DNA of 64,000 nucleotides from the NCBI GenBank assembly GCA_035264885.1, contig DATFPK010000019.1, positions 2,885 through 66,884 of the forward strand, written 5' to 3'. Shown here piece after piece: positions 1-64,000 of the stretch. Each line of letters opens with the position of its first letter. Within the stretch, counting starts at the first letter, position 1. The notes beneath the pieces are model-generated. The model made no database searches. It saw nothing but the letters and a program-made list of their open reading frames with translations, and had not been told where the DNA came from. This DNA comes from Solirubrobacterales bacterium. Its GTDB lineage: Bacteria; Actinomycetota; Thermoleophilia; Solirubrobacterales; 70-9. Position numbers and translations under genes: made by a program.

Positions 1-1
1 G

Positions 2-1531
2 GCGATCGGTGACGCCGAGCCCTGGACACGCCCGGGGGCGGCCGAAGAGGTGCGCCTGCCGGAGCCGCGGCGGCTGCCGCCGTCGCTGACGGAGGCGGTC
101 GGCGCCGAGTGGGTGCTGACCGGTCACGAGGACCGGGTCCGGCACGCGGTCGGCCGGGGCTACGCGGATCTCGCGCGTCTGCGGCGTGGCGGTCTGGAGC
201 GGGCGCCGGACGCGGTGATCCTCCCGGCGAGGCCCGGGCAGGTCGAGCGGGTGCTGGAGATCTGCTCGGCCGAGAGGATCGCCGTGGTCCCGTTCGGCGG
301 TGGCTCCAGCGTCGTCGGCGGTGTCGAGCCCCTGGCGGGCGAACACGGCAGGGTGGTCACCCTGGACCTCTCGCGGTTGCGGGAAGTCGAGGTTGACCGG
401 CGCTCGCTGACTGCCCGGCTCGGCGCCGGGCTGCGCGGGCCCGAGGCCGAGGCGGAGCTGGGGGCGCACGGCCTGACCCTCGGCCACTTCCCGCAGTCGT
501 TCGAGTACGCGACGATCGGCGGCTTCGCGGCAACGCGGTCGGCCGGCCAGGCGTCGAGTGGATACGGGCGATTCGACGCGCTGGTCACCTCGGCGCGCCT
601 GCTCTCGCCGGCCGGCGCGCTGGAGACCGGGGAGTCACCGCATACGGCGGCCGGTCCTGCCCTGCGCGAAGTGGTGGTCGGATCCGAGGGAGTGCTCGGA
701 GTGATCCCCGACGTCACGGTGCGGGTGCGGCCCGCGCCCGCCGCGCGCCGCTACGAGGGCTGGTTCGCCGACAGCTTCGAGGCCGGCGCCGAGATCGTCA
801 GGGCGATGGCGCAGGAGGGGACGCTGCCGGACGTCGTCCGGGTCTCCGACGAGGAGGAGACGCGGGTCTCGATGGCGCTTTCGGGGCCCGGCGGGACCGC
901 GGGGCGGCTGTTCGACTCCTACCTCGGGCTACGGGGCAAGCGGGACGGCTGCGTCGTGATCATCGGCGTCGAGGACGACCGCGAGGCAGCGGCCCGCCGC
1001 CGCGCCCTGGCGGTGCGCAAGCTCAGAGCCGGCGGCGCCGCCTACGTCGGCCGCGCCGCGGGCAGGTCGTGGGCCAGCGGCCGCTACCACGGCCCCTATC
1101 TGCGCGACGCGCTTCTCGACCAGGGGGCGATGGTCGAGACGCTGGAGACGTCCCACACGTGGTCGGGCCTGCGCCGCCTCTACGAGGGTGTTCGGGATGC
1201 GATTCGCGGCGCTCTTGACCGCCAGGGCACGCCCGGGCTCGTCTTCTGCCACCTCTCGCATGCCTACCCCGACGGCGCCTCCCTGTATTTCACCTTCATC
1301 GCCCGCCGGCGGCCCGGCGACGAGCTGGGCCAATGGGCCGCGGTCAAGGGGGCGGCGTCGGAGGCGATCGTCGGCGCCGGCGGCACGATCACCCACCACC
1401 ACGCGATCGGCCGCGACCACCTGCCCTACATGGAGTCCGAGGTCGGCCCCCTCGGCCTCGGCGCCCTGCAGGCGGTCAAGGACCGCCTCGACCCCGCCGG
1501 GATCATGAACCCAGGCAAGCTCCTGCCCTGA
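2..1531 (+). CDS. FAD-linked oxidase (alkyl-DHAP synthase / GlcD-like); 5' end probably lies outside the window
   Basis: ORF 50..1531, with the frame open back to base 2. FAD-binding motif PFGGGSSVVGG. C-terminal DPAGIMNPGKLL is typical of the FAD-oxidase C domain. High GC3. Confidence 0.8.
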   Translation, partial: AIGDAEPWTRPGAAEEVRLPEPRRLPPSLTEAVGAEWVLTGHEDRVRHAVGRGYADLARLRRGGLERAPDAVILPARPGQVERVLEICSAERIAVVPFGGGSSVVGGVEPLAGEHGRVVTLDLSRLREVEVDRRSLTARLGAGLRGPEAEAELGAHGLTLGHFPQSFEYATIGGFAATRSAGQASSGYGRFDALVTSARLLSPAGALETGESPHTAAGPALREVVVGSEGVLGVIPDVTVRVRPAPAARRYEGWFADSFEAGAEIVRAMAQEGTLPDVVRVSDEEETRVSMALSGPGGTAGRLFDSYLGLRGKRDGCVVIIGVEDDREAAARRRALAVRKLRAGGAAYVGRAAGRSWASGRYHGPYLRDALLDQGAMVETLETSHTWSGLRRLYEGVRDAIRGALDRQGTPGLVFCHLSHAYPDGASLYFTFIARRRPGDELGQWAAVKGAASEAIVGAGGTITHHHAIGRDHLPYMESEVGPLGLGALQAVKDRLDPAGIMNPGKLLP

Positions 1532-1613
1532 GCGGACGAATTTTTCCTCGCCATGCAGGGAAAAACTGCCCAGTCGCCGAGATGGGTTGCGGCGGACTCG
1601 GGCCGGCCGCGGC

Positions 1614-2684
1614 CTAACCGCCGGAGCCACCACCTCCGCCTCCGCCCGAGCCGCTGGTCGGCACGCCTGGGCCCTGGATCCGGCCGCGCAGGACGCTCTC
1701 TCCCACATAGGGCGGCGGCGCCTGCTGGCGCTGCGCCCTCTTAAGGGCCTGCTGCAGCTCGGCTACATCGGTCAGCGAGATGTCGATCGAGTTGAAGCGT
1801 CCCTGCGAGAGCACCGCCAGCACCTGCGCCGGGATCGGCGCGAGTCCGCGCAACGTGCCCTCGTCGCCGACCTTCTCGAACGAGAGCGGGAAGGCGTTGT
1901 CATCGGACCCGTAGAGCCAGATCACGTAGTTGTCGCCCTCCGGCGACGGCGCGAGGCCGCTGGCGTTGATCTGCAGGTACGGCTTGTTCCGGAGCTGGCC
2001 GAACTCGGCCCCGCCGGTGGCGTCGGTGCCGTTCTGCGGCTCGAGGACCGCGAACGTCGCATTCGGCTCCGTACCGGCCACCCCGGTGGACCCGGTCGCC
2101 CCGGTCGCGCCGCCGTTCGAGGCGGTCGTCTCGTCGGTCGCTCCGCCGTCGTCCCCGTCGCCGCCGAACACGCCGGCCGCGATCAGGACGATCGCAAGGA
2201 CGACCAGGCCGCCGCCGACCAGCGCGGCGAGGATCCGGCGCTGCCGGCCGTCGAGCCGCTTCAGGCCGTCCAGCGGGTTGCGCGAGGCCGACGTGCGACG
2301 CGGTGCGCCGGCCGGCGCAGCCGCGGGCTCCGATGCCCGGCTTCGCCGTCCGGCCCGCTCGCCCGGCAGATCCGGCAGGTCGGCGGACGGCGCGAGCAGG
2401 CGAAGCTGTCCGATCAGCTTCCCCGCGAGGTCGCGGGCGTCGGCATTCTCGGCGAGGTGGCGGGCCGCGTCGGCCCGCCCGATCGGGTCGCTCTGGCCGA
2501 GGAGGTAGTCGGTCAGGCCGACCTCGGCGTCGGGATCGCGGCCGCCCATCTCGGTGAGCGCCGCCCGAGCCCGCGCCCGCACGTCGTCGACCCCCAGCCC
2601 CAGCAGGGAGGCGATGTCGTCGTAGCTCTGGTCACGCTCCAGCAGCAGCTGGAGCATCGCCCTCTGATCGTCGGTCAGGGCCAC
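1614..2684 (-). CDS. membrane protein with N-terminal sigma-70 region-4-like HTH and C-terminal anti-sigma-K (RskA)-like domain
   Basis: GTG at 2684 inside ORF 1614..3131. HTH DQSYDDIASLLGLGVDDVRARARAAL. One TM helix ILAALVGGGLVVLAIVLIAAGVF. RskA-like NYVIWLYGSDDNAFPLSF. Gly-rich tail. Confidence 0.65.
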   Translation of the reverse strand: MALTDDQRAMLQLLLERDQSYDDIASLLGLGVDDVRARARAALTEMGGRDPDAEVGLTDYLLGQSDPIGRADAARHLAENADARDLAGKLIGQLRLLAPSADLPDLPGERAGRRSRASEPAAAPAGAPRRTSASRNPLDGLKRLDGRQRRILAALVGGGLVVLAIVLIAAGVFGGDGDDGGATDETTASNGGATGATGSTGVAGTEPNATFAVLEPQNGTDATGGAEFGQLRNKPYLQINASGLAPSPEGDNYVIWLYGSDDNAFPLSFEKVGDEGTLRGLAPIPAQVLAVLSQGRFNSIDISLTDVAELQQALKRAQRQQAPPPYVGESVLRGRIQGPGVPTSGSGGGGGGGSGG

Positions 2685-2751
2685 GCGCGGAAGCCTACGC
2701 GGTGCCCACCACCTGCGCGGGGGGTCCGCGCCCGCGGTTAGGTTCCTGCCC

Positions 2752-4221
2752 GTGGCAGTCCGGATCCGCCGATCGGCCGCTCGGCATGCCGACCGTGCCC
2801 TGGCGGGCCTGGCGCTGGCCGCGATCGCCTGCGCCGCGCTGCTCGCGATCGGCCAGGACCGGCTCGGGCTCGGCGAGGGCGAGGCGGCGCGGACTCTGAC
2901 CGCGCGGGTGACGGGTCCCATGCCCGTGGAGTCCGGGCCGTTTCGCGTGTCGCTGGACGTCATCACGGCCGGCCTCGAGGCCGACCCGGCGGTGGAGGAG
3001 GCTCGCCCGGTGCCCGGCCCGCCGGGCTCGCGGCGAGCGACGGTGCTAATCCGCCTGAACGGTGAGGGCTCGGCCGGAGCCGCGGTTGACCGGCTCCGTG
3101 CCGGGATCGACCCCGGGAACCTGAAGATCACCTACCGTGGCCCGGCGGTCGAGCTCGAGAACGCGCGCGATGCGACCCTGTCCGATCTCCTCCTGCTGCT
3201 CGTCGCCGCGCCGCTGGTGGCGCTGCTCGGCGCCTGGGTCCTCGGTCCCGGCCGGGCGCTCGCGGGTCTGATCGCAGCCGGGGCGACGGCGTTCGGCGCG
3301 GGAGCCCTCTGCCTGGCGGCCTCGCTGTTCGCCGACCTCTCGGCGCTGGCCCTGGCGGGCGCGGCCTGCGGCGGGCTGTGTGCGGTCCACCGCTTCGCCG
3401 CCGACCCCGGGCTGGAGAGCGAAGGACCTCCGGCGGCGCCGGCGGTTGCGGCCGCAGGGGTGCTCGCGGCGCCGGCGTTGACCGGGGTCCCGCACCTGGA
3501 ATCGTTTGCGCTCGGCGGCGCCCTCGCGGCGCTCCTGGCCCTGCCGTCGGTGGCGCTCGCCGCTCCGGCCGCCGCCCGGCGATGGGACGGCGAGCCGGGG
3601 GCGGCGCTGACCCGGGTGCAGGCCCGCGTCGCGGGCCTGCTCGCCTGGCAACCGCCGATCGCCCTGCTGGTGGCCGGACTCGCGCTCGCGACGCTGGCGT
3701 TGATCACGCTCCCGGTGAGCGGGCTCGACACCGCGGCGCTGGTGGCGGGGACGCCCGAGCCGGAGCGCATCCTCGTGGCTATCGGAGCAGCGGTGGCGGC
3801 GGTGGTCATGGCCGGCCTGCTCGTCGGCCGCCGGGCCGGCGCCGGCGCGGCGCTGACCGCGATCCCGGCGCCGGCAGCGGCGTCGGGCGTGGCCGCCGTC
3901 GGGTTCGAGCCGGTCTCCACCGCGGCTTTCGTGGCTGCGCTCGCCACGGTCGGGGCCGCCGCGGCCCTAGCCGCGACCGAGGAATCGTTCCCCGCCAACG
4001 CGGCAACCGAGCTGACCGGCGCCCTGCTCGCCGGCGCCCTCGCGCTGTCCGGCGAGTCGTTCCTGCAGCAGTTCGGCGCCGCCACCGCCGCCGGGCTGCT
4101 CGCAGACCTGCTCCTCGTCCGCCTGCTCCTCGTGCCGGCCGCGCGAGTCGGCGGGGCGGGTAGGGTCCGCGTCCGATGGCCGAGACAGCGCCGAGCAGAG
4201 ACGAGTTCGAGCGGCAAGTAG
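2752..4221 (+). CDS. MMPL/RND-like integral membrane protein (about half the usual size)
   Basis: ORF with high GC3 and multiple Ala/Leu-rich TM stretches. The C-terminus LLADLLLVRLLLVPAA resembles the end of an MMPL domain. Confidence 0.6.
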   Translation: MAVRIRRSAARHADRALAGLALAAIACAALLAIGQDRLGLGEGEAARTLTARVTGPMPVESGPFRVSLDVITAGLEADPAVEEARPVPGPPGSRRATVLIRLNGEGSAGAAVDRLRAGIDPGNLKITYRGPAVELENARDATLSDLLLLLVAAPLVALLGAWVLGPGRALAGLIAAGATAFGAGALCLAASLFADLSALALAGAACGGLCAVHRFAADPGLESEGPPAAPAVAAAGVLAAPALTGVPHLESFALGGALAALLALPSVALAAPAAARRWDGEPGAALTRVQARVAGLLAWQPPIALLVAGLALATLALITLPVSGLDTAALVAGTPEPERILVAIGAAVAAVVMAGLLVGRRAGAGAALTAIPAPAAASGVAAVGFEPVSTAAFVAALATVGAAAALAATEESFPANAATELTGALLAGALALSGESFLQQFGAATAAGLLADLLLVRLLLVPAARVGGAGRVRVRWPRQRRAETSSSGK

Positions 4222-4601
4222 GCCCTTCCCGGTTCGACGAGCTGCTGGAGACGGAGTGGGTCTCCGACGAGCCCGGTGAGGCGCGCGTTCGGGTCGACGT
4301 CCGCGACGACCTGCGCCAGCCGTTCGGCCTCGTCCACGGCGGAGTCCTCTCCTCGCTGGTCGAGAGCGTCTGCTCACGAGCGACCGCGCGGGCGGTGCAC
4401 GCCGACGGCAAGGCGGCGATGGGGCAGTCGATCACCGTCAGCTTCCTGCGCCCCGTGAGGGACGGCCGGATCGAGGTAACCGCGCGTGCTCGGCACCGGG
4501 GCTCGACGACCTGGATCTGGCAGGCCGAGGTCGCGGACGCCGAGGGGCGCCTCTGCGCGCTGGCGCAGATGACTATGGCCGTTCGGTCGCTCCGGGCCTG
4601 A
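4176..4601 (+). CDS. PaaI-family hotdog-fold thioesterase
   Basis: Motif FGLVHGGVLSSLVESV and a 141-aa size typical of the PaaI/YbgC-like family. Overlaps the upstream gene by 46 nt. Confidence 0.8.
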   Translation: MAETAPSRDEFERQVGPSRFDELLETEWVSDEPGEARVRVDVRDDLRQPFGLVHGGVLSSLVESVCSRATARAVHADGKAAMGQSITVSFLRPVRDGRIEVTARARHRGSTTWIWQAEVADAEGRLCALAQMTMAVRSLRA

Positions 4602-4747
4602 AGCGGGCCCCCTAGCGGCCTAAACGGGTGCGCTGCGGGTACGGGAGCGGTGCGGCCGGCCCTGCTACGCGCTTCGGGCCCTTTGAACTGGGATAGGGCA
4701 CGGATGCCCGGGGCCGGCCGCTCTTCCTCTGCGGGCGGCGACCCGTC

Positions 4748-6433
4748 TCAGCCGCGGAACCGGTTGGTGATCGGGAAGCGCCGGTCGCGGCCGAAGGCTT
4801 TCGGCGTGATCCGGATGCCGGGCGGCGCCTGGCGCCGCTTGTACTCGGAGCGGTCGACCATGCGGATCACCGTGTCGACGACCTCGGCCGGCGCATCGCC
4901 GCTGATGATCTCGTCCCGGTCGCGGTCGCGCTCGACGTAGTCTTCGAGGATCCGGTCGAGGACCTCGTAGGGGGGCAGGGAGTCCGTGTCCAGCTGGCCG
5001 GGGCGGAGCTCGGCCGAAGGCGGCCGCTCGATGATCGAGCTCGGGATCACCTGGCGTCCGTTCCGCTCGTTGCGCCGCCGCGCCAGCCGGTAGACGAGTG
5101 TCTTCGGCACGTCCTTGATCACGGCGAAGCCGCCGGCCATGTCGCCGTAGAGCGTCGCGTAGCCGACCGACATCTCGCTCTTGTTGCCGGTGGTCAGGAC
5201 GAGCCAGCCGCGCCGGTTCGACAGGGCCATCATCAGGTTGCCCCTGATCCTCGCCTGGATGTTCTCGGCCGCCAGGTCGGGCTCGCTCGGCCGGGCGGGG
5301 TCGCCGGGGAAGGAAAGGCCGCCTTCAGGTGCCGGTCCGATCGGCCCGTCGAGCGCCGCCGCGTAGCTGTCCATCATCGGCTCGATCGGGATCTCGAGCA
5401 GCTCGGCGCCGAGACCTTGCGCCATGGCCCGCGCGTCCTGCTGGGTGTCCTCGCTGGAGTGGGGGGACGGCATCACCACCAGGCTCACCCGCTCGGGCCC
5501 GAGGGCATCAACGGCTATCGCGGCCACCAGCGCGGAATCGATCCCCCCGCTCAGGGCGACGCCGACGTGCCCGAAGCCGTTCTTGCCGGCGTAGTCGCGT
5601 AGCCCGAGGACCAGCGCGGCGTAGACCGCGTCGAGCTCGGGGAGCGGATCGGCCAGGGGGCACGGCTCACCCGGGGGCAGCTCGCAGACCAGCAGCTCCT
5701 CCTCGAACTGCGCGGCGCGGGCGACCACCTTCCCCGCGGCGTCGAGGACGAGGCTGTGGCCGTCGAATACGAGCTCGTCCTGCCCGCCGACCATGTTGCA
5801 GAAGGCGAAGGCGACGCAGTACCGACGCGCCAGGCCGGCGAACATCTCCTCGCGCTCGCGCCCCTTGCCGCGGTGGTAGGGCGAGCCCGACGGGTTGGCG
5901 ATCAGGCGGGCGCCTCGCTCGGCCTCGAGCGAGGCGGGCGGGCCCGCGGCCCAACAGTCCTCGCAGATCGTCAGCCCCACCGGGAGGCCGGCGACCTCGA
6001 CCACCTGCTCCTCGGCGCCCGGCTCGAAGTAGCGCGCCTCGTCGAACACCGCGTAGTTCGGCAGCCTCTGCTTGCGGTACACGGCGCGGATCTCCCCATC
6101 CGCGAGGAGCGCGACGGAGTTGTGGACGGGCCTGCCGCCGTCACCCGGATCCTCGACGCGCTCGGCGAAGCCGACCAGGGCCGCGATGCCCTCGATCTCC
6201 TGCGCCAGCTCGCGCAGTGCCCGCTCGTTGGCCGCCACGAAGTGCGGTTTCAGGTACAGGTCCTCCGCCGGATAGCCAGGCAGGCAGAGCTCGGGGAAGA
6301 TCGCCAGCGCCGCGCCGGCCGCCCGCGCGCGGCCGAGCCACTCGCGGACCTTCGCCGCGTTTCCGTCGATGTCGCCCACGGTGACGTTGATCTGCGCCAG
6401 CGCCAGCCTGAGGTTGCCCCCTGATTGCTCCAT
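4748..6433 (-). CDS. nadE: glutamine-dependent NAD+ synthetase
   Basis: ATG at 6433 (MEQSGGNLRLALAQINV). CN-hydrolase triad context FPELCLPGY / YRKQRLP / ICEDCW. PP-loop SGGIDSALVAA. The upstream part of ORF 4748..6808 is Arg/Pro junk. Confidence 0.9.
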   Translation of the reverse strand: MEQSGGNLRLALAQINVTVGDIDGNAAKVREWLGRARAAGAALAIFPELCLPGYPAEDLYLKPHFVAANERALRELAQEIEGIAALVGFAERVEDPGDGGRPVHNSVALLADGEIRAVYRKQRLPNYAVFDEARYFEPGAEEQVVEVAGLPVGLTICEDCWAAGPPASLEAERGARLIANPSGSPYHRGKGREREEMFAGLARRYCVAFAFCNMVGGQDELVFDGHSLVLDAAGKVVARAAQFEEELLVCELPPGEPCPLADPLPELDAVYAALVLGLRDYAGKNGFGHVGVALSGGIDSALVAAIAVDALGPERVSLVVMPSPHSSEDTQQDARAMAQGLGAELLEIPIEPMMDSYAAALDGPIGPAPEGGLSFPGDPARPSEPDLAAENIQARIRGNLMMALSNRRGWLVLTTGNKSEMSVGYATLYGDMAGGFAVIKDVPKTLVYRLARRRNERNGRQVIPSSIIERPPSAELRPGQLDTDSLPPYEVLDRILEDYVERDRDRDEIISGDAPAEVVDTVIRMVDRSEYKRRQAPPGIRITPKAFGRDRRFPITNRFRG

Positions 6434-6504
6434 GCGAGGAGTATTCCTGTCCGGGCCGCCGCAGTCCGGCGAGTAGCGATCCTGCGTCCAGATAGGCTGG
6501 CCGC

Positions 6505-8046
6505 GTGAGGGGACCCTGGACCATGGCCGCGGCCGCGCTCGTCCTGGCCGCCGCTGCGGCCCCCGGCGCCGGGTCGGCCAGCGGCCGCGCTGCCGGCGGC
6601 GCGGTCGCCGCCACGGCGCGACCCGAACGGGCCACCGCAGCCCTCCGCCGTGCCGTGCGGGTGCGCGAGGGCGCCGCGCGGGGAGATCTGACCGTTGCCC
6701 TGATGCGCCTCGTCCGCGCCTACCCCGGCCTCGGGTCCGCCGGCCGCCGTCGCGCCCGGGCGCTTCTCGCCCGTCCCACGAACCACCCCGATCCGCAAGG
6801 GAATGCATGGCGAGTCCCCGAGGCCGGTCCGTCGCCCTCCTGCAGCCCGAACTTCTGCGTCCACTGGGTCGCCCGCGGCCGCGACGCGCCGCGGATGCGG
6901 GATGGCAACGGGAGGTTCGACGGCGACGGAGTCCCCGATTACGTCGAGAACGTCGTGGCGGTCGCGGAGCGGTCGTTCGCGGTCGAGAACGGCGCCCTGG
7001 GCTGGCGGGAACCGAAGTCCGACGACCGCCTCGGCGGTCGCCGCGGCAAGACCGACGTCTACCTGGTCCAGCTCGGCGGCAGCCTGTTCGGGTACGCCGC
7101 CCCCGACCGCGGCCAGATCCGCCCGGGCGCCCGCAGCTTCAAGCGCTCCCTGTACTCCTATCTCGTCGTCGATGACGACTACCGGCGCTCCGAGTTCCCC
7201 GGGACGACCCCGATCAAGGCGCTCAAGGTGACCCTCGCCCACGAGTACAACCACGTACTCCAGTTCACCTATGACGTCTTCCAGGACGTCTGGTTCGCGG
7301 AGGCGACGGCCACGTGGGCCGAGGAACAGGTCTACGACGCGATCAACGACTATCGCCGCTACGTGCGCCGCTGGGTCAGCCGCACCGAGATCCCACTGAC
7401 CGGCGGGGCGATCAAGATCTACGGGACGGCCGTCTGGAACCTCTGGCTCGAGCGCCGCTACGGCAAGGACCTGATCCGGCGCGCCTGGACCCGGGCGCAG
7501 CGGGTCAAGCCTGGCGGCTATTCGGTTCGCGCCTACGACAGGGTGATCCGCAGAGCCGGGAAGTCGACTTTCTCGCGCGACTTCGCGCGCTTCTCGCGCG
7601 ACCTCGCCGAGTGGCGGATCGGGAGGGTCTTCCCGGAGGGGGGCAGCTACCGAAACGTCGAGCGGGTGGGCGGCCTGACCCCCGGCGGCCGCTCGCGCAG
7701 CGTGCGGCTCGACCACACGACCTTCGCGCTCCTGCGACTGCCCGCCTCCGGGCGCCGGCGGGTCCGGGTCAGGGCAACGGCGCCGCGGGGGATCACGGCG
7801 GCCCTCGCGATCGTCGGCCGCCGCGGCTCGGAGAGAAAGGGGCGGATCGTCTCACGGCTGACCTACCGGCAGGGCGGCGGCCGGATGCGGGTCGGGCTCG
7901 CCCGGCCGGGGCGGTTCCAGCGCCTCACCGCGGTCCTCGTGAACGCCGACGTCGGCCAGAACGGCTTCAGCCCCCGCATCTTCGACTGGCGCTACACCGG
8001 CGACAGCGCCGACTTCGAGCTGGCCGCCACCCACGCCCATGGCTGA
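6505..8046 (+). CDS. secreted putative zinc metallopeptidase (HExxH)
   Basis: Signal peptide MRGPWTMAAAALVLAAAAAPGAGSA. HEYNH motif within LAHEYNHVLQFTYD. Confidence 0.7.
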   Translation: MRGPWTMAAAALVLAAAAAPGAGSASGRAAGGAVAATARPERATAALRRAVRVREGAARGDLTVALMRLVRAYPGLGSAGRRRARALLARPTNHPDPQGNAWRVPEAGPSPSCSPNFCVHWVARGRDAPRMRDGNGRFDGDGVPDYVENVVAVAERSFAVENGALGWREPKSDDRLGGRRGKTDVYLVQLGGSLFGYAAPDRGQIRPGARSFKRSLYSYLVVDDDYRRSEFPGTTPIKALKVTLAHEYNHVLQFTYDVFQDVWFAEATATWAEEQVYDAINDYRRYVRRWVSRTEIPLTGGAIKIYGTAVWNLWLERRYGKDLIRRAWTRAQRVKPGGYSVRAYDRVIRRAGKSTFSRDFARFSRDLAEWRIGRVFPEGGSYRNVERVGGLTPGGRSRSVRLDHTTFALLRLPASGRRRVRVRATAPRGITAALAIVGRRGSERKGRIVSRLTYRQGGGRMRVGLARPGRFQRLTAVLVNADVGQNGFSPRIFDWRYTGDSADFELAATHAHG

Positions 8047-9694
8047 GCTCGTGCTGGGTCCGATCCTGCGCTACGTCAGCGAGACCGAGGCCACGGTCTG
8101 GGTGGAGACCGACGTGGCGACCGAGGTCGAGGTGCTGGATGCCAGAGCGCCCACCTTCGAAGTCGAGGGCCACCACTATGCCCTGGTCTGCATCGAGGGC
8201 CTGGAGCCGGGTTCGGCCACCGAGTACGAGGTGAAGGTCGGGGGCGAGCGCCGCTGGCCCGAGGAGGACAGCGAGTTCCCGCCCAGCCGAATCCAGACGT
8301 TCGACCCGGACGGGGTGGTGCGGCTCGGCTTCGGATCCTGCCGCGTCTGCCTGCCGCTCGAGGAGCCCTACACCCTGACCAAGGACGCCGACGACCGCGG
8401 CCGCGAGTTCGACGCCCTGGACGTGCTGGCCAGCGAGATGGCCCGTGGCGTCCGGGAGAACTCGCCGCAGATCCTCTTCCTGCTCGGCGACCAGGTCTAC
8501 GTCGACGAGGGGGCGCCGGAGACCCGCGAGTTCATCCGCTCGCGGCGCTCCGTGGATGAGCCGCCGGGCGCCGAGGTGCTCGACTTCGAGGAGTACACCC
8601 GCCTTTACCGCGAGTCGTGGGGCGAGCCGCACATCCGCTGGCTGCTCTCCACCGTCTCGACCTCGATGGTCTGGGACGACCACGACATGAGCGACGACTG
8701 GAACATCTCGCGCTCCTGGCACGACGAGATGTGCGAGAAGGACTGGTGGCACACCCGGGTCTGCGCCGGCTTCATGTCCTACTGGCTCTACCAGCACGTC
8801 GGGAACCTGTCGCCACGCGAGCTCGAGGAGAACGACCTCTGGCAGGCGGTCAAGGACGGAGGCGACGCCTCGCGGGCGGTGCGGGACTTCGCCAGCCAGG
8901 CGGGCAAGACCGGCCACGGCATCCGCTGGACGTACTGCCGCGACCTGGGCCGGACGCGGGTGATCATGATGGACTCGCGGGCCGCCCGGATACTCGAGGA
9001 GGACCGCCGCTCGATGTTCGACGACGAGGTGTGGGAGTGGATCGTCGAGCACTCGACCGGGGACTTCGACCACGTCGTCTTCGGGACGACGGTCCCCTGG
9101 CTGATGGCCGGCGCGATGCACCACCTGGAGGCGTGGGACGAGCGGGTCGCCGCCGGCGCCTGGGGCTCGGTCGCAGAAGGCTGGGCCGAGAAGGCGCGCC
9201 GGGCGGTCGACTTCGACCATTGGCCCTGCTTCGGGGAGAGCTTCGGGAAGCTGCGCGACCTGATCGCCGAGATCGGAGCGGGGGAGAGGGCCGAGGGCGG
9301 GGCGGCGCCGGCGACGATCACGGTGATCTCCGGCGACGTCCACCACGCCTACCTGGCGGAGGTCGCCTATCCGCGCGACCGCGGCGTCCGCAGCGCGGTC
9401 CACCAGGCGGTCTGCTCGCCGTTCCGCAACCCGCTGGACAGCCACGAGCGCAACGCGATTCGGGCGATGATCACGCGGCCGGCCGAGCGGCTGGGACGGC
9501 TGCTCGCGAAGGCCGCGGGAGTGCCCGACGCGGGGATCCGCTGGCGGCTCTGCGAGGGCCCCTACTTCGACAACCAGGTCGCCTCGATGCGGATCGACGG
9601 GCGGCGGATGAACCTGCGGCTCGACAAGACGGTCGGAGAGGGCCCCCACGAGGGCCGGCGCCTCGAGCGGGTCTTCGACCGGGCGGTCTACTGA
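8039..9694 (+). CDS. PhoD-like alkaline phosphatase D family protein (no signal peptide seen)
   Basis: N-terminal PhoD_N-like LGPILRYVSETEATVWVETD. Metallophosphatase motifs DDHDMSDDWN and SGDVHHAYL. 8-nt overlap (ATGGCTGA) with the upstream gene. Confidence 0.85.
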   Translation: MAELVLGPILRYVSETEATVWVETDVATEVEVLDARAPTFEVEGHHYALVCIEGLEPGSATEYEVKVGGERRWPEEDSEFPPSRIQTFDPDGVVRLGFGSCRVCLPLEEPYTLTKDADDRGREFDALDVLASEMARGVRENSPQILFLLGDQVYVDEGAPETREFIRSRRSVDEPPGAEVLDFEEYTRLYRESWGEPHIRWLLSTVSTSMVWDDHDMSDDWNISRSWHDEMCEKDWWHTRVCAGFMSYWLYQHVGNLSPRELEENDLWQAVKDGGDASRAVRDFASQAGKTGHGIRWTYCRDLGRTRVIMMDSRAARILEEDRRSMFDDEVWEWIVEHSTGDFDHVVFGTTVPWLMAGAMHHLEAWDERVAAGAWGSVAEGWAEKARRAVDFDHWPCFGESFGKLRDLIAEIGAGERAEGGAAPATITVISGDVHHAYLAEVAYPRDRGVRSAVHQAVCSPFRNPLDSHERNAIRAMITRPAERLGRLLAKAAGVPDAGIRWRLCEGPYFDNQVASMRIDGRRMNLRLDKTVGEGPHEGRRLERVFDRAVY

Positions 9695-9785
9695 GCCGCT
9701 TCCCCCACCGAGACCTTCGCGATCAGCTTGTGGAGGCCCGCCGCCGCGTCGCCGGGGCCCGCCTCGCGAAGCTCGAGCGCCACCG

Positions 9786-10466
9786 CTACGGCGCTGGGCG
9801 GGGGACGTAGTCGCCGATCTCGAGCCCGTGCTCGGACAGCCAGGCAGCCTGCTCGCGCCAGCCGGGGCGGGCCCGGTCGAGGAGTCCCCAGAAGGCGGCC
9901 GAGTGGTTCAGCTCGCGCAGGTGGCAGAGCTCGTGCACGACGACGTAGTCCAGCACCCCGGGCGGGGCGACCAGAAGGCGCCAGGAGAATGAGAGCGAGC
10001 CGCGCGAGGAGCACGAGCCCCAGCGCGTCCGCGGGTCGCGAACCGAGATGCCGCGCGGGCGCAGGCCCAGGCGGGCCGCCTCGCGCCCGACCGCCGCTTG
10101 AAGACACAGCCTGGCCTCGCGCCGGTACCAGCGCTCGAGCGCGCCTTCGGCGTGCTCTCGCGGACCGCCCACGACGATCGCGGCGCCGCGCAGCCGCGCC
10201 GAGGCGCGCATGCCGCCGGCGAGGAGGATCGGCAGCGGCCGCCCGCCGATCCAGGCGAAGCCCGGCCGGTCCAGGCCGAGCGCGCCGGGCCGCGCCGACA
10301 GCTCCTCGGACCAGGCGACCTTGCCGGCGATCCAGTCGCGGTTGAGCCGAAGCATCCGGTCGATCTCCGCCCGCGTGGTCCGCCGCGGCACGGTCACCCG
10401 CAGGGGCTCCCGCGGGCCGACCGTGATCCGCAGGCGCCGGGAGCGCGGCGACTCCCGGACCAGCAC
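9786..10466 (-). CDS. YgjP-like (DUF45/M48-like) metal-dependent hydrolase
   Basis: HELCHL motif and RWGSCS motif. First canonical in-frame start is GTG at 10466, but homology-like sequence continues upstream to a CTG at 10565 (see findings). Confidence 0.7.
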   Translation of the reverse strand: MLVRESPRSRRLRITVGPREPLRVTVPRRTTRAEIDRMLRLNRDWIAGKVAWSEELSARPGALGLDRPGFAWIGGRPLPILLAGGMRASARLRGAAIVVGGPREHAEGALERWYRREARLCLQAAVGREAARLGLRPRGISVRDPRTRWGSCSSRGSLSFSWRLLVAPPGVLDYVVVHELCHLRELNHSAAFWGLLDRARPGWREQAAWLSEHGLEIGDYVPRPAP

Positions 10467-10561
10467 CTCGTGGCGGACGCCCCCGATCTCGATCTCGTGT
10501 GGCCTTCGCTGCCGCAGAGGCGGCAGGGTGGCAGAGGCGCCCGACGGCGCCGCAGGCGCGC

Positions 10562-11905
10562 TCAGGCCGGGTCGGCCACCGGGGTGCCGCGGGCGCCCCT
10601 GCCGTCGCCGGCGACCTCGTCGACGCCGTCCCCGTCCGGGAAGACCAGGATCGCGCCCTCGCCGGTGACGTAGGCCTCCTCGCCGTGTTGGGTGACGTCC
10701 ATGCCGATCGCCTGATCGTGGTCGGTCGCACGCAGCGGCATGACCAACCCGAGCAGGCGTAGGAGCACGTACGTGGCCCCGAATGCATAGGCGGGAGCGG
10801 CGAGGGCCGCGAGCACCTGGTCGAGGAGCTGCCCGGCATTCCCGTAGAAGAGGCCGTCGGAGAGGCCGTTCCATCCGACCTCGGCGACGAAGCCGATGAA
10901 GAGGATGCCGACGAACCCGGCGATGCCGTGGACAGCCAGCACGTCGAGCGTCTCGTCGACCCGGGTCCGAGGGCGCAGGGCGACGACGGCGTAGCAGGGC
11001 AAAGCGCCGAGGGCCCCGAGTGCTAGCGCCCATCCGGGGCTGACGTAGCCGCCCGCCGGGGTGATCAGGACGCAGCCGACGATGATCGCTGTCGCGGCGC
11101 CGATCGCAGTCACCCTGCGCCCGCGAATCGCGTCGAGCACGAACCAGACCAGGAGTGAGGCGGCCGGGGTCAGCAGCGTGTTGGTGAAGGCGAGCACCGA
11201 GTTTGCTCCGGTGTTGAAGCCGCTGCCTCCGTTGAACCCGAACCAGCCGAACCAGAGGAGACCCGCGCCGAGCAGCACGTAGACGGCGTTGTGGGGGAGG
11301 AGGGCCTGGCGGCCGTAGTCCTTGCGGGTGCCTATCACCAGCGCCGCCGCGAGGGCGGAGAAGCCGGAACCCATCTCGACCGGCACGCCGCCGGCGAAGT
11401 CGAGGGTCCCGCGCTCGAACAGCCAGCCCCCGCCGAAGGCCCAGTGGGCGAGGACGGAGTACACGAGCACCGACCAGAGCGCCGAAAAGGCGAGAAAGGC
11501 ACCGAAGCGCATCCGCTCGACCACCGCGCCGGAGATCAGGGCCGTGGTGATGATGCAGAACGTCGCCTGGAAGGCGAAGAAGAGCAGGTGGGGGATCGTC
11601 GATCCATCGCGGGGCTCGAACGTGACGTCGTTGAGGAACGCATGTCCGAAGCCGCCGATGAGGTCGTTCTCCCCGTCGAAGGCGAACGAGTAGCCGATCG
11701 CGGCCCAGGTCACCGTCGCGACCGCGATCGCGGCAACGCACATCATGAACGTGTTGAGCGTGTTCCTCGACCGCACGAGCCCGGCGTAGAAGAGGCCGAG
11801 GGCCGGGGTCATCATCAGGACCAGCGCCGTGGCGGCGAGCATCCAGGCGGTGTCGCCGGTGTCGATCGGAGAGGCCTGGGCGAAGATGCCGAGGTCGATG
11901 CTCAT
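10562..11905 (-). CDS. amt: ammonium transporter
   Basis: 447 aa. DTAWMLAATALVLMMTPALGLFYAGLVR and the overall Amt/MEP pattern of about 11 TM helices. ATGA overlap with upstream glnK. Confidence 0.95.
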   Translation of the reverse strand: MSIDLGIFAQASPIDTGDTAWMLAATALVLMMTPALGLFYAGLVRSRNTLNTFMMCVAAIAVATVTWAAIGYSFAFDGENDLIGGFGHAFLNDVTFEPRDGSTIPHLLFFAFQATFCIITTALISGAVVERMRFGAFLAFSALWSVLVYSVLAHWAFGGGWLFERGTLDFAGGVPVEMGSGFSALAAALVIGTRKDYGRQALLPHNAVYVLLGAGLLWFGWFGFNGGSGFNTGANSVLAFTNTLLTPAASLLVWFVLDAIRGRRVTAIGAATAIIVGCVLITPAGGYVSPGWALALGALGALPCYAVVALRPRTRVDETLDVLAVHGIAGFVGILFIGFVAEVGWNGLSDGLFYGNAGQLLDQVLAALAAPAYAFGATYVLLRLLGLVMPLRATDHDQAIGMDVTQHGEEAYVTGEGAILVFPDGDGVDEVAGDGRGARGTPVADPA

Positions 11906-12297
11906 GGCGTGGTGGAGGCCGGGGGCCGGGCGAGCGCCGTCCGCGCCTTATCGACAGGCGTCACTGCCGCATGGTCGGTCTCACCGGTCCTGATCCGCAC
12001 CACCCGCTCGAGCGGCAGGACGAAGATCTTGCCGTCGCCGACGTCGTCGGTCCGGCCGCCCTCGCAGAGCGCCGTGATCGTCGGCTCGACGAACTCGTCG
12101 GAGACCGCGATCTCGAATCGGACCTTCTCGGAGAGGCCCATCTGGACGGTGGTGCCGCGGTAGGTCTCGACCCGGTCGAGCTCCCCGCCGTGGCCCTGCA
12201 CACGGCTCAGCGAGAGGCCGCGCACCTCGGCTCGGTACAGGGCCTCCAGCACGTCGTTCGCCTTCTCGGGCCGCACGATGCCGATCACGAGCTTCAC
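11902..12297 (-). CDS. glnK: P-II family nitrogen regulator with divergent T-loop and C-terminal extension
   Basis: GTG at 12297 preceded by AAGGAGAG. VKLVIGIVRPEK...GDGKIFVLPLERVVRIRTGE aligns position by position with GlnB/GlnK. Confidence 0.9.
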   Translation of the reverse strand: MKLVIGIVRPEKANDVLEALYRAEVRGLSLSRVQGHGGELDRVETYRGTTVQMGLSEKVRFEIAVSDEFVEPTITALCEGGRTDDVGDGKIFVLPLERVVRIRTGETDHAAVTPVDKARTALARPPASTTP

Positions 12298-12332
12298 GTC
12301 TCTCCTTTGCCGGGGACTGCCGCGGCGATTCT

Positions 12333-12428
12333 CCACCTCGCCATGGCGAGGTGGCATTGGCCCGCCGTACAGGATCGGCGACATCGCCTTGTACATGTGT
12401 CGAAATCGCAGCGCCGCCACTTCGACAC
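12333..12428. promoter_or_regulatory. cluster of inverted repeats in the glnK / chbG-like divergent intergenic region
   Basis: 22-nt perfect palindrome CCACCTCGCCATGGCGAGGTGG (12333..12354). GTGTCGAA-N16-TTCGACAC (12397..12428). Confidence 0.35.
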
Positions 12429-12456
12429 ACCGCCCAATCGGCGCGAAGATCGGACG

Positions 12457-13065
12457 GTGACCGCGCGCCTCCTGATCGTCGCCGATGACTACGGGTACTC
12501 GCCGGCCTACAACCGCGGGATCCTCGAGGCGGTGCGGGCGGGGACGATCGACGCCGCCGGCGCCATGGTGGTCCGGCCCTGGTGCGACCCGGCGCCGCTC
12601 CTGAACGCCGGGGTCGAGGTCGGCCTGCACATCGAGGCGGGCGGGTCGCTCGACCTGCAGCTCGAGCGCTTCGAGCGCCTGTTCGGCGCACCGCCGCGCT
12701 ACCTCGACGGCCACCACCACTGCCACGCCGACCCGGGGCTCGAGGACGTGGTCGTGGACCACGCGCTGCGGCTCGGCGTCCGCGTGCGCTCGATCGACGA
12801 GCGCCAGCGTGGGCGCCTCCGCGAGACCGGCGTGGCGACGCCGGACCGCCTGGTGGGGCGGCTCGACGAGGCGCAGGACCCGCTCCTGCCGGAGATCGCG
12901 GCGGTGATCGGGGGCTCGGCGCCGCCGGAGGGCGTGACCGAGTGGATGACCCACCCGGGGCGGCGGGACGCGGAACTCGGCTCCCGCTACGACGAGGGGC
13001 GGGAGGCCGACCTCGAGCTGCTCTTGCGGCTCCGCGGCGACCCTGCGATCGCTGCCTGGCGCTGA
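12457..13065 (+). CDS. ChbG/YdjC/HpnK-family carbohydrate deacetylase
   Basis: GTG at 12457 gives VTARLLIVADDYGYS, a typical family N-terminus. LDGHHHCH metal motif. Confidence 0.8.
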   Translation: MTARLLIVADDYGYSPAYNRGILEAVRAGTIDAAGAMVVRPWCDPAPLLNAGVEVGLHIEAGGSLDLQLERFERLFGAPPRYLDGHHHCHADPGLEDVVVDHALRLGVRVRSIDERQRGRLRETGVATPDRLVGRLDEAQDPLLPEIAAVIGGSAPPEGVTEWMTHPGRRDAELGSRYDEGREADLELLLRLRGDPAIAAWR

Positions 13066-14462
13066 CGGCGGCGCCTGCGCTTCGGCGTCGCCTTCGAGAG
13101 CTCCTCCGTCACGGCCTCGAGCTCGAGCGCGAAGCTGTCCAGGTCGGCCATCGCGTCGTAGTCGCCGATCAGGCCGAAGCTGACCCTGCCGTTGTAGGAG
13201 AAGATGCCGACGCATAGGGCCTGCCTCTGGGCGAGCGGGACCATCGGGACGATCCGCTCCATCTCCCGGCCGAGGACGTAGAGCGGAAACTGCGGTCCGG
13301 GGATGTTCGTGATGACGAGGTTGAAGAACCGCTGGCGCGGCTGGAGCCGGGCCGCCTGCGCGGCGATCGTCGGTGGCGCGAAGTCGGCGAGCTGCGTGAG
13401 GATCTGGGCGCCGACGGCCTGGCCGGAGCTCTTCAGGTCGCCCATCGCCGCCGAGACGAGCCTGAGGCGCTCGACTGGGTCCTCGCACCAGATCGCCAGC
13501 GGGGCCATCATCCCGGCGACCCGGTTGCCGAGCGCCCCCTGGTGCTCGTCGGCTCGGACGCTGACCGGCACGAGCGCCCGCAGCTCGAGCTCCTCCGTGT
13601 CGTAGCCGCGGGCCCGCATGTACTTGCCGAGCGCGCCGGCGACGATCGAGAGGATCACGTCGTTGAGCGTGCCGCCGTGCTCGTTCTTGATCTGCTTGAG
13701 CTCGTCGACGTCGGCCTCGGCCCAGGTGAAGCGGCGGTGCGGCCCGATCTCCACGTTGAAGGGGCTGGGCGGGGCTCCCATTCCGGCGCCGAGAAGGCGT
13801 CCGGCGTTCGCCGCGCCGGCACCGACCTGCGAGGCCACCTGCCGTGGCCCCCGGAGCACCGCGCGGACGCCGCGGCCGATCTCGCGCGGCCTGGTCATCC
13901 GCTCGACCAGGGCATCGCCGAGCAGCTTGGCGCCCGACGGCTCGGGGCGGGGGAGCCACTCAGGACCGGGGCCCGGCTCCGTCTGCGGCTCGCGGGCGGT
14001 GTCGAACAGCACGGTCGTGATGTCCATACCGGAGACGCCGTCGACCAGGGCGTGATGGCTCTTGCCGATGATCGCGAAGCGGTCGCCCTCGAGGCCTTCG
14101 ACGAGCCAGAGCTCCCAGAGCGGCTTCGAGCGGTCGAGCTGCTGGGAGAAGATCCGGGCCGCGAGGTTGCGGAGCTGCTCCTCGGAGCCCGGCGCCGGCA
14201 GCGCGGTCCCGCGGACGTGGTACTCGAGGTTCAGGTGGGGGTCGTCGACCCAGACCGGCCGCCCCTGCCCGAACGGGACGAACCGAACCTTCTGGCGGAA
14301 GCGCGGCACCAGGTGGAGCCGCGAGCCGATGTGGTCGCGGAACTCCGCGTAGGAGGGCGCAGGTCCCGCGAACGTGGCGGTCGAGGCAACGTGCATGTGG
14401 GCGCCGTCCCGCTCCATGTGCAGGAACGAGGAGTCAAGGCCGCTCAGGCGCTCGCTGCTCAC
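12987..14462 (-). CDS. wax ester synthase / diacylglycerol acyltransferase (WS/DGAT)
   Basis: HHALVDG active-site motif. N-terminal LSGLDSSFLHME. 491 aa. Confidence 0.9.
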   Translation of the reverse strand: MSSERLSGLDSSFLHMERDGAHMHVASTATFAGPAPSYAEFRDHIGSRLHLVPRFRQKVRFVPFGQGRPVWVDDPHLNLEYHVRGTALPAPGSEEQLRNLAARIFSQQLDRSKPLWELWLVEGLEGDRFAIIGKSHHALVDGVSGMDITTVLFDTAREPQTEPGPGPEWLPRPEPSGAKLLGDALVERMTRPREIGRGVRAVLRGPRQVASQVGAGAANAGRLLGAGMGAPPSPFNVEIGPHRRFTWAEADVDELKQIKNEHGGTLNDVILSIVAGALGKYMRARGYDTEELELRALVPVSVRADEHQGALGNRVAGMMAPLAIWCEDPVERLRLVSAAMGDLKSSGQAVGAQILTQLADFAPPTIAAQAARLQPRQRFFNLVITNIPGPQFPLYVLGREMERIVPMVPLAQRQALCVGIFSYNGRVSFGLIGDYDAMADLDSFALELEAVTEELSKATPKRRRRRQRQAAIAGSPRSRKSSSRSASRPSS

Positions 14463-14542
14463 GCACGAATCCTCTCACAGGGGAGGACTGTGATGCCCGT
14501 CACACAGGGCGGCCTCGATGCCCCGTACGGTCGCCCGTCCAA

Positions 14543-14712
14543 CAGATCGAGTAACCGATCTGCCGAGTCGCACGGCCGGACCGAGGCCGCAGCGAGCGGG
14601 GGAACCACAGCCGCCATCGCGGCAGGGGCGAACGAGGCGCTGAGCCGCCTCCGGCGCGCGTCCGGGACGAGCCCGGGCGGGCGCGAGCCCGTCAGCTAAC
14701 CCCGCAGGCAGG
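14543..14712 (+). promoter_or_regulatory. c-di-AMP riboswitch (ydaO-yuaA class) in the leader of the RlpA-like gene
   Basis: Conserved cores recalled for the class: AUCGAGUAACC, GAGCGGGGGAACCAC, GGCAGGGGCGAACGA and CCCGUCAGCUAACCCCGCAGGC. The SD GGAAAGGAAGG and GTG 14730 follow immediately. Confidence 0.65.
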
Positions 14713-14729
14713 AAAGGAAGGCAATCACC

Positions 14730-15638
14730 GTGCGACGTTTCCGTCGTAGACGACGGCGGGCCGCCGCGCAGGCCCTGCTGGGCTTCGCGGCTCTCGCCAC
14801 CACAGCAAGCATCGGAATCGCCGCCGCCGGGCCGGGACGGGCCCGGATCGCCGCGCCGGAGGAGACGCTCTCGTTCGGCGAGAGGTTCCGCCTGGCCGGC
14901 AGCGTCCCGGTCGACGCCGGCATGGACGTGCGGATCAGGTTCCGGGCGGCCGGCAGCGACAGCTGGCGGCTCGTCCGCAAGACCCACACCGACCGCAACG
15001 GCACCTACCGCACCAGGCTGCGGGCACAAGTTAACGGCGCTTACCGCGCCTTCCCGGCCCAGGGCCGCGCGTCCTCGTCCGAGGAGATCGAGGTCCGCTC
15101 GCGGACGGCGTTCCACGTGAGCGGCCACGACCTGAAACTGGGCCACGGCGTCCGCCTCCAGGGCCGGGTGCGGCCGGGCGGCAGACGCACGGTCAAGGTC
15201 GTCGTCCGCGGTCCCGGCCGGGACGTGCGGACCGACGCGGTCTCCCGCGACGGCCGGTTCGCGCTGGCCTTGAAGCCGCGCCATGCCGGGGTGTACAGGC
15301 TGCGCGCCTACACGAGCCGCAATCTCAGGGCGGGCGGCAGCGTCAGCCCCGCCCGGCGGGTGACCGCGTACCGACCCGCCGAGGCCTCCTGGTATGGCCC
15401 CGGGTTCTGGGGCAACCGCACGGCCTGCGGCCAGGTGCTGCGGCCCGGCATGCTCGGCGTCGCGCACCGAGGCCTGCCCTGCGGCACGGAGGTCAAGTTC
15501 CGCTACCGCGGGCGCACCGTTCGCGCCCCGGTCATCGACCGCGGCCCGTTCGCCCCCGGCCGGCGGTGGGACCTGACCCAGGCCACGAAGGAGCGCCTGC
15601 GGTTCCCGGACGTCGGGACCGTCTGGAGCTCGAAGTAA
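14730..15638 (+). CDS. secreted RlpA-like (double-psi beta-barrel) cell-wall protein
   Basis: Signal peptide RRRRRAAAQALLGFAALATTASIGIAAA. C-terminal DPBB ASWYGPGFWGNRTACG...GRTVRAPVIDRGPF. Confidence 0.85.
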   Translation: MRRFRRRRRRAAAQALLGFAALATTASIGIAAAGPGRARIAAPEETLSFGERFRLAGSVPVDAGMDVRIRFRAAGSDSWRLVRKTHTDRNGTYRTRLRAQVNGAYRAFPAQGRASSSEEIEVRSRTAFHVSGHDLKLGHGVRLQGRVRPGGRRTVKVVVRGPGRDVRTDAVSRDGRFALALKPRHAGVYRLRAYTSRNLRAGGSVSPARRVTAYRPAEASWYGPGFWGNRTACGQVLRPGMLGVAHRGLPCGTEVKFRYRGRTVRAPVIDRGPFAPGRRWDLTQATKERLRFPDVGTVWSSK

Positions 15639-16709
15639 TCAGACCGAGAGGCTGAGCTGGTCCTCGGCTTCGGCCGGGGCCGGCTCGGCGCTCGCGGCGA
15701 ACGCCGCGACCCCGACCCCGAGCAGCCGCACCGGCCGCGGCGGGTCGTAGGCCCGGAGCAGCTCGACCGCCACGGTCCCGATCGTCTCGGGGTCGTTCAC
15801 CGGCTCGTCGAGCGTCCGGGCCCGGGTCACGGTTGTCCAGTCGTCGAGGCGGACCTTGATCCGCACGGTCCGTCCCGTGAGCTTCTTGGCGCGGAGGCGG
15901 CCCGAGAGCTCCGCCGCCTGCTCGGTGACGACGCCGGTCATCCGCTCGAGCCCGGTGATGTCGGTGTCGAAGGTCGTCTCGACCGACTGCGACTTCGCCT
16001 CGCGGCTCGTCTCGACGGGGGAGGAGTCCTCGAACCGGGCGCGCCGGCTGAGCCAGACGCCGATTCTCGGTCCGTAGGCCGCCTTCAGCTCCTCCACGTC
16101 GCGGGCGCGGAGGTCGGCGAGGGTGCGGACGCCGGCCCGCTCCAACCTCTCGACGGTCTTCGGCCCGATGCCCGGGATGATCCCTGGCGATTCCGTCGTG
16201 AAGCGCTCCAGGGCCTCCTCGCGGGTCAGGACGACGAAACCGGCCGGCTTGGCCATCTCGCTGGCGATCTTGGCGAGCAGGCGGTTCTCGGCGATGCCGA
16301 TCGAGCAGGTCAGAGCGGTCCGCTCGCGGATCTCGGTGGCGATCCGCCGCATGGTCGCCTTCGGCGAATAGAGGCCCGTCAGGTCGAGGTAGACCTCGTC
16401 GAGCCCCATCACCTGCACGGTCTCAGCGTGGTCGTGGACGATCCTCATGATCTCGCGGGAGGCGGCCCGGTAGGCGTCGAAGTCGGGCCGGATGTAGATC
16501 GCGTCCGGCAGCCGCCGGCGAGCGACGGCCGCCGGCATGGCCGAGTGGATCCCGGCGAGCTGCCGGGCTTCGTAGCTCGCCGTCGTCACCACCGCCCGCG
16601 GGCCCGACCCGCAGACCACCACCGGCTTGCCCCGCAGCTCCGGCCGCCGCCGCAGCTCCACGGACGCGTAGAAGGCGTCCATGTCGAGATGGGCGATGGT
16701 CCGGTCCAC
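15639..16709 (-). CDS. dinB: DNA polymerase IV
   Basis: IAHLDMDAFYASVE, GLDEVYLD, 356 aa. Confidence 0.95.
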   Translation of the reverse strand: MDRTIAHLDMDAFYASVELRRRPELRGKPVVVCGSGPRAVVTTASYEARQLAGIHSAMPAAVARRRLPDAIYIRPDFDAYRAASREIMRIVHDHAETVQVMGLDEVYLDLTGLYSPKATMRRIATEIRERTALTCSIGIAENRLLAKIASEMAKPAGFVVLTREEALERFTTESPGIIPGIGPKTVERLERAGVRTLADLRARDVEELKAAYGPRIGVWLSRRARFEDSSPVETSREAKSQSVETTFDTDITGLERMTGVVTEQAAELSGRLRAKKLTGRTVRIKVRLDDWTTVTRARTLDEPVNDPETIGTVAVELLRAYDPPRPVRLLGVGVAAFAASAEPAPAEAEDQLSLSV

Positions 16710-16742
16710 GATCCGATGGTAGGAAGCCGGCGGGACGGCGCC

Positions 16743-17591
16743 TCAGCGCGCCGGCGCGCCGTAGCCGCCGAGGAGCCGGCGGACGACGCCGGTGATCGTC
16801 CGGGCGCCGTACGGGAGGCTCGGGTTGCCGTCGGTCAGGACCGCGACCCCAAGCCCGCGCCTGCCGTGGCGGAGCTGCGCCACCTGGTTGACGCGCCAGC
16901 CGCCTGCCGCGGGGACCCAGCCGCCCTTGAAGTAGAGGCGCCAGCCGCGCAGGCGGGCGGGGGGGATGCCCCAGCGCTGGTAGGAGACGACCGTGGCGAG
17001 CAGGCGGAAGGCGTAGGCGCGGTGGCGGCCCGGGACGAAGCGCTGGAGCCTGCGCATGAACCGGGCCTGGTCATGCGCGCTGATCGCGGTCAGCCCCCAG
17101 ACCACGTGGGGGGAGAAGTCGCGCATCCCGGCGGCCCGCGCGAGCCGGACCAGGGCATGGTTGCCGACGGTGTCGCGGATGATCGTCGCCGCGGTGTTGT
17201 CCGAGCGCCGGATCATCGGGCCCAGCAGCGCCCGATCGGCCCCGCGCAGGCCGCGGTTGCGGACCGAGGCCCGGCGCAGGTAGGCGGTCATCACCTTGAC
17301 GACGCTCGCCGAGCGGAACCGGCGGTGGGAGCGATGGCCGCGCAGCCTTCCGTGCTCGCCGACGACCGCGAAGGACACGCGTCCGAGGCGGTGCGCGGCG
17401 AATCGCTCCGCCCGCCGGACGCGGCGCCGCCACGGGTACTGCGATCCGGTGGTGACGAGGCCTACTCCGAAGCCGCGCGCGGCCGGACCGGCCGGCGCCG
17501 CCGGCTCGGCCTGCGAGGGCGGGGGGTGCGCCGGGTGCGCGACCGCCCCGATCAGGGCGGCGGCGAGTACCAGGAGGGCGGCGCGCTTCAT
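16743..17591 (-). CDS. secreted serine hydrolase, class A beta-lactamase-like
   Basis: ATG at 17591 (MKRAALLVLAAALIGAVA signal peptide). SVVK (SxxK) and SDN motifs. Confidence 0.8.
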   Translation of the reverse strand: MKRAALLVLAAALIGAVAHPAHPPPSQAEPAAPAGPAARGFGVGLVTTGSQYPWRRRVRRAERFAAHRLGRVSFAVVGEHGRLRGHRSHRRFRSASVVKVMTAYLRRASVRNRGLRGADRALLGPMIRRSDNTAATIIRDTVGNHALVRLARAAGMRDFSPHVVWGLTAISAHDQARFMRRLQRFVPGRHRAYAFRLLATVVSYQRWGIPPARLRGWRLYFKGGWVPAAGGWRVNQVAQLRHGRRGLGVAVLTDGNPSLPYGARTITGVVRRLLGGYGAPAR

Positions 17592-17627
17592 GCTGGCTGG
17601 CGTTGCGTGCGAAATAGACTCTCGCAG

Positions 17628-17915
17628 GTGCCCTCCCCGGAAGGCAAGAACCTCGAGGCGATCTCCAAGGCGATCGACCAGCACAACGCCAACTGCCCGT
17701 TCCCGGCGGCCGAGGTGCGGATGAACCCGTTCGAGATCGAGCGCCTCGGCTGGGACGAGATCCGCGGGCTTCCCGTCCTACCCGACCCGGCAATCGGCAC
17801 CGGGCGCTTCCGGATCGTCTGCTCGCGCGACCTCGAGGGCGAGGGGCTGGAGGAGACCGAAGCGGTCGGGGAGCCGCTCGAGGTCGTGACGCCGGCGGCC
17901 CCGGAGCGGGGCTGA
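17628..17915 (+). CDS. hypothetical protein (about 95 aa)
   Basis: High GC3 from about 17630. TAGACT -10-like box lies 7 nt upstream of GTG 17628. An alternative GTG is at 17607. No recognisable domain. Confidence 0.55.
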   Translation: MPSPEGKNLEAISKAIDQHNANCPFPAAEVRMNPFEIERLGWDEIRGLPVLPDPAIGTGRFRIVCSRDLEGEGLEETEAVGEPLEVVTPAAPERG

Positions 17916-17918
17916 CCG

Positions 17919-18413
17919 GTGGCCGCCGTCGACGGCAAGCTCGTCTCGATCTACCTGAACGACCACCTGGCGGCGATCACCGCCGGGATCGAGGTCGCGG
18001 GTCGCTCGGCGGGCAGCAACGAGGGCACGCCCCTGGGCGCCTTCCTGGCCGAGGTCCGGGGTGCGCTCGACGCCGAGCGCGCGGTCCTGATCGAGGTGCT
18101 CGACCGGCTGGGCACCCGCCGCGACCGGGTCAAGGAGACGGCGGGCTGGGCGGCCGAGAAGTTCGGCCGCCTGAAGATGAACGGCCGGATCCGCTCCTAC
18201 TCGCCGCTCAGCCGCGTCACCGAGCTCGAGGCGCTGCTGCTCTGCACGGACGCGACCGCGGCGATGTGGTGGACCCTCGAGGACCTGCTCGGCGGCGACC
18301 CCGAGCACCGCGAGATCGACTTCGCCGCCCGCGCGGGAGGCATGGAGGCGCTGCGCGACCGGATCGAGGGCGAGCGCCGCCCGGCGGCGGCCGCGAGCCT
18401 CGGCGCCGAGTAG
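17919..18413 (+). CDS. hypothetical all-helical protein (164 aa)
   Basis: GTG 3 nt after the upstream stop. High GC3. Motif YLNDHLAAITAG. No domain recognised. Confidence 0.65.
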   Translation: MAAVDGKLVSIYLNDHLAAITAGIEVAGRSAGSNEGTPLGAFLAEVRGALDAERAVLIEVLDRLGTRRDRVKETAGWAAEKFGRLKMNGRIRSYSPLSRVTELEALLLCTDATAAMWWTLEDLLGGDPEHREIDFAARAGGMEALRDRIEGERRPAAAASLGAE

Positions 18414-18416
18414 CGG

Positions 18417-19202
18417 CTACACGTCGTTCCAGAAGTCGAGCCCAAGCTCCGAGAGCCAGCGCTGGGCCTCGATGTTGAGCTGGAAGAACTCGCCGGTCCA
18501 GATGAGGATCCCCATCGCGATCAGGACCACGCCACCGGCGGCGACGATGACGCGGTAGTGGCGCTTGACGACCTCGAAGGCGGTGGTCATCCGGGAGAAC
18601 GCGAGGGCCGTGAGCAGGAACGGGATGGCGAGCCCGGCGGAGTAGACGGCCAGGAGCAGGGCGCCGCGCCCGGCCGAGTCCGACAGCGACGCGGCCGTCA
18701 GGATCGCGCCGAGGGTAGGTCCGATGCACGGAGTCCAGGCAATCGCGAAGGCGGCCCCGGCGACGACCGGCCCGCCGCGGCCGGCCCGCTGCATCAGGGC
18801 GTCGACGTGCCACTCGCGGTTCAGCCGGTCGACGAACAGCGAGGCGACGAAGAAGACCCCCATCGCGATGATCAGGGCCGCCGCCACCTTCTCGAGCACG
18901 TCGCGGTTGTCCTGGAGGGTCGAGCCGAGGCCGGTCGCGGTCAGCCCGAGGGCGATGAAGATCGCCGAGAAGCTGGCGACGAACAGCAGGCTGGGGCCGA
19001 TCACGCGCCGCCAGCCGGCGTCGTCCAGCTCACCCGCGGAGACGCCGGTGACGGCCGACAGGTAGCCCGGCACGAGCGGCAGCACGCAGGGAGAGAGGAA
19101 GGAGACGAGCCCCGCCGCGAGGGCAGCGAGGATGCCCACTCCCGCCGCCGGGTCGGAGCTGATCTCGGCCACCACCGTGGGAGGGAGGGTACTCACGGCC
19201 AC
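18417..19202 (-). CDS. ccdA: cytochrome c biogenesis protein CcdA (DsbD-like thiol-disulfide transporter)
   Basis: LSPCVLPLVPGYLS and WTPCIGPTLG motifs. 6 TM helices. Confidence 0.9.
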   Translation of the reverse strand: MAVSTLPPTVVAEISSDPAAGVGILAALAAGLVSFLSPCVLPLVPGYLSAVTGVSAGELDDAGWRRVIGPSLLFVASFSAIFIALGLTATGLGSTLQDNRDVLEKVAAALIIAMGVFFVASLFVDRLNREWHVDALMQRAGRGGPVVAGAAFAIAWTPCIGPTLGAILTAASLSDSAGRGALLLAVYSAGLAIPFLLTALAFSRMTTAFEVVKRHYRVIVAAGGVVLIAMGILIWTGEFFQLNIEAQRWLSELGLDFWNDV

Positions 19203-19228
19203 CTGGCGATCCTCATAAGGTCACGGCC

Positions 19229-19675
19229 ATGGCCGAGGTGCCGCGAATGCCCTGGGCGCGGGTCGAGCGCCGGCTGCGCACGGCCGAGACCTACTGGCTG
19301 GCGACCACCCGCCCCGACGGCCGGCCGCACGCGATGCCGGTCCACGGCCTCTGGCACGAGCGGGCGTTCTGGTTCGCGACGGACCGCGGCTCGGTGAAGG
19401 GGCGGAACCTCGCCGCCAACCCCGCTGCCTCGGTCCACCTCGAGAGCGCCGCCGACGTCGTCATCGCCGAGGGGAGCGCCGCGCCGGTCGAGGACGAGGC
19501 GACGACGGTGGCCGTGACGCCGCTGCTGGCGGCGAAATACGGGGCGGGGGAGGGGGAGCTGGCCCTGGGCAGCTCGCCCGACGGCCCGTGGCTGTATGTG
19601 CTGCGCCCGCGGATCATCCACGCCTGGGTCGAGGCGGCGCTGCCCGAGACCCGCGCACGGTGGGCGTTCGGCTGA
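19229..19675 (+). CDS. pyridoxamine 5'-phosphate oxidase family protein
   Basis: TYWLATTRPDGRPHAMPVHGLW...FATDRGSVKGRNL is a typical PPOX split-barrel pattern. Confidence 0.85.
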   Translation: MAEVPRMPWARVERRLRTAETYWLATTRPDGRPHAMPVHGLWHERAFWFATDRGSVKGRNLAANPAASVHLESAADVVIAEGSAAPVEDEATTVAVTPLLAAKYGAGEGELALGSSPDGPWLYVLRPRIIHAWVEAALPETRARWAFG

Positions 19676-19740
19676 GCCGCTAGATTCCTGGCCACCCAGC
19701 CAGGCCGCCGGCCGGCACGCGCGAACAGGAGGAGCTCCAC

Positions 19741-20628
19741 ATGGCCAAGCAGACCCGCCCGATCGGCGGCCGAGTCGTCGCCATCACCGGCGGCGCGAGG
19801 GGGATCGGCGAGGCGACGGCCACAGAGCTCACCCGCCGCGGCGCGCGGGTCGCGATCGGCGACCTCGACCTCGAGCTGGCCGAGAAGACGGCTGAGGAGC
19901 TCGGGGGCGGTGCCGTCGCGATCCAGCTCGACGTCACCGACCGCGACTCGTTCGCGAACTTCCTCGACGAGACCGAGCGCCAGCTCGGCCCGGTCGACGT
20001 CCTGATCAACAACGCCGGGATCATGCCGCTCGGCCGGTTCGTCGAAGAGGACGACCTCACGGCGCAGCGGATGGTCGACATCAACATCCATGGCGTCATC
20101 TTCGGCACTAAGCTCGCCCTCGAGCGGATGGAGCCGCGCAACTCCGGTCACATCGTCAACATCGCGTCCCAGGCGGGCAAGGCCGGCTTCCCCGGCGGCG
20201 CCACGTACTGCGCGACCAAGCACGCCGTCGTCGGCCTCAGCGAGGCAGTGCGCGCCGAGCTCGACGGCACCGACATCCAGATGTCGGTGGTGATGCCCGG
20301 CGTCGTCAAAACCGAGCTCGCCTCGGGCCTGGTCGAGGCGCGCGGCGTCAAGAACCTCGAGCCCGGGGAGGTCGCCGAGGCGATCGCCGAGGCGCTCGAG
20401 ACCGGCCGGTTCGAGGTCTGGATCCCACGCTCGACCAAGGCAATCAACACCTTCTTCGGCCTGGTGCCGAGGCGGGGCCGCGAGGCGATGGCGAAGATGC
20501 TGCGGGCCGACAAGATCCTCGCCGCGGCAGACCCGACCGCCCGAGCCGACTACGAACGGCGCGCCGCCGAGTCCGAGCCCGGGCTCGAACCGGACTCCGC
20601 CGACGCGAAGGCCGCCGCCGAGCAGTGA
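19741..20628 (+). CDS. SDR family oxidoreductase
   Basis: TGGARGIG (TGxxxGxG), NNAG, YCATKHA (YxxxK). SD AGGAGG upstream. Confidence 0.9.
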   Translation: MAKQTRPIGGRVVAITGGARGIGEATATELTRRGARVAIGDLDLELAEKTAEELGGGAVAIQLDVTDRDSFANFLDETERQLGPVDVLINNAGIMPLGRFVEEDDLTAQRMVDINIHGVIFGTKLALERMEPRNSGHIVNIASQAGKAGFPGGATYCATKHAVVGLSEAVRAELDGTDIQMSVVMPGVVKTELASGLVEARGVKNLEPGEVAEAIAEALETGRFEVWIPRSTKAINTFFGLVPRRGREAMAKMLRADKILAAADPTARADYERRAAESEPGLEPDSADAKAAAEQ

Positions 20629-20959
20629 GCGGCGTACCGATTTCCTCGCCGCACCGGTCGTGACTTTTAGAGGTACGCGCGGCTAGGCGACTAAGGATGT
20701 AGCGCTGGGCGTCGAACCACACAGGGATGGCGCCCAGGCGAATCACAGCCCAGCAGGCACAGAGCGGCGGTCGCCGCCTCGTCCTGATCTCGAACAGCGC
20801 ACCGGAGCCGTCGGCCGTAGAGGCGCCGCCGCTTCGAATCGTCGGCTCGCAGCCCCGCGTGAGCGGCGGCTTCCGGCTCACCGACCGCTGAGCCTCGCCG
20901 CTCCTGGTTTCCCGGCGCCGCACCGCGGGAAGCCTTACGGGAACCCACAGGAGGGACCC

Positions 20960-21163
20960 ATGGCGAGGAAGAAGGACAACAGCCTGCTCGGGCGGATCCG
21001 ATCGCTGCGCGACGGTCGCAAGAGCACCGGCAAGCAGGTGACCGACGGCGTGCGCAGCGCCTTCGGCACGATCCAGGACCGGGTGAAGGGAGGCCCGCAG
21101 AAGCGCAGCGCGGCGGCGAGGAAGGGCGCCCGGACGCGCCGGCGGGGCCGCAAGCAGGCGTAG
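20960..21163 (+). CDS. small highly basic hypothetical protein (67 aa)
   Basis: ATG preceded by AGGAGGG. Lys/Arg-rich. The stop lies 9 nt before the nuclease gene. Confidence 0.5.
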   Translation: MARKKDNSLLGRIRSLRDGRKSTGKQVTDGVRSAFGTIQDRVKGGPQKRSAAARKGARTRRRGRKQA

Positions 21164-21172
21164 GCTCTCGGC

Positions 21173-21865
21173 GTGAGCCGGGCGGCGCTGAGCGGAACGA
21201 TCCTCCTGGCAGCCGCGGCGTCGTTCTCGCTGCTCGCCGGCCCGGCGGCGGCCGCCGACCGCGACTGCTCGGACTTCGACACCCAGCGCCAGGCTCAGAA
21301 CTACTTCATCGCCAAGGGCGGCCCGGCCCGCGACCCCGACAACCTCGACGCGGACGGCGACGGGACGGCCTGCGAGTCGAATCCATGCCCCTGCAAATAC
21401 GGAAACGGCGGTGGGGGCGGGCGGACTCAGAGGATCAGCGCCCGAATCCGGTCGGTGGTCGACGGCGACACCGTGCGGGTCCGCGCCTTCGGTGTTCGGC
21501 GCAGGCGCTACACGGTCCGGCTGATCGGGATCGACACGCCGGAGCGCTACGGGGGCCTCGAGTGCGGCGCCCGCCGGGCGTCGGCGGCGATGCGCCGGCG
21601 CGCGCCTCGAGGACTCAAGGTGCGCCTGGTGACCGACCCCACCCAGGACAGGTTCGACCGCTACGGGCGGCTCCTGGCCTACGTCGAGCGCCGCGGCGGC
21701 CGCGACCTCGGCCGGGCCCAGGTGGCCGTCGGCTGGGCGAAGGTCTACGTGTTCGAGCGACCGTTCCGGCGCACCCGCGGCTACCGGCGCGCAGCTCGGC
21801 GCGCCCGCAGCGCCGACCGCGGCGTCTGGGGGCGCTGCGGCGGGGACTTCCACCAGCCGCTCTGA
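21173..21865 (+). CDS. secreted excalibur-domain / staphylococcal-nuclease-like thermonuclease
   Basis: Signal peptide. DCSDFDTQRQAQNYF...DADGDGTACES (excalibur). VVDGDTVRV...LIGIDTPE (SNase). Confidence 0.85.
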   Translation: MSRAALSGTILLAAAASFSLLAGPAAAADRDCSDFDTQRQAQNYFIAKGGPARDPDNLDADGDGTACESNPCPCKYGNGGGGGRTQRISARIRSVVDGDTVRVRAFGVRRRRYTVRLIGIDTPERYGGLECGARRASAAMRRRAPRGLKVRLVTDPTQDRFDRYGRLLAYVERRGGRDLGRAQVAVGWAKVYVFERPFRRTRGYRRAARRARSADRGVWGRCGGDFHQPL

Positions 21866-21871
21866 GGCCGC

Positions 21872-22276
21872 TCACGCCGGGTCGGGCCTGAAGAGCCACC
21901 GGGCGTCCCCGGTCGGCTCGGCGTAGACGTGGACCTTGATGATCCGGTCCCCTTCGAGCTCCCACAGCCAGGCATTGGGCGTATCGATTCGGGCGTTGCC
22001 GCGGCGCGCCCGGACCCGGCCGAAGACGAGGACGTTGCCGTCCTTCGTCTCGGTGAACTCCTGGGGCAGTAGCTCGATCTCGTCCCAGACGCGCTCGACG
22101 TCCTGGAGGTAGTTGCCGAGTGCGCCGATCCCGCGGTAGGGCCCCTCGCGTCCGGCCATCACGCCCGTGACGCTGGCGATCTCGATGTCCGGATGGGACA
22201 TCGCGGTCAGATCGTCCAGGTCGCGCTTGCGGAAAGCGTCGTACGCGCGCTCGACGATCCTCACGTGGTCGGCCAC
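21872..22276 (-). CDS. SnoaL-like / NTF2-family protein
   Basis: VRIVERAYDAFRKRDLDDLTAMSHPDIE is a typical SnoaL_2 N-terminus. 134 aa. Confidence 0.8.
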   Translation of the reverse strand: MADHVRIVERAYDAFRKRDLDDLTAMSHPDIEIASVTGVMAGREGPYRGIGALGNYLQDVERVWDEIELLPQEFTETKDGNVLVFGRVRARRGNARIDTPNAWLWELEGDRIIKVHVYAEPTGDARWLFRPDPA

Positions 22277-22296
22277 GACGTGAGTGTCTCAGCCGC

Positions 22297-22836
22297 TCAC
22301 CACGGCAGGCCGATCGATCCCGGCACCGGCTTCGGATGACCGGCATAGGCGACCGCGGGGTCCGGCGTCTCCTCCGAGGCGGCGGCGCCGTGGCGCACCG
22401 CCGCCTCGTCCCGCGGGTAGAGGATCTCCTCGTCGGGATCCACGGTGCCAACCATCAGGATCGAGGAGGGGCGCTCGCCGGCGCCGAGGGCCACATGGGC
22501 CGCTCCCGGGGGGAAGTGGACGAAGTCGCCCTTCCGCAGCGCCCGCTCCTCGCCCTCGACGATCAGGAGGCACTCGCCGGAGAGGACCAGGAACGCCTCC
22601 TGGTTGCTCTCGCGGTGGTAGAGGCTGTTCGGCTGCCCCGGCTGCAGGACCCGGACGTTGATCGCGAACTCGGGGAAGCGCGCGTCACCCTCGCCCATGA
22701 ACCGGACCGACGCGCCGAACGACTCGCTCTCGCTGCCGCGGGCGTCGGCGACGTTGAGGACGAACCACCCGGGGCCGTCGGGCACCAGGCCGCCTTCTTC
22801 GCGGCGCAGCCGCGCCTCCTCGATCACTGACCACAT
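22297..22836 (-). CDS. cupin domain protein
   Basis: ATG at 22836 with SD GGAGGAAG. Cupin motifs YHRESNQEAFLVLSGE and GDFVHFPPGAAH. Confidence 0.8.
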   Translation of the reverse strand: MWSVIEEARLRREEGGLVPDGPGWFVLNVADARGSESESFGASVRFMGEGDARFPEFAINVRVLQPGQPNSLYHRESNQEAFLVLSGECLLIVEGEERALRKGDFVHFPPGAAHVALGAGERPSSILMVGTVDPDEEILYPRDEAAVRHGAAASEETPDPAVAYAGHPKPVPGSIGLPW

Positions 22837-22886
22837 CTCTTCCTCCGCACGGTTGGGGGACGGTTCTGCGCCGACCCTAGCGTATG

Positions 22887-22900
22887 CGAACATATGTTCG
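22887..22900. promoter_or_regulatory. LexA (SOS / Cheo) box
   Basis: Perfect 14-nt palindrome CGAACATATGTTCG, matching the GAAC-N4-GTTC consensus. It is centred on the ATG of CDS 22894 and lies 51 nt upstream of the cupin start. Confidence 0.7.
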
Positions 22901-23253
22901 TGACCTCGCAGGGCTCGCCGACCGCTCGCTTCCGGCGGGCCCTGGCGACCGGGAACGCGACCTTGGTCCTGGAGGCGGCGGCAGAGCTGCCGCGGGTGGC
23001 CTTGGAGGACGCGCTGGCGATCTGCATGGTCCTGGCGCGCGAGCGCGATCCGCGATACCCGCAGGCGGCCGGCCGCTGGCTCGGCCGCCTGGTGCTGGAG
23101 CGCGGGCTGACACTCGAGCACGGCCTGCGGGCGGCGGTGGCGCTGGTCGAGCTGGGACGCTCGCCGCGGGAGGCGGATCCGAGGACGACGCTCGCGGCCC
23201 TGGCGACGGCCAGGGCTCCGCAGCGCCCGCCCGCGCGCGACGGGTCTACATAA
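22894..23253 (+). CDS. hypothetical protein (119 aa), candidate SOS-regulated gene
   Basis: ATG lies inside the LexA box. High GC3. Helical Ala/Leu-rich. No domain recognised. Confidence 0.6.
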   Translation: MFVTSQGSPTARFRRALATGNATLVLEAAAELPRVALEDALAICMVLARERDPRYPQAAGRWLGRLVLERGLTLEHGLRAAVALVELGRSPREADPRTTLAALATARAPQRPPARDGST

Positions 23254-23317
23254 GCTCCGTTATCGAGCGTTGACCGTGCGGAGAGGCCGCCGTGGCGACG
23301 GACCCCCCTTGGCGCTC

Positions 23318-23713
23318 CTAGATCTTGCCGAGGGCGTCGGCCGCCATCGCGGTGTCGGTCAGCGCCTGGACCTCGGTCACCTGACCGTCGCTGAAGCGCC
23401 AGACGTGGACCCAGGGCAGCTTCACGTCCTTGCCGGTGTCCTTGCCCTTTGCCTCGCTGTGGCTGAGGACGACCACCGTGTCCCCCTGCTCGATGAACTC
23501 GTCCGCGGTGATCGAAAACGACTCCCAGTAGTTGCCGAGCTCGGCGAACAGCTGCTTGACGTTGTCCTTGCCCTCGGTCACGCCGTTGTTCGGCACCTGC
23601 GGGGCCTCGGGGTTCTCCCAGCGGACGTCGTCGGCGAAGTTGGCCGTGGCGCCGTCGAGGTCGCCTCGGCCGAAGGCCTCGTAGCCCTCCTTCAGGGTGT
23701 CGGCGTTGGACAT
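23318..23713 (-). CDS. SnoaL-like / ketosteroid-isomerase-like protein
   Basis: MSNADTLKEGYEAFGRGDLDGATANFADDVRWE. 131 aa. Confidence 0.85.
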   Translation of the reverse strand: MSNADTLKEGYEAFGRGDLDGATANFADDVRWENPEAPQVPNNGVTEGKDNVKQLFAELGNYWESFSITADEFIEQGDTVVVLSHSEAKGKDTGKDVKLPWVHVWRFSDGQVTEVQALTDTAMAADALGKI

Positions 23714-23877
23714 GTCCTCTCCTTTCCTCGCTTGCTCCGCATGGCTGCAGCTGTTTCACCCTAAGCCACGGGCACGGACCCGCGCAAGCGTCCAGGTCTG
23801 CGGCTTTCTACGGATGCCCGTCCGCAGGCACCCGCGTTAGCTTGGAAACTGGTCATCCCTCGAAGGCAAGGAGAGCC

Positions 23878-26088
23878 TTGGACCGCAGTCGCAACCTCGC
23901 CGCCCGCGCCGCCCACTGGAGCGCCAACCACCGCAAGGTGGCGATCTGGGGCTGGCTCGCGTTCGTCGTCGTCGCCGTCTTCCTCGGCAACGCCGTCGGC
24001 CAGCAGGTCATCCACGGGGCAGACCAGTTCTCCGGCGAGTCCGGCGACGCGGAGCAGGCGCTCTACGCCAACGGCCTGCGTCCGAACGACGAGCACATCC
24101 TGGTCCAGTCCGAGACGCTGACCATCGCCGACCCCGAATTCCAGAGCGCGATCAACGATTCGATCGCGAAGCTCGAGAAGACCGACGACGTCGTCGAGAT
24201 CCAGTCGCCGCTCGGCGGCGGCGCAGCGGTCACCGAGGATCAGCACTCCGCCCTCGTCAACTTCGAGATCACCGGCGACACGCTCGAGGCGGCGGATCGC
24301 GTCGACCCCTCGATAGCCGTCGTCGACGAGGTCGCTGCCGACCATCCCGATCTCACGGTCGAGCAGTACGGGGCCGCCAGCACCCAGAAGGAGCTGAACG
24401 AGATCTTCTCGGAGGACCTCCTCCAGGCGGAGACCCTGTCGCTGCCGATCACGCTGCTGATCCTGATCGTCGCCTTCGGGTCGATCGTCGCCGCGCTGGT
24501 ACCCCTCTCGATCGGGATCACGGCGGTGGCCGCCGCCTCGGCGCTGGTCGCGATCCCGAGCCACCTCTCCCCGGTGGACAGCAACCTCTCCTCGGTGATC
24601 CTGCTGGTCGGCCTCGCGGTGGGGGTCGACTACTCGCTCTTCTACCTGCGGCGCGAGCGCGAGGAACGCGACCGCGGGCATGACGCCCGCTCGGCGCTCG
24701 ACATCGCCGCGGCCACGTCCGGGCGGGCGGTCCTGATCTCCGGGCTCACCGTGATCGCCGCCATGGCCGGCATGTTCTTCACCGGCGACAAGACCTTCGT
24801 CTCGTTCGCACAGGGGACGATCCTCGTCGTCGCGATCGCGATGTTCGCCTCGGTCACCGTCCTGCCCGCGATCCTGGCCTGGCTCGGGGAACGGGTCGAG
24901 AAGGGCCGGATCCCCTTCCTGTCGCGGCGGGGCACCGGCGAGTCCCGCTTCTGGTCCGCGGTCATTGCTCGGGTGATGCGCAGGCCCTGGCTCTCGATCG
25001 TCCTCGCCGGCGGCTTCCTGGTCGCCCTGTCGATCCCGGCCCTCAACATGAAGATCGTCCAGAGCGGCCCCGACGACCTGCCGCAGGACCTCGCGGTCAT
25101 CCAGACCTACAACGACGTCCGCGACGCGTTCCCGACCGAGGCGGTCGCGGTCGACGTCGTCGTCCAGGGCGCCGACGTGCGTGACCCGGCGACTTCGGCC
25201 GGCATCTCCCAACTCCGTCAGCAGGCCGAGACGATGCCGCATGTGCTGCCCGGCTCCGAGGTCACCTACAGCGACGACGACACGGTCGCCCTCGTCACGA
25301 TCCCTACCGAGGGCAGCAGCAACGACGAGGTGGCCACCTCGGCGATGAACGAAATCCGCGAGACGGTCATCCCGGCGACGCTCGGAGGCGTCGAGGGCGT
25401 CTCCGTGAATGTCAGCGGCGACGCGGCGGGAGCCCAGGACTTCCGCGACCTCGTCTCCGACCGGCTGCCGCTGATTTTCATGTTCGTCTTCGCGCTCGCG
25501 TTCGTCCTGCTGCTGTTCACGTTCCGCTCGATCGTGATCCCGATCAAGGCGATCATCCTCAACCTGCTGTCGGTGGGAGCCGCATACGGCGTGCTCGTGC
25601 TGATCTTCCAGGACGGCCATGGCGAGGGCGTGCTCGACTTCACATCAAACGGCGGCGTCACGTCATGGCTGCCGCTGTTCCTGTTCGTCCTTCTCTTCGG
25701 TCTCTCGATGGACTACCACGTGTTCATCCTGTCGCGGGTCCGCGAGGCCTACGACAGTGGCATGACGACTGCCGAGGCCGTGCGCCACGGGATCACGACC
25801 ACCGCCGGGACGGTGACGAGCGCCGCCCTCGTGATGGTCTTCGTCTTCCTCGTCTTCGCGACGCTCCAGTTCATCGACTTCAAGCAGATGGGGATCGGGC
25901 TCGCGACCGCAGTGTTCATCGACGCGACGATCATCCGCGGCGTCCTCCTGCCGGCGTCGATGAAGGTGCTGGACGACTGGAACTGGTACCTGCCGAGCTG
26001 GCTCGAGTGGATCCCGCACATCGGCGGCGAGCCGCCCTCGACTCCGCCGCCGGCGGCCAAGCCCGCGGCGCCCGCCGCCCGCGCCTAG
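23878..26088 (+). CDS. MMPL family (RND superfamily) transporter
   Basis: ORF 23842..26088. TTG 23878 is preferred because AAGGAGAG lies 4 nt upstream. Two MMPL domains of 12 TM helices, with GVDYSLFYL and GLSMDYHVFIL motifs. Confidence 0.9.
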   Translation: MDRSRNLAARAAHWSANHRKVAIWGWLAFVVVAVFLGNAVGQQVIHGADQFSGESGDAEQALYANGLRPNDEHILVQSETLTIADPEFQSAINDSIAKLEKTDDVVEIQSPLGGGAAVTEDQHSALVNFEITGDTLEAADRVDPSIAVVDEVAADHPDLTVEQYGAASTQKELNEIFSEDLLQAETLSLPITLLILIVAFGSIVAALVPLSIGITAVAAASALVAIPSHLSPVDSNLSSVILLVGLAVGVDYSLFYLRREREERDRGHDARSALDIAAATSGRAVLISGLTVIAAMAGMFFTGDKTFVSFAQGTILVVAIAMFASVTVLPAILAWLGERVEKGRIPFLSRRGTGESRFWSAVIARVMRRPWLSIVLAGGFLVALSIPALNMKIVQSGPDDLPQDLAVIQTYNDVRDAFPTEAVAVDVVVQGADVRDPATSAGISQLRQQAETMPHVLPGSEVTYSDDDTVALVTIPTEGSSNDEVATSAMNEIRETVIPATLGGVEGVSVNVSGDAAGAQDFRDLVSDRLPLIFMFVFALAFVLLLFTFRSIVIPIKAIILNLLSVGAAYGVLVLIFQDGHGEGVLDFTSNGGVTSWLPLFLFVLLFGLSMDYHVFILSRVREAYDSGMTTAEAVRHGITTTAGTVTSAALVMVFVFLVFATLQFIDFKQMGIGLATAVFIDATIIRGVLLPASMKVLDDWNWYLPSWLEWIPHIGGEPPSTPPPAAKPAAPAARA

Positions 26089-26528
26089 GAGCGCAGCTTC
26101 GAGCAGGGGCCGCAGCGGCCCCTCAGCGTCACCTCGTGGCCACGGACGTCGAAGCCCGACTCCGACGCCACGGCATCGATCGCCCTCTCGAGGCGGCTGT
26201 CCTCGAACGGCACGACCTTGCCACAGCGGCTGCAGACGATGTGATGGTGGTGCTCGCCGCCGGGGTCGATCCGCTCGTATCCCTTGGCGTCGCGACCAAC
26301 GTCGAGGCTCTGGACGAGGTGGAGCTGCTCGAGCTGCTCGAGGGCCCTGTAGACGCTGGCCCGCCCGACGCCCGGCAGGCCCTGGTCGATCTCCAGCGCG
26401 GTCAGCGCGCAGTCCTGGCGACCGAGGAACTCGACTACCTGCCGCCGGGCCCCGCCGCTCCTGTAGCCGGCCCCCTGGAGCGCCGACATCGCGTGGTCCG
26501 GCCATGAGGTGTGCGCCGGCTGGGCCAT
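26085..26528 (-). CDS. Fur family transcriptional regulator (Zur/Mur-like)
   Basis: Winged-helix RASVYRALEQLEQLHLV. HHHHIVCSRCGKV and CGPC metal sites. Last gene of the metal ABC operon. Confidence 0.9.
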   Translation of the reverse strand: MAQPAHTSWPDHAMSALQGAGYRSGGARRQVVEFLGRQDCALTALEIDQGLPGVGRASVYRALEQLEQLHLVQSLDVGRDAKGYERIDPGGEHHHHIVCSRCGKVVPFEDSRLERAIDAVASESGFDVRGHEVTLRGRCGPCSKLRS

Positions 26529-26529
26529 C

Positions 26530-27366
26530 TCAGCGATCGTAGCTCCCGGTTCTCAGGCGCCCCTGGAGGCCCGATCCGACCGCGGCGGAGAGATAGAGCC
26601 CGACGACGCACAGCGCGATCGACGCCGAGGCGGCGGTGTCGGCGTAGTAGGAGAGGTAGATCCCCCCCGCCCCCGCGATCGCCGCGGCCCCCGTGGCGAG
26701 CGCCATCATCGGCACCAGCCTGTCGGTCAGCAGGCGCGCCGTCGCCGCCGGTCCGACGAGGACCGCGACCGCCAGCAGGTTGCCGAGTCCCTCGACGGCG
26801 ACCAGGATCGCGAGCCCGAGGAGCCCCAGCAGTGCGGCATCGACGGGAAGGACGCGCAGGCCGAGTGATCTCGCCGCGCCGCGGTCGAAGCCGATCGCCT
26901 GGAGGCGAGGATGGAGAACCCAGAGGACGGCGAGGATTACCGCCGTCAGGCCGGTGCCGGCCAGAAGATCCACAGTCGAGACCCCGAGGATGCTCCCGAA
27001 GAGGAGGTTGGCGACCCCGGGCGGCGAGTCGGGGGACAGCGCCAGCAGCACCCCGGCGCCGAAGACCGTGGTCACGACGATCGCGACCGCCGCGTCGGCG
27101 TCCGTCTCCGGCATCCGCGAGGCCAAGGCGACGCCGGCCACCGCGACGGCGAGGCCGGCGGCTCCACCGAGCAGCAGCGGGATCCCGGTCAGTGCCGCGA
27201 GGACGAGGCCGGGGAACATCCCGTGCGCCAGCGACTCCGCCGCGTACGCCAGGCGATACAGCACGATCCAGCAGCCGAGCGCGCCGCCGGCGGCGGCCAG
27301 AATCACCACCTCGAGCAGCGCCCGCGCCGAGGAGCCGTGGGCCAGCGGGTCGAGCAGGGGGGTCAC
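26530..27366 (-). CDS. metal ABC transporter permease (ABC-3 family)
   Basis: 278 aa with 8-9 TM helices. GTGA overlap with the upstream ATPase gene. Confidence 0.9.
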   Translation of the reverse strand: MTPLLDPLAHGSSARALLEVVILAAAGGALGCWIVLYRLAYAAESLAHGMFPGLVLAALTGIPLLLGGAAGLAVAVAGVALASRMPETDADAAVAIVVTTVFGAGVLLALSPDSPPGVANLLFGSILGVSTVDLLAGTGLTAVILAVLWVLHPRLQAIGFDRGAARSLGLRVLPVDAALLGLLGLAILVAVEGLGNLLAVAVLVGPAATARLLTDRLVPMMALATGAAAIAGAGGIYLSYYADTAASASIALCVVGLYLSAAVGSGLQGRLRTGSYDR

Positions 27367-28133
27367 GCCGGCCCTCTGTCCGCGCCATGGTCGTGGTGGT
27401 CGTGGTGATGCGGCGGCAGAATGCCCCTCCCCTCCCCCGGGATCTCGATGATCTGCCCCCCGTAGGTGGCCTCGAGCACCTCCCGGCTCAGGACCTGCTC
27501 CGGCGGCCCGAAGGCGAGCTGGCGCCGGTTGATGCAGAGGACGGCGTCCCAGCGCCTGGCCTGCGAGACGTCGTGGGTGGCGATCACCACCGCGTTGCCG
27601 CCCGCTGCGAGGTCGTCGATCAGCGACTCGAGGCGATCGGAGCTCGGCGAGTCGAGGCCGCTGAAGGGCTCATCCAGGAGCAGGAGGCGAGCGTCGGCGA
27701 CAAGGGCGCGGGCGATCAGCACCCGCTGGCGCTGCCCGCCCGACAGGGCACCGAACCTCTCGCGTGCATGCCCGTCCAGCCCGACCCGTTCGAGCGCCGC
27801 CCGCGCCGCCTCCCGCTGCGCCCGGCCGGGCCGCTGCCACCAGGCGAGGCGCGGCAGCGACCCCATCAACGCGACGTCGAGCGCCGAGACCGGATAGTCG
27901 AGGCGCGAATGGTCGGTCTGGGGCACCGTCGAGATCGGCGCATCGACCGAAAGCGTTCCCTCCGCAGCGCGGAGGTGACCGAGGAGCGCCCTGAACAGGG
28001 TCGTCTTGCCGCCCCCATTGGGCCCGAGCAGCCCGATCCGGGAGCCGGCGTCGAAGCGGAAGCCAACCCCGTGGATCGCGGGCGTGCCGTCATAGCCCGC
28101 CGCCAGCCCGTCCGCTCTGGCGAGCACGGTCAC
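27363..28133 (-). CDS. metal ABC transporter ATP-binding protein
   Basis: Walker A GPNGGGKTT, signature LSGGQRQR, Walker B LLLLDEP. GTG 28133 forms a GTGA overlap with the upstream stop. The longest ORF starts at 28157. Confidence 0.9.
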   Translation of the reverse strand: MTVLARADGLAAGYDGTPAIHGVGFRFDAGSRIGLLGPNGGGKTTLFRALLGHLRAAEGTLSVDAPISTVPQTDHSRLDYPVSALDVALMGSLPRLAWWQRPGRAQREAARAALERVGLDGHARERFGALSGGQRQRVLIARALVADARLLLLDEPFSGLDSPSSDRLESLIDDLAAGGNAVVIATHDVSQARRWDAVLCINRRQLAFGPPEQVLSREVLEATYGGQIIEIPGEGRGILPPHHHDHHDHGADRGPA

Positions 28134-29863
28134 CGAGCGTCCTCCGCCAGGCGGCACCGGAGCCGGCCCCCCGTCAGCCCGCGGACGATGGCGTCCGTGT
28201 TCTCGGCCTCCATGCCCAGATAGGTTCCGGCGGGGTCGTCCTCCGGCGCGAGCGTATCCGTGTGCAGCTCCTCCCCCACCTCGGCGCCGCCGTCGGCGGC
28301 AACGGCATCGACCAGGTCGTGCGGGACGCCGCTCTCGGGGAAGACGGCTTCGATGCCGTCGCGCTCGATGAGGTCGGCCAGGTCGGCCAGCTCGCCGGCG
28401 GAGGGTTGGGCCTCCTCGTTCAGCGCCGGGGACAGGGATCCGGCCACCTGAAGGCCATACCGGTTCGCGTAGTAGCCGAGGGCGCCGTGCTGCGCCACGA
28501 GCTCACGGCTGGCGGCTGGGATGCGGGCCACGCAGCGCGCCACGTCCCGGTCGACGCGGCGGATCCTCCCGAGGTAGGCGGCGGCGCGCCGGCGGAGCTC
28601 GGGACCCGTCCGCGGCTCGGCCGCGGCCAGCGCGCCCTCGATCTCAGCGACCGCAGCGGCGGCGTTGCGCGGGTCATGCCACCAATGCGGATCCGTCTCA
28701 CCCTGGTCGTGGCCGTGCCCATCGAGCGGGACGCGCAGGTTGCGGTCGAGGCTGACCACGATCGCCTCGCTGCCGCTGCCGTCGACGAGTGTGCCGGTCC
28801 AGTCGTCGATGTCGCCGCCGCTGCGGAAGATGATCTCGGCCTCGGCCGTGGCGCTCACGTCCGAGGGCCGTGGCTCGTACTCGTGCGGGTCGGTGCCCGG
28901 CTCGACGACCTGCTCGACGTCGACCCCGGGCCCAGCGACATTGCGGACGAGGTCCGCGACCTCCGGCGTGGTGGCGACGACGCCGAGCCGGTCCCGTCCC
29001 ACGGCCACCGGACCGCAGCCGGCCAATGCCAGCCCGCCCAGGACCACGGCCGCAAGCGCCGCCTGGCGGGCACCGAGCGAGCGTGAGACCGCCACCCCCG
29101 CGAAGACCAGGCCGGATAGGACGGCGATCGCCGCCCCGGGCGGCGCGTCGGTCTCGATCGCCAGCCAGATCCCGAGGATCCCTTCGACGGCGGCGAGGGC
29201 CGTGGCGCCCAGCTGAAGGGCCGGCAGGCTGCTCGTGAGGAGGCGCACCGTGGCGGCGGGGACCACGAGGATCGCGGTCACCAGCAGCGCGCCGACGGTG
29301 GTGAGCGCGGCGGTGGCCGCCAATGCGACCGCCGCCAGCAGCAGGCCCTCGAGCCACGCCGTACCGGCGCCCAGCGCCGTCGCCGTCGCCGGGTCGAACC
29401 CGCGCGCCAGCCAGCGCGGTCCCGCGAACGCGGCAGTGGCGAGCGCCAGTCCGGCGGCGCCTCCGGCGAGCCACAGGTCTCCGGTGTCGATCAGCAACAG
29501 AGAGCCGAACAGCAGCGTCTCGACGTTCGGCCCCGAGGCGAAGATGTCGCTCGCAAGGATCACCCCTGCGGCGAGGCATCCCACCAGGACCAGGGCGGTG
29601 ACGCTGTCGGCTCCCGTCCGGTGTGAGCGTCCGACCGCCGCCGAGGCAACGACGAAAGCCAGGGCCGCCCCGAACCCCCCCAGGGCAGCCGCGAACCCCA
29701 GTCCCTCGGCGAGCACCAGCCCGGGGAAAGTCGCGGTCCCCACCGCGTGCACGAAGAAGGCCAGGCCGCGGAGGACGATGAAGCTGCCGAGCAGTCCGGA
29801 GACGACCGACAGCAGCAGGACCGCGGCGATCCCCGCCTGGACGTAGGGAAGCTCGATCGGCAC
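28130..29863 (-). CDS. ABC-3 permease fused in frame to a TroA/ZnuA-like metal-binding lipoprotein
   Basis: Residues 1 to about 256 form the permease. From the internal GTG 29095 the sequence reads MAVSRSLGARQAALAAVVLGGLALAGC (lipobox), followed by SBP motifs DPHEYEP and DPHWWHDP. There is no stop between the two halves. Confidence 0.8.
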   Translation of the reverse strand: MPIELPYVQAGIAAVLLLSVVSGLLGSFIVLRGLAFFVHAVGTATFPGLVLAEGLGFAAALGGFGAALAFVVASAAVGRSHRTGADSVTALVLVGCLAAGVILASDIFASGPNVETLLFGSLLLIDTGDLWLAGGAAGLALATAAFAGPRWLARGFDPATATALGAGTAWLEGLLLAAVALAATAALTTVGALLVTAILVVPAATVRLLTSSLPALQLGATALAAVEGILGIWLAIETDAPPGAAIAVLSGLVFAGVAVSRSLGARQAALAAVVLGGLALAGCGPVAVGRDRLGVVATTPEVADLVRNVAGPGVDVEQVVEPGTDPHEYEPRPSDVSATAEAEIIFRSGGDIDDWTGTLVDGSGSEAIVVSLDRNLRVPLDGHGHDQGETDPHWWHDPRNAAAAVAEIEGALAAAEPRTGPELRRRAAAYLGRIRRVDRDVARCVARIPAASRELVAQHGALGYYANRYGLQVAGSLSPALNEEAQPSAGELADLADLIERDGIEAVFPESGVPHDLVDAVAADGGAEVGEELHTDTLAPEDDPAGTYLGMEAENTDAIVRGLTGGRLRCRLAEDAR

Positions 29864-29882
29864 CTAGCGACCTTAGCAAGAA

Positions 29883-29901
29883 TGAGAGTTGATCTCATCA
29901 A
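29883..29901. promoter_or_regulatory. candidate Fur-family (Zur-like) operator upstream of the metal ABC operon
   Basis: AT-rich overlapping palindromes TGAGAGTTGATCTCA and TTGATCTCATCAA, 20-38 nt upstream of GTG 29863. Confidence 0.35.
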
Positions 29902-29962
29902 GCGCCATCGACTACCATCGACGGGCCGAACCGTTGGCCCGGCGAAAGCCCCTCGACGCGCC

Positions 29963-30310
29963 ATGGTGCGAGAGATCACCCCCAACCCGCAGGCCGGTAC
30001 GCGCGCTCGCGACTACGCGCGTGAAGTGACGCGTGGCCTCTACCCACGCCTCGAGTCCGATCTGTGCAGCGTCGTCACCGAGCTCGTCCAGGTTGCCTTC
30101 ATGAACGATCCCGAACGCCCGATATTCCTCTCCCTGCGGCGGCACCACACGACTGTCTCGGGCACGGTCGAGACCTACAGCGAGGAGTTGGCGGGCGGCG
30201 AACAGGCCCGCCTCACCCGGAGAATCCTCGACGCCCTCTGCGCCGAGTGGGAATTCGTCTCGGACCGCGGGCGCACCCACGTCTGGTTCTGGCTCGCGCC
30301 CAGAGGCTAA
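29963..30310 (+). CDS. hypothetical protein with weak resemblance to RsbW-type anti-sigma kinase (HATPase_c_2) fold
   Basis: ATG 29963. Pattern ...VVTELVQVAF...TVSGTVETYS...ILDALCAEWEFVSDRGRTHVWFWL. Lower GC than the surroundings. Confidence 0.45.
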   Translation: MVREITPNPQAGTRARDYAREVTRGLYPRLESDLCSVVTELVQVAFMNDPERPIFLSLRRHHTTVSGTVETYSEELAGGEQARLTRRILDALCAEWEFVSDRGRTHVWFWLAPRG

Positions 30311-30361
30311 ACGCGAAGAATCGGGAGGCGGGTGAACGAGCCGGCGTGGGAACGCGGGAGC

Positions 30362-30531
30362 TGAGGAGTCGATGAATTCGCACGCGCTGAGGTCGACCAG
30401 GATGTCCTCGGGTCCGTCGACCGTCCCGTCCATCACCGCGTCTACTGGTCGACGGTTGCCAGGTCGATCTCACCGACCACGACAACTCCGCAAACTCCCT
30501 TGAGGAGACGACGCTCATCAACCGCCACGTG
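30362..30531 (-). pseudogene. STAS-domain anti-sigma-factor antagonist remnant (frameshifted and truncated)
   Basis: Frame A reads VAVDERRLLKGVCGVVVVGEIDLATVDQ then TAG. A shifted frame reads VDAVMDGTVDGPEDILVDLSACEFIDSS. The rest of the domain is missing. Confidence 0.45.
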
Positions 30532-30583
30532 GGGCGTCGGTCCTCGCGCCTGCCGCGGTGATCAGGCGCCCGACCGCCGGGCC

Positions 30584-30922
30584 CTAGTGGCGCTTCCAGC
30601 CGCGCCCGAAGAGCCGGCTGATGCGACCCGATGAGAGGTTGGGCCGGTAGCGCGGATGGCCCTTCTCCGGTGGCGGCAGCTCAGCGGCCTCGGCGGCGGT
30701 GACCGCCAGGGTCACGGCGCGCTCGGCCGTCCGCCGGACCTCGGGGGCGTCGGCGAAGCGAAGGTTCCCCTCGTGGTCCTCGAAGACGACCCCGTCGAAA
30801 ATGTGCTCGCGGTAGTTGTCGAGGATCGCCTCGACCCTTCCGACCTCGACCTCGTCCGAGCTGAAGACCGGCGTCCCGCGGGGCACGGCCGCGTAGTGGA
30901 CGGCCTGTCCTTCGTCGATCAC
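30584..30922 (-). CDS. hypothetical protein, PRC-barrel-like
   Basis: 112 aa. GTPVFSSDEVEVGRVEAIL pattern. High GC3. Confidence 0.6.
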   Translation of the reverse strand: MIDEGQAVHYAAVPRGTPVFSSDEVEVGRVEAILDNYREHIFDGVVFEDHEGNLRFADAPEVRRTAERAVTLAVTAAEAAELPPPEKGHPRYRPNLSSGRISRLFGRGWKRH

Positions 30923-30941
30923 CCCGGACAGGTTATTGGGG

Positions 30942-31814
30942 TCACTCGACCGGCCCGGCCGACCTGTCGGCCAGGCGCGCGCGGACGCCCTCCTCCTCGC
31001 AGAAGGACGCGACCTCGCGCGAGAGCTTGCCGCCCTGCCACGCCAGGGGGCTCTCCCCCTCCTCCTCGCTGATCAGCCGCGCCTGCGGGAGTCGTGCCGC
31101 GTAGGCCTCGGCCACCGCGTAGGGGTGGCCAGGGTCGGCGAGGTCGTGGCTTGCGACGACGAGCGCCGGCACGCCAAGGAACTCGAGCTCGGACATGTCG
31201 TCGAACGGCCGGGACCGCGGCACTTCGCGCAAAGCCGTGGCAACGGCCTCGAGGTCCCGGTGGGCCTCCATCCGGGCCCGCGTGAACCGCAGGACGGTGT
31301 CGCGCCAGTCGGGATCGAGACCCTGGCGGTCGATGAAGGCCAGGAACCCGTCGATTCCCTCCGCCTCGAGCCCTTCCGCCAGGCCATCCCAGTATTCGAG
31401 CGCCTCGTCGGTGATCAGACCGGCGTATACCGGCCCGATGACCACCAGCCCGGCGATCCGGTCGGGGTTCTCGAGGGCGAACGCGACGGCGGTGTGCGAG
31501 CCCATCGAGTGACCGCCGAGCACGAGTGGCCCGGCGCCGACCGTCGCGCCGATCACGGCGTCGAGGTCGTCGGTCAAATCCGGATAGCCGTAACCCCCGC
31601 CGCCCGGCGCCGCGTCGGACTCCCCGTGGCCGCGGGCGTCGTAGATCACCGTCCGATGCCCCTTGCGGGGCAGGGCGCTGGATCCGTGGACGACCTGGTG
31701 CCGGGTGGCGGTGAGGCCGTGGCAGAGGACGACCGGCGCGCCCTCTCCCGTCCGCTCCCCGCGAAGGACGGGCTGCGCCCCGGCCGAAAAGGACTCGCCC
31801 CAGCGATCCGCCAC
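30942..31814 (-). CDS. alpha/beta hydrolase
   Basis: VVLCHGL and the nucleophile elbow GHSMGS. Confidence 0.9.
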   Translation of the reverse strand: MADRWGESFSAGAQPVLRGERTGEGAPVVLCHGLTATRHQVVHGSSALPRKGHRTVIYDARGHGESDAAPGGGGYGYPDLTDDLDAVIGATVGAGPLVLGGHSMGSHTAVAFALENPDRIAGLVVIGPVYAGLITDEALEYWDGLAEGLEAEGIDGFLAFIDRQGLDPDWRDTVLRFTRARMEAHRDLEAVATALREVPRSRPFDDMSELEFLGVPALVVASHDLADPGHPYAVAEAYAARLPQARLISEEEGESPLAWQGGKLSREVASFCEEEGVRARLADRSAGPVE

Positions 31815-31815
31815 G

Positions 31816-32502
31816 TCAGCGCTCCTCGATCTCCACCGAGTCGATCACGACCGGCTGCCGCGGCTTCTCGCTGGGTAGGCCCAGCCCGCCGATCCGCTCG
31901 ACCACGTCCATGCCCTCGCTGACCTCCCCGAGCAGCGCGTAGTCAGGGGGCAGCCCGAGGTCGGCCGAGGTGACCACGAAGAACTGGCTTCCCGAGCGGC
32001 CCGGCGGCTCGGCGCTCGTCTTGGCCATCGCCACGACGCCCTTCGTGTAGGCGAGGTCGCCCGGCGGCGTCTCGTCGACGGTGTACCCCGGCCCGCCGGT
32101 CCCGTCGCCGCGGGGGTCGCCGCCCTGGATCACCCCGAACTGCGGGTCGCTGGAGACGCGGTGGAACCCGAGACCGTCGTAGAAGCCGCGGCCGGCCAGG
32201 AAGGCAAACGAGTTCGTCGTCTTCGGCGCCCGGCGGGTATCGAGCGCGATCTCGAAGGTGCCGCAGCTCGTGTCGACGACCGCGGTCAGAGGTTCGCCCG
32301 GATCGACGGTCTGGGCGGGTGCCTGGAGATCGGCCCGCTTCGGCTCCGGCGCCGCGACGCTCTCGCAGCCCGCGGACGACGAGGCCGAAGAAGCCGCGTC
32401 GTCTTCCCCGCTCCGGCCGATCAGCACGGCGGCGACCGTGCCGACGGCGATCAGGGCGAAGGCTGCGAGCACGACGAGGCGACGGTCCCGGGGGGCGGCC
32501 AT
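31816..32502 (-). CDS. membrane-anchored cyclophilin-type peptidyl-prolyl isomerase
   Basis: N-terminal TM helix. FHRVSSDPQFGVIQGGDP...GVVAMAKT...GSQFFVV. Confidence 0.9.
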   Translation of the reverse strand: MAAPRDRRLVVLAAFALIAVGTVAAVLIGRSGEDDAASSASSSAGCESVAAPEPKRADLQAPAQTVDPGEPLTAVVDTSCGTFEIALDTRRAPKTTNSFAFLAGRGFYDGLGFHRVSSDPQFGVIQGGDPRGDGTGGPGYTVDETPPGDLAYTKGVVAMAKTSAEPPGRSGSQFFVVTSADLGLPPDYALLGEVSEGMDVVERIGGLGLPSEKPRQPVVIDSVEIEER

Positions 32503-32534
32503 CGGCCGCTCAGCCTAGATGACAACATCGCTCG

Positions 32535-33197
32535 GTGGCCGATGAGGGACCTACTCGCCGGAATCGCCTAATCGGCCGAGGTGTGAACGAGATCGTCGCG
32601 CGGGCCCCGTGGCTCTGGCCGCTGATTCGTCCCGCTGTGCGGCGGTTCTTCTCCGCGCACGCCGCCGGCTGGGCTGACCGCGTCGGGGCGGGATCAGCGG
32701 CACACCTGGCGCCGCTCGCGACGGCGGCGCTCCACGTCGGCGCCGCTCCCGAGCGCGTCCTCGACGTCGGCTGCGGAAGCGGCGAGGGCACCCTGTTCCT
32801 CGCCCGCGAGTTCCCCCAGGCGCGGGTCCGCGGCGTCGACATCTCCGAGGAGATGATCCGTTTGGCCCGCGGCCGGGTGGGTCTGGACCCGGAGGGGCGG
32901 ATCGCATTCAAGACCGGCGACGCGGCCGAGCTGCCCTACCCCGACGGATCGTTCGACCTCGTGGCGCAGCTCAACCTGCCGCCGTTCTTCGCCGAGCTGG
33001 CGCGCGTGCTCCGCCCCGGTGGGCACGTGATCGTCGCCGCCAGCTGGGGCCCCGACACCCCGTTCTACACACCTGAGCGCCGCCTGGCCTGGGGATTCGC
33101 GAAACGCGGGATCGCCCAGGTCGCGGCCGGGGAGGCGGGCTCGGGCACCTACTTCGTCGGGCAGCTCGAGACAGCCGGGGCGAGCCCGTCCACATAG
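32535..33197 (+). CDS. class I SAM-dependent methyltransferase
   Basis: Motif I VLDVGCGSGEGTLFLA. Methyltransf_11-like. Confidence 0.85.
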   Translation: MADEGPTRRNRLIGRGVNEIVARAPWLWPLIRPAVRRFFSAHAAGWADRVGAGSAAHLAPLATAALHVGAAPERVLDVGCGSGEGTLFLAREFPQARVRGVDISEEMIRLARGRVGLDPEGRIAFKTGDAAELPYPDGSFDLVAQLNLPPFFAELARVLRPGGHVIVAASWGPDTPFYTPERRLAWGFAKRGIAQVAAGEAGSGTYFVGQLETAGASPST

Positions 33198-33255
33198 CGG
33201 ACCGGGTACCCCGCACTTCTTTCGGACACGGCGACGGCAGGAATAGGCTGCGCCC

Positions 33256-34170
33256 ATGGAGAGCGGGGTCAGTAACCGCCCGACCCGCGACCGGCCGCTG
33301 GCGCTGCTCGTCAACCCGGCCTCGGGCGGCGGGCGCACGGCCGCGAAGCTGCCGCGGGTCGAGGAGGAGCTCGATAAGCGCCGGGCGGTCTTCCGGGTCG
33401 AGCGCACCCGCGACGCCGGTCACGCCGTCGCCGAGGCCCTGCGAGCTGCCGACGCCGGGGAAGTCCCCGTCGTGATGAGCGGCGACGGCCTGATCGCGAT
33501 CGTCGGCGGCGCTCTCGCCGGCACCCCCACCCCACTCGGCATCGTCCCGGGCGGCCGCGGGAACGACCTGGCCCGGGTCCTCGGCATCCCCAGCGACCCC
33601 GCCGGGGCGGTCACGGTCCTGACCACGGGCCGGGAGCGGCGGGTCGACGTCGGCGAGGCGAACGGCCGTCGCTTCCTCGGGGTCGCCAGCGTCGGCTTCG
33701 ACTCGGACGCCAACCGGATTGCCAACGAGACCAGGCTGGTCCGCGGCAACCTCGTATACGCCTATGCGGCGCTGCGGGCGCTGCTGGGCTGGAAGCACGC
33801 GCGCTTCACGATCGCGGTCGGCGAGGAGCGGATGCGGTTCACGGGCTACACCGTCGCCGTCGCGAACAGCAAAGCCTACGGCGGCGGGATGTTCATCGCC
33901 CCCGATGCCGACCTGGGCGACGGCGAGTTCGACGTGGTGATGTGCGGAGAGTCCGGCAAGCTCCACTTCGTCCGTAACCTGCCCAAGGTGTTCAAGGGCA
34001 CCCACGTCGATCAGGAGGAGATCAGGATCTTCCGGACGTCGCACCTCGAGGTGAGCGCCAGCCGCCCGTTCGCCATGTACGCCGACGGCGAGCGCCTGAC
34101 CGACCTGCCGGCGAGGTTGCGCGTCCTCCCCGACGCGCTCAGCGTGATCGTGCCGGCGACCGGCGCTTGA
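33256..34170 (+). CDS. diacylglycerol-kinase-family lipid kinase (YegS/DagK-like)
   Basis: LLVNPASGGG, SGDGLI, GRGNDLARVLG. TTGA overlap with murT. Confidence 0.9.
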   Translation: MESGVSNRPTRDRPLALLVNPASGGGRTAAKLPRVEEELDKRRAVFRVERTRDAGHAVAEALRAADAGEVPVVMSGDGLIAIVGGALAGTPTPLGIVPGGRGNDLARVLGIPSDPAGAVTVLTTGRERRVDVGEANGRRFLGVASVGFDSDANRIANETRLVRGNLVYAYAALRALLGWKHARFTIAVGEERMRFTGYTVAVANSKAYGGGMFIAPDADLGDGEFDVVMCGESGKLHFVRNLPKVFKGTHVDQEEIRIFRTSHLEVSASRPFAMYADGERLTDLPARLRVLPDALSVIVPATGA

Positions 34171-35540
34171 GCGCCTTCGGGGCGAAGCTCGCCTTGTCGC
34201 GGGCTCTCGGCGTTGTGAGCCGGGCGAGCGGACGGGGCGGCGGGACGACCCTGCCGGGCCGCGTCCTGCTGCGGCTGGAGCCGAGCGCGATCGCCAGGCT
34301 GGGCGCCCGCCTGGATCGCGGCGCCACGGTGATCAGCGCGACCAACGGGAAGACGACCACCGCCGGGATGCTGGCGTCGATCCTCGCGTCGGCCGGCCGC
34401 CATCCGGTGCACAACCGGGCCGGGTCGAACATGACCTGGGGCGTCGCGACCGCGCTGCTCGAGCAGGAGGGCGAGGAGGGGTTGTTCGAGGTGGACGAGG
34501 CCTGGCTGCCCCGCGTGGTGGAGCAGCTCGACGCCCGACTCGCCCTCCTCGGCAACCTGTTCCGCGACCAGCTCGACCGCTACGGGGAGCTCGAGACCCT
34601 GGCCGACGAATGGGCGGCGCTGGTCGACCGACGGGCCGGTCGAACCTCCTGGGTCCTCAACGCCGACGACCCGCTCGTCGCCGACCTCGGCCGTGACCGC
34701 GACGGGAGCCCGCGCGAGGCCGTGACCTATTTCGGCATCGACGACCCCGGTCAGGCGCTGCCCGAGCTGCAGCATGCCCACGACGCCAAGCACTGCCGCC
34801 GCTGCGGTCACGCGTACGAGTACGCGCGGGCCTTCGTCGGGCACCTCGGCCACTACCGTTGCCCCAGCTGCGGCGCCGAGCGGCCGGGGCCCGACGTGGC
34901 CGCGACGCGGATCGAGCTGCACGGGATGTCGGGCTCGACGGTCGCCGTGCGGACCCCCCAAGCCGAGTTCGAGCTGAGCGTCCCCCTGCCCGGTCTCTAC
35001 AACGTCTACAACGCGCTCGGGGCGCTGGCGGCGGCGCTGCGAATGGGCGCAACGCACGAGCAGGGCGCGACGGGCATCGGCCGGATGCGGGCGGTCTTCG
35101 GCCGGGTCGAGACGATCGAGGTCGAGGGGAAACCGGTCTCGATCCTGCTGATCAAGAACCCGGCCGGGGCGAACGAGGTCCTGCGGACGCTGCGGCTCGA
35201 GGCGGGGACCGGCCAGCTCGACCTCTGGATCGCTCTCAACGACCGGATCGCCGACGGCCGCGACGTCTCCTGGGTCTGGGACGCGGATTTCGAGCTGCTC
35301 GGCCCGCATGTGAGGCGAATCATCTGCGCGGGCACTCGAGCGGCCGAGATCGCGCTGCGGCTGAAGTACGCGGGCTGGCCGCAGGACCGGATCGAGGTCG
35401 AGCCGGCGATCGCCGCCTCGCTCGATGGCGCGGTCGCGCAGGCCTCCGACCGTCTCTTCGCTCTACCGACCTACACGGCGCTGCTCGAGCTGCGCAATCT
35501 GCTCGCCGACCGCGGTCTCGCGAAGGAGTACTGGGCGTGA
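34167..35540 (+). CDS. murT: lipid II isoglutaminyl synthase subunit MurT (Mur ligase family)
   Basis: P-loop ATNGKTTTAGM. Cys4 ribbon CRRCGHAYEY...YRCPSCG. DUF1727-like C-terminus. Confidence 0.9.
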   Translation: MSAFGAKLALSRALGVVSRASGRGGGTTLPGRVLLRLEPSAIARLGARLDRGATVISATNGKTTTAGMLASILASAGRHPVHNRAGSNMTWGVATALLEQEGEEGLFEVDEAWLPRVVEQLDARLALLGNLFRDQLDRYGELETLADEWAALVDRRAGRTSWVLNADDPLVADLGRDRDGSPREAVTYFGIDDPGQALPELQHAHDAKHCRRCGHAYEYARAFVGHLGHYRCPSCGAERPGPDVAATRIELHGMSGSTVAVRTPQAEFELSVPLPGLYNVYNALGALAAALRMGATHEQGATGIGRMRAVFGRVETIEVEGKPVSILLIKNPAGANEVLRTLRLEAGTGQLDLWIALNDRIADGRDVSWVWDADFELLGPHVRRIICAGTRAAEIALRLKYAGWPQDRIEVEPAIAASLDGAVAQASDRLFALPTYTALLELRNLLADRGLAKEYWA

Positions 35541-36259
35541 CCGGCACCGTTGCCTGGCACGACCTCGAGTGCGCCTCCTACAGCGCCGACTTGCCGGTCT
35601 GGGAGAGCCTCGCGCAGCGGTACGGCGGACCCGTGCTCGATCTCGGTTGTGGGACCGGCCGGGTGGCGCTGCACCTCGCCCGCCGGGGCCACCAGGTCGT
35701 GGGCATCGACCGCGACGCGCCGCTGGTCGAGGAGATGCTGGCCCGGGCGGAGGCCGAGGCCCTGGATGTGGGCGGCGAGGCCGGAGACGCCCGCCGCCTC
35801 GACCTTGGCCGGGACTTCCCGCTCGTACTGGCGGCGATGCAGCTGGTTCAGCTGGTGGGACACCGGGCGGAGCGTGGGGCCCTGCTTCAAGGGGCCGCCG
35901 GCCACGTCGCTCCCGGCGGCGCGCTCGCCCTGGCGATCGTCGAAGCCCTACCCAGGACCGACCCGGACGCCCGCCCCCTGCCGGACGTCCTCGAGCGCGG
36001 CGGCTGGGTGCTTTCGAGCCTGCCGGTGGCGCTCGACCTCTCACCCGGCCGGATCCGCGTCCTGCGGCTCCGCCAGGCGGTCTCACCCGCAGGCGAGCTG
36101 AGCGAGGAACGCAGCGAGACCGAGCTGGCTCGGCTGGACGCGGCGGACCTGCGGCGCGAGGCCGAGGCCCACGGCCTCGTCGCCGAGGAGACCATCACCG
36201 TCCCCGCGTCCGCCGACCATGTGGGCTCGTCGATCCTCACCTTCGAAAGGGCGGTCTGA
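35537..36259 (+). CDS. class I SAM-dependent methyltransferase inserted between murT and gatD
   Basis: GTG 35537 forms GTGA with the murT stop. Motif I VLDLGCGTGRVALHLARRGHQVVGIDRD. The stop lies 2 nt before the gatD ATG. Confidence 0.8.
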   Translation: MTGTVAWHDLECASYSADLPVWESLAQRYGGPVLDLGCGTGRVALHLARRGHQVVGIDRDAPLVEEMLARAEAEALDVGGEAGDARRLDLGRDFPLVLAAMQLVQLVGHRAERGALLQGAAGHVAPGGALALAIVEALPRTDPDARPLPDVLERGGWVLSSLPVALDLSPGRIRVLRLRQAVSPAGELSEERSETELARLDAADLRREAEAHGLVAEETITVPASADHVGSSILTFERAV

Positions 36260-36261
36260 GG

Positions 36262-36996
36262 ATGGAGCTCCGGATTCTCGCCCTCTACCCCGACCATATG
36301 AACATCTACGCGGACCGGGGGAACATCGTCTTCCTCCAGCGGCGCTGCGAGTGGCGGGGGATCGGGTTCTCCTATGCCGGCGCCGGGCCCGGGGAGCAGA
36401 TCGACCCCGGAGACCACGACCTCCTCTACATGGGCGGCGGCCAGGATCGCGACCAGGTGATGGTCGCGCGCGACCTGGTCGAGACGAAACGCGACGCGCT
36501 CGCCGCCGCGACCGAGGACGGTGCCGTGCTGCTCGCGGTATGCGGCGGCTACCAGCTCCTCGGCCACAGCTACCAGCTCGGCGACGAGCGGGCGCCCGGG
36601 CTCGGGCTGGCCGACCTGGAGACAGTGCGGGAGCCGGGCGAGCGCCTGATCGGCAACGTCGCGATCGAGGCCGATTTCGGCGGAGCGCCTCATGTCATCG
36701 CGGGGTTCGAGAACCACGGCGGGAGGACCTACCTCGGTGAGGAGGCGCGCCCCCTGGGCCGCGTGTTGCGCGGACACGGGAACAACGGCCGGGACGGTCT
36801 CGAGGGCGTCCGCAAGGGCAACCTGATCGGTACGTACCTGCACGGGCCGCTACTGCCGAAGAACGCCTGGCTCGCCGATCACCTGATCTCGCTGGCGCTC
36901 GCCCGGCGGTACGGCGAGGCGCCGCGGCTCGAGCCGCTCGGCGACGAGTTCGAGACCGCCGCCCACCAGACCGCGCGCCGCGCGGCCGGGATCTGA
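36262..36996 (+). CDS. gatD: lipid II isoglutaminyl synthase glutaminase subunit GatD (CobQ-type amidotransferase)
   Basis: MELRILALYPDHMNIYADRGN. Nucleophile AVCGGYQLLG. GTYLHGPLLPKN. Confidence 0.9.
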   Translation: MELRILALYPDHMNIYADRGNIVFLQRRCEWRGIGFSYAGAGPGEQIDPGDHDLLYMGGGQDRDQVMVARDLVETKRDALAAATEDGAVLLAVCGGYQLLGHSYQLGDERAPGLGLADLETVREPGERLIGNVAIEADFGGAPHVIAGFENHGGRTYLGEEARPLGRVLRGHGNNGRDGLEGVRKGNLIGTYLHGPLLPKNAWLADHLISLALARRYGEAPRLEPLGDEFETAAHQTARRAAGI

Positions 36997-37545
36997 TCAG
37001 GTCGCGATGGTCCAGTCGTAATCGGCGTACTCGACCCCGAGGGTGTCGATCCGCGACAGCATCGAGGCGACCTCCGGCAGATACCTGGCGACAAACGCGA
37101 TCTGGGCGCGCCGGTCGCCGAAGTCGCCCCGGTAGATCCGCATCAGACGGGGCAGGGTCAGGACGCCTCCCTCGCGGTCGACACGGGTCTCCTGGTCGAG
37201 ATAGGACCGCGTCGCGAGGCGAAGCTGGGCGTCCAGTCCGGCGTCGTCGTAGAACCGCAGCGGCGGGCAAGAGCGAGCGCCGCAGTTCAGCGCGAAGTGG
37301 ATTCGCGGGTCGAGCCGCGAGGGGATGGCCGCGCGACGGGCGTCACGGCGGCGGAACGGGCGCCGCAGCGCGGTAGGAGCCCGGGCGTTCCGGCGCAGGA
37401 TGCCGTGCTCGATCTGGCTCAGCGTGAATGTTGCGTCGCCGACCCGATACGCGGCTCTCTCGAAGAGGCGAATGTGGCGGAGCAGGTTCCCGCTCCGCGG
37501 CCGCACGAGCATCTCGTGCAGGAAGAGCGCGTTGTAGACGTTCAA
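36997..37545 (-). CDS. DUF547 domain protein
   Basis: NVYNALFLH and HFALNCGARSCPPL motifs. TTG 37545 is the first canonical start, but family-like sequence continues to CTG 37731 (see findings). Confidence 0.75.
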   Translation of the reverse strand: MNVYNALFLHEMLVRPRSGNLLRHIRLFERAAYRVGDATFTLSQIEHGILRRNARAPTALRRPFRRRDARRAAIPSRLDPRIHFALNCGARSCPPLRFYDDAGLDAQLRLATRSYLDQETRVDREGGVLTLPRLMRIYRGDFGDRRAQIAFVARYLPEVASMLSRIDTLGVEYADYDWTIAT

Positions 37546-37727
37546 CCAGAACGCGGTCCGGCGGTAGTCGCCGCACAGCTTGCGGGGACCGACCCCGTGC
37601 AGGGCGCCGGCGAGCGCCGCGACCTCATCGGGGCGGACGTCCGGCTCACGAGCCGCGGCCAGCAGAGCGCCGGAGACCTCAACCGGGTCGGCGAGGAGTG
37701 GGCCCGGCTCCGGATTGAGGACTTTGC

Positions 37728-38159
37728 TCAGCGGCCGCTCGATCCGAAGCCGCCCTCGCCGCGCGCCGACTCGGCCAGCGCATCGGCTTCGACCGGCTCG
37801 GGCGTGTCGATGGGGACCACGAGGAGCTGCGCGATCCGGTCACCGGCGGCGACCCGGAAGACGTCGGCGGGATCGGTGTTCAGCAGCAGGACCCGGATCT
37901 CGCCGCGGTAGCCGGAGTCGATCAGGCCGGGCGCGTTGACCAGCGCGATGCCGTGCCGATGCGCGAGCCCCGAGCGAGGCAGGACGAGGCCCGCGCGGCC
38001 CTCGGGGATCTCGACCGCGACGCCGGTGCCGACGCTCCACCGCTCCCCCGGTCCGAGGTGCGCGGGCTCGGCGGCGTAGAGGTCGAGGCCGGCGTCCCAA
38101 TCATGGGCCCGGCTCGGCAGCGTCGCCCCTGCGGCGAGGCGTTTGAAGCGCAGCTCCAT
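37728..38159 (-). CDS. dut: dUTP diphosphatase
   Basis: ATG 38159. AGLDLYAAEP, RSGLAHRHGIALVNAPGLIDSGYRGE, C-terminal RGEGGFGSSGR. Confidence 0.9.
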   Translation of the reverse strand: MELRFKRLAAGATLPSRAHDWDAGLDLYAAEPAHLGPGERWSVGTGVAVEIPEGRAGLVLPRSGLAHRHGIALVNAPGLIDSGYRGEIRVLLLNTDPADVFRVAAGDRIAQLLVVPIDTPEPVEADALAESARGEGGFGSSGR

Positions 38160-38181
38160 CGACGCCGACCCTACCGGCGCC

Positions 38182-39531
38182 CTACTTGCCCGCGCCGGAC
38201 CGACCCGCGCCGTTGACGGAGAACTCCGCGAAGCGGTGGAGCTCGGCGGCGGGAACACGGGCGTGGACGAGGACGCCGTCCTCGCGCTCCTCGCGCTCGA
38301 GGTCGCCGGCGAGCTCGTGGAGCTCGGAGAGGCGGGCGCCCTCGCTGTAGGGGACGAGGAGCTCGACCTCGCGCAGGGTCTCCGCGAAGGCGCGCTCGAT
38401 TGCCTCCTCGAGCTGATCGAGCCCGGTCGCCTCGAGGGCGGAGACGAGCAAGGCGCCGGGATGCCGGAGCAGGACCTCGCGCTGCTCGTCGTCGTCGAGC
38501 AGATCGGCCTTGTTGAAGACCAGAAGGCGGGGCTTGCCCCCCGCGCCGATCTCCTCGAGTACGTCGTCGACCGCGCGCATGTCGGCCTCGCGCCGCTCCT
38601 CCGGCGCCGCAGCGTCGACGACGTGCAGGATCAGGTCCGACAGCGTCGTCTCCTCGAGCGTAGCCTTGAAGGCCTCGACGAGCTGGTGGGGCAGCTTCTC
38701 GATGAACCCGACGGTGTCGGTCACGAGGTAGCGGCGGCCGTCGTGCTCGAACGAGCGCGTGGTCGGGTCGAGGGTGTGGAACAGGCGGTCCCCGATGCTC
38801 GTCTCGGATCCGGTCATCGCGTTCTGCAGGGTCGACTTGCCGGCGTTCGTGTACCCCGCGAGGGCGACGCGGGGTACCGAGGACCGCTCGCGCCGAGCCC
38901 GCATCACATCGCGCGTGCGCTCGGTGCGGCTGAGCCTCCGCCGCAGCGCCGAGATCCGGTCGCGGGCGAGGCGGCGATCGGTCTCGATCTGGGACTCACC
39001 TGGGCCCCTGGTGCCGATGCCGCCGTCCATCCGGCCGGCGCCGAGACGCTCGAGGTGCGTCCACAGGCCGCGCATCCGGGCCAGGTTGTACTCGAGCTGG
39101 GCGAGCTCGACCTGGAGCTTGCCCTCGGCCGAGTGCGCATGGGCGGCGAAGATGTCGAGGATGATCGCCGTGCGGTCGATGACCGGTACGCCCAGCGCCG
39201 CCTCCAGATTGCGCTCCTGGCGCGGCGCCAGCTCGTCGTCACAGGCGACGAGGTTGGCGTCGCGACGCGCGATCTCCGTCTTCAGCTCCGCCAGCTTCCC
39301 GCGCCCGAAGTAGCGATCGGGGTCGGGCCGGTCACGCGGCTGGATCATCTGCCCGGCGGTCGCCACCCCCGCGGTCCGCAGCAGCTCCTTGAGCTCCTCC
39401 AGCGGCTCCTCGCCATGGCCGTCGGAGATCCCGATCGCCAGCGCCCGCTGCCGGGCTCGCGCCTTCGCGACGCCTGCGGCGCCGTCTCCGTTCCACGCCT
39501 GCGGGCTGCCTCCGTTGCTGGATCTGGGCAC
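38182..39531 (-). CDS. hflX: GTPase HflX
   Basis: G1 GYTNAGKST, DTVGFI, NKADL, HflX N-terminal domain. Confidence 0.9.
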   Translation of the reverse strand: MPRSSNGGSPQAWNGDGAAGVAKARARQRALAIGISDGHGEEPLEELKELLRTAGVATAGQMIQPRDRPDPDRYFGRGKLAELKTEIARRDANLVACDDELAPRQERNLEAALGVPVIDRTAIILDIFAAHAHSAEGKLQVELAQLEYNLARMRGLWTHLERLGAGRMDGGIGTRGPGESQIETDRRLARDRISALRRRLSRTERTRDVMRARRERSSVPRVALAGYTNAGKSTLQNAMTGSETSIGDRLFHTLDPTTRSFEHDGRRYLVTDTVGFIEKLPHQLVEAFKATLEETTLSDLILHVVDAAAPEERREADMRAVDDVLEEIGAGGKPRLLVFNKADLLDDDEQREVLLRHPGALLVSALEATGLDQLEEAIERAFAETLREVELLVPYSEGARLSELHELAGDLEREEREDGVLVHARVPAAELHRFAEFSVNGAGRSGAGK

Positions 39532-39575
39532 TCCTCCCGATTGTAGGGAGCAGCCGCGAGGGGATAGGCTGGCGC

Positions 39576-40571
39576 GTGATGAAGGTTTTCGTCACCGGCG
39601 GCACCGGATTCATCGGCGGTCACGTGGTGCGCCGTCTGCGCGATCGTGGCGACGGCGTCGTCTGCCTGGTCCGGGACCTCGGCAAGGGCGCCGAGCTCGA
39701 GGCGCTCGGCGCGACGCTGGTCGAGGGCGACCTCTCGCGCGGGGGCGTCATCTCCACCGCCATGCAGGGCTGCGACGCAGCGATCCACGGCGCCGCGATC
39801 TACGAGGTCGGCATCCCGAAGGGCGAGCGGCGCGCGATGCACGAGGCCAACGTGGTCGGGACCGAGCGGGTCCTCCGCGCCGCGCTCGAAGCTAAGGTGC
39901 CGAGGGTCGTCTACATCTCCACCGTCGCCGCGTTCGGTAACACCCACGGGGAGGTCGTGGACGAGACCTACGTGCACCCGGGCCAGGAGTTCACCTCCTA
40001 CTACGAGGAGACGAAGGTCGAGGCCCACCGGATCGCGAGGCGGATGATCGACGACGAGGGCCTGCCCCTGGTGATCGTCCAGCCCGGCGGCGTCTACGGC
40101 CCCGAAGACCACTCCTCGGTCGGCCAGCAGATCAATCAGTTCCTCGCCGGCCGGCTCCCGATGCTGCCGTTCCCCGACCTCGGCCTGAACCTCGTCCACG
40201 TCGAGGACGTCGCTGACGGCGTCCTGCTCGCGCTCGACAAGGGCCAGGTCGGCGAGTCCTACGTGCTCGGCGGCGAGATCACCTCCATGCGTGGCCTGAT
40301 CGACACCGTCGGCCGGGTTGCCGGGAGAAAGCCGCCGAAGCGGGCAATGCCGACCGCGATGCTGAAGCTGATGACGCCCGCCGGGCCGGTCGTCGGCAAG
40401 CTGATGGGCCAGCCGCCCAATCTCCGCGAGTTGATCAGCTCCGCCGACGGCGTCACGTTCTGGGCCCGCCACGACAAGGCGATGCAGGAGCTCGGCTACT
40501 CTCCGCGGGGGCTGGAGCAGGGGATCCGCGAGACCCTGGCCGCCGAGGGCAAGCTGCCCGCGGCCGCCTGA
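39576..40571 (+). CDS. NAD-dependent epimerase/dehydratase family (extended SDR)
   Basis: KVFVTGGTGFIGGHVV. YEETKVEAH (YxxxK). Confidence 0.9.
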   Translation: MMKVFVTGGTGFIGGHVVRRLRDRGDGVVCLVRDLGKGAELEALGATLVEGDLSRGGVISTAMQGCDAAIHGAAIYEVGIPKGERRAMHEANVVGTERVLRAALEAKVPRVVYISTVAAFGNTHGEVVDETYVHPGQEFTSYYEETKVEAHRIARRMIDDEGLPLVIVQPGGVYGPEDHSSVGQQINQFLAGRLPMLPFPDLGLNLVHVEDVADGVLLALDKGQVGESYVLGGEITSMRGLIDTVGRVAGRKPPKRAMPTAMLKLMTPAGPVVGKLMGQPPNLRELISSADGVTFWARHDKAMQELGYSPRGLEQGIRETLAAEGKLPAAA

Positions 40572-40637
40572 CCGCGGCGGCGCTTCATCGCTAGCCTGCC
40601 GCCCCGGCAGCCTCGTCCCCCCTATCAAGGAGAAACA

Positions 40638-41498
40638 GTGCTCACCCCGAACCGTCCGCGCCTCCGGGCGCTCACGCTGCTTGCCGCGGTGCTCTCGCTC
40701 GTCCTCATCGCCGCCTGCGGCGACGATGACGACTCGGGCTCCGGCGTCGACTCCGGCGACGCGGCGCCGTTCGACGTCTCGGTCGAGAACGCCGGCGGCT
40801 CGGTCGCGTTCGACGCGCCCCAGCGGGCCGCGGCCGGCCTGACCGCGATCACCCTCGCGAACGAGTCCAAGAAGCCCGAGGACCTCCAGCTGATCAAGGT
40901 CGAGGGCAAGCGCTCCGAGCAGGAGGTCGTCGCCGCCTACAACCAGGTCGGCCGGGGCGGCGCGCCGATCCCCGCCTGGTTCCTCGCCGGCGGTGGCGTC
41001 CCGACCACGGGGTCCGGTGACTCCGCCACGGTCGAGCAGGTGCTCGAGCCGGGCACCTACTACGGCTTCACCAGCGGGACTCAGGGCCACATGTCGTTCC
41101 AGGTCACCGGCCAGGCCTCGGACGCGGAGCTGCCCGAGGCGGACGCCACCGTGTCGGCCTTCGAGTACGGCTTCAAGGCGGAGGGACTGAAGTCCGGGGA
41201 GAACCGGATCCGTTTCGAGAACATGGGCGCCCAGCCGCATCACATGCTCGCCTTCCCGATCATCGGCAATGCCTCGGTCGAGGATGTGAAGCAGTTCGTC
41301 AAGACCGAGAAGGGCAAGCCGCCGGTCGACTTCGAGCAGGAGGTGTCGACCGCGGTCCTCGAGGGACAGACCTCACAGCTCGTCGACGTGAAGCTGGGCA
41401 AGCCGGGCCGCTACGCCCTGCTCTGCTTCATCAGCGACCGTCAGGGCGGACCCCCGCATGCTCTGAAGGGCATGGTGACCGAGGTGGACGTCGAGTAG
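40638..41498 (+). CDS. lipoprotein of unknown function, possible tandem cupredoxin-like folds
   Basis: SD AAGGAGA. Lipobox LIAACG. C-terminal HHMLAF...LLCFISDRQGGPPHALKGM. Confidence 0.7.
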   Translation: MLTPNRPRLRALTLLAAVLSLVLIAACGDDDDSGSGVDSGDAAPFDVSVENAGGSVAFDAPQRAAAGLTAITLANESKKPEDLQLIKVEGKRSEQEVVAAYNQVGRGGAPIPAWFLAGGGVPTTGSGDSATVEQVLEPGTYYGFTSGTQGHMSFQVTGQASDAELPEADATVSAFEYGFKAEGLKSGENRIRFENMGAQPHHMLAFPIIGNASVEDVKQFVKTEKGKPPVDFEQEVSTAVLEGQTSQLVDVKLGKPGRYALLCFISDRQGGPPHALKGMVTEVDVE

Positions 41499-41501
41499 CA
41501 G

Positions 41502-42338
41502 GTGCGACTGATCGACGTCCGGCACCTCGGCCGCGAGAGGGTGATCGGCTGCTGGGAGGCCGACGGCGTCCTGATCGACCCAGGCCCCTCCTCCTCGCTG
41601 GGGACGCTGCTGGCCGAGCTTGGTGACGAGCCGCCGCGAGCCCTCCTCCTCACCCACATCCACCTCGACCACGCCGGGGCCGCCGGGACCCTGGTGCGAC
41701 GCTGGCCCCACCTCCACGTCCACGTGCATGAGCGGGGCGCCCCGCACCTGGCCGACCCCTCGCGCCTTTTGGCCAGCGCCCAGCGCCTCTACGGCGACCG
41801 CATGGAGGAGCTCTGGGGTGAAGTCGCGCCCGTTCCCGGGGAGAACCTGCGGCCGCTCGTGGGCGGCGAGGAGGTCCTGGGGGTTCGCGTCGCCTACACC
41901 CCCGGCCACGCCTCCCATCATGTCAGCTATCTGCACGAGGACAGCGGTCGCGCCTTCGTCGGCGACGTCGCCGCAGTGCGAATTCCCCCGTCGGGTTTCG
42001 TCCTGCCCCCCACGCCCCCGCCCGACATCGACCTCGAGGCCTGGGAGCGGTCGCTGGACCTGGTCGGGGAGTGGCAGCCGGCGAGCATCGGCCTGACCCA
42101 CTTCGGCGCCGTCGAGGAGCCCCCGGCCCACCTCGAGCTGGTCCGCCGCCGGCTGCGCGAGCAGGCGCGGCGGGCCCGGGAGGGCGGACCGGAGGAGTTC
42201 GAGCGGGAGCTGCGCCGGCAGGTCGCCGCCGCCGGTGACAAGGGCACGGCCGCCGCGCTCCTTCAGGCGGTGCCGCCCGAGCAGCAGTACCTCGGCCTGG
42301 AGCGCTACTGGCGCAAGCGGGCCGAGACCGCGGAGTGA
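41502..42338 (+). CDS. MBL-fold metallo-hydrolase
   Basis: LLTHIHLDHAG (HxHxDH). Confidence 0.9.
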   Translation: MRLIDVRHLGRERVIGCWEADGVLIDPGPSSSLGTLLAELGDEPPRALLLTHIHLDHAGAAGTLVRRWPHLHVHVHERGAPHLADPSRLLASAQRLYGDRMEELWGEVAPVPGENLRPLVGGEEVLGVRVAYTPGHASHHVSYLHEDSGRAFVGDVAAVRIPPSGFVLPPTPPPDIDLEAWERSLDLVGEWQPASIGLTHFGAVEEPPAHLELVRRRLREQARRAREGGPEEFERELRRQVAAAGDKGTAAALLQAVPPEQQYLGLERYWRKRAETAE

Positions 42339-42351
42339 ACGGCGTCTGCGC

Positions 42352-43215
42352 CTAGGCGGCGGTCGTCTGCGCCGGCCGCGGTGCCGGCATCAGGGCCGCG
42401 GCGGCGATCACGGCTGCGAAGGCGAGCGAGCGAGCGACGATCTCGACGGCCCCGTTCCCCATCGGGTCGCCGAAGACGAGCACGCCGCCGAGGATCGCGG
42501 CACAGTTCGCGGCGACCGACGAGAGGGTGATGACAGCGATGGCCTCGCCGGTCTGGAGGCCGCGCGCGAGCGCGAAGAAGGCGAGGACGCCGGCGACGAC
42601 GGCGACCATCGTCCACGGGCCGAGGATGCTGACGGGATCCCCGGGAACCGTTCCGGTGAGCGCCTTGATCGAGACGTCGGAGACTCCGACGAGCAGGCCG
42701 GCCGCGGCGCCCAAGGCGGCGCCGTGGCGCGGTCCGGGGGTGTCCGAGCGCCCGCCGAGCAGCAGGCCGATGCCGATGCCGATCGCGCCGGCCTCGAAGG
42801 CTGCCATCGCCGGAATCGAGTAGCTGGCATGGGCTCCGCTCGTGTCGGTGCTGATCGCGAGCAGGGCGAGGCCGCCGGCGCTCAGGCCGAGGCCGGCCCA
42901 CTGCCTGGGCCCCAGGGTCAGCCCGAACCAGCGCTCGGCCGGGAACGCGAGCAGGACGAGGCCGCCGGAGATCAGCATCTGCACGAGCGAGAGGGGCGCG
43001 ACGGTCAGCGCCGCGACGTGGAGCAGCCAGGCCGCGGCGGCGATCCCGAAGCCGATCGTCCACCAGCGCGAGCGGAACAGCGCGGCGGCGCTGCGCCCCG
43101 GGTGGCGGAAGCTGACCGCGGGCGCGGCAAGGGCGCCGCGATGCTTGCACAGGCCCGACACGTTGGTGAGGAACGCGCAGGCGATGGAAAGTGTTATTCC
43201 GATCTCGATCATCAA
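42352..43215 (-). CDS. integral membrane protein (DMT/NIPA-like, about 9 TM helices)
   Basis: 287 aa, hydrophobic throughout, high GC3. The family assignment is tentative. Confidence 0.7.
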   Translation of the reverse strand: MMIEIGITLSIACAFLTNVSGLCKHRGALAAPAVSFRHPGRSAAALFRSRWWTIGFGIAAAAWLLHVAALTVAPLSLVQMLISGGLVLLAFPAERWFGLTLGPRQWAGLGLSAGGLALLAISTDTSGAHASYSIPAMAAFEAGAIGIGIGLLLGGRSDTPGPRHGAALGAAAGLLVGVSDVSIKALTGTVPGDPVSILGPWTMVAVVAGVLAFFALARGLQTGEAIAVITLSSVAANCAAILGGVLVFGDPMGNGAVEIVARSLAFAAVIAAAALMPAPRPAQTTAA

Positions 43216-43334
43216 GGGCGACCCTGCCTTCCATCGACGCGGCCCCGAGCGCGCTTGAAGGCATTGGACGACTGATCTGGAGCCCCCGCCCCTCAGTCGA
43301 AAAGTGGGTACCCGCTTGAGGCTAGCGAAACCCT

Positions 43335-44504
43335 CTACGCGAGGTGCATCCTCATCCGCTCGACCGCCTCCGCCAGGCGGTCCTCGGGCGTGGTCAGCGA
43401 GATCCGGATGAAACCCTCGCCGCTCGGTCCGTACATCGCGCCCGGCGAGACCACCACGCCCGCCTCCTCCAGCACGAGCTCCGCGAACGAGGTCGAGGTG
43501 TGGCCCTCCGGGACCGGCGCCCAGACGTAGATGGTGCCCCTGGGCACCGGGACGTCGACGCCGATCTCGCGCAGCGCGCCGACGACCAGGTCGCGGCGGC
43601 GGGCATAGGTCTCGTTCATCCGATCGAGCGGCCCCCGCGGCCCTTCGAGGGCGGCGACGCCGGCGAGCTGGACGGCCTCGAAGAGACCGGAGTCGACGTT
43701 GGTCTTCAGTCTCCAGTAGGCCTCGATGGCATCCCGGTTGCCCAGGATGGCGGCGCAGCGCCAGCCGGTCATGTTGAAGCCCTTCGAGAGCGAGAACACC
43801 TCGACGCCGACCTCCTTGGCGCCCGGTGTGGCCAAAAAGCTCGGCGCTTCGTAACCGTCGAACGTGGTCTCCGAATAGGCGCTGTCGTGGACGACGAGGG
43901 TCTCGTGCTCGCGGGCGAACGAGACCACGAGCTCGAAGAACCCATCCGGCACGACCGCCCCGGTCGGGTTGTTCGGATAGTTGACGAACATCAGGCGGGC
44001 CCTGCGGGCCACGTCGGCGGGCACGGAGCTCAGGTCAGGGGCGAAGCCCAGATCGGGGCTCAGGGGCAGCAGCTCGGCGGACGCGCCGGCCAGGGTGGGC
44101 CCGCCGGTGTAGACCGGGTATCCGGGGTCCGAGGCGAGGGCCACGTCGCCCGGGTCGAGGAAGGCGAAGCACAGGTTGTAGATGCACTCCTTGGCGCCGA
44201 TCGCCGGGATCACCTCAGCCTCCGCATCGATCTCGACCCCGAAGCGCCGCCCGTAGAAGCTCGCGAAGGCGTTTCGGAACTCGCCCCTGCCCCGGTTCGA
44301 CGGGTAGTTGTGGGTCCCGGGCCGGGCGACGGCCTCCTGCATCGCCTTGACGATGTGCGGATACGTCGGCTCGTCCGGATCCCCGATTCCGAGGCTGATC
44401 ACGTCGACCCCGGCCGCCTTCTTCTCGGCGATCCGCCGCTCGAGCTCGGCGAACATGTACGGAGGGATCGCCTCGAGACGGCGCGCGGGATCGGTCAGGG
44501 CCAC
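43335..44504 (-). CDS. dapL: class I/II aminotransferase, probable LL-diaminopimelate aminotransferase
   Basis: IPPYMFAELERR...GIGDPD, NNPTG, PLP-lysine SLSKGFNMTGWR. Adjacent to dapF. Confidence 0.75.
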   Translation of the reverse strand: MALTDPARRLEAIPPYMFAELERRIAEKKAAGVDVISLGIGDPDEPTYPHIVKAMQEAVARPGTHNYPSNRGRGEFRNAFASFYGRRFGVEIDAEAEVIPAIGAKECIYNLCFAFLDPGDVALASDPGYPVYTGGPTLAGASAELLPLSPDLGFAPDLSSVPADVARRARLMFVNYPNNPTGAVVPDGFFELVVSFAREHETLVVHDSAYSETTFDGYEAPSFLATPGAKEVGVEVFSLSKGFNMTGWRCAAILGNRDAIEAYWRLKTNVDSGLFEAVQLAGVAALEGPRGPLDRMNETYARRRDLVVGALREIGVDVPVPRGTIYVWAPVPEGHTSTSFAELVLEEAGVVVSPGAMYGPSGEGFIRISLTTPEDRLAEAVERMRMHLA

Positions 44505-44526
44505 GGCGCGGCAGCCTAGCGAGGGG

Positions 44527-45372
44527 TCAGATCTCCGCGAGCGCCGCCACCAGGTCCTCCGATAGCTGGCCTGAGCAGATCGGTTCCGCCCAGCCGGTCA
44601 GATGCACCTCGAGGTCGTCCGCGACCTCCACCTCGAGCTCGCCGCCGTCGAGGCGCACGGCGACGGGGCTGCTCGAGCCCATGAGGACGGCCGCTACCGC
44701 GGCCCCGCAGGCGCCGGTTCCCGATGACAGCGTCTCCCCCACCCCCCGCTCGAAGATCCGCGCCCGCACGGCGCCGCCGTCGATCGCGATGAACGAGACG
44801 TTCGTCCGGTTGGGAAACAGCTCGGAGCGCTCGATCTCGGGGCCGATCGAGGCGAGGTCGAGCGCCTCGACCTCCTCCCCCGCCTCGATCACGCACTGGG
44901 GATTGCCGATCGAGACGTGCTGGAAGCGCCACTCGCGCCCGCCGGCGGTGAGCGTGCCGGTCCCATCCCTCCCGCCGCTCGGGTAGTCCTTCGAGCTGGT
45001 CGACGCGCGACCCATCGCCACCCGCGCCCTGCGGTCGTCGACGATCTCCGGCGTGACCGCGCCGGCCATGCTCCCGATCGAGAAGCGCGGTCCCGGAGTC
45101 CAGCCATGGCGGTGCAGGTACATCGCCGCCTCCCGCACGCCGTTCCCCGACAGCTCCGCCTCCGAGCCGTCGGGGTTGAAGATCCGCAGGTCGGCGACCA
45201 GGTCGCGGTCCTCGCTCGGCGAGAGCAGGAGGATGCCGTCGGAGCCGATCCCGAAGTGGCGGTCGCAGATGCGCCTGACGCGCTCCGGCGTCAGATCCCA
45301 GGGGAGGCTCGGCGCCCCGAGGATCACGTAGTCGTTGCCGAGCGCCGTCCACTTCTCGAAGGCGAGGCTCAT
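44527..45372 (-). CDS. dapF: diaminopimelate epimerase homologue (both catalytic Cys positions are Ser)
   Basis: LGNDYVIL, FNPDGSEAELSGNG, GNPQCV, ERGVGETLSSGTGAC. ATGA overlap with miaA. Conserved miaA-dapF synteny. Confidence 0.9.
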   Translation of the reverse strand: MSLAFEKWTALGNDYVILGAPSLPWDLTPERVRRICDRHFGIGSDGILLLSPSEDRDLVADLRIFNPDGSEAELSGNGVREAAMYLHRHGWTPGPRFSIGSMAGAVTPEIVDDRRARVAMGRASTSSKDYPSGGRDGTGTLTAGGREWRFQHVSIGNPQCVIEAGEEVEALDLASIGPEIERSELFPNRTNVSFIAIDGGAVRARIFERGVGETLSSGTGACGAAVAAVLMGSSSPVAVRLDGGELEVEVADDLEVHLTGWAEPICSGQLSEDLVAALAEI

Positions 45373-46262
45373 CGCGGCGCCAGTATCCCAGCGATCTCGG
45401 CCGCGACCTCGGCGTCGCCGCGGTCGCCGCGGTCGACGATCTCGACCCTCGGCATCCGCCGCATCCAGGTGAGCTGGCGGCGCGCGTAGCGCCGATGGAC
45501 CGCCTTGACCGCTTCGAGGTCGGCGGCGAGCATCTCGTCGAATCCCAGGGCGGCCCGGGCGGTGCGGGAGATCCCGCGGCGGTCCGCCTCCCGAGCCTGC
45601 TCGACGGCCCCGGCCACGGCCATCGCCTCGACCCGGGCGGCGATCCGCCGGTCGAGCAGCTCGCGGTCGGCGACGAGGCCGAACAGCCGGCTCGGTCGCC
45701 GTGGCGATGCGGTCCAGAGCCGATCGCCACTCGGGGCCGGTTCGATCCCTGCCCGGCGGAGCTCGGTCCAGCGGGCGATCCGCTTGCGGTCGTTGGGGTG
45801 GACGGCGGCGGACAGCTCCGAGGGCAGCTCGGCGTGGAGGGCATCGGGGCCGCGGGCGGCGATCTCGGCCTCCACCTCGTCGCGGACCTCCGCCGGGACC
45901 GCCGGGCGCAGGTCGAGGTCGGCCAGCGCCGCCCGCAGGTAGAGGCCGGTGCCGCCGACCACGATCGGGCGGCGCCCGGCACCGAGCAGGTCGTCGATCT
46001 CGGCGTGCGCCAGCGCAGCGAAGCGCCCCACGCTGAACTCCTCGGACGGGTCGAGGAAACCGACCAGGCGGTGCTCGAGGCGGCGCCGCTCGTCCGCGCT
46101 CGCGGCGCCGCTGACGATCTCGAGGCCGCGATAGACCTGGATCGCGTCGCAGGAGACCGCCACCGGCTCCTCCCCCCTTCGGCGCAGGTCCTCGGCGAGC
46201 GCGACCGCGACGCCGGTCTTCCCGGCCGCGGTCGGGCCGAAGATCGCGACCAGCTCCGGCAC
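45369..46262 (-). CDS. miaA: tRNA dimethylallyltransferase
   Basis: P-loop GPTAAGKTG. 297 aa. Confidence 0.95.
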   Translation of the reverse strand: MPELVAIFGPTAAGKTGVAVALAEDLRRRGEEPVAVSCDAIQVYRGLEIVSGAASADERRRLEHRLVGFLDPSEEFSVGRFAALAHAEIDDLLGAGRRPIVVGGTGLYLRAALADLDLRPAVPAEVRDEVEAEIAARGPDALHAELPSELSAAVHPNDRKRIARWTELRRAGIEPAPSGDRLWTASPRRPSRLFGLVADRELLDRRIAARVEAMAVAGAVEQAREADRRGISRTARAALGFDEMLAADLEAVKAVHRRYARRQLTWMRRMPRVEIVDRGDRGDAEVAAEIAGILAPR

Positions 46263-46266
46263 GGCG

Positions 46267-47583
46267 TCAGCCGGCGCGACTGAGGATGCGCTCGCTGCCG
46301 GTCAGGGTCGTCGAGGACGCCTCGAGGACTTCGACGTCGACCAGCTCGCCCGGAGCCGCGGTGCCCTCGAAGTTGGCGGCCTTGTTGTGGCGGACCCTGC
46401 CCCGCAGGCGGGTCGGGTCGGTCCGGCTCGGCCCCTCGACGAGCACCTCCATCGTGCGCCCGACGAAGCGTTGCGCCCGCTCCCGGGCGCGGCGCTGGAC
46501 CAGGTCGACCAGCCGGTCGAGCCGTTCGACCTTCTCGCGGTGCGGCAGCTGACCGTCCATCTCGGCCGCTTCGGTGCCGCGGCGCGGGGAGAAGAGGAAG
46601 GTGAAGGCGCCGTCGAACCCGACCTCGTCCACCACCTCGAGCGTCTGCTCGAAGTCGACCGCGGTCTCGCCCGGGAACCCGACGATGATGTCGGTGGTGA
46701 CCGCGCAGTCGGGCACCGTCTCCCTGATCAGCGCGACCCGCTGCATGTAGCGCTCGCGGTTGTAGGTCCTGCGCATCCGCTTCAGGACCGCGCTCGAGCC
46801 CGACTGCAGCGGGAGATGGATGTGCTCGCAGAGGGCGGGCAGCTCGGCGTGGGCCCGGATCACGTCCTCGCGCATGTCCTTCGGGTGTGGGCTCGTGTAG
46901 CGGATCCGGTCGATGCCCTCGACCGCGTCGATGCGTGCCAGCAGCTCGGCGAAGCTGATCCGACGCTCCTTCGGCAGGTCACGCCCGTAGCTGTTGACGT
47001 TCTGGCCGAGGAGCGTCAGCTCGCGGACGCCGTCCGCGGCCAGGCCCTGGGCCTCGCGCACGAGCTCGGATGGCTCGCGGCTGACCTCGCGGCCCCGCGT
47101 CGACGGCACGATGCAGTAGGAGCAGACGCAGTTGCACCCCTGCGAGATCTGAAGCCAGCCTTGGAATTCGCGTTCGCGCTTCGACGGCAGGTGCCCCGAG
47201 ACGTCCTCGAACTCGAAGTACCCCTGCGCGGTCAGCGAGTCCGCGGTGAGGAACTCGGCCAGCTTGTGGATCTGGCCGGGGCCGAATGCCACGTCGACGA
47301 ACGGGAAGCGGTCGAAGACCTCGTGCTTGACCGACTGCGCCCAGCAGCCGCCCACACCGACCACCCGGGACGGATTCTCGGTCTTCAGGCGCTTCGCCTC
47401 GCCGAGGTGCGCGACGAAGCGGTTGTCGGCCGACTCCCGGATCGAGCAGGTGTTGAAGAGGATGAGGTCGGCGTCGGCGCGGCTCTCGGCCTCCGCGTAG
47501 CCCAGCGACTCGAGCATCCCGCGCATGCGCTCGGAGTCGTGCACGTTCATCTGGCACCCGAAGGTGGTGACGTGGTACTTCAC
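46267..47583 (-). CDS. miaB: tRNA (N6-isopentenyl-A37) methylthiotransferase
   Basis: N-terminal UPF0004 TFGCQMN, radical-SAM CNCVCSYC, TRAM domain. Confidence 0.95.
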   Translation of the reverse strand: MKYHVTTFGCQMNVHDSERMRGMLESLGYAEAESRADADLILFNTCSIRESADNRFVAHLGEAKRLKTENPSRVVGVGGCWAQSVKHEVFDRFPFVDVAFGPGQIHKLAEFLTADSLTAQGYFEFEDVSGHLPSKREREFQGWLQISQGCNCVCSYCIVPSTRGREVSREPSELVREAQGLAADGVRELTLLGQNVNSYGRDLPKERRISFAELLARIDAVEGIDRIRYTSPHPKDMREDVIRAHAELPALCEHIHLPLQSGSSAVLKRMRRTYNRERYMQRVALIRETVPDCAVTTDIIVGFPGETAVDFEQTLEVVDEVGFDGAFTFLFSPRRGTEAAEMDGQLPHREKVERLDRLVDLVQRRARERAQRFVGRTMEVLVEGPSRTDPTRLRGRVRHNKAANFEGTAAPGELVDVEVLEASSTTLTGSERILSRAG

Positions 47584-47620
47584 CGCGCCCAGGATAGAAC
47601 GCGCCGCCGGGGCCAGAGCC

Positions 47621-48238
47621 CTAGCCGACCTGGAGAATGCCCCTCATCCCAGCCTCGGCGTGGCCCGGCACCGTGCAGAGGAACTCGTAGCGGCCGGCTT
47701 TCAGGTCAGCCGTGACGGATGTGCCGGACTGGGTCACCGTCTCGGACTCCGCAAGCGGCTTGCCGCCCTGCTGGACCGCCACGTTGTGGGGAACGATGGC
47801 GGGGTTGTCGAACTCGATCGTGACCGCGCCCGGATTCGCCTGGAGCGTGGTCTCGTCGAATGCGAGGTCGGTCTCGTCGGCGGCGAGCTCGAGGGTGGTC
47901 GTGGCGGCAGCGCCCGCTCCGCCACCGCCGCCCGCGGCCTCGCCTCCCCCGGCCTGCGCCGCGGAGGCTCCGGGCTCGGCCTGGGCGGTCTCCTCGGTGG
48001 CCGCCGCCTCCTCGGCGTGCTCGGCCTCCTCGGCCTCTCGATGGGCCTGCTCGTCGCGCGCGCTCGCCACCGCGAACGCCGCAGTGCCGGCCACCAGCAG
48101 GGCGAAAAGCGCGATCACCGCCGACATCAGGGCTTTCGAGGGCGGGAAGCTCTCGCGCCGCAGCCCGAGGAAGCTGATCACCAGGGCAACGGCCGCGAGG
48201 GTCCCGCCGAGGATGTAGAAGATCGTGTCGGTGTCCAT
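47621..48238 (-). CDS. membrane-anchored cupredoxin (plastocyanin/azurin-like)
   Basis: N-terminal TM helix. Type-1 Cu ligands VPHNV ... FLCTVPGHAEAGM. Confidence 0.8.
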   Translation of the reverse strand: MDTDTIFYILGGTLAAVALVISFLGLRRESFPPSKALMSAVIALFALLVAGTAAFAVASARDEQAHREAEEAEHAEEAAATEETAQAEPGASAAQAGGGEAAGGGGGAGAAATTTLELAADETDLAFDETTLQANPGAVTIEFDNPAIVPHNVAVQQGGKPLAESETVTQSGTSVTADLKAGRYEFLCTVPGHAEAGMRGILQVG

Positions 48239-48251
48239 GCGGGGCGGGATC

Positions 48252-49799
48252 CTACTTCGCGTAGGTCGTGGCGCGGCTCTCCCGGATCACCGTGATCTTG
48301 ATCCGCCCGGGGTAGTCCATCTCGCGCTCTACGGCGGTGGCGATCTCGTGTGAGATCAGCGCCGCGGACTCGTCGTCGATCTCCCCGGGGTCCACCATCA
48401 CGCGGATCTCACGACCGGCCTGCATCGCATAGACCTTCTCGACGCCGGCATGTCGCTGGGCGATCTCCTCGAGGTCGCGGAGGCGGGAGACGTATTGCTC
48501 CAGGGACTCGCCGCGGGCCCCCGGCCGGGCCCCGGAGAGGGCGTCGGCGGCCTGCACGATGACCGCCTCGACGGTGCGGGGCTCGACCTCGTTGTGGTGG
48601 GACTCGATCGCGTGGGCGACCGCTTCGGGCTCTTCGTAGCGGCGGGCCAGCCGGGCGCCGACGATCGCGTGGGTGCCCTCGACGTCGTGGCTGACCGCCT
48701 TCCCGATGTCGTGGAGAAGCGCGCCGCGACGCGCCACCTCCGGCGAGGCGCCGAGCTCGGCGGCCATCAGGCCGGCGAGGTGGGAGCACTCCACCAGATG
48801 GTCGAGGACGTTCTGCCCGTAGCTGGTCCGGAACTTGAGCCTCCCCAGCAGGCGGACGAGCTCCGGATGGACGCCCGTGATCCGCGCCTCCAGCAGCGCC
48901 CGCTCTGCCTCTTCGACGATCCGGTCCTCCATCTCCCCCTTGGCCTGTTCGTAGGCCTCCTCGCAGCGCGCCGGGTGGATGCGGCCGTCCTCGATCAGCT
49001 TCTCGAGGGTGAGGCGGGCGATCTCACGGCGGACCCCGTCGAAGCTCGCGAGCAGGACAGCACACGGCGTCTCGTCGATGATGAAGTCGACCCCCGTCAG
49101 GTTCTCGAGGGCCCGGATGTTGCGGCCCTCGCGCCCGATGATCCGGCCCTTCATCTCGTCGTTCGGGAGCTGGACGAGCCTGGTGGTGGTCTGGCCCGCC
49201 TGGGTCGCAGCCAGGCGTTGCATGGCGACGGCAAGGATGCCGCGGGCCCGCCGCTCGGCTTCCAGCCGGGTCTCCTCCTCGATCCGCTGCAGGGTGAGGC
49301 CGGCCTGCTGGCGGGCCTCGTCCTCGACCTCCTTGAGCAGGACGTGGCGCGCCTGGGCGGCGCTGAGGCCGGCGATCTTCTCGAGCTCGCGGCGGTGGCG
49401 GCGCTTGATCTGGCGCATCTCCTCGGCCTGGTTGTCCAGGTTGCGCTCGCGGTCGTCGAGCGACGTCCGGCGTCGCTCGAGCTCGCGTAGCTGCGTCTCG
49501 ACCGACTCCATCTGGCGCAACGCCCTCTCCTCCATCCGGACGATCTCCTCGCGCCGCGCGCGGAGCTCGGCATGGACTTCGGCCTCGCCCCTCCCGTCCG
49601 CCTCGGGCGGCGGCTCGCCGGCAGGCGCCTCGGGCGCGGCACGGTTCGCCCCCTCGCCGGAGACAGGCGGCTGCGCGGGACTCGCCACGGGGGAGATCGG
49701 AGGCGGCGGGGGCGCAGGGGAAGTCCCGTCCCGCTCCGGCTCGGCGGCCACGCTCTCCTCACGTAGCCGAACCCACGGCGGCAGCCAAGTCCGGATCAT
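48252..49799 (-). CDS. rny: ribonuclease Y
   Basis: KH domain GRIIGREGRNIR, HD domain LLHDIGKA. SD GGAGAGGAAA before ATG 49799. Confidence 0.95.
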   Translation of the reverse strand: MIRTWLPPWVRLREESVAAEPERDGTSPAPPPPPISPVASPAQPPVSGEGANRAAPEAPAGEPPPEADGRGEAEVHAELRARREEIVRMEERALRQMESVETQLRELERRRTSLDDRERNLDNQAEEMRQIKRRHRRELEKIAGLSAAQARHVLLKEVEDEARQQAGLTLQRIEEETRLEAERRARGILAVAMQRLAATQAGQTTTRLVQLPNDEMKGRIIGREGRNIRALENLTGVDFIIDETPCAVLLASFDGVRREIARLTLEKLIEDGRIHPARCEEAYEQAKGEMEDRIVEEAERALLEARITGVHPELVRLLGRLKFRTSYGQNVLDHLVECSHLAGLMAAELGASPEVARRGALLHDIGKAVSHDVEGTHAIVGARLARRYEEPEAVAHAIESHHNEVEPRTVEAVIVQAADALSGARPGARGESLEQYVSRLRDLEEIAQRHAGVEKVYAMQAGREIRVMVDPGEIDDESAALISHEIATAVEREMDYPGRIKITVIRESRATTYAK

Positions 49800-49934
49800 C
49801 GTTTCCTCTCCCGGCCCGGACCCCGGATCCGGCAGGTGGCGGGCCGCAGTCTCAGCGCCGCCCGAGAGCGGCGGTCAAGTTTCTGGTTGAGAGGCGGCGA
49901 ACCGCCTCGTCACAAGGGTAGTACCGCTTCCCGC

Positions 49935-50396
49935 TCAGGCCAAATCCGGGCGGTCGCCTGCACGGCGGATCGCCTCGTAGGCGAGGTCGGGGCCGAACCC
50001 GCGCCGGACCAGGAAGCCGAAAGCCTTGCCCCGTCCGGCCTCGTCGCCCAGGTCGGGCGCGCGTTCGGCCAGGACCGCGAGCGCCCGCTCGAGCTCGTCC
50101 CCCTCCGCCGCCAGCGCCGTCTCGGCGTCGTCGCTGGAGATGCCCCGCTTCAGCAGCGCGTCGCGGATGCGCTCGCTGCCCCAGCCCGCAATCTCACGCT
50201 TGTCCTCGGCGAACCGAGCCGCGAACCGCTCGTCGTCGAGGACGCCGATCTCGACCAGGTAGTTGAGGACGCTCTCCGCGTCCTCCCCCGCCACCCCGCG
50301 CTCCCGCAGCCACTCGACGAGCTCCGCGACGCTGCGCTCCTTGTGAGCGAGCGCGCGCAGGGCCAGCGCCAGCGGGTCCCCGGCTGAGGACTCCAC
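49935..50396 (-). CDS. recX: recombination regulator RecX
   Basis: GTG 50396, 10 nt after the recA stop. RecX repeats [15 protein letters not shown]...DDERFA. Confidence 0.85.
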
Positions 50397-50406
50397 GGAG
50401 AACCGG

Positions 50407-51522
50407 TCAGGCGGCCTTTTTCGCGGCGGGCTTCTCCTCGGCGACCGCATCGCCTTCGGCCGCCGGCGCGGCTGCCGCCACCGGCGACGACCCCCGGTCG
50501 ACCCCGAGGCTCTCGAGGACCTTGACCTCGATCTCGCCGGCCACATCCGGATGCTCGGCGAGAAAGGCTTTGGCGTTGTTGCGGCCCTGGCCGAGCCGCA
50601 GCTCCCCGTAGGAGAAGAACGAGCCCGACTTCTGGACGAGGTCGTGCTCGATCCCGAGGTCGATCAGGCACCCGTGCTTGGAGATGCCAGCGCCGTACTC
50701 GATGTCGAACTCGGCCTGCTTGAAGGGCGCCGCGACCTTGTTCTTGACGACCTTCACCCGAACCCGGTTGCCGACCGCCTCGGTTCCCTCCTTGAGGGTC
50801 TCGATCCGCCGGATGTCGAGCCGCTGGGAGGAATAGAACTTGAGCGCCCGGCCCCCCGGCTGGGTCTCCGGCGAGCCGAACATCACGCCGATCTTCTCGC
50901 GGATCTGGTTGGTGAAGAGGCAGACCGTGTTCGCCCGGTTCAGGTTGCCGGCCAGCTTGCGCAGCGCCTGCGACATCAGCCGTGCCTGGAGGCCGACCTG
51001 GGTCTCCCCCATCTGGCCCTCGAGCTCGGCCCGCGGGGTGAGCGCGGCGACCGAGTCGATCGCGACCACGTCGACCGCGCCGGAGCGGACGAGCATGTCG
51101 ACGATCTCGAGCGCCTGCTCGCCGTAGTCGGGCTGGGAGACCAGCAGCTCGTCGGTGTCGACGCCGATCCGGCGGGCGTAGGCGGGGTCGATCGCGTGCT
51201 CGGCGTCGACGAAGGCGCAGACGCCGCCAAGGGCCTGCGCCTCGGCGAGGATGTGGTAGATCAGCGTCGTCTTCCCCGAGGACTCGGGACCGAAGATCTC
51301 GACGATCCGGCCGCGCGGCACGCCGCCGACCCCGAGCGCCAGGTCGAGCGAGAGCGCCCCGGTCGGGATCGTCTCCACCTGGACCGCGGCGTCGTCGCCC
51401 AGCCTCATGACCGATCCCTGGCCGAACTGGCGCTCGATCTGGGTCACGGCGGCCTGGAGGGCCGCGTCCTTGGCCTTGGCTTCCTTCGCCGAGGCGTCCT
51501 TCAAGTTCCCTTTATCTGCCAT
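50407..51522 (-). CDS. recA: recombinase RecA
   Basis: GPESSGKTT, full-length RecA, no intein. Confidence 0.98.
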
Positions 51523-51536
51523 CTCTTGTCTTCACC

Positions 51537-52151
51537 TCACCGCCGCCCCTGGCCTTCGCCATCGGGCAGCTCGACTTGCGCCAACGGGGTGTACTCCGCG
51601 CCCGCCGGCCGGAGGGCCGAACGGTAGAGAGTGATCCGGACGGCACCGAACGGCTCGCGCAGCTCCGACGGCAGGGGGCCCGGCGACCTCTCGACCGGCC
51701 TGTATCGGCCCTTCCGGGCCTTGTCCTTGCGGACCCGGGCGACCGTCACGTGGGGCCAGAACGGCCGCTTCTCGGGCTGATGGAGACGCGCTTCGGCCAG
51801 CTCTCGCGCCAGCTCGGCCTGGAGCGGAAGGGCCGCCGGCGCGTCGGCCGCCAGCGCGAAGAGGCGCTTCTCCCGCCCCTTGGAGGGAATCGGCACAGGA
51901 TCCGCGAGGGCGACCCGGACCGGGTGGCGGGGCAGCGTCGTGAGGACCTCGGCGACCGCCGGGATGTCCCGGTCGCGCGTCCAGCCGAGGAAGACCAGCG
52001 TCACGTGGAGCGCCTCCGGCGCGACCGGCCGCAAGGCCGGGTCGGTGACCTCGCCGGCCTGCCAGGCGGCGAGGCCGCCGACCACTGTCCCGGGCAGGTC
52101 GAGCGCGCAGAACAGCCGCGATCGCGGGCTCTTCAGGCGCTCCTTCGGCAC
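51537..52151 (-). CDS. thpR: RNA 2',3'-cyclic phosphodiesterase (2H family, ThpR/LigT)
   Basis: Two HxTx motifs (LHVTLVFLG and PHVTVARV). Confidence 0.85.
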   Translation of the reverse strand: MPKERLKSPRSRLFCALDLPGTVVGGLAAWQAGEVTDPALRPVAPEALHVTLVFLGWTRDRDIPAVAEVLTTLPRHPVRVALADPVPIPSKGREKRLFALAADAPAALPLQAELARELAEARLHQPEKRPFWPHVTVARVRKDKARKGRYRPVERSPGPLPSELREPFGAVRITLYRSALRPAGAEYTPLAQVELPDGEGQGRR

Positions 52152-52228
52152 CGCGCCAACCTAGGCGCCCGTACCGACCAGCGCAACGCCCGCCGGTCAA
52201 GAAACGGTCCCGCCCTACACTCGGGACA

Positions 52229-53107
52229 GTGACGGCCGCCGGATCGACAGGGGCACCGCCGGAGATCGAGGGCGCCGAGCACCGCTACGCGGACCTCGGC
52301 GGGGTCAGGGTCCACTACGCGGAGGCCGGCGAGGGCGACCCTGTCCTCGTCCTGCACGGCTGGCCCCAGCACCATTACATGTGGCGCGAGGTGATCGCCC
52401 GCCTGCGTCACCGCCACCGGCTGATCGCGCCCGACCTGCGCGGCTTCGGCTGGAGCGACGCCCCGGGCCGCGGCTATGACTGCGAGACGTTCGCCGAGGA
52501 CCAGATCTCCCTGCTCGACGAACTCGGGATCGACCGGGCGAACGTGATCGGCCACGACTGGGGTGGCTGGACGCTCTGGATCCTGGTCCTCCGCCACCCG
52601 GAGCGGTTCCGCCGCGCGATCCCCCTCAACATCCCCCACCCGTGGCCGCAGATCGGCCTCCGCACGATCCTCGACCAGAGCTGGCGCGGCTGGTACGCGG
52701 CCCTCAACGCCGCGCCGGCGGTGGGACCGCTCGCGATGCGAGCGGCGGGCCACGCCGTGGGGTTCCTCCAGCGCGCGAACACCGGCCATCCGTTCACCGA
52801 TCAGGAGGTCGAGCTCTACGCCAGCCAGTTCCGCGACCCGGCTCGGGCGGGCGCCGCCGCCAGCCTCTACCGCTACTACTTCCGCACCATGCTCGGGGGC
52901 GGCGGGCTCGCGAAGGAGCATCTGACCGTCCCGACCCGGCTGCTCTTCGGCACCGGCGACGTCGCGATCTCCACGCGCCTCGTCCGCGACGGCTGGCAGG
53001 GGCACGCCGACGACATGGAGGTCGAGCTCGTCGACGATTCCGGCCATTTCATCGTCAACGAGAAGCCCGACCTCGTCGCTCAGCGGGCACTCGAGTTCTT
53101 CGCCTAG
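52229..53107 (+). CDS. alpha/beta hydrolase (epoxide-hydrolase / haloalkane-dehalogenase-like)
   Basis: LHGWPQHHYMW, GHDWGG. Confidence 0.9.
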   Translation: MTAAGSTGAPPEIEGAEHRYADLGGVRVHYAEAGEGDPVLVLHGWPQHHYMWREVIARLRHRHRLIAPDLRGFGWSDAPGRGYDCETFAEDQISLLDELGIDRANVIGHDWGGWTLWILVLRHPERFRRAIPLNIPHPWPQIGLRTILDQSWRGWYAALNAAPAVGPLAMRAAGHAVGFLQRANTGHPFTDQEVELYASQFRDPARAGAAASLYRYYFRTMLGGGGLAKEHLTVPTRLLFGTGDVAISTRLVRDGWQGHADDMEVELVDDSGHFIVNEKPDLVAQRALEFFA

Positions 53108-53169
53108 AGCGACCTTGGGCCCGAAACCGCGGAATACGCAGGGGAACGGGAGCGGCGTCAGCCCCCGAC

Positions 53170-54465
53170 TCAGATCGGCGGCTCCTCGCCGCCGAGCAGG
53201 ACCCGCAGCATGTGCATTCCGACGAGAGCCGAGCGCTCGCGGATGTCCTCGCGGTCCCCGGGGATGACCGGGTCGCGGGAGAGCGAGAGCCCGTCGCCGG
53301 TGAGGGCGTGGAAGCAGACGTACCCGACCGGCTTCTCCTCGCTGCCACCGCCGGGCCCGGCGATCCCGGTCACCGAGACGGCCACGTCGGCGCCGAAGCG
53401 CGCCAGGGCCCCGGCCGCCATCGCGTCGGCGACCTCGGGCGAGACGGCGCCGTGGGCGCGGATCAGCTCGGGGTCGACCCCCAGCAGGTCACTCTTGGCC
53501 TCGTCGGCGTAGGCGACGACGCTCCCCGCCAGGTATGCGGAGGCGCCGGAGACGGCCGTGACCCTCGCGGCCAGCAATCCACCGGTGCAGGACTCGGCCA
53601 GCCCCAGCCGGTGCCCGCGCAGCAGCTTCGCCACCTGGGCGTCGATCGTCTCGCCGTCGGCGCCGAACAGGTGGCGGCTGTGGCGGCGCGACATCTCGTC
53701 GCGGACCGCCTCGGCCACCGCCGCCGCCTCGTCGCGGTAGCGGACGTCGACCTCGATCTCGCCGCGGCGCAGGCAGGTCGTGATCTCGACCGATTCGACG
53801 TCGGTGCCGCCGGCCTCGATCTCGCGCAGGCTGCGGGCGATCTCGGACTCCGGGATCCCGAACATCCGCAGCGTGTATCGGTGGAGCGGAGTCGCCCGCT
53901 CGAGCACGTTGCGCACCGGCCCGGTCGCCACCGCCGCCGGCCACATCGGCCGAAGCTCGCGGGGCGGGCCCGGCAGGACGACGACCACCGCGTCTCCCGC
54001 CGGGACGACCAGCCCCGGCGCGGTGCCGACGGGATCGAGCGGGATCGCCCCCTCGGGCACCATCGCCTGCTTGCGATTCGCGGCTCGGATCGCGTCGGCG
54101 TCGAAGCGGCGCCAGCGCTTCGCGAAGCGGGCCAGGATGGCCCCGATCCTCTCCTCCATCTCCTCGTGGAGCACCATCGGTCGCCCTGCGAACCCCGCGA
54201 CCACCTCGGCGGTCAGGTCGTCGGCCGTCGGGCCGAGCCCGCCCGACGTGACAATCAGGTCGGCCCCCTGGGAGGCAAGGAATCGCAGCGCGCCCTCGAG
54301 GTCGCCCGGGCGGTCGGCGACGACGAGGATGTGGCCGACCTCGACGCCGAGCTCCGTGAGCTGCTCCGACAGCCATGGCCCGTTGCGATCGGTGACCTGG
54401 CCGCTCAGCACCTCGGTTCCGGTGACGACGATGCCTGCCCGAACCGGCCGGTCGGTCATCCGCAC
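53170..54465 (-). CDS. cinA: competence/damage-inducible protein CinA (MoCF + NMN amidohydrolase domains)
   Basis: AGIVVTGTEVLSG...TSGGLGPTADD. C-terminal PncC-like ESCTGG. Confidence 0.9.
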   Translation of the reverse strand: MRMTDRPVRAGIVVTGTEVLSGQVTDRNGPWLSEQLTELGVEVGHILVVADRPGDLEGALRFLASQGADLIVTSGGLGPTADDLTAEVVAGFAGRPMVLHEEMEERIGAILARFAKRWRRFDADAIRAANRKQAMVPEGAIPLDPVGTAPGLVVPAGDAVVVVLPGPPRELRPMWPAAVATGPVRNVLERATPLHRYTLRMFGIPESEIARSLREIEAGGTDVESVEITTCLRRGEIEVDVRYRDEAAAVAEAVRDEMSRRHSRHLFGADGETIDAQVAKLLRGHRLGLAESCTGGLLAARVTAVSGASAYLAGSVVAYADEAKSDLLGVDPELIRAHGAVSPEVADAMAAGALARFGADVAVSVTGIAGPGGGSEEKPVGYVCFHALTGDGLSLSRDPVIPGDREDIRERSALVGMHMLRVLLGGEEPPI

Positions 54466-55202
54466 TCCGGCCGGTTTCCTTCCGGCAGCAGGGCGAGCCC
54501 TGCACGGCGGCCGATTCGGTAACCGACGGGATTGGGGCTCTGGTCGGTCGCCGCCGGTTCGCCGTTCAATTCCATCTCGATCGCGCCGTTTCCGAACGCC
54601 ACGCGGAAGCCGGCCGACCGGAATGGCCCCGCCTCCTGCCCCGTCGACAGGGTCTGCCCGTCGACGACCTCGCGGCCCGACGCGTCGAGGACGCAGACCC
54701 AGACGGGTGCGCTCGCCGTGAGCCGCAGCTCGACCCGGCGCTGGGAGGGCTTCTGGCCCGGCTTCTGCTCCTTCGACGGTCGGTTGCCCCCGCCGGCGGG
54801 CTCGGACCCGTCCTCGTCGCTGCCGGACAGCCCGATCGCGACCAGGACCCCGATCAGCACCAGGCCGATCAGCCCGGCGACCACGCCGGCCGGGAGCCGG
54901 GGCCCGCCGGCCGTGCGTCGCTCGCTGATCCGCGGCGGCTCCGGCCGGCTCGGCGCGCCGGGGGGCGCCTCGACCGCGCGGCGGAAGTCATCGGCGAGCC
55001 GCTCCCCATCCAGGCCCAGATGGTTCGCATAGGTCCGGATGAACGACCGGGTGTACGCGCCGCCCGGCAGCACGTCCCACTCCTCGTTCTCGATCGCCCG
55101 CAGGTAGCGGATCCTGATCTTGGTCTCCGCCTCGACCTGCCCCAGGTCGATCCGGAGCCGGTTCCGCGTCTCCCGCAGGGTGGTGCCGATTCCGGGCGCC
55201 AT
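54456..55202 (-). CDS. rodZ: RodZ-like HTH membrane protein (DUF4115 C-terminus)
   Basis: IGTTLRETRNRLRIDLGQVEAETKIRIRYLRAIE, one TM helix, C-terminal beta domain. Confidence 0.8.
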   Translation of the reverse strand: MAPGIGTTLRETRNRLRIDLGQVEAETKIRIRYLRAIENEEWDVLPGGAYTRSFIRTYANHLGLDGERLADDFRRAVEAPPGAPSRPEPPRISERRTAGGPRLPAGVVAGLIGLVLIGVLVAIGLSGSDEDGSEPAGGGNRPSKEQKPGQKPSQRRVELRLTASAPVWVCVLDASGREVVDGQTLSTGQEAGPFRSAGFRVAFGNGAIEMELNGEPAATDQSPNPVGYRIGRRAGLALLPEGNRPECG

Positions 55203-55260
55203 GTGGTCATTCTCGCCAACAGCGCGCCGGAGGGGCGAGTTCCGCCTCTCGCGACCGTGT

Positions 55261-57741
55261 TCAGCCGACCGGTTCGGCGTCGACCGGCTCGGTCTCCCGC
55301 GTCTCGCCGGTGTCGGGCGGCGGCCCGTCGCCGCCGTCGCCCAGAACCCGCGGCAGGTCGGCCATCGTGATCAGGACCTGCCGGGGCTTGGAGCCCTCGT
55401 AGCCGGAGATGACACCGCGCCGCTCGAGCATGTCGATCAGCCTCCCGGCCCGGGTGTAGCCGACCCGCAGGCGGCGCTGGACCATCGAGACCGAGGCGGT
55501 CTCCGTCTGGACGACCAGGCGGATCGCGTCATCGAGCAACTCGTCCCGGTCGGGGTCGAAGTCGCCGTCGTGGCCATCCTCGGATGGTTCCTCGCGAGCC
55601 TCGAGCAGCTCCTCCTCGAACTCGGGCTCCCCCTGGCGCGACCAGTGGGTCGTCACGCGGGCGATCTCGTCCTCGGTCACGAACGCCCCCTGGATCCGCT
55701 GGAGCTTCGAGGTGCCGGCGCCGCGGAAGAGCATGTCGCCCTGCCCGAGCAGGGCCTCGGCACCGCCCTGGTCGAGGATCACTCGCGAATCCGTCTGCGA
55801 GGACACGGCGAAGGCGACCCGCGCCGGGATGTTGACCTTGATCGTGCCGGTGATGATGTCGGTGGAGGGGCGTTGGGTCGCGAGGACGAGATGGATCCCG
55901 GTCGCCCGCGACTTCTGCGCGAGCCGGATGATCGAGTCCTCGACCTCGGCCGGCGCAACCATCATCAGGTCGGCGAGCTCGTCGATCACGCAGAGGATGT
56001 GCGGCAGCGGCGCCTCGCCGGCGCGACGCCGCACCTTGTTCAGCTCGGCGAGATTGCGGCAGCGCGCCTGCCCCATGATCCCGTAACGGCTCTCCATCTC
56101 GGCGATCAGGTTGGCCAGCACGTTCGCGGCCAGCCGCGGCGAGGTCACCACCGGCGTCAGCAGATGCGGAACCGACTCGTAGTGGTTGAGCTCGACCTGC
56201 TTGGGGTCGACGAGCACCAGCCGGACGTCGTTCGGAGAGGCGTGCATCAGGATCGACGTCAGGATCGTGTTGATGCAGCCCGACTTGCCCGATCCCGTCG
56301 TGCCGGCGACCAGGATGTGCGGCATCTTCTGGAGGTCGGCCGAGACAGCGTGTCCGGCGATGTCCTTGCCAAGCCAGGCGACCAGCGGCGAGCTCTTCTC
56401 GGGGCGACCCTGGTAGATGTCGCCGAGGCGGACGATCCGCCGGCGAGAGTTCGGCACCTCGACGCCGACCGCCTGCTTGCCCGGAATCGGCGCGAGGATG
56501 CGGATGTCGGTCGAGGCCAGCGCGTAGGCGAGGTCGTTGGTGAGCTCGGTGACCTTCTTGACCTTGGTGCCGGGCGCCAGGCGCAGCTCGTACCTCGACA
56601 CGTGCGGGCCGCTGACGATCCCCACGATCCGCGCCTCGACCCCGAAGTGGCCGAGCGTCTCGACCAGGCGCCGGCCGACCGTCTCGTGGTCGCGCGGGTC
56701 GGGTCCGGAGTCCTTCGGGCTGCGCTCGAGGACCTTCGGCGGCGGCGGCCGGTAGTCGATCTCGTCCGACGTGGTGACGCCGCGCTTCTCGCCCATCGGC
56801 GTCGTCGCGACGACGTCGTCCTCCGCCTCGCCGTGCTCCCCCGTGGCCAGCTCCTCAGCGGTTTCGTCCTCGGCGTGCTCGAGGTCGTGGAGCTCGGCGT
56901 CGAAGTCCTCGCGGATCGTCTCCGCGTCGTGCTCGTCGTCGTCCGCCTCCACCGACGAGACGGCGACCGCCGGCTCGAGCGTGTCGTCCTCCGGGTATCC
57001 GCTCATCACGTCGGTCGGCCCGGGCACGGTCGCGAGGTCGTCGCCCGCCCGGTGTCGCCGGGTACGGGCCACCGTGCGGGCCATCTCGCCGCCGGTGGTG
57101 CCGGCCCGCCGCAGCGCGCCGCCGGTCATGGTCAGGAAGGTCGCGATCGAGGTCCCGGTGAGGAGCAGCGCGCCGGCAGCCATCAGCAGGACCGCGACGA
57201 TGTGGGCGCCGACCCGCGAGAAGAGCGTCACGAGCGGCCAGTAGAGCCCGTCGCCGACGACGCCGCCGTGCTGGGGGAACCAGGAGGAGTCGAAGGTGTC
57301 GAACCGCGGCGGACGCTCCGGCCCGATCCCGGCGGTCTGCGCCGCGAACGCCAGCAGGAGCCCGCTGATGACGCAGATCCCGCCCGTCCGCAGCGGAGCG
57401 ACAGCCGGCAGGAATGGCTTCAGGATCAGGGCCGCGCCGGCGAAGAGCAGCGCGACCGGCATCAGCCAGGCAACCCTGCCGAGCAGGAACGAAAGTCCGG
57501 TCTCGGCCCCTGCCCCCGCCTTGCCCCCGTCCCAGCCGAAGTAGAGGACGAACGCCAGGTACACGCCCGCGGCCAAGAGGCAAAGGCCGGCGACGTCGAG
57601 GTGGCGCTGCTGGATCTCGGCCGGCCAGAGCCGGCGCTGCGAAGCCGCCTTCTTCCGTCGGCGCGGCGCGGCGCGGCGCGGCGCGGCGCCGCGGGCCTTC
57701 TGGCGCACGAACATGGGAACCCATTCGACGCCTCGGGGCAC
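55261..57741 (-). CDS. ftsK: DNA translocase FtsK
   Basis: N-terminal TM helices. Walker A GTTGSGKS. Gamma wHTH domain VSMVQRRLRVGYTRAGRLID. An alternative ATG start is at 57714. Confidence 0.95.
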   Translation of the reverse strand: MPRGVEWVPMFVRQKARGAAPRRAAPRRRKKAASQRRLWPAEIQQRHLDVAGLCLLAAGVYLAFVLYFGWDGGKAGAGAETGLSFLLGRVAWLMPVALLFAGAALILKPFLPAVAPLRTGGICVISGLLLAFAAQTAGIGPERPPRFDTFDSSWFPQHGGVVGDGLYWPLVTLFSRVGAHIVAVLLMAAGALLLTGTSIATFLTMTGGALRRAGTTGGEMARTVARTRRHRAGDDLATVPGPTDVMSGYPEDDTLEPAVAVSSVEADDDEHDAETIREDFDAELHDLEHAEDETAEELATGEHGEAEDDVVATTPMGEKRGVTTSDEIDYRPPPPKVLERSPKDSGPDPRDHETVGRRLVETLGHFGVEARIVGIVSGPHVSRYELRLAPGTKVKKVTELTNDLAYALASTDIRILAPIPGKQAVGVEVPNSRRRIVRLGDIYQGRPEKSSPLVAWLGKDIAGHAVSADLQKMPHILVAGTTGSGKSGCINTILTSILMHASPNDVRLVLVDPKQVELNHYESVPHLLTPVVTSPRLAANVLANLIAEMESRYGIMGQARCRNLAELNKVRRRAGEAPLPHILCVIDELADLMMVAPAEVEDSIIRLAQKSRATGIHLVLATQRPSTDIITGTIKVNIPARVAFAVSSQTDSRVILDQGGAEALLGQGDMLFRGAGTSKLQRIQGAFVTEDEIARVTTHWSRQGEPEFEEELLEAREEPSEDGHDGDFDPDRDELLDDAIRLVVQTETASVSMVQRRLRVGYTRAGRLIDMLERRGVISGYEGSKPRQVLITMADLPRVLGDGGDGPPPDTGETRETEPVDAEPVG

Positions 57742-57846
57742 AGCCCTGCGCGAGCCCCAAACCCGCCTCGGAGGAGCGATCTACCCGGAATTGCTGCGAC
57801 CAGATTTTTGCGGTTTCCGGCACTCACCAGGGCGTAGGATCGATGG

Positions 57847-58539
57847 GTGCTCCTGGAACGGGAAGTGGCCGGCGGGCGCGTGCTCGTCGTGGAGGATGAC
57901 TCGGAGATCGCCGACGCCCTCCGGCGATCCCTGCGCCACGAGGGCTACGAGGTCTCGACCGCCGACCATGGCGCCGGCGCTCTGCGCGCCGCCGCGGACT
58001 TCAACCCCGACCTGATCGTCCTCGACCTCGGCCTGCCCGGCATGGACGGCCTGGAGCTCTGCCGGCGCCTGCGAGCCGAAGGCGACGTCCCGATCCTGAT
58101 CCTCACCGCCCGGGCCGACACGGGCGACCGCGTCGCCGGCCTCGACAGCGGCGCCGACGACTTCCTCGCCAAGCCATTCCAGCGCGAGGAGCTTCTCGCC
58201 CGGATGCGAGCCCTCCTGCGACGGCGGCCCCCGCGCGGCAGCGCCTCACTGATGGTCGGCGATCTGCGGCTCAATCCCGACACCCACGACGTCCACCGCG
58301 GCGACCGGGCGATCGATCTGACCAGCCGCGAGTTCGAGCTGCTCGAATACCTGATGCGCAACGAGCGCCTTGTCGTCTCCCGGGAGCGGCTCCTCGACGA
58401 GGTCTGGGGCATCGACCCGATGGCGGCGACCAACACGATCGACGTCTTCGTCTCGAACCTCCGGCGCAAGCTGGAGGCCGACGGCGAAACGCGCCTCCTC
58501 CACACGAAGCGCGGCGCCGGCTACGTGCTGAAGGAATGA
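57847..58539 (+). CDS. OmpR/PhoB-family response regulator (no adjacent histidine kinase)
   Basis: VLVVEDD, phospho-acceptor LIVLDLGLPGMDG, LAKPF, winged-helix C-terminus. TAGGAT box 6 nt upstream of the GTG. Confidence 0.9.
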   Translation: MLLEREVAGGRVLVVEDDSEIADALRRSLRHEGYEVSTADHGAGALRAAADFNPDLIVLDLGLPGMDGLELCRRLRAEGDVPILILTARADTGDRVAGLDSGADDFLAKPFQREELLARMRALLRRRPPRGSASLMVGDLRLNPDTHDVHRGDRAIDLTSREFELLEYLMRNERLVVSRERLLDEVWGIDPMAATNTIDVFVSNLRRKLEADGETRLLHTKRGAGYVLKE

Positions 58540-58605
58540 CGCCGGCGCCACGAAACGGCAACGATTCCTTTAGCTGTCCTTTAACCCGTGGAGTAGCTTT
58601 ATCTG

Positions 58606-58732
58606 CGGACGAGACACACGGGTTCGTCGGGGATCTCCCCCTATACCGCCTCGGCGGGCCCAACTTCGGCCCCTAGGGCCGAAGCGGCCGCCGGGCTCCC
58701 CCCTCCCTAGAGCCCGGCGGCCACCTTCTTTC
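58606..58732 (+). ncRNA. candidate small RNA with C-rich hairpin loops (6C-like)
   Basis: Putative promoter TTAGCT-N18-TAGCTT (58570..58599). Hairpin CTTCGGCC-CCTAG-GGCCGAAG. Terminal 12-bp hairpin with loop CCCCCTCCCTA followed by CACCTTCTTTC. Confidence 0.3.
58687..58732 (+). terminator. intrinsic terminator
   Basis: Perfect 12-bp stem GCCGCCGGGCTC / GAGCCCGGCGGC followed by a T-rich tract on the plus strand only. Confidence 0.6.
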
Positions 58733-58759
58733 AGACAGGGCGTGAGCCCCCGCCTGGGC

Positions 58760-60421
58760 TCAGACCTCGACGACGACCGGCAGGACCATCGGGCGGCGCC
58801 GCAGCCGCTCGTAGACGAAGCTCGCGACGTCGTCGTGGAGGTCCTCCTGGATCAGGTGGAGCTCGCGGGTTCCCGCCTTGGCGGCGTCTTCGAGGGAGTC
58901 CTCGACGACGTCCCGGAGCTCCTCGATCAGCTCACTCGCCTCATCGAGGAAGGGCACACCGCGGAAGATGATTTCCGGGTCGGCGACGACCGAGCCGTCG
59001 TCGACCGCGATCGTCGCGACGACGATGAAGATGCCGTCGGCCGAGATCGTCCGACGGTCGCGCAGGGCCACGTCGTCGGGCTCGCCGATGTCGACGCCAT
59101 CGACGAACATCACCCCGGCGTGGTGGTCCTCGCCCAGCCGGGCGCCACGCTCGTCGATCTCGAGCGGCACCCCGTTCCGTCCCTTGAAGGTGCGGCCGGG
59201 ATCCACCCCCACCGCCTCGGCCAGCTCGGTGTGGAGGCGCAGCCGCTTGTGGTCACCGTGCACCGGCAGGACATAGCGCGGCTTGGTCAGGTTCAGCATC
59301 AGCTTGATCTCCTCCTGCCAGCCGTGACCGGAGGCGTGGATCGGGGCGTCGCGGGCCGTCACGACGCTGGCGCCGATCTCGTAGATCCGGTCGATCGTCT
59401 CGTTCACGGCCCGCTCGTTGCCCGGGATCGGGGTGGCGGAAAAGACCACGGTGTCGCCGGAGTGCAGCTCGACGTCGCGGTGGTCGTTGTTGGCCATGCG
59501 GCGCAGCGCCGACAGCGGCTCGCCCTGGCTGCCGGTCGAGATCACGATCACCTTCTCGTCGGGGAAGTCCTCGATCTCCTTCGGCTGGATGAACAGGCCC
59601 TCGGGGGCGTGCGCGATCCCCAGGTTGGAGGCGATGTTGAAGTTCTTGCGCATCGAGCGGCCCACCAGCGCCACGCGGCGGTCGAGCTTGACCGCCGCGT
59701 CGATCACCTGCTGCACCCGGTGCACGTTCGAGGCAAACGAAGTGACGATCACCCGGCCGCCGCAGCGCGAGAAGGTCTCGAGCAGGGCGGGCCCGACCGA
59801 GGATTCCGACGGGGCGACCCCGGGCCGGTCGGCGTTCGTCGAATCGCCGCCGAGCAGGAGCAGGCCCTCGCGGCCGAGCTCGGCGAGCCGCGACACGTCG
59901 GCTGGGCGCCCGTCCACCGGCGTCTGGTCGAACTTGTAGTCGCCGGTCAGGAGGATCGTCCCGAGTTCCGTGGTCAGCGCCACGCCCCGCATGTCCGGAA
60001 TCGAGTGCGAGAGGTGGACCAGCTCGAGTCCGAACGGCCCGAGCTGGACCCGCTCGCCCGCCGGCAGCTCCTTGAGCGGCGCGTCCTGGAGCTTGTGCTC
60101 GTCGAGCTTCGAGCGCACCAGGCCGATCGTCAGCAGCCCGCCGTAGATCACCGGCGGCATGCCCGCCCGCCGCAGGACGTAGGGGAGCGCGCCGACGTGG
60201 TCCTCGTGGCCGTGCGTCAGGACGATCGCCTCGATGTCGCCGGCGCGCTCGACCAGGTAGGAGAAGTCCGGCAGGACGAGGTCGATCCCGAGCATCTCGG
60301 CGGTCGGGAACATCAGCCCGGTGTCGACGACGACGATCCGCCCCTCGTACTCGACCACAGTCATGTTCTTGCCGATCTCCCCGAGGCCGCCCAGGGGAAG
60401 AACGCGCAGCGTCCCTGCCAC
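58760..60421 (-). CDS. rnj: ribonuclease J
   Basis: MBL + beta-CASP. THGHEDHVGALP. 553 aa. Confidence 0.95.
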   Translation of the reverse strand: MAGTLRVLPLGGLGEIGKNMTVVEYEGRIVVVDTGLMFPTAEMLGIDLVLPDFSYLVERAGDIEAIVLTHGHEDHVGALPYVLRRAGMPPVIYGGLLTIGLVRSKLDEHKLQDAPLKELPAGERVQLGPFGLELVHLSHSIPDMRGVALTTELGTILLTGDYKFDQTPVDGRPADVSRLAELGREGLLLLGGDSTNADRPGVAPSESSVGPALLETFSRCGGRVIVTSFASNVHRVQQVIDAAVKLDRRVALVGRSMRKNFNIASNLGIAHAPEGLFIQPKEIEDFPDEKVIVISTGSQGEPLSALRRMANNDHRDVELHSGDTVVFSATPIPGNERAVNETIDRIYEIGASVVTARDAPIHASGHGWQEEIKLMLNLTKPRYVLPVHGDHKRLRLHTELAEAVGVDPGRTFKGRNGVPLEIDERGARLGEDHHAGVMFVDGVDIGEPDDVALRDRRTISADGIFIVVATIAVDDGSVVADPEIIFRGVPFLDEASELIEELRDVVEDSLEDAAKAGTRELHLIQEDLHDDVASFVYERLRRRPMVLPVVVEV

Positions 60422-60426
60422 GCCCG

Positions 60427-61302
60427 CTAACCCGCCCTCGCGAGGACCCCGGCGTCCTCGAGCGCGGCCCGGACGGCCGCCCGCTCGGGTTCGCCCGCCG
60501 GCACGAGCGGCAGCCGCATCCGCTCGTCGATGATCCCGAGCATCCCGAGCCCCGCCTTGACGGTGATCGGGTTCGTCACCGAGACGGCCGCGTACACCGG
60601 TGCCAGCGCCGCGTCGATCCGTCGAGCACGCCCGTGATCGCCCTCCGCGAACGCATTCCAGATCTCCCGCATCTGGGCTCCGACGAGGTGCGTGGCGACG
60701 AGGATCCCACCCGCCCCGCCGAACTCGAGGGTCCGCAGGAAGACCGAGTCGTTGCCGGCCAGGACGTCGATCCCCTCGACCGGCCCGAGCTCGTCGTCGT
60801 TGGCCTGCTTCACCGCCACCACGTTCTCCAGCCTGCCGATCTCGGCGAGGCCCTGGGGGTCGATGTTGACCACGACCCGGGAGGGGATGTTGTAGAGGAC
60901 GATCGGCAGCCCGACGGCGTCGACCTCTGCGTAGTGGGCCAGAAGGCCCTCGAAGTTGGGCTTGTTGTAGTACGGCGTGACGACCAGGGCCGCGTCGGCG
61001 CCCGCCTCCGCCGCGCGCTCCGTCAGCTGGACGCTGTGGCGGGTGTCGTTCGAGCCGGTCCCCAGGATCAGGCTCGCGTCGTCCCCGAGCTCCTCCTTGA
61101 CCTCGCGCAGGAGCGCGAGCTTCTCGTCGTCGCTGAGGGTCGGCGATTCCCCGGTGGTGCCGGCGATGACCAGCCCGTGGGACCCGTGGTCGATGAGGTG
61201 CGCCGCGAGCCGCCGCGCCCCGGCCAGGTCCACTGCGCCATCGGCGCCGAACGGGGTCGCCATGGCGGTCAGGACGCCGCGAATCGGCTTCATGCGTTCC
61301 AC
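60427..61302 (-). CDS. dapA: 4-hydroxy-tetrahydrodipicolinate synthase
   Basis: GTTGESPTLS, YNIPSR, Schiff-base Lys in VVAVKQA. Confidence 0.95.
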   Translation of the reverse strand: MERMKPIRGVLTAMATPFGADGAVDLAGARRLAAHLIDHGSHGLVIAGTTGESPTLSDDEKLALLREVKEELGDDASLILGTGSNDTRHSVQLTERAAEAGADAALVVTPYYNKPNFEGLLAHYAEVDAVGLPIVLYNIPSRVVVNIDPQGLAEIGRLENVVAVKQANDDELGPVEGIDVLAGNDSVFLRTLEFGGAGGILVATHLVGAQMREIWNAFAEGDHGRARRIDAALAPVYAAVSVTNPITVKAGLGMLGIIDERMRLPLVPAGEPERAAVRAALEDAGVLARAG

Positions 61303-61321
61303 CCTACTGCCGCCGATCGGC

Positions 61322-61987
61322 CTAGAGCAGGCACTCCAGGCCGGCGGTGAAGCGGTCGGGCAGGTCGGCGATCTTGCGGACCGCGAGCAGGACCCCGGGC
61401 ATGAACGAGCGGCGGTCGATCGAGTCGTGGCGGATCGAGAGCGTCTGGCCTTCGCCTCCGAACAGGACCTCCTGATGGGCGACTAGCCCGGGCAGCCGGA
61501 CCGAATGAATCGGATCGTGAACGCTGCCGCCGGCGGCGGAGATCAGCTCGGCCGTCCGCTTCGCGGTCCCGGACGGCTTGTCGAGCTTGCGGTCGTGGTG
61601 GAGCTCGACGATCTCGCATTCCGGCATGTGCGGAGCGATTTTCTCTGCCGCCTGCATCATCAGCACGGCGCCGATCGCGAAGTTCGGGGCGACGAAGCAG
61701 TTGGCCCGGCCCCCCTGCGCCGCCTCCTCCAGCGCCGCCAGGTCGAAGCCGGTCGTGCCGACCACCGCGTGGACGCCGCCGTCGAGCGCCGTCCGGACGT
61801 TGGCCGGCGCCGCGTCAGGGGTCGTGAAGTCGACGACGACGTCGGTGCCGTCGAGGCAGTCGCCGAGATCGACGCCGAGGGCCGGGTCGGCCTCGGCAAC
61901 CAGCTCCATGTCCTCGGCGCTCCGAACCGCCTCGGTCACGGCCTGGCCCATCCGCCCCGCCGCGCCCGAGACGACGACCTGGATCAC
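61322..61987 (-). CDS. dapB: 4-hydroxy-tetrahydrodipicolinate reductase
   Basis: SGAAGRMG, ELHHDRKLDKPSGTA. GTGA overlap with the upstream gene. Confidence 0.9.
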   Translation of the reverse strand: MIQVVVSGAAGRMGQAVTEAVRSAEDMELVAEADPALGVDLGDCLDGTDVVVDFTTPDAAPANVRTALDGGVHAVVGTTGFDLAALEEAAQGGRANCFVAPNFAIGAVLMMQAAEKIAPHMPECEIVELHHDRKLDKPSGTAKRTAELISAAGGSVHDPIHSVRLPGLVAHQEVLFGGEGQTLSIRHDSIDRRSFMPGVLLAVRKIADLPDRFTAGLECLL

Positions 61988-63285
61988 GCCGCTGCGGCGA
62001 GGCTTTCGCTGACCGGGGCCAGGGCGGCCCGGAAACGGTCCTCGCTGCGGCCGATGCAGGCCGCCGACATCGCTTCGGTCCCGTAGAGCTCCGCGACCAG
62101 ACCGGTCAGGTCCTCCACGGTCACCGAGTCGACCCGCTCGAGCATCTCGTCGAGGCTGAGGATCGGCAGGCCGAACAGCGTCGCCCGGCCGATCCGCGAC
62201 ATCCGCGCCGCCGTGGACTCCGACGAGAGGACCAGCCGGCCCTTGACGTGCTCCTTCGCCCGGTCGAGCTCCTTGCCCGATACCGGCTCCTCGTGGAGCC
62301 GCCGCAGCTCGCGGCCGATCACCTCGCAGGCCTGCTCGACGTTGTCCTCACGGGTGCCGACGTACGTGGCGATCATGCCGGAGTCCGTGTACTGCTCGTT
62401 GTAAGAGCCGACCGAATACGCGAGGCCTCGCTTCTCCCGCACTTCGCTGAAGAGCCGTGAGGAGGTCGAGCCGCCGAAGATCGAGTCGAGGACCGCCAGG
62501 GAGAACCGGCGGTCGTCGGCGCGGTCTATGCCGGGCGCGCCGAAGCAGATGTGGTACTGCTCGGTCTCCTTCGGATGGAAGCGGAGGCGGCCGCCATCGA
62601 TCGCACCCTGTTCGATCGCGCCGTTCTCGTCGCCGGCCGGTGGGTCGACGAGCCTCTCGGCCAGCCGCGCGATCCGGTCGTGATCAACGTGGCCGGCCGC
62701 CGCGACGACGAGGTTGGGACCCACGTAGCGGTCCCGGTGATAGGCCTCGATCTCGGGCACCGGAATCGACGCGATGACCTCGGCTTCGCCCAGGACGCGG
62801 CGGCCGAGCGGGTGGTCGCCGAACACGGCGTCGGCGAGGAAGTCGTGGACGCGGTCCTGCGGCTCGTCCTCGTACATGGCGATCTCCTCGAGGACCACTT
62901 GGCGCTCGGAGTCGACCTCCGGGTAGGTGGGTCCGAGCAGCATCTCGGTCAGCAGGTCGAACACCTCGTCGGTGTGCTCGTCGAGAAAGCGCGCGTGGAG
63001 GTTGGTGGTCTCCTTGCCGGTCGCCGCGTTCACCGCCGCCCCGAGCCCGTCGAAGCGCTCGGAGATCTCGATCGCCGAGTAGCGCTTGGTCCCCTTGAAA
63101 AGCAGATGCTCGAGGAAGTGAGACACCCCGGCCTGCGGCGGGCTCTCGTCGCGCGAGCCGGTTCTGACCCAGAGCCCGAGTGCGACCGAGCGCACGGATG
63201 GGACCTCCTCGGTCACCACCCGCACGCCCGAGTCGAGCTCGGTCAGTCTGTGGTCGGAGCCGGCCAACTCAGCGGCGGCGCTCAC
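61984..63285 (-). CDS. M16 (pitrilysin) family zinc peptidase, PepR-like
   Basis: HFLEHLLFKGT (HxxEH). GTG 63285 chosen. An alternative TTG at 63267 lies just after the pnp stop. Confidence 0.85.
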   Translation of the reverse strand: MSAAAELAGSDHRLTELDSGVRVVTEEVPSVRSVALGLWVRTGSRDESPPQAGVSHFLEHLLFKGTKRYSAIEISERFDGLGAAVNAATGKETTNLHARFLDEHTDEVFDLLTEMLLGPTYPEVDSERQVVLEEIAMYEDEPQDRVHDFLADAVFGDHPLGRRVLGEAEVIASIPVPEIEAYHRDRYVGPNLVVAAAGHVDHDRIARLAERLVDPPAGDENGAIEQGAIDGGRLRFHPKETEQYHICFGAPGIDRADDRRFSLAVLDSIFGGSTSSRLFSEVREKRGLAYSVGSYNEQYTDSGMIATYVGTREDNVEQACEVIGRELRRLHEEPVSGKELDRAKEHVKGRLVLSSESTAARMSRIGRATLFGLPILSLDEMLERVDSVTVEDLTGLVAELYGTEAMSAACIGRSEDRFRAALAPVSESLAAAA

Positions 63286-64000
63286 GACTGCCGCCGTCGC
63301 GCCGCCGGCGCTCGCGGCCCCCGCGGTCGCCGCCGCGGTCGCGGCGCCCACCGCCGTCGCCGGAGCCGACCGTGGCCAGCTCCTCCGCGCTCTTGCCCTC
63401 GACCGCCGGGTCGTCGGAGCGGCGCAGGCCGATCCGGCCCCGCTCCTTGTCGACCTCGACGACCGTGACGTCGATCTCCTCGCCCGACTTGAGGACGTCG
63501 TCAACCGAGTCGACCCGCTCGCCGGGCTTGACGTTGGAGATGTGCAGGAGGCCGTCGGTGCCCTTCGTCAGCTCGACGAAGGCGCCGAAAGTCGTCGTCT
63601 TGACGACCTTCGCCTCCTGGTAGCGGTCGCCCACCTCGGCCTCGCGAGTCATCGCGTCGATCCGGCCGATCGTCGCCTCGACCAGGTCGCCGCTGGGCGC
63701 GTAGACGCGGACCGTCCCGTCGTCCTCGATGTCGATCTCGGCCTCGAACTCCTCCTGGAGTCCGCGGATGGTCTCGCCGCCCTTGCCGATGACCGCCCCG
63801 ATCTTTTCCGGGTCGATCTTGATCGTCTCGATCGCCGGCGCGAACTTGGAGAGCTTCTCCCTCGGACCTTCGATCGCCTCGGCCATCTTGCCGAGGATGA
63901 ACTGGCGACCTTCGTTGGCCTGGGCGAGCGCGTCGCGCAGGATGTCGAAGGTGACGCCGGTGATCTTGATGTCCATCTGCAGGGCGGTGATGCCCTCCGA
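63269..64000 (-). CDS. pnp: polyribonucleotide nucleotidyltransferase (PNPase), C-terminal part; continues beyond the window
   Basis: KH domain IGAVIGKGGETIRGL, S1 domain VVKTTTFGAFVEL, Arg/Gly-rich tail. The frame is open to base 64000. Confidence 0.95.
   Translation of the reverse strand, partial: SEGITALQMDIKITGVTFDILRDALAQANEGRQFILGKMAEAIEGPREKLSKFAPAIETIKIDPEKIGAVIGKGGETIRGLQEEFEAEIDIEDDGTVRVYAPSGDLVEATIGRIDAMTREAEVGDRYQEAKVVKTTTFGAFVELTKGTDGLLHISNVKPGERVDSVDDVLKSGEEIDVTVVEVDKERGRIGLRRSDDPAVEGKSAEELATVGSGDGGGRRDRGGDRGGRERRRRDGGSRERRR

Follow-up and report, generated by a model that had tools for sequence, protein, structure and literature searches.

The question raised by this locus is why a gene for an S-adenosylmethionine (SAM)-dependent methyltransferase, here termed MT2, should lie between murT and gatD, which encode the two subunits of lipid II isoglutaminyl synthase and are adjacent in model organisms. 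Methylated stem peptides are seen in mycobacteria and in Pseudomonas, and to our knowledge no enzyme is known to methylate peptidoglycan or its precursors. We have analysed MT2 and its neighbours in the window, by which we mean the whole 64,000-nucleotide stretch of Solirubrobacterales DNA under study, along with related loci from genomes and metagenomes.

Results

Organization of the locus

The genes concerned all lie on the + strand. MT1 (32535..33197, 220 aa), a UbiE/MenG-like class I SAM methyltransferase matching Pfam Methyltransf_25/11, is separated by 58 nt from dagK (33256..34170, 304 aa), which encodes a soluble lipid kinase of the YegS/Rv2252/BmrU family (PF00781 and PF19279, TIGR00147). 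The dagK stop codon overlaps the TTG start of murT in the sequence TTGA at 34167-34170; murT itself (34167..35540, 457 aa; Mur_ligase_M and MurT_C) encodes the Mur-ligase-like subunit of the synthase, and its stop codon overlaps the GTG start of MT2 in the sequence GTGA at 35537-35540. MT2, the subject of this study, occupies 35537..36259 (240 aa; PF13649), and a Shine-Dalgarno-like hexamer, AAGGAG, can be read within the 3' end of murT (35523..35528, + strand), 8 nt before the GTG. The MT2 stop codon, TGA at 36257-36259, is followed by GG and then by the ATG of gatD at 36262, a spacer of 2 nt; gatD (36262..36996, 244 aa; GATase_3) encodes the glutaminase subunit. Every coordinate and junction stated in an earlier note on this DNA agrees with the sequence. 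The overlapping codons suggest that MT2 may be co-expressed stoichiometrically with MurT and GatD. Rfam, tRNA and promoter scans gave no matches. A search for terminators turned up three weak terminator-like matches, about the yield of shuffled sequences (mean 1.1), and none falls between genes of the operon on the + strand.

MurT, GatD and the upstream genes

To judge from their motifs, MurT and GatD look catalytically intact. MurT contains a P-loop (NGKTTT at residue 60), a zinc ribbon (CRRC at 210 and CPSC at 232), WDADFE at 371 and DGRD at 363, the DGxD aspartate being the residue that completes the GatD triad, while GatD has its catalytic cysteine in CGGYQ at residue 94 and its histidine in HGP at 194. 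Both proteins match solved lipid II isoglutaminyl synthases (6fqb, 6gs2 and 9sq9) over their full length, MurT aligning to 6fqb_A with E = 9.8e-64 and GatD to 9sq9_C with E = 1.3e-45. Against the narrow NCBIfam equivalog MurT scored 253.9 bits, under the 800-bit cutoff, as fits a distant orthologue, and GatD scored 178 bits, under cutoffs of 400 and 450 bits. DagK exceeded the cutoff for TIGR00147 (146.6 versus 118.65 bits) and has both DAGK_cat and YegS_C domains. The NCBIfam matches of MT1 were weak and sub-threshold only; they include the lipid methyltransferases PmtA and Mtf2, all far below cutoffs. When the MT1 of the window was used as a tblastn query, a counterpart preceded dagK in many of the related loci, though not in all of those with room for one, and MT1 is thus a variable member of the cluster.

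MT2 is predicted to be a class I SAM methyltransferase

MT2 scored 56.2 bits for PF13649 (Methyltransf_25), where the cutoff is 27. Motif I, LDLGCGTG at residues 34-41, is invariant in 36 homologues, as is the acidic residue D58 at the end of beta2, and D84, after beta3, is nearly so; the positions of the two acidic residues fit the modelled strands at 54-58 and 78-82. The AlphaFold2 model (pLDDT 93.7, pTM 0.91) has a seven-stranded Rossmann-like fold, on the core of which is placed a C-terminal beta-sheet domain with predicted strands at residues 150-238. Foldseek returned 972 PDB matches at E <= 0.001, of which the best 50 were all methyltransferases, with TM scores of 0.7-0.8 to TylM1, CypM, CcbJ and DesVI (0.76-0.80 over the full length to TylM1, DesVI and CypM). 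MT2 is therefore a class I SAM methyltransferase on the strength of its motifs and modelled fold, and SAM binding and methyl transfer are predicted. Putative acceptor-side residues are also conserved, namely W7, H8, E11, C12, Y15, R177 and R179. The closest characterized relatives by sequence or fold, CorZ (9sot), CypM, the daptide methyltransferase, TylM1 and NmbA, act on small peptides or aminosugars, by analogy with which the methyl acceptor for MT2 would be a free amine.

The murT-MT2-gatD arrangement is conserved

In all 93 related loci MT2 lies beside murT and/or gatD, at MT2 identities down to 34%, a recurrence that is far beyond chance. A scan with an alignment (A3) of the C-terminal part of MT2 from its closer homologues yielded metagenome loci of which every one with room on both sides (69/69) has the order murT-MT2-gatD, and the remaining 11, incomplete at their ends, retain whichever partner gene is visible. 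There are at least 11 full-length genomic orthologues, and all of those listed (11/11) are located between murT and gatD; two distant representatives (34-36% identity) also lie in the order dagK-murT-MT-gatD. The distance from the MT2 stop to the gatD start is between -5 and +6 nt in 90 of 91 loci, most often -1, and dagK directly precedes murT in every locus that extends 1 kb or more upstream (48/48). The insertion is thus more than strain-specific, contrary to the first of the refuting outcomes named in the earlier note, and the tight coupling described there for the three-gene arrangement is kept lineage-wide.

The slot between murT and gatD is retained while flanking genes vary. It holds tandem or fused methyltransferase copies in three loci (L009, L110 and L135), and a gamma-glutamyl cyclotransferase-like ORF is found in the same slot in four others (L116, L117, L120 and L157). 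Since the whole neighbourhood, from a PPIase gene to hflX, is syntenic across the lineage, conserved position alone is weak evidence. No genuine fusion of the methyltransferase with MurT or GatD was found among the homologues; the only long match, an apparent MT2-GATase_3 fusion of 426 aa (P0181), was dropped as an artefact, being a read-through with many frameshifts.

Taxonomic range and selection

Every named or placeable source of the MT2 family belongs to the Solirubrobacterales/Thermoleophilia, the named members of the MT2 cluster being Solirubrobacteraceae metagenome-assembled genomes (MAGs) only, and a tie of the family to mycobacteria finds no support. Among the 93 loci and the listed relatives we found no full-length member of the family outside the murT/gatD context. 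Relatives from outside the lineage were matched over the Rossmann half only; the neighbours of three of these (L012-L014) encode ScpA, an ABC transporter, YebC and UvrB and are uninformative on function, and for L036 the methyltransferase itself alone was scanned. Separately, a second homologue search seeded with L010 recovered another large subfamily, which includes MAG sequences.

For MT2, dN/dS is about 0.22 (0.18 for MurT and 0.14 for GatD), indicating purifying selection, and 34 alignment columns, the SAM motifs included, are invariant across the 36 homologues. MT2 is nonetheless the fastest-evolving gene of the cluster, with a median identity to the window of 49.8%, whereas the medians for MurT and GatD are 72.8% and 76.4%. 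Horizontal acquisition of MT2 was considered and rejected because its GC3 (0.89) falls within the range of its neighbours (0.87-0.94).

Discussion

The murT-MT2-gatD arrangement hints at, without proving, an undescribed cell-wall modification. The explanation that we tentatively favour, and that we place just short of probable, is that MT2 is a lineage-specific methyltransferase of the lipid II stem peptide that works with MurT and GatD. From the gene structure MT2 would be co-transcribed and translationally coupled with its partners, and from its fold and motifs it would be a soluble, probably dimeric, SAM-dependent enzyme. On the cytoplasmic side of the membrane it may share the substrate of MurT/GatD, adding one or two methyl groups to the L-Ala-gamma-D-Glu/iGln-mDAP-D-Ala-D-Ala stem peptide, carried either by lipid II or by its nucleotide precursor. 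The peptidoglycan of the Solirubrobacterales is of type A1gamma with meso-DAP (PMC3035278). If homology is the guide, the acceptor would be a nitrogen, most plausibly the free D-centre amine of meso-DAP and, less likely, the newly formed isoglutamine carboxamide; a stem N-methylated at the mDAP amine could no longer serve as a transpeptidation acceptor, and such methylation could therefore only be partial, a point against the proposal. If the precedent of a known product, mycobacterial lipid II, is the guide, the acceptor would be a carboxyl group and the product a methyl ester. The methyl-esterification of a carboxylate that the earlier note gave as an example has no specific backing: the nearest characterized relatives, by sequence as well as by fold, N-methylate free amines of peptides or aminosugars. 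On the side of the more general proposal in that note, the MT2 family has no established unrelated substrate. The conserved upstream position of dagK suggests that the four-gene unit serves the metabolism of lipid-linked envelope precursors. Extending this, the MurT-MT-GatD proteins of the Solirubrobacterales could form a three-enzyme lipid II tailoring unit that combines amidation of D-iGlu with a previously undescribed methylation of the stem peptide (N-methylated meso-DAP, N-methyl-isoglutamine or a methyl ester), a reading that we regard as quite possible and hold with some reserve. The case for a role of MT2 in lipid II metabolism is one of guilt by association only. No peptidoglycan or lipid II methyltransferase was mentioned in the literature searched, and no methylated muropeptide has been reported from the Solirubrobacterales/Thermoleophilia.

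Unrelated genes can sit stably between the genes of interacting subunits, as rimI does between tsaB and tsaD, and the tsaB-rimI-tsaD operon is a precedent for a serious rival explanation, namely that MT2 is carried along in the operon as a conserved passenger. In that case its role would be a housekeeping one and its substrate unrelated (a small molecule, RNA or protein), the gene having been inserted between murT and gatD in the ancestor of the lineage and persisting since its excision would break the translational coupling of gatD. In favour of this are the synteny of the whole region, the much faster evolution of MT2 than of MurT and GatD, the lack of true fusions with either, and the nearest out-of-lineage relatives, which are methyltransferases of similar length in housekeeping contexts, beside YebC, ScpA or UvrB. 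We nevertheless consider this explanation unlikely on the whole: the full-length family, with its C-terminal domain, was found in the murT/gatD slot only, in 93 of 93 loci and down to 34% identity; the slot also draws duplicates and, in one subclade, an enzyme fold directed at gamma-glutamyl groups; and neither RNA nor protein is the substrate of the closest characterized relatives, which act on peptides or aminosugars.

A position between both subunit genes, overlapped by codons at either end, and the subunit-like expression level that coupling would be expected to bring, might instead mean that MT2 has MurT or GatD as its target, for example by methylating a residue of the synthase, or that it is a third subunit with a non-catalytic or regulatory part, which might gate the activity of the synthase by SAM status. 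We think this very improbable, as the SAM motifs and putative acceptor-side residues are conserved as in an active small-molecule enzyme, and the structural relatives of MT2 are small-molecule or peptide methyltransferases rather than protein methyltransferases. Furthermore, the solved MurT/GatD complexes of other phyla work as heterodimers without a third subunit.

It is equally hard to credit that MT2 acts with the lipid kinase, and possibly MT1, on a membrane lipid (by head-group N-methylation or on polyprenyl-linked intermediates other than the stem peptide), with murT and gatD as mere neighbours: for all the constancy of the dagK-murT coupling (48/48 loci) and the weak resemblance of MT1 to PmtA and Mtf2, murT stands between dagK and MT2, the tightest coupling of MT2 is to gatD, MT1 was not found upstream of dagK in some loci with room for it, and MT2 has no above-background similarity to known phospholipid methyltransferases.

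Should stem-peptide methylation prove true, MT2 would be the first identified methyltransferase of peptidoglycan precursors, and would represent a new kind of cell-wall tailoring, with possible consequences for cross-linking, for resistance to lysozyme and amidases and for recognition by the innate immune system, as well as a search handle for analogous enzymes elsewhere. As it is found only between murT and gatD and is fixed across an abundant soil lineage, the MT2 family offers a concrete candidate within reach of mass spectrometry. Should MT2 be a passenger, it would be a clean case of translational coupling holding a gene in position.

Comparison with known systems

The top solved-structure sequence match to MT2 (70.5 bits) is CorZ/BytZ (9SOT/9SOV), the N-terminal N-methyltransferase of the biarylitide RiPP myxarylin, an enzyme whose acceptor is a free amine of a very short peptide (PMC12951456). 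Only residues 5-132 are matched, which include the helix motif near the N terminus and the Rossmann core; in the HMM alignment C12, Y15 and D18 of MT2 pair with identical residues, whereas the tyrosine of the CorZ 'LYD' motif (compare TylM1 Tyr14, near the acceptor amine) aligns with the nearly invariant His8. The contexts also differ, that of CorZ being RiPP biosynthesis and that of MT2 cell-wall genes. Among curated families the best match, and the sole one to span the full length, is the daptide-type RiPP methyltransferase NF041820, whose positions 31-242 (of 243) pair with MT2 residues 24-234; the score, 84.9 bits, is far under the curated cutoff of 175. Daptide-type methyltransferases N,N-dimethylate a C-terminal amine; no daptide precursor or partner enzyme was found near MT2, whose neighbours in each locus are instead dagK, murT and gatD. 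With the aminosugar N,N-dimethyltransferases TylM1, DesVI and CalS10, and with CypM, which dimethylates the N terminus of cypemycin, MT2 shares its fold, C-terminal beta-sheet included (TM 0.7-0.8 over about 240 residues), but identity is 19-26%, their substrates are dTDP-aminosugars or a linaridin peptide, and the catalytic His123 of TylM1 has no obvious counterpart in MT2 (motif APMQLLQL).

As regards the proposed product, the nearest known case is mycobacterial lipid II, in which the carboxyl groups of Glu, mDAP or the terminal D-Ala are described as methylated in the literature that cites Mahapatra et al. (2005), and for which a 2025 review gives the function of methylation as unknown and names no enzyme. 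The account in the earlier note of a methylated mycobacterial lipid II lacking an assigned enzyme agrees with these sources. That methylated stem peptide, from another actinobacterial lineage, is thus a product without an enzyme, and MT2 an enzyme without a product; the mycobacterial modification is O-methylation, whereas the homology of MT2 suggests N-methylation. The MurT/GatD operons of Staphylococcus aureus (SA1708/SA1707), Streptococcus pneumoniae and Mycobacterium tuberculosis (Rv3712/Rv3713) likewise carry both subunit genes co-oriented in one operon, but, unlike in those models, here the subunit genes have MT2 coupled between them and are preceded by a coupled lipid kinase gene, an arrangement that is fixed in the lineage.

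Results

Every coordinate of the earlier note, which had placed a methyltransferase gene (here MT2) in tight coupling between murT and gatD, held against the ORF map and the raw sequence of the gene junctions. On the forward strand, a separate upstream methyltransferase gene (MT1, 32535-33197) is followed after a 58-nt gap by a DagK/YegS lipid kinase gene (33256-34170), whose TGA lies within a TTGA (34167-34170) common to the TTG start of murT (34167-35540). The murT TGA lies in turn within a GTGA (35537-35540) common to the GTG start of MT2 (35537-36259, 240 aa), which is preceded by AAGGAG at 35523-35528, and only GG separates the MT2 TGA (36257-36259) from the ATG of gatD at 36262 (gene 36262-36996). 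Pfam and NCBIfam searches assigned DAGK_cat and YegS_C domains to the kinase, with TIGR00147 over its cutoff; Pfam domains were Mur_ligase_M and MurT_C for MurT, Methyltransf_25 for MT2 and GATase_3 for GatD. A DUF547 ORF on the reverse strand (36997-37545) ends at the base right after the gatD stop codon; related loci have a dUTPase gene or other sequence at this position, which suggests that the ORF was inserted locally in this genome.

MurT and GatD each give full-length alignments to the subunits of solved lipid II isoglutaminyl synthases (6fqb, 6gs2 and 9sq9). MurT retains the P-loop NGKTTT at residue 60, the Cys4 ribbon (CRRC at 210, CPSC at 232), DGRD at 363 and WDADFE at 371, and GatD retains CGGYQ at 94 and HGP at 194; from these alignments and motifs the pair looks like a normal, active amidotransferase. 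The operon stands beside a core chromosomal block (38182-51531) of hflX, an aminotransferase gene, a probable dapF (44527-45372), miaA, miaB and the genes for RNase Y and RecA, so that only ~8 kb separates the genes for lipid II amidation from a probable gene of the meso-DAP pathway. Elsewhere in the window, a single 577-aa ORF on the reverse strand (28130-29863) carries an ABC-3 (ZnuB-type) permease domain (residues 6-255) and a ZnuA periplasmic metal-binding domain (residues 295-561), and is predicted to encode a permease/binding-protein fusion; the GC content dips to 0.67 at 24001-26000, within an MMPL transporter gene (23560-26088). The whole 64-kb window contains no tRNA gene and no match to an Rfam family at the gathering threshold.

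Among the matches listed in a genome scan there were at least 11 full-length MT2 orthologues (40-53% identity), from metagenome-assembled genomes (MAGs) labelled Solirubrobacterales, Solirubrobacteraceae, Thermoleophilaceae or unclassified Actinomycetota, and each of the 11 sits between murT and gatD. When metagenomes were scanned with a C-terminal pattern specific to the family, 80 loci were recovered; the order murT-MT-gatD was found in every one of the 69 with room on both sides, and the 11 cut by a contig end all kept the visible partner. An exhaustive profile search with MT2 gave 353 clusters (50% identity) at E <= 1e-30, nearly all of 230-290 aa, the few named members being Solirubrobacteraceae MAGs; two of the most distant representatives (34-36% identity) were examined, and both have the order dagK-murT-MT-gatD. 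One match from this search, P0181, was considered as a methyltransferase fusion and rejected as an artefact.

Spacing is similarly constrained. In 90 of 91 loci gatD starts at -5 to +6 nt from the MT2 stop, most commonly with a 1-nt overlap, and in most loci 8-41 nt separate the murT stop from the codon for the conserved Trp7 of MT2. Wherever enough sequence was present (48/48 loci), dagK lies directly upstream of murT, mostly at -19 to +38 nt. The coupling of this YegS/DagK-family kinase gene to the murT start is as consistent as that of MT2 to gatD; we know of no earlier description that connects lipid II amidation with a soluble DAGK_cat kinase.

Out-of-lineage relatives among the matches listed in the genome scan align over the Rossmann half only (26-43% identity), and none has murT or gatD nearby; the three whose neighbours were inspected adjoin genes for ScpA, an ABC transporter, YebC or UvrB. 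The nearest of those listed, of ~260 aa and matching only in the N-terminal half, are in loci L013 (5956-7542) and L014 (5121-6771), from a Vicinamibacterales MAG and a Chloroflexota MAG, and both adjoin a YebC/TACO1-family gene. The murT-gatD enzyme may have been recruited from such YebC-adjacent methyltransferases, which would then represent the ancestral housekeeping family.

MT2 is under purifying selection, with a dN/dS over nine independent close pairs of 0.22, compared with 0.18 for MurT and 0.14 for GatD. No other gene of the cluster evolves as fast (median identity to the window 49.8% for MT2, versus 67.2% for DagK, 72.8% for MurT and 76.4% for GatD). Across 36 homologues at 50-74% identity, 34 columns are invariant, including motif I, D58 and a distinctive N-terminal W-H-D-x-E-C-x-x-Y-x-x-D helix, and the GC3 of 0.89 is in line with neighbouring genes. 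The AlphaFold model (pLDDT 93.7) aligns over ~240 residues, at TM 0.7-0.8, with TylM1, DesVI, CalS10, KedS8, CypM and CcbJ, and more weakly with CgnL, NmbA and the indole C-methyltransferases PsmD, SgMT and SeMT; because of these matches, a TylM1-like architecture of Rossmann core and C-terminal beta-sheet domain is predicted.

The slot between murT and gatD varies in some loci. In L009 (6004-7437) a single uninterrupted reading frame joins two methyltransferase copies (56% identical); the product would be a covalent pseudo-dimer, in keeping with TylM1-like enzymes being dimers. Separate tandem copies occur in L110 (2638-4094; 55% identical) and L135 (5-1019), and the identities within L009 and L110 indicate that the duplications are old and maintained. 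A subclade (L116, L117, L120 and L157) has an extra ORF of ~190 aa between murT and the methyltransferase gene, which in L157 (2907-3530) overlaps the latter by 4 nt (ORF end 3530, methyltransferase start 3527); we infer its start, likely an ATG a few nucleotides past the murT stop, and therefore also its junction with murT. This ORF exceeds the Pfam threshold for GGACT/AIG2-like gamma-glutamyl cyclotransferases (28.9 versus 22.8 bits) and may encode a second accessory enzyme directed at the stem peptide. Since the stem contains a gamma-D-glutamyl-mDAP bond, recruitment of a gamma-glutamyl-directed fold to the same slot is at most circumstantial support for the slot serving stem-peptide chemistry.

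Discussion

The best single explanation, which we put forward tentatively, is that MT2 acts alongside MurT and GatD to modify the stem peptide of lipid II, because its co-location with their genes is exclusive and deep, the translational coupling is conserved and the fold is that of a peptide or small-molecule methyltransferase. We consider it rather unlikely that MT2 is an operon passenger between murT and gatD, a reading in keeping with the synteny of the whole PPIase to HflX region in the lineage, the rapid evolution of MT2 and the lack of any true fusion of the methyltransferase with a partner. Unrelated genes can become locked between those of interacting subunits, and rimI in tsaB-rimI-tsaD is a precedent for such a passenger. 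That MT2 acts on MurT and GatD themselves, or that it modifies a membrane lipid in concert with the lipid kinase, is in either case highly improbable.

The components of the unit are of known kinds, and we found in the searchable literature neither a fixed dagK-murT-MT-gatD unit nor a methyltransferase family confined to a lipid II amidotransferase operon; the literature searched made no mention of a peptidoglycan or lipid II methyltransferase. The statement in the earlier note that mycobacterial lipid II carries methylated carboxyl groups was correct: in Mycobacterium smegmatis those of Glu, mDAP and D-Ala are cited as methylated, and the citing passages give the function as unknown and name no enzyme. 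We found no tie between the MT2 family and mycobacteria.

For stem-peptide modification by MT2, homology does not favour the carboxyl methyl-esterification proposed earlier and suggests instead that the acceptor is a nitrogen. The peptidoglycan of Solirubrobacterales is of the A1gamma type with meso-DAP (PMC3035278), and the sole free amine on such a stem is the D-centre amine of mDAP. Were this amine methylated, the stem would be lost as a cross-link acceptor, so that only part of the stems could be modified; other possible acceptors are the amide of isoglutamine and the carboxylates. The best curated family for MT2 is that of daptide-type RiPP methyltransferases, aligned over the full length at 84.9 bits, well below the cutoff of 175. 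The best solved match to MT2 by sequence is CorZ (9SOT), an N-methyltransferase acting on the N-terminal amine of myxarylin, a tripeptide RiPP (PMC12951456), followed by CypM, the structural-genomics protein 1wzn, CcbJ, YunM and NmbA. Relatives at 19-26% identity make amine chemistry a lead only, and for most characterised TylM1-like enzymes the acceptor is a free amine on an aminosugar or short peptide; His8 of MT2, which is nearly invariant, aligns with the Tyr in the 'LYD' motif of CorZ.

Follow-up and report, generated by a model that had tools for sequence, protein, structure and literature searches.

A DapF orthologue of Solirubrobacterales with serine at both catalytic cysteine positions

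DapF and its closest described relatives

Diaminopimelate (DAP) epimerase, DapF, is the textbook thiol/thiolate two-base racemase, and the canonical enzymes of H. influenzae, E. coli, Anabaena, A. thaliana, C. glutamicum and M. tuberculosis all have the Cys73/Cys217 thiol-thiolate pair. The gene analysed here lies in a 64-kb stretch of DNA from a soil actinobacterium of the Solirubrobacterales (the window), and its product is like canonical DapF in its HMM matches, its two-domain fold (TM 0.84-0.91 for the best PDB matches), its DAP-binding residues, the placing of its acid/base residues where two helices begin, the miaA-dapF-hflX slot of its gene, and its pathway partners. Unlike canonical DapF, it has a Ser/Ser pair and Gln159, its neighbouring positions 42, 72, 192 and 216 co-vary, and it cannot form the inactivating Cys-Cys disulfide. 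The engineered H. influenzae proteins C73S and C217S (PDB 2Q9H and 2Q9J), which are among the structural matches of the window DapF, likewise have Ser for a catalytic Cys in the same fold. However, each is a single laboratory substitution in a thiol-tuned scaffold, used since catalysis is hindered, whereas in the window DapF both positions are Ser, fixed by selection and accompanied by co-evolved neighbours. Residual activity was reportedly found by Koo et al. in 2000 in the C73S and C217S mutants of H. influenzae DapF.

Natural replacement of a single catalytic cysteine is known elsewhere, and the proline-racemase superfamily has Ser/Cys or Cys/Thr members. The Thr/Cys aspartate/glutamate racemase EcL-DER is a natural cofactor-independent two-base enzyme with a hydroxyl in place of one Cys (PMC8142540). 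These cases belong to different families, one of them with a different fold, a single Cys is replaced, and the direction or type of reaction is altered; the double Ser pair present in the window DapF is unreported among them. The DapF2 proteins of staphylococci, which have a PLP-dependent alanine-racemase fold, also epimerise DAP without thiols (bioRxiv 10.1101/2024.10.14.618325), so this step has been re-solved in evolution, but their fold and cofactor chemistry are unrelated, whereas the window gene encodes a true DapF-fold protein. The O-ureidoserine racemase DcsC and the histidine racemase HisR are DapF-fold paralogues (7vdy, E 7.9e-36; TM 0.87-0.90 to the window protein) that are Cys/Cys with altered substrate pockets, while the window DapF keeps the DAP pocket and the DAP-pathway context. 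A full-text literature search, with most subscription journals outside its scope, returned no description of a natural Ser/Ser DapF.

The gene, its neighbourhood and its active site

The product of the open reading frame is a full-length DapF, with TIGR00652 matching residues 4-271 of 281 at 195.1 bits (cutoff 114.65) and PF01678, the only family found in a Pfam scan, matching as two domains at 136.5 bits (cutoff 34.7). The AlphaFold model (pLDDT 91.6, pTM 0.88) predicts the architecture characteristic of DapF, in which two pseudo-symmetric alpha/beta domains flank the active site, and its top 26 PDB matches are all DapF or DcsC. The bifunctional DapF/glutamate racemase model of the Chlamydia type (NF038284) gave 48.1 bits against a cutoff of 350, the PhzF/YddE and proline-racemase-like branches, at 14-19% identity and TM 0.64-0.75, fall far under the DapF matches, and the protein is not a DapF2 of the PLP-dependent, Alr-fold type, having PF01678 only and no PLP-binding domain. 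Judged from its sequence, it is a member of the homologous DapF family that stands outside the mechanistic class as currently defined, the thiol/thiolate pair being absent.

By its position, the gene is the orthologue of actinobacterial dapF. The window contains the actinobacterial block dapB-dapA-rnj-ftsK-cinA-recA-rny-miaB-miaA-dapF, followed by dapL and, further downstream, hflX (Table 1). The order miaB-miaA-dapF-dapL(-hflX) is kept in approximately 78 of 80 related genomes, and dapL lies downstream of dapF in about the same number (~78/80), the aligned segments lying a median of 31 bp apart. Not only is dapF co-transcriptionally arranged with dapL, the maker of LL-DAP, but dapA and dapB also lie in the same conserved block, and Cys/Cys DapFs of related MAGs fill the same slot beside a DapL that is 60% identical. 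An earlier note on this DNA had placed the protein in the DapF family, which the TIGR00652 and PF01678 scores bear out, and had called the gene a dapF orthologue, a call that the whole block and the Cys/Cys DapFs in the same slot strengthen. It had also pointed to an ATGA overlap with miaA, which is present at 45369..45372 (the miaA stop overlapping the dapF start ATG), to a probable LL-DAP aminotransferase neighbour, which is of the DapL type and immediately downstream, and to a nearby hflX, which the TIGR03156 match identifies.

Table 1. Features of the dapF region and their positions in the window
Feature	Coordinates	Strand	Evidence
dapF orthologue, Ser/Ser/Gln active-site variant, 281 aa	44527..45372	-	PF01678, TIGR00652 and fold match
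Ser75 codon TCG, for catalytic Cys73 (H. influenzae/E. coli numbering)	45148..45150	-	alignments
Ser217 codon TCG, for catalytic Cys217	44722..44724	-	alignments
Gln159 codon CAG, for His159 invariant in canonical DapF (GNPHC to GNPQC)	44896..44898	-	alignments
dapL, LL-diaminopimelate aminotransferase	43335..44504	-	NF006756 533.9 (cutoff 507); 22 bp downstream of dapF
miaA, stop overlapping dapF start	45369..46262	-	TIGR00174 E 3.7e-42, 144.6 bits, just below cutoff 148.65
miaB	46267..47583	-	TIGR01574 491 (cutoff 355)
hflX	38182..39531	-	TIGR03156 421 (cutoff 217)
dapA, 4-hydroxy-tetrahydrodipicolinate synthase	60427..61302	-	TIGR00674 236 (cutoff 206)
dapB, 4-hydroxy-tetrahydrodipicolinate reductase	61322..61987	-	TIGR00036 192 (cutoff 122)

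Searches by tblastn, in which E. coli, Cys/Cys and Ser/Ser proteins served as queries, found no second DapF-like gene in the window, nor in the ~12-kb loci of 80 related genomes, where the search extended to 6 kb from dapF, and no Alr-like or Ddh-like gene was found among the scanned open reading frames of the window. Some Cys/Cys proteins labelled Thermoleophilia/Gaiellales might be taken for paralogues; the two that were inspected are encoded in the same rny-miaB-miaA-dapF-dapL slot and are therefore orthologues from other lineages.

Alignments made by phmmer to solved DapFs (Anabaena 9mro, Arabidopsis 3ejx, Acinetobacter 5ha4; E 1e-51 to 7e-45) are gap-free around both motifs, with Ser75 facing the Cys of ...PEMCGNG and Ser217 that of ...TLACGTGA, and MAFFT with E. 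coli DapF pairs C73 with S75, C217 with S217 and H159 with Q159. Every solved DapF has the Cys pair where the window protein has Ser75 and Ser217. In the model, Ser75 directly precedes helix 76-88 and Ser217 directly precedes helix 218-230, and the predicted structure thus shows both serines at the N-termini of the two active-site helices, the cysteine positions of canonical DapF. The His159 that lies beside Cys217 in canonical DapF (GNPH) is Gln159 (GNPQC) in the window protein. The DAP-binding residues (E. coli N11, N64, G74, N75, N157, N190, E208, R209, G218 and S/T219) are all present, and these ten positions are invariant in an alignment of the Cys/Cys, Ser/Ser/His and Ser/Ser/Gln groups. 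Positions near the pocket co-vary with the Ser pair: 42 is Ser, 72 Leu or Lys, 159 Gln, 192 Ser or Gln, and 216 Ser.

The window DapF has cysteines at positions 36, 160, 222 and 266. Sequence comparison argues against another cysteine standing in for the catalytic pair: canonical Cys/Cys DapFs have Cys36 and Cys160 just as often, Cys222 is replaced by Ser (GSSSS) in the Nostoc, Verrucomicrobia and Deltaproteobacteria Ser/Ser members inspected, and no clade-specific new Cys appears in the Ser/Ser alignments.

Is the Ser/Ser state a sequencing or assembly error, or the mark of a decaying pseudogene? Nothing beyond the rarity of Ser/Ser among textbook enzymes speaks for this, and it is extremely improbable. 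The Ser75 motif and the Ser217 motif each occur in 119 of the 120 nearest database homologues (69-100% identity), GNPQ occurs in all 120, and Cys was seen at neither catalytic position among them. Across the loci of 80 GTDB species genomes (species-level Solirubrobacterales/Thermoleophilia, ~12 kb each; 57-72% identity), the Ser217 motif and GNPQC are present in 80/80 and the Ser75 motif in 78/80. The serine codons turn over synonymously, with TCG 45, TCC 29, TCT 3 and TCA 1 at Ser75, and TCG 36, TCC 35, TCT 4, AGC 3 and TCA 2 at Ser217; the open reading frames are intact, and the mean identity of dapF across relatives (67%) lies between those of its neighbours miaA (54%) and dapL (79%). Purifying selection holds the Ser/Ser state fixed throughout the Solirubrobacterales-type clade, and its clade-wide occurrence together with synonymous codon variation refutes the error and pseudogene reading. 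The earlier note's reading of Ser at both catalytic Cys positions, aligned residue for residue, holds against structurally characterised DapFs and in related genomes alike, as does its view that two TCG codons made a single-base error unlikely. The change of His159 to Gln, the clade-wide nature of the trait, the larger Ser/Ser group found elsewhere and the natural Ser/Cys hybrids were absent from that note.

Ser/Ser DapF proteins in other bacteria

A second and much larger Ser/Ser DapF group, with the motifs FNPDGSEAEKSGNG and ERGAGYTLASGSSS, is found in KSB1, Verrucomicrobia, Deltaproteobacteria, Nostoc, Gaiellales and others. Its members share with the window DapF the Ser at both sites, the same binding pocket, the DAP/lysine operons and the DapF annotation, but they differ in keeping His159 and in having Lys72, Tyr213 and Ser220/221, and are ~40% identical to it. 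The full-length sequences among 150 representatives comprise approximately 66 S/S and 40 C/C proteins, with one C/S and one R/S; the great rarity of C/S and R/S counts against decay, which would leave random replacements. Ala, Gly or Thr was never seen at the two catalytic positions of Ser-type DapFs in the alignments made.

In complete lysine operons the place of the epimerase gene is filled by sister Ser/Ser DapFs, and proteins of this kind are also joined to LysA and MurE, the two enzymes that consume meso-DAP. One such operon, from KSB1, has the order lysC-dapB-dapA-dapF(S/S)-aminotransferase (dapL)-lysA and contains no other epimerase candidate, and a second contig carries dapF(S/S)-dapA-dapB. 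The S/S domain is fused to LysA (TIGR01048 360 and 410, cutoff 298), to MurE (TIGR01085 451, cutoff 257) and to Alr (TIGR00492 379, cutoff 168); some Ser/Ser genes adjoin or are fused to Alr-like PLP racemases, and the S/S gene is also found in muropeptide-catabolism clusters. Nostoc has a Ser/Ser/His DapF-type protein, and cyanobacteria also carry a canonical DapF (Anabaena 9mro); there are hints that the Nostoc Ser/Ser form is not simply redundant with it.

Function of the serine pair

The evidence favours the working Ser/Ser epimerase among the three readings that the earlier note had offered, the others being recruitment of the DapF fold to another reaction and a pseudoenzyme with the real epimerase encoded elsewhere. 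We think it likely, with real room for doubt, that the window DapF is the organism's functional, thiol-independent LL/meso-DAP epimerase and that its serines are the acid/base pair. Since the Ser/Ser state is found clade-wide and in a much larger DapF group, there is probably a thiol-free version of this textbook thiol enzyme as well. How might such an enzyme work? Domain closure would put the substrate C-alpha between Ser75 and Ser217, one of which, acting as an alkoxide or helped by a proton relay, would take the alpha-proton, while the hydroxyl of the other would reprotonate the substrate from the opposite face. Candidates for the relay are the helix dipoles, the substrate ammonium and Glu208, and the co-varying residues at 42, 72, 159, 192 and 216 are candidates for having retuned the pocket. 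A slower Ser/Ser enzyme would suffice physiologically, since the native M. tuberculosis DapF (kcat/Km 883 M-1s-1; PMC8142540) is already ~100-1000x less efficient than that of E. coli (8.4e5; PMC12039745). All Solirubrobacterales have meso-DAP as the diagnostic diamino acid of their peptidoglycan (PMC3035278), and canonical DapF loses its activity when its catalytic Cys residues join in a disulfide (PMC5296763). Immunity to such oxidative inactivation is a likely, if speculative, pay-off of the Ser/Ser pair.

Against a working Ser/Ser epimerase, a Ser hydroxyl gives up its proton far less readily than a thiol does, and to our knowledge no Ser/Ser cofactor-independent amino-acid racemase has yet been proven to work. 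Further points against it are the loss of His159 in the Solirubrobacterales form, the Alr-like PLP racemases that adjoin or are fused to some Ser/Ser proteins, and the Nostoc case, in which a Ser/Ser/His protein accompanies a canonical DapF. The Cys-to-Ser mutation was chosen in canonical DapF-fold enzymes since it hinders catalysis (PMC12039745). E. coli without dapF is viable, another racemase substituting weakly, and the PLP-dependent DapF2 family exists (bioRxiv 10.1101/2024.10.14.618325), so the real epimerase could lie elsewhere.

These last three points also lend weight to the window DapF being a pseudoenzyme, one that would bind LL- or meso-DAP without epimerising it and serve as a sensor, a chaperone, a channelling partner for DapL, LysA or MurE, or in some moonlighting role, while a PLP-dependent DapF2/Alr-like epimerase, a promiscuous racemase or Ddh made meso-DAP. 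The fusion or proximity of some Ser/Ser domains to Alr-family proteins agrees with this, as does the role of E. coli DapF as a non-catalytic partner of RppH (PDB 6d13, among the matches to the window DapF), and an invariant binding pocket would equally be expected of a ligand sensor. A pseudoenzyme is nevertheless unlikely. The strict Ser pair, never Ala, Gly or Thr, with its synonymous codons and a dominant both-or-none pattern, points to a need for the hydroxyls as such. There is no other epimerase candidate in the complete lysine operon of KSB1, the gene sits in the exact slot of the Cys/Cys DapF of sister lineages, and neither the window (Alr-, Ddh- or second DapF-like genes) nor the 6 kb around dapF in 80 genomes (DapF-like genes) offers a replacement.

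Alternatively, the DapF scaffold may now serve another reaction whose substrate is DAP or a close analogue of it. It might invert a stereocentre in one direction only, catalyse an elimination of the dehydratase type, or act on lanthionine or on DAP that is acylated or peptide-bound, and such recruitment would parallel the catalytic-residue swaps of the proline-racemase superfamily. Replacement of one Cys in other cofactor-independent racemase families alters the outcome, the Thr/Cys Asp/Glu racemase being unidirectional (PMC8142540), and 3-hydroxyproline dehydratases have the same fold. The Ser/Ser/His genes of muropeptide-catabolic clusters, the apparent extra copy in Nostoc and the several pocket-adjacent positions that co-vary with the Ser pair would also fit. 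However, the residues that bind both ends of DAP are all unchanged, the biosynthetic operons and the LysA and MurE fusions require a supply of meso-DAP, the product of the canonical reaction, and the operon partner DapL is retained across the boundary from Cys/Cys to Ser/Ser, making recruitment to another reaction distinctly unlikely.

DapF is an antibiotic target, and its inhibitors (aziridino-DAP and thiol-reactive compounds) depend on the cysteines. If active, the Ser/Ser DapFs would represent new chemistry for cofactor-free deprotonation of an amino-acid alpha-carbon, would escape both thiol-directed inhibitors and inactivation by oxidative disulfide formation, and would explain the supply of meso-DAP and lysine in abundant soil Actinomycetota. 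If inactive, they are wrongly annotated in thousands of genomes, whose true DAP epimerase would have to be some other enzyme; pathway-gap tools are silent on Ser/Ser DapF because the family HMM still fires.

On a broader scale, the chances seem to us evenly balanced that cofactor-independent amino-acid epimerisation without thiols is carried out by a large and widespread set of Ser/Ser DapFs, in which the change from Cys/Cys ancestors to the Ser state happened repeatedly and the Ser state provides an oxidation-proof route to meso-DAP. The set would take in both the only dapF of Solirubrobacterales and the DapF encoded in lysine operons of the KSB1/PVC type, with the pair working as alkoxide/hydroxyl or as a relay-assisted Ser/Ser. 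Neighbour-joining trees with the catalytic columns masked gave 21-25% bootstrap for monophyly of all Ser/Ser proteins and 23-35% for a grouping of the Thermoleophilia Ser/Ser with actinobacterial Cys/Cys proteins, their deep nodes being weak. The only independent origin that is supported is that of a Ser/Cys trio within a Cys/Cys clade (83-100% bootstrap). This natural Ser/Cys form is a case of the kind cited for repeated origin of Ser from Cys/Cys.

Orthology and active-site replacements of the window DapF

What kind of protein is a DapF with serine at both catalytic cysteine positions? The window protein matches PF01678 with 136.5 bits, well above the curated threshold, and TIGR00652 with 195.1 bits (cutoff 114.65). 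The earlier note, made from the sequence alone, had suggested a check against structurally characterised DapFs: alignment to those of Anabaena, Arabidopsis and Acinetobacter is gap-free around both catalytic motifs and places Ser75 and Ser217 opposite the two catalytic cysteines, and the E. coli alignment gives the same replacements, confirming the claim of serine at both positions. A third change, absent from that note, emerges from the E. coli comparison: His159, invariant in canonical DapF (GNPHC), is replaced by glutamine (GNPQC) in all Solirubrobacterales-type proteins and is kept in the Gaiellales and the broad Ser/Ser group. At residue 38, the window protein shares arginine (CDRH) with canonical DapF; proline (CDPH) stands there in 93% of the Ser/Ser/Gln clade to which the window protein belongs. 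Apart from this arginine, the window protein is identical to the database protein P0001.

The dapF ATG and the miaA stop codon overlap as ATGA, as previously noted, and the gene lies in a conserved actinobacterial block running from dapB through hflX, an order that presumably agrees with the dapB…recA…miaB-miaA-dapF-hflX region of M. tuberculosis. About 78 of 80 related genomes share the gene order miaB-miaA-dapF-dapL(-hflX), in which dapL immediately follows dapF. Both the proposed miaA-dapF-hflX neighbourhood and the proposed adjacent LL-DAP aminotransferase stand. One Gaiellales contig shows this order around a gene for a Ser/Ser/His DapF. MAGs labelled Gaiellales, Thermoleophilia or Actinomycetes supply the nearest Cys/Cys relatives, and at both loci inspected the Cys/Cys dapF occupies the identical slot (rny-miaB-…-miaA-dapF-aminotransferase), followed at one of them (L091) by hflX-dut-nudix. 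The DapL downstream of the Cys/Cys dapF is 60% identical to the window DapL. The Ser/Ser gene and the inspected Cys/Cys genes therefore represent a single orthologous locus across lineages, which at these two loci rules out paralogy, and the window gene is, as had been claimed, a dapF orthologue.

Elsewhere in the window are a MurT-like Mur-ligase-family ORF (lipid II isoglutaminyl synthase subunit model) and three lipid-envelope genes, encoding a homologue of the HpnA-like hopanoid-associated sugar epimerase, a wax-ester/triacylglycerol synthase and an MmpL-like RND transporter. A MurT/GatD pair is found near dapF at a Gaiellales locus (L086, 13169-15246).

Features of the window, with positions in nucleotides
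Feature	Position	Strand	Remark
dapB	61322-61987		conserved actinobacterial block
dapA	60427-61302		conserved actinobacterial block
RNase J	58760-60421		conserved actinobacterial block
ftsK	55261-57741		conserved actinobacterial block
cinA	53170-54465		conserved actinobacterial block
recA	50407-51522		conserved actinobacterial block
RNase Y	48252-49799		conserved actinobacterial block
miaB	46267-47583		conserved actinobacterial block
miaA	45369-46262		conserved actinobacterial block
dapF	44527..45372	minus	ORF, 281 aa
Arg38 codon	45259..45261	minus	
Ser75 codon TCG	45148..45150	minus	opposite catalytic Cys
Gln159 codon CAG	44896..44898	minus	replaces His159 of GNPH motif
Ser217 codon TCG	44722..44724	minus	opposite catalytic Cys
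dapL	43335-44504		conserved actinobacterial block
HpnA-like epimerase	39576..40571	plus	below cutoff
hflX	38182-39531		conserved actinobacterial block
MurT-like ORF	34167..35540	plus	well below curated cutoff
MmpL-like transporter	23842..26088	plus	
Wax-ester/triacylglycerol synthase	12987..14462	minus	above cutoff

Conservation and origin of the serines

Among the 120 database proteins nearest to the window protein (69-100% identity), the Ser75 motif is present in 119, the Ser217 motif likewise in 119 and GNPQ in all, and none has cysteine at position 75 or 217. Across 80 loci from as many GTDB species genomes (57-72% identity; labelled Solirubrobacterales, Conexibacter, Thermoleophilaceae or Thermoleophilia), the Ser75 motif occurs in 78 and the Ser217 motif in all, as does GNPQC. 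Ser75 is encoded in these genomes by TCG, TCC, TCT and TCA, and Ser217 by the same codons plus AGC; given this synonymous variation, serine has long been maintained by selection. Mean DapF identity across the 80 genomes (67%) falls between that of miaA (54%) and dapL (79%), so the gene evolves like an ordinary functional gene. Clade-wide Ser/Ser, synonymous codon change and an ordinary rate of divergence rule out sequencing error or decay: the observation is real, the orthologues in related genomes are also Ser/Ser, and the earlier judgement that a single-base error is unlikely was sound.

HMMER was run exhaustively against 1.84 billion cluster representatives, and the best 150 matches included three classes, Ser/Ser/Gln, Cys/Cys/His (40) and Ser/Ser/His (44), with mixed states almost absent (one Cys/Ser, one Arg/Ser). 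When the three catalytic columns were masked, neighbour-joining gave the Ser/Ser/Gln clade 96-98% bootstrap and its grouping with Gaiellales Ser/Ser/His 47-57%; bootstrap cannot separate a union of Thermoleophilia Ser/Ser with the broad Ser/Ser/His class (21-25%) from one with actinobacterial Cys/Cys (23-35%). The window protein is 47% identical to a Cys/Cys protein versus 39-40% to the broad Ser/Ser/His class. Three natural Ser73/Cys217 hybrids (P0482, P0484 and P0504; …ELSGNG with …ETSACGTGAC) form a 100% clade nested inside Cys/Cys proteins (83-100%) from Thermoleophilia-labelled MAGs. An origin of the hybrids within Cys/Cys proteins is thus well supported by the trees, and their nesting implies that Cys-to-Ser replacement at a catalytic position occurred more than once in the DapF family.

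Genomic contexts of the Ser/Ser/His class

The Ser/Ser/His class, with the motifs FNPDGSEAEKSGNG and ERGAGYTLASGSSS, is previously unremarked. Databases annotate Ser/Ser proteins as plain diaminopimelate epimerase, and a full-text literature search found no description of a natural Ser/Ser DapF. With a profile of the class, 118 of the best 120 matches are Ser/Ser/His, from sources labelled Nostoc sp. PCC 7524 and Nostoc sp. FACHB-152, Verrucomicrobia, candidate division KSB1 and Deltaproteobacteria. Cyanobacteria carry a canonical Cys/Cys DapF, so the Nostoc protein (P0427; P0358, at L089 8001-8858), whose gene has uninformative neighbours, is probably a second copy.

A KSB1 contig has the operon lysC-dapB-dapA-dapF(Ser/Ser)-aminotransferase-lysA, which by its gene content is a complete DapL-type lysine pathway with the Ser/Ser gene as only epimerase candidate; another contig has dapF(Ser/Ser)-dapA-dapB. 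Ser/Ser domains are also fused to LysA (diaminopimelate decarboxylase), MurE (meso-DAP-adding ligase) and alanine racemase, partners that pass curated cutoffs (P0198, L084 127-2553; P0181, L087 8001-10211; P0157; P0241; P0260). Meso-DAP has two consumers, LysA and MurE, and fusion to them is therefore expected of a real epimerase. A SAM methyltransferase domain also occurs among the fusion partners in this set.

Other Ser/Ser genes lie in muropeptide-catabolic clusters with LD-carboxypeptidase-like S66 peptidase, M55 D-aminopeptidase, NlpC/P60-SH3 endopeptidase and oligopeptide transporters. One locus (L083 7241-15566), adjoining oligopeptide ABC transporter genes, looks like a muropeptide-salvage cluster, in the order Alr-like, DapF(Ser/Ser), Alr-like, M20 peptidase, M55 D-aminopeptidase, S66 LD-carboxypeptidase, LysA fragment and M19 dipeptidase. 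Its Alr-like genes could encode DapF2-like DAP epimerases of the PLP type, and if so they would complicate an epimerase reading of the Ser/Ser gene.

Fold, pocket and possible chemistry

The AlphaFold model of the window protein, built with 40 homologues (pLDDT 91.6), has as best PDB matches only DapF or the DapF-like O-ureidoserine racemase (TM 0.84-0.91). Ser75 directly precedes helix 76-88 and Ser217 helix 218-230, and in this predicted structure the serines take the helix N-terminus position of the catalytic cysteines that is a hallmark of DapF (PMC12039745). When about 60 sequences each of Cys/Cys/His, Ser/Ser/His and Ser/Ser/Gln were compared, the known DAP-binding residues (E. coli N11, N64, G74, N75, N157, N190, E208, R209, G218 and S/T219) were invariant in all three groups, differences concentrated near the catalytic residues (positions 42, 72, 73, 159, 192, 213, 216, 217 and 220-221), and no new clade-specific cysteine was found.

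DapL yields LL-DAP. Since meso-DAP is the diagnostic peptidoglycan diamino acid in all Solirubrobacterales (PMC3035278), these organisms must possess an epimerisation step or else bypass it. The Ser/Ser DapF is probably a working, thiol-independent DAP epimerase, which we predict as the most likely reading. The literature takes the thiol-thiolate pair as the defining trait of the enzyme class, and Cys-to-Ser mutation, made for crystallography, hinders catalysis in the canonical enzyme (PMC12039745), as would suit a pseudoenzyme that binds DAP while the true epimerase is encoded elsewhere; this is unlikely, however, given that the KSB1 operon has no epimerase candidate besides its Ser/Ser gene. 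Recruitment to another activity on DAP or an analogue seems less likely again.

How might a thiol-independent epimerase suffice? A natural Thr/Cys Asp/Glu racemase exists in which a hydroxyl replaces one thiol, but it is unidirectional (PMC8142540), whereas in the window DapF both cysteines are replaced. Demand on DapF is low, as judged from native M. tuberculosis DapF, with a kcat/Km of 883 M-1s-1 (PMC8142540) against ~1e5-1e6 for the E. coli, H. influenzae and Anabaena enzymes (PMC8142540, PMC12039745), and from the growth of E. coli without dapF (bioRxiv 10.1101/2024.10.14.618325); with so low a demand, a scaffold co-adapted to serine could supply enough epimerase activity. In canonical DapF, a disulfide joining the two catalytic cysteines inactivates the enzyme reversibly (PMC5296763). 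A Ser/Ser enzyme would be immune to such inactivation, a plausible, putative selective advantage for aerobic soil bacteria.
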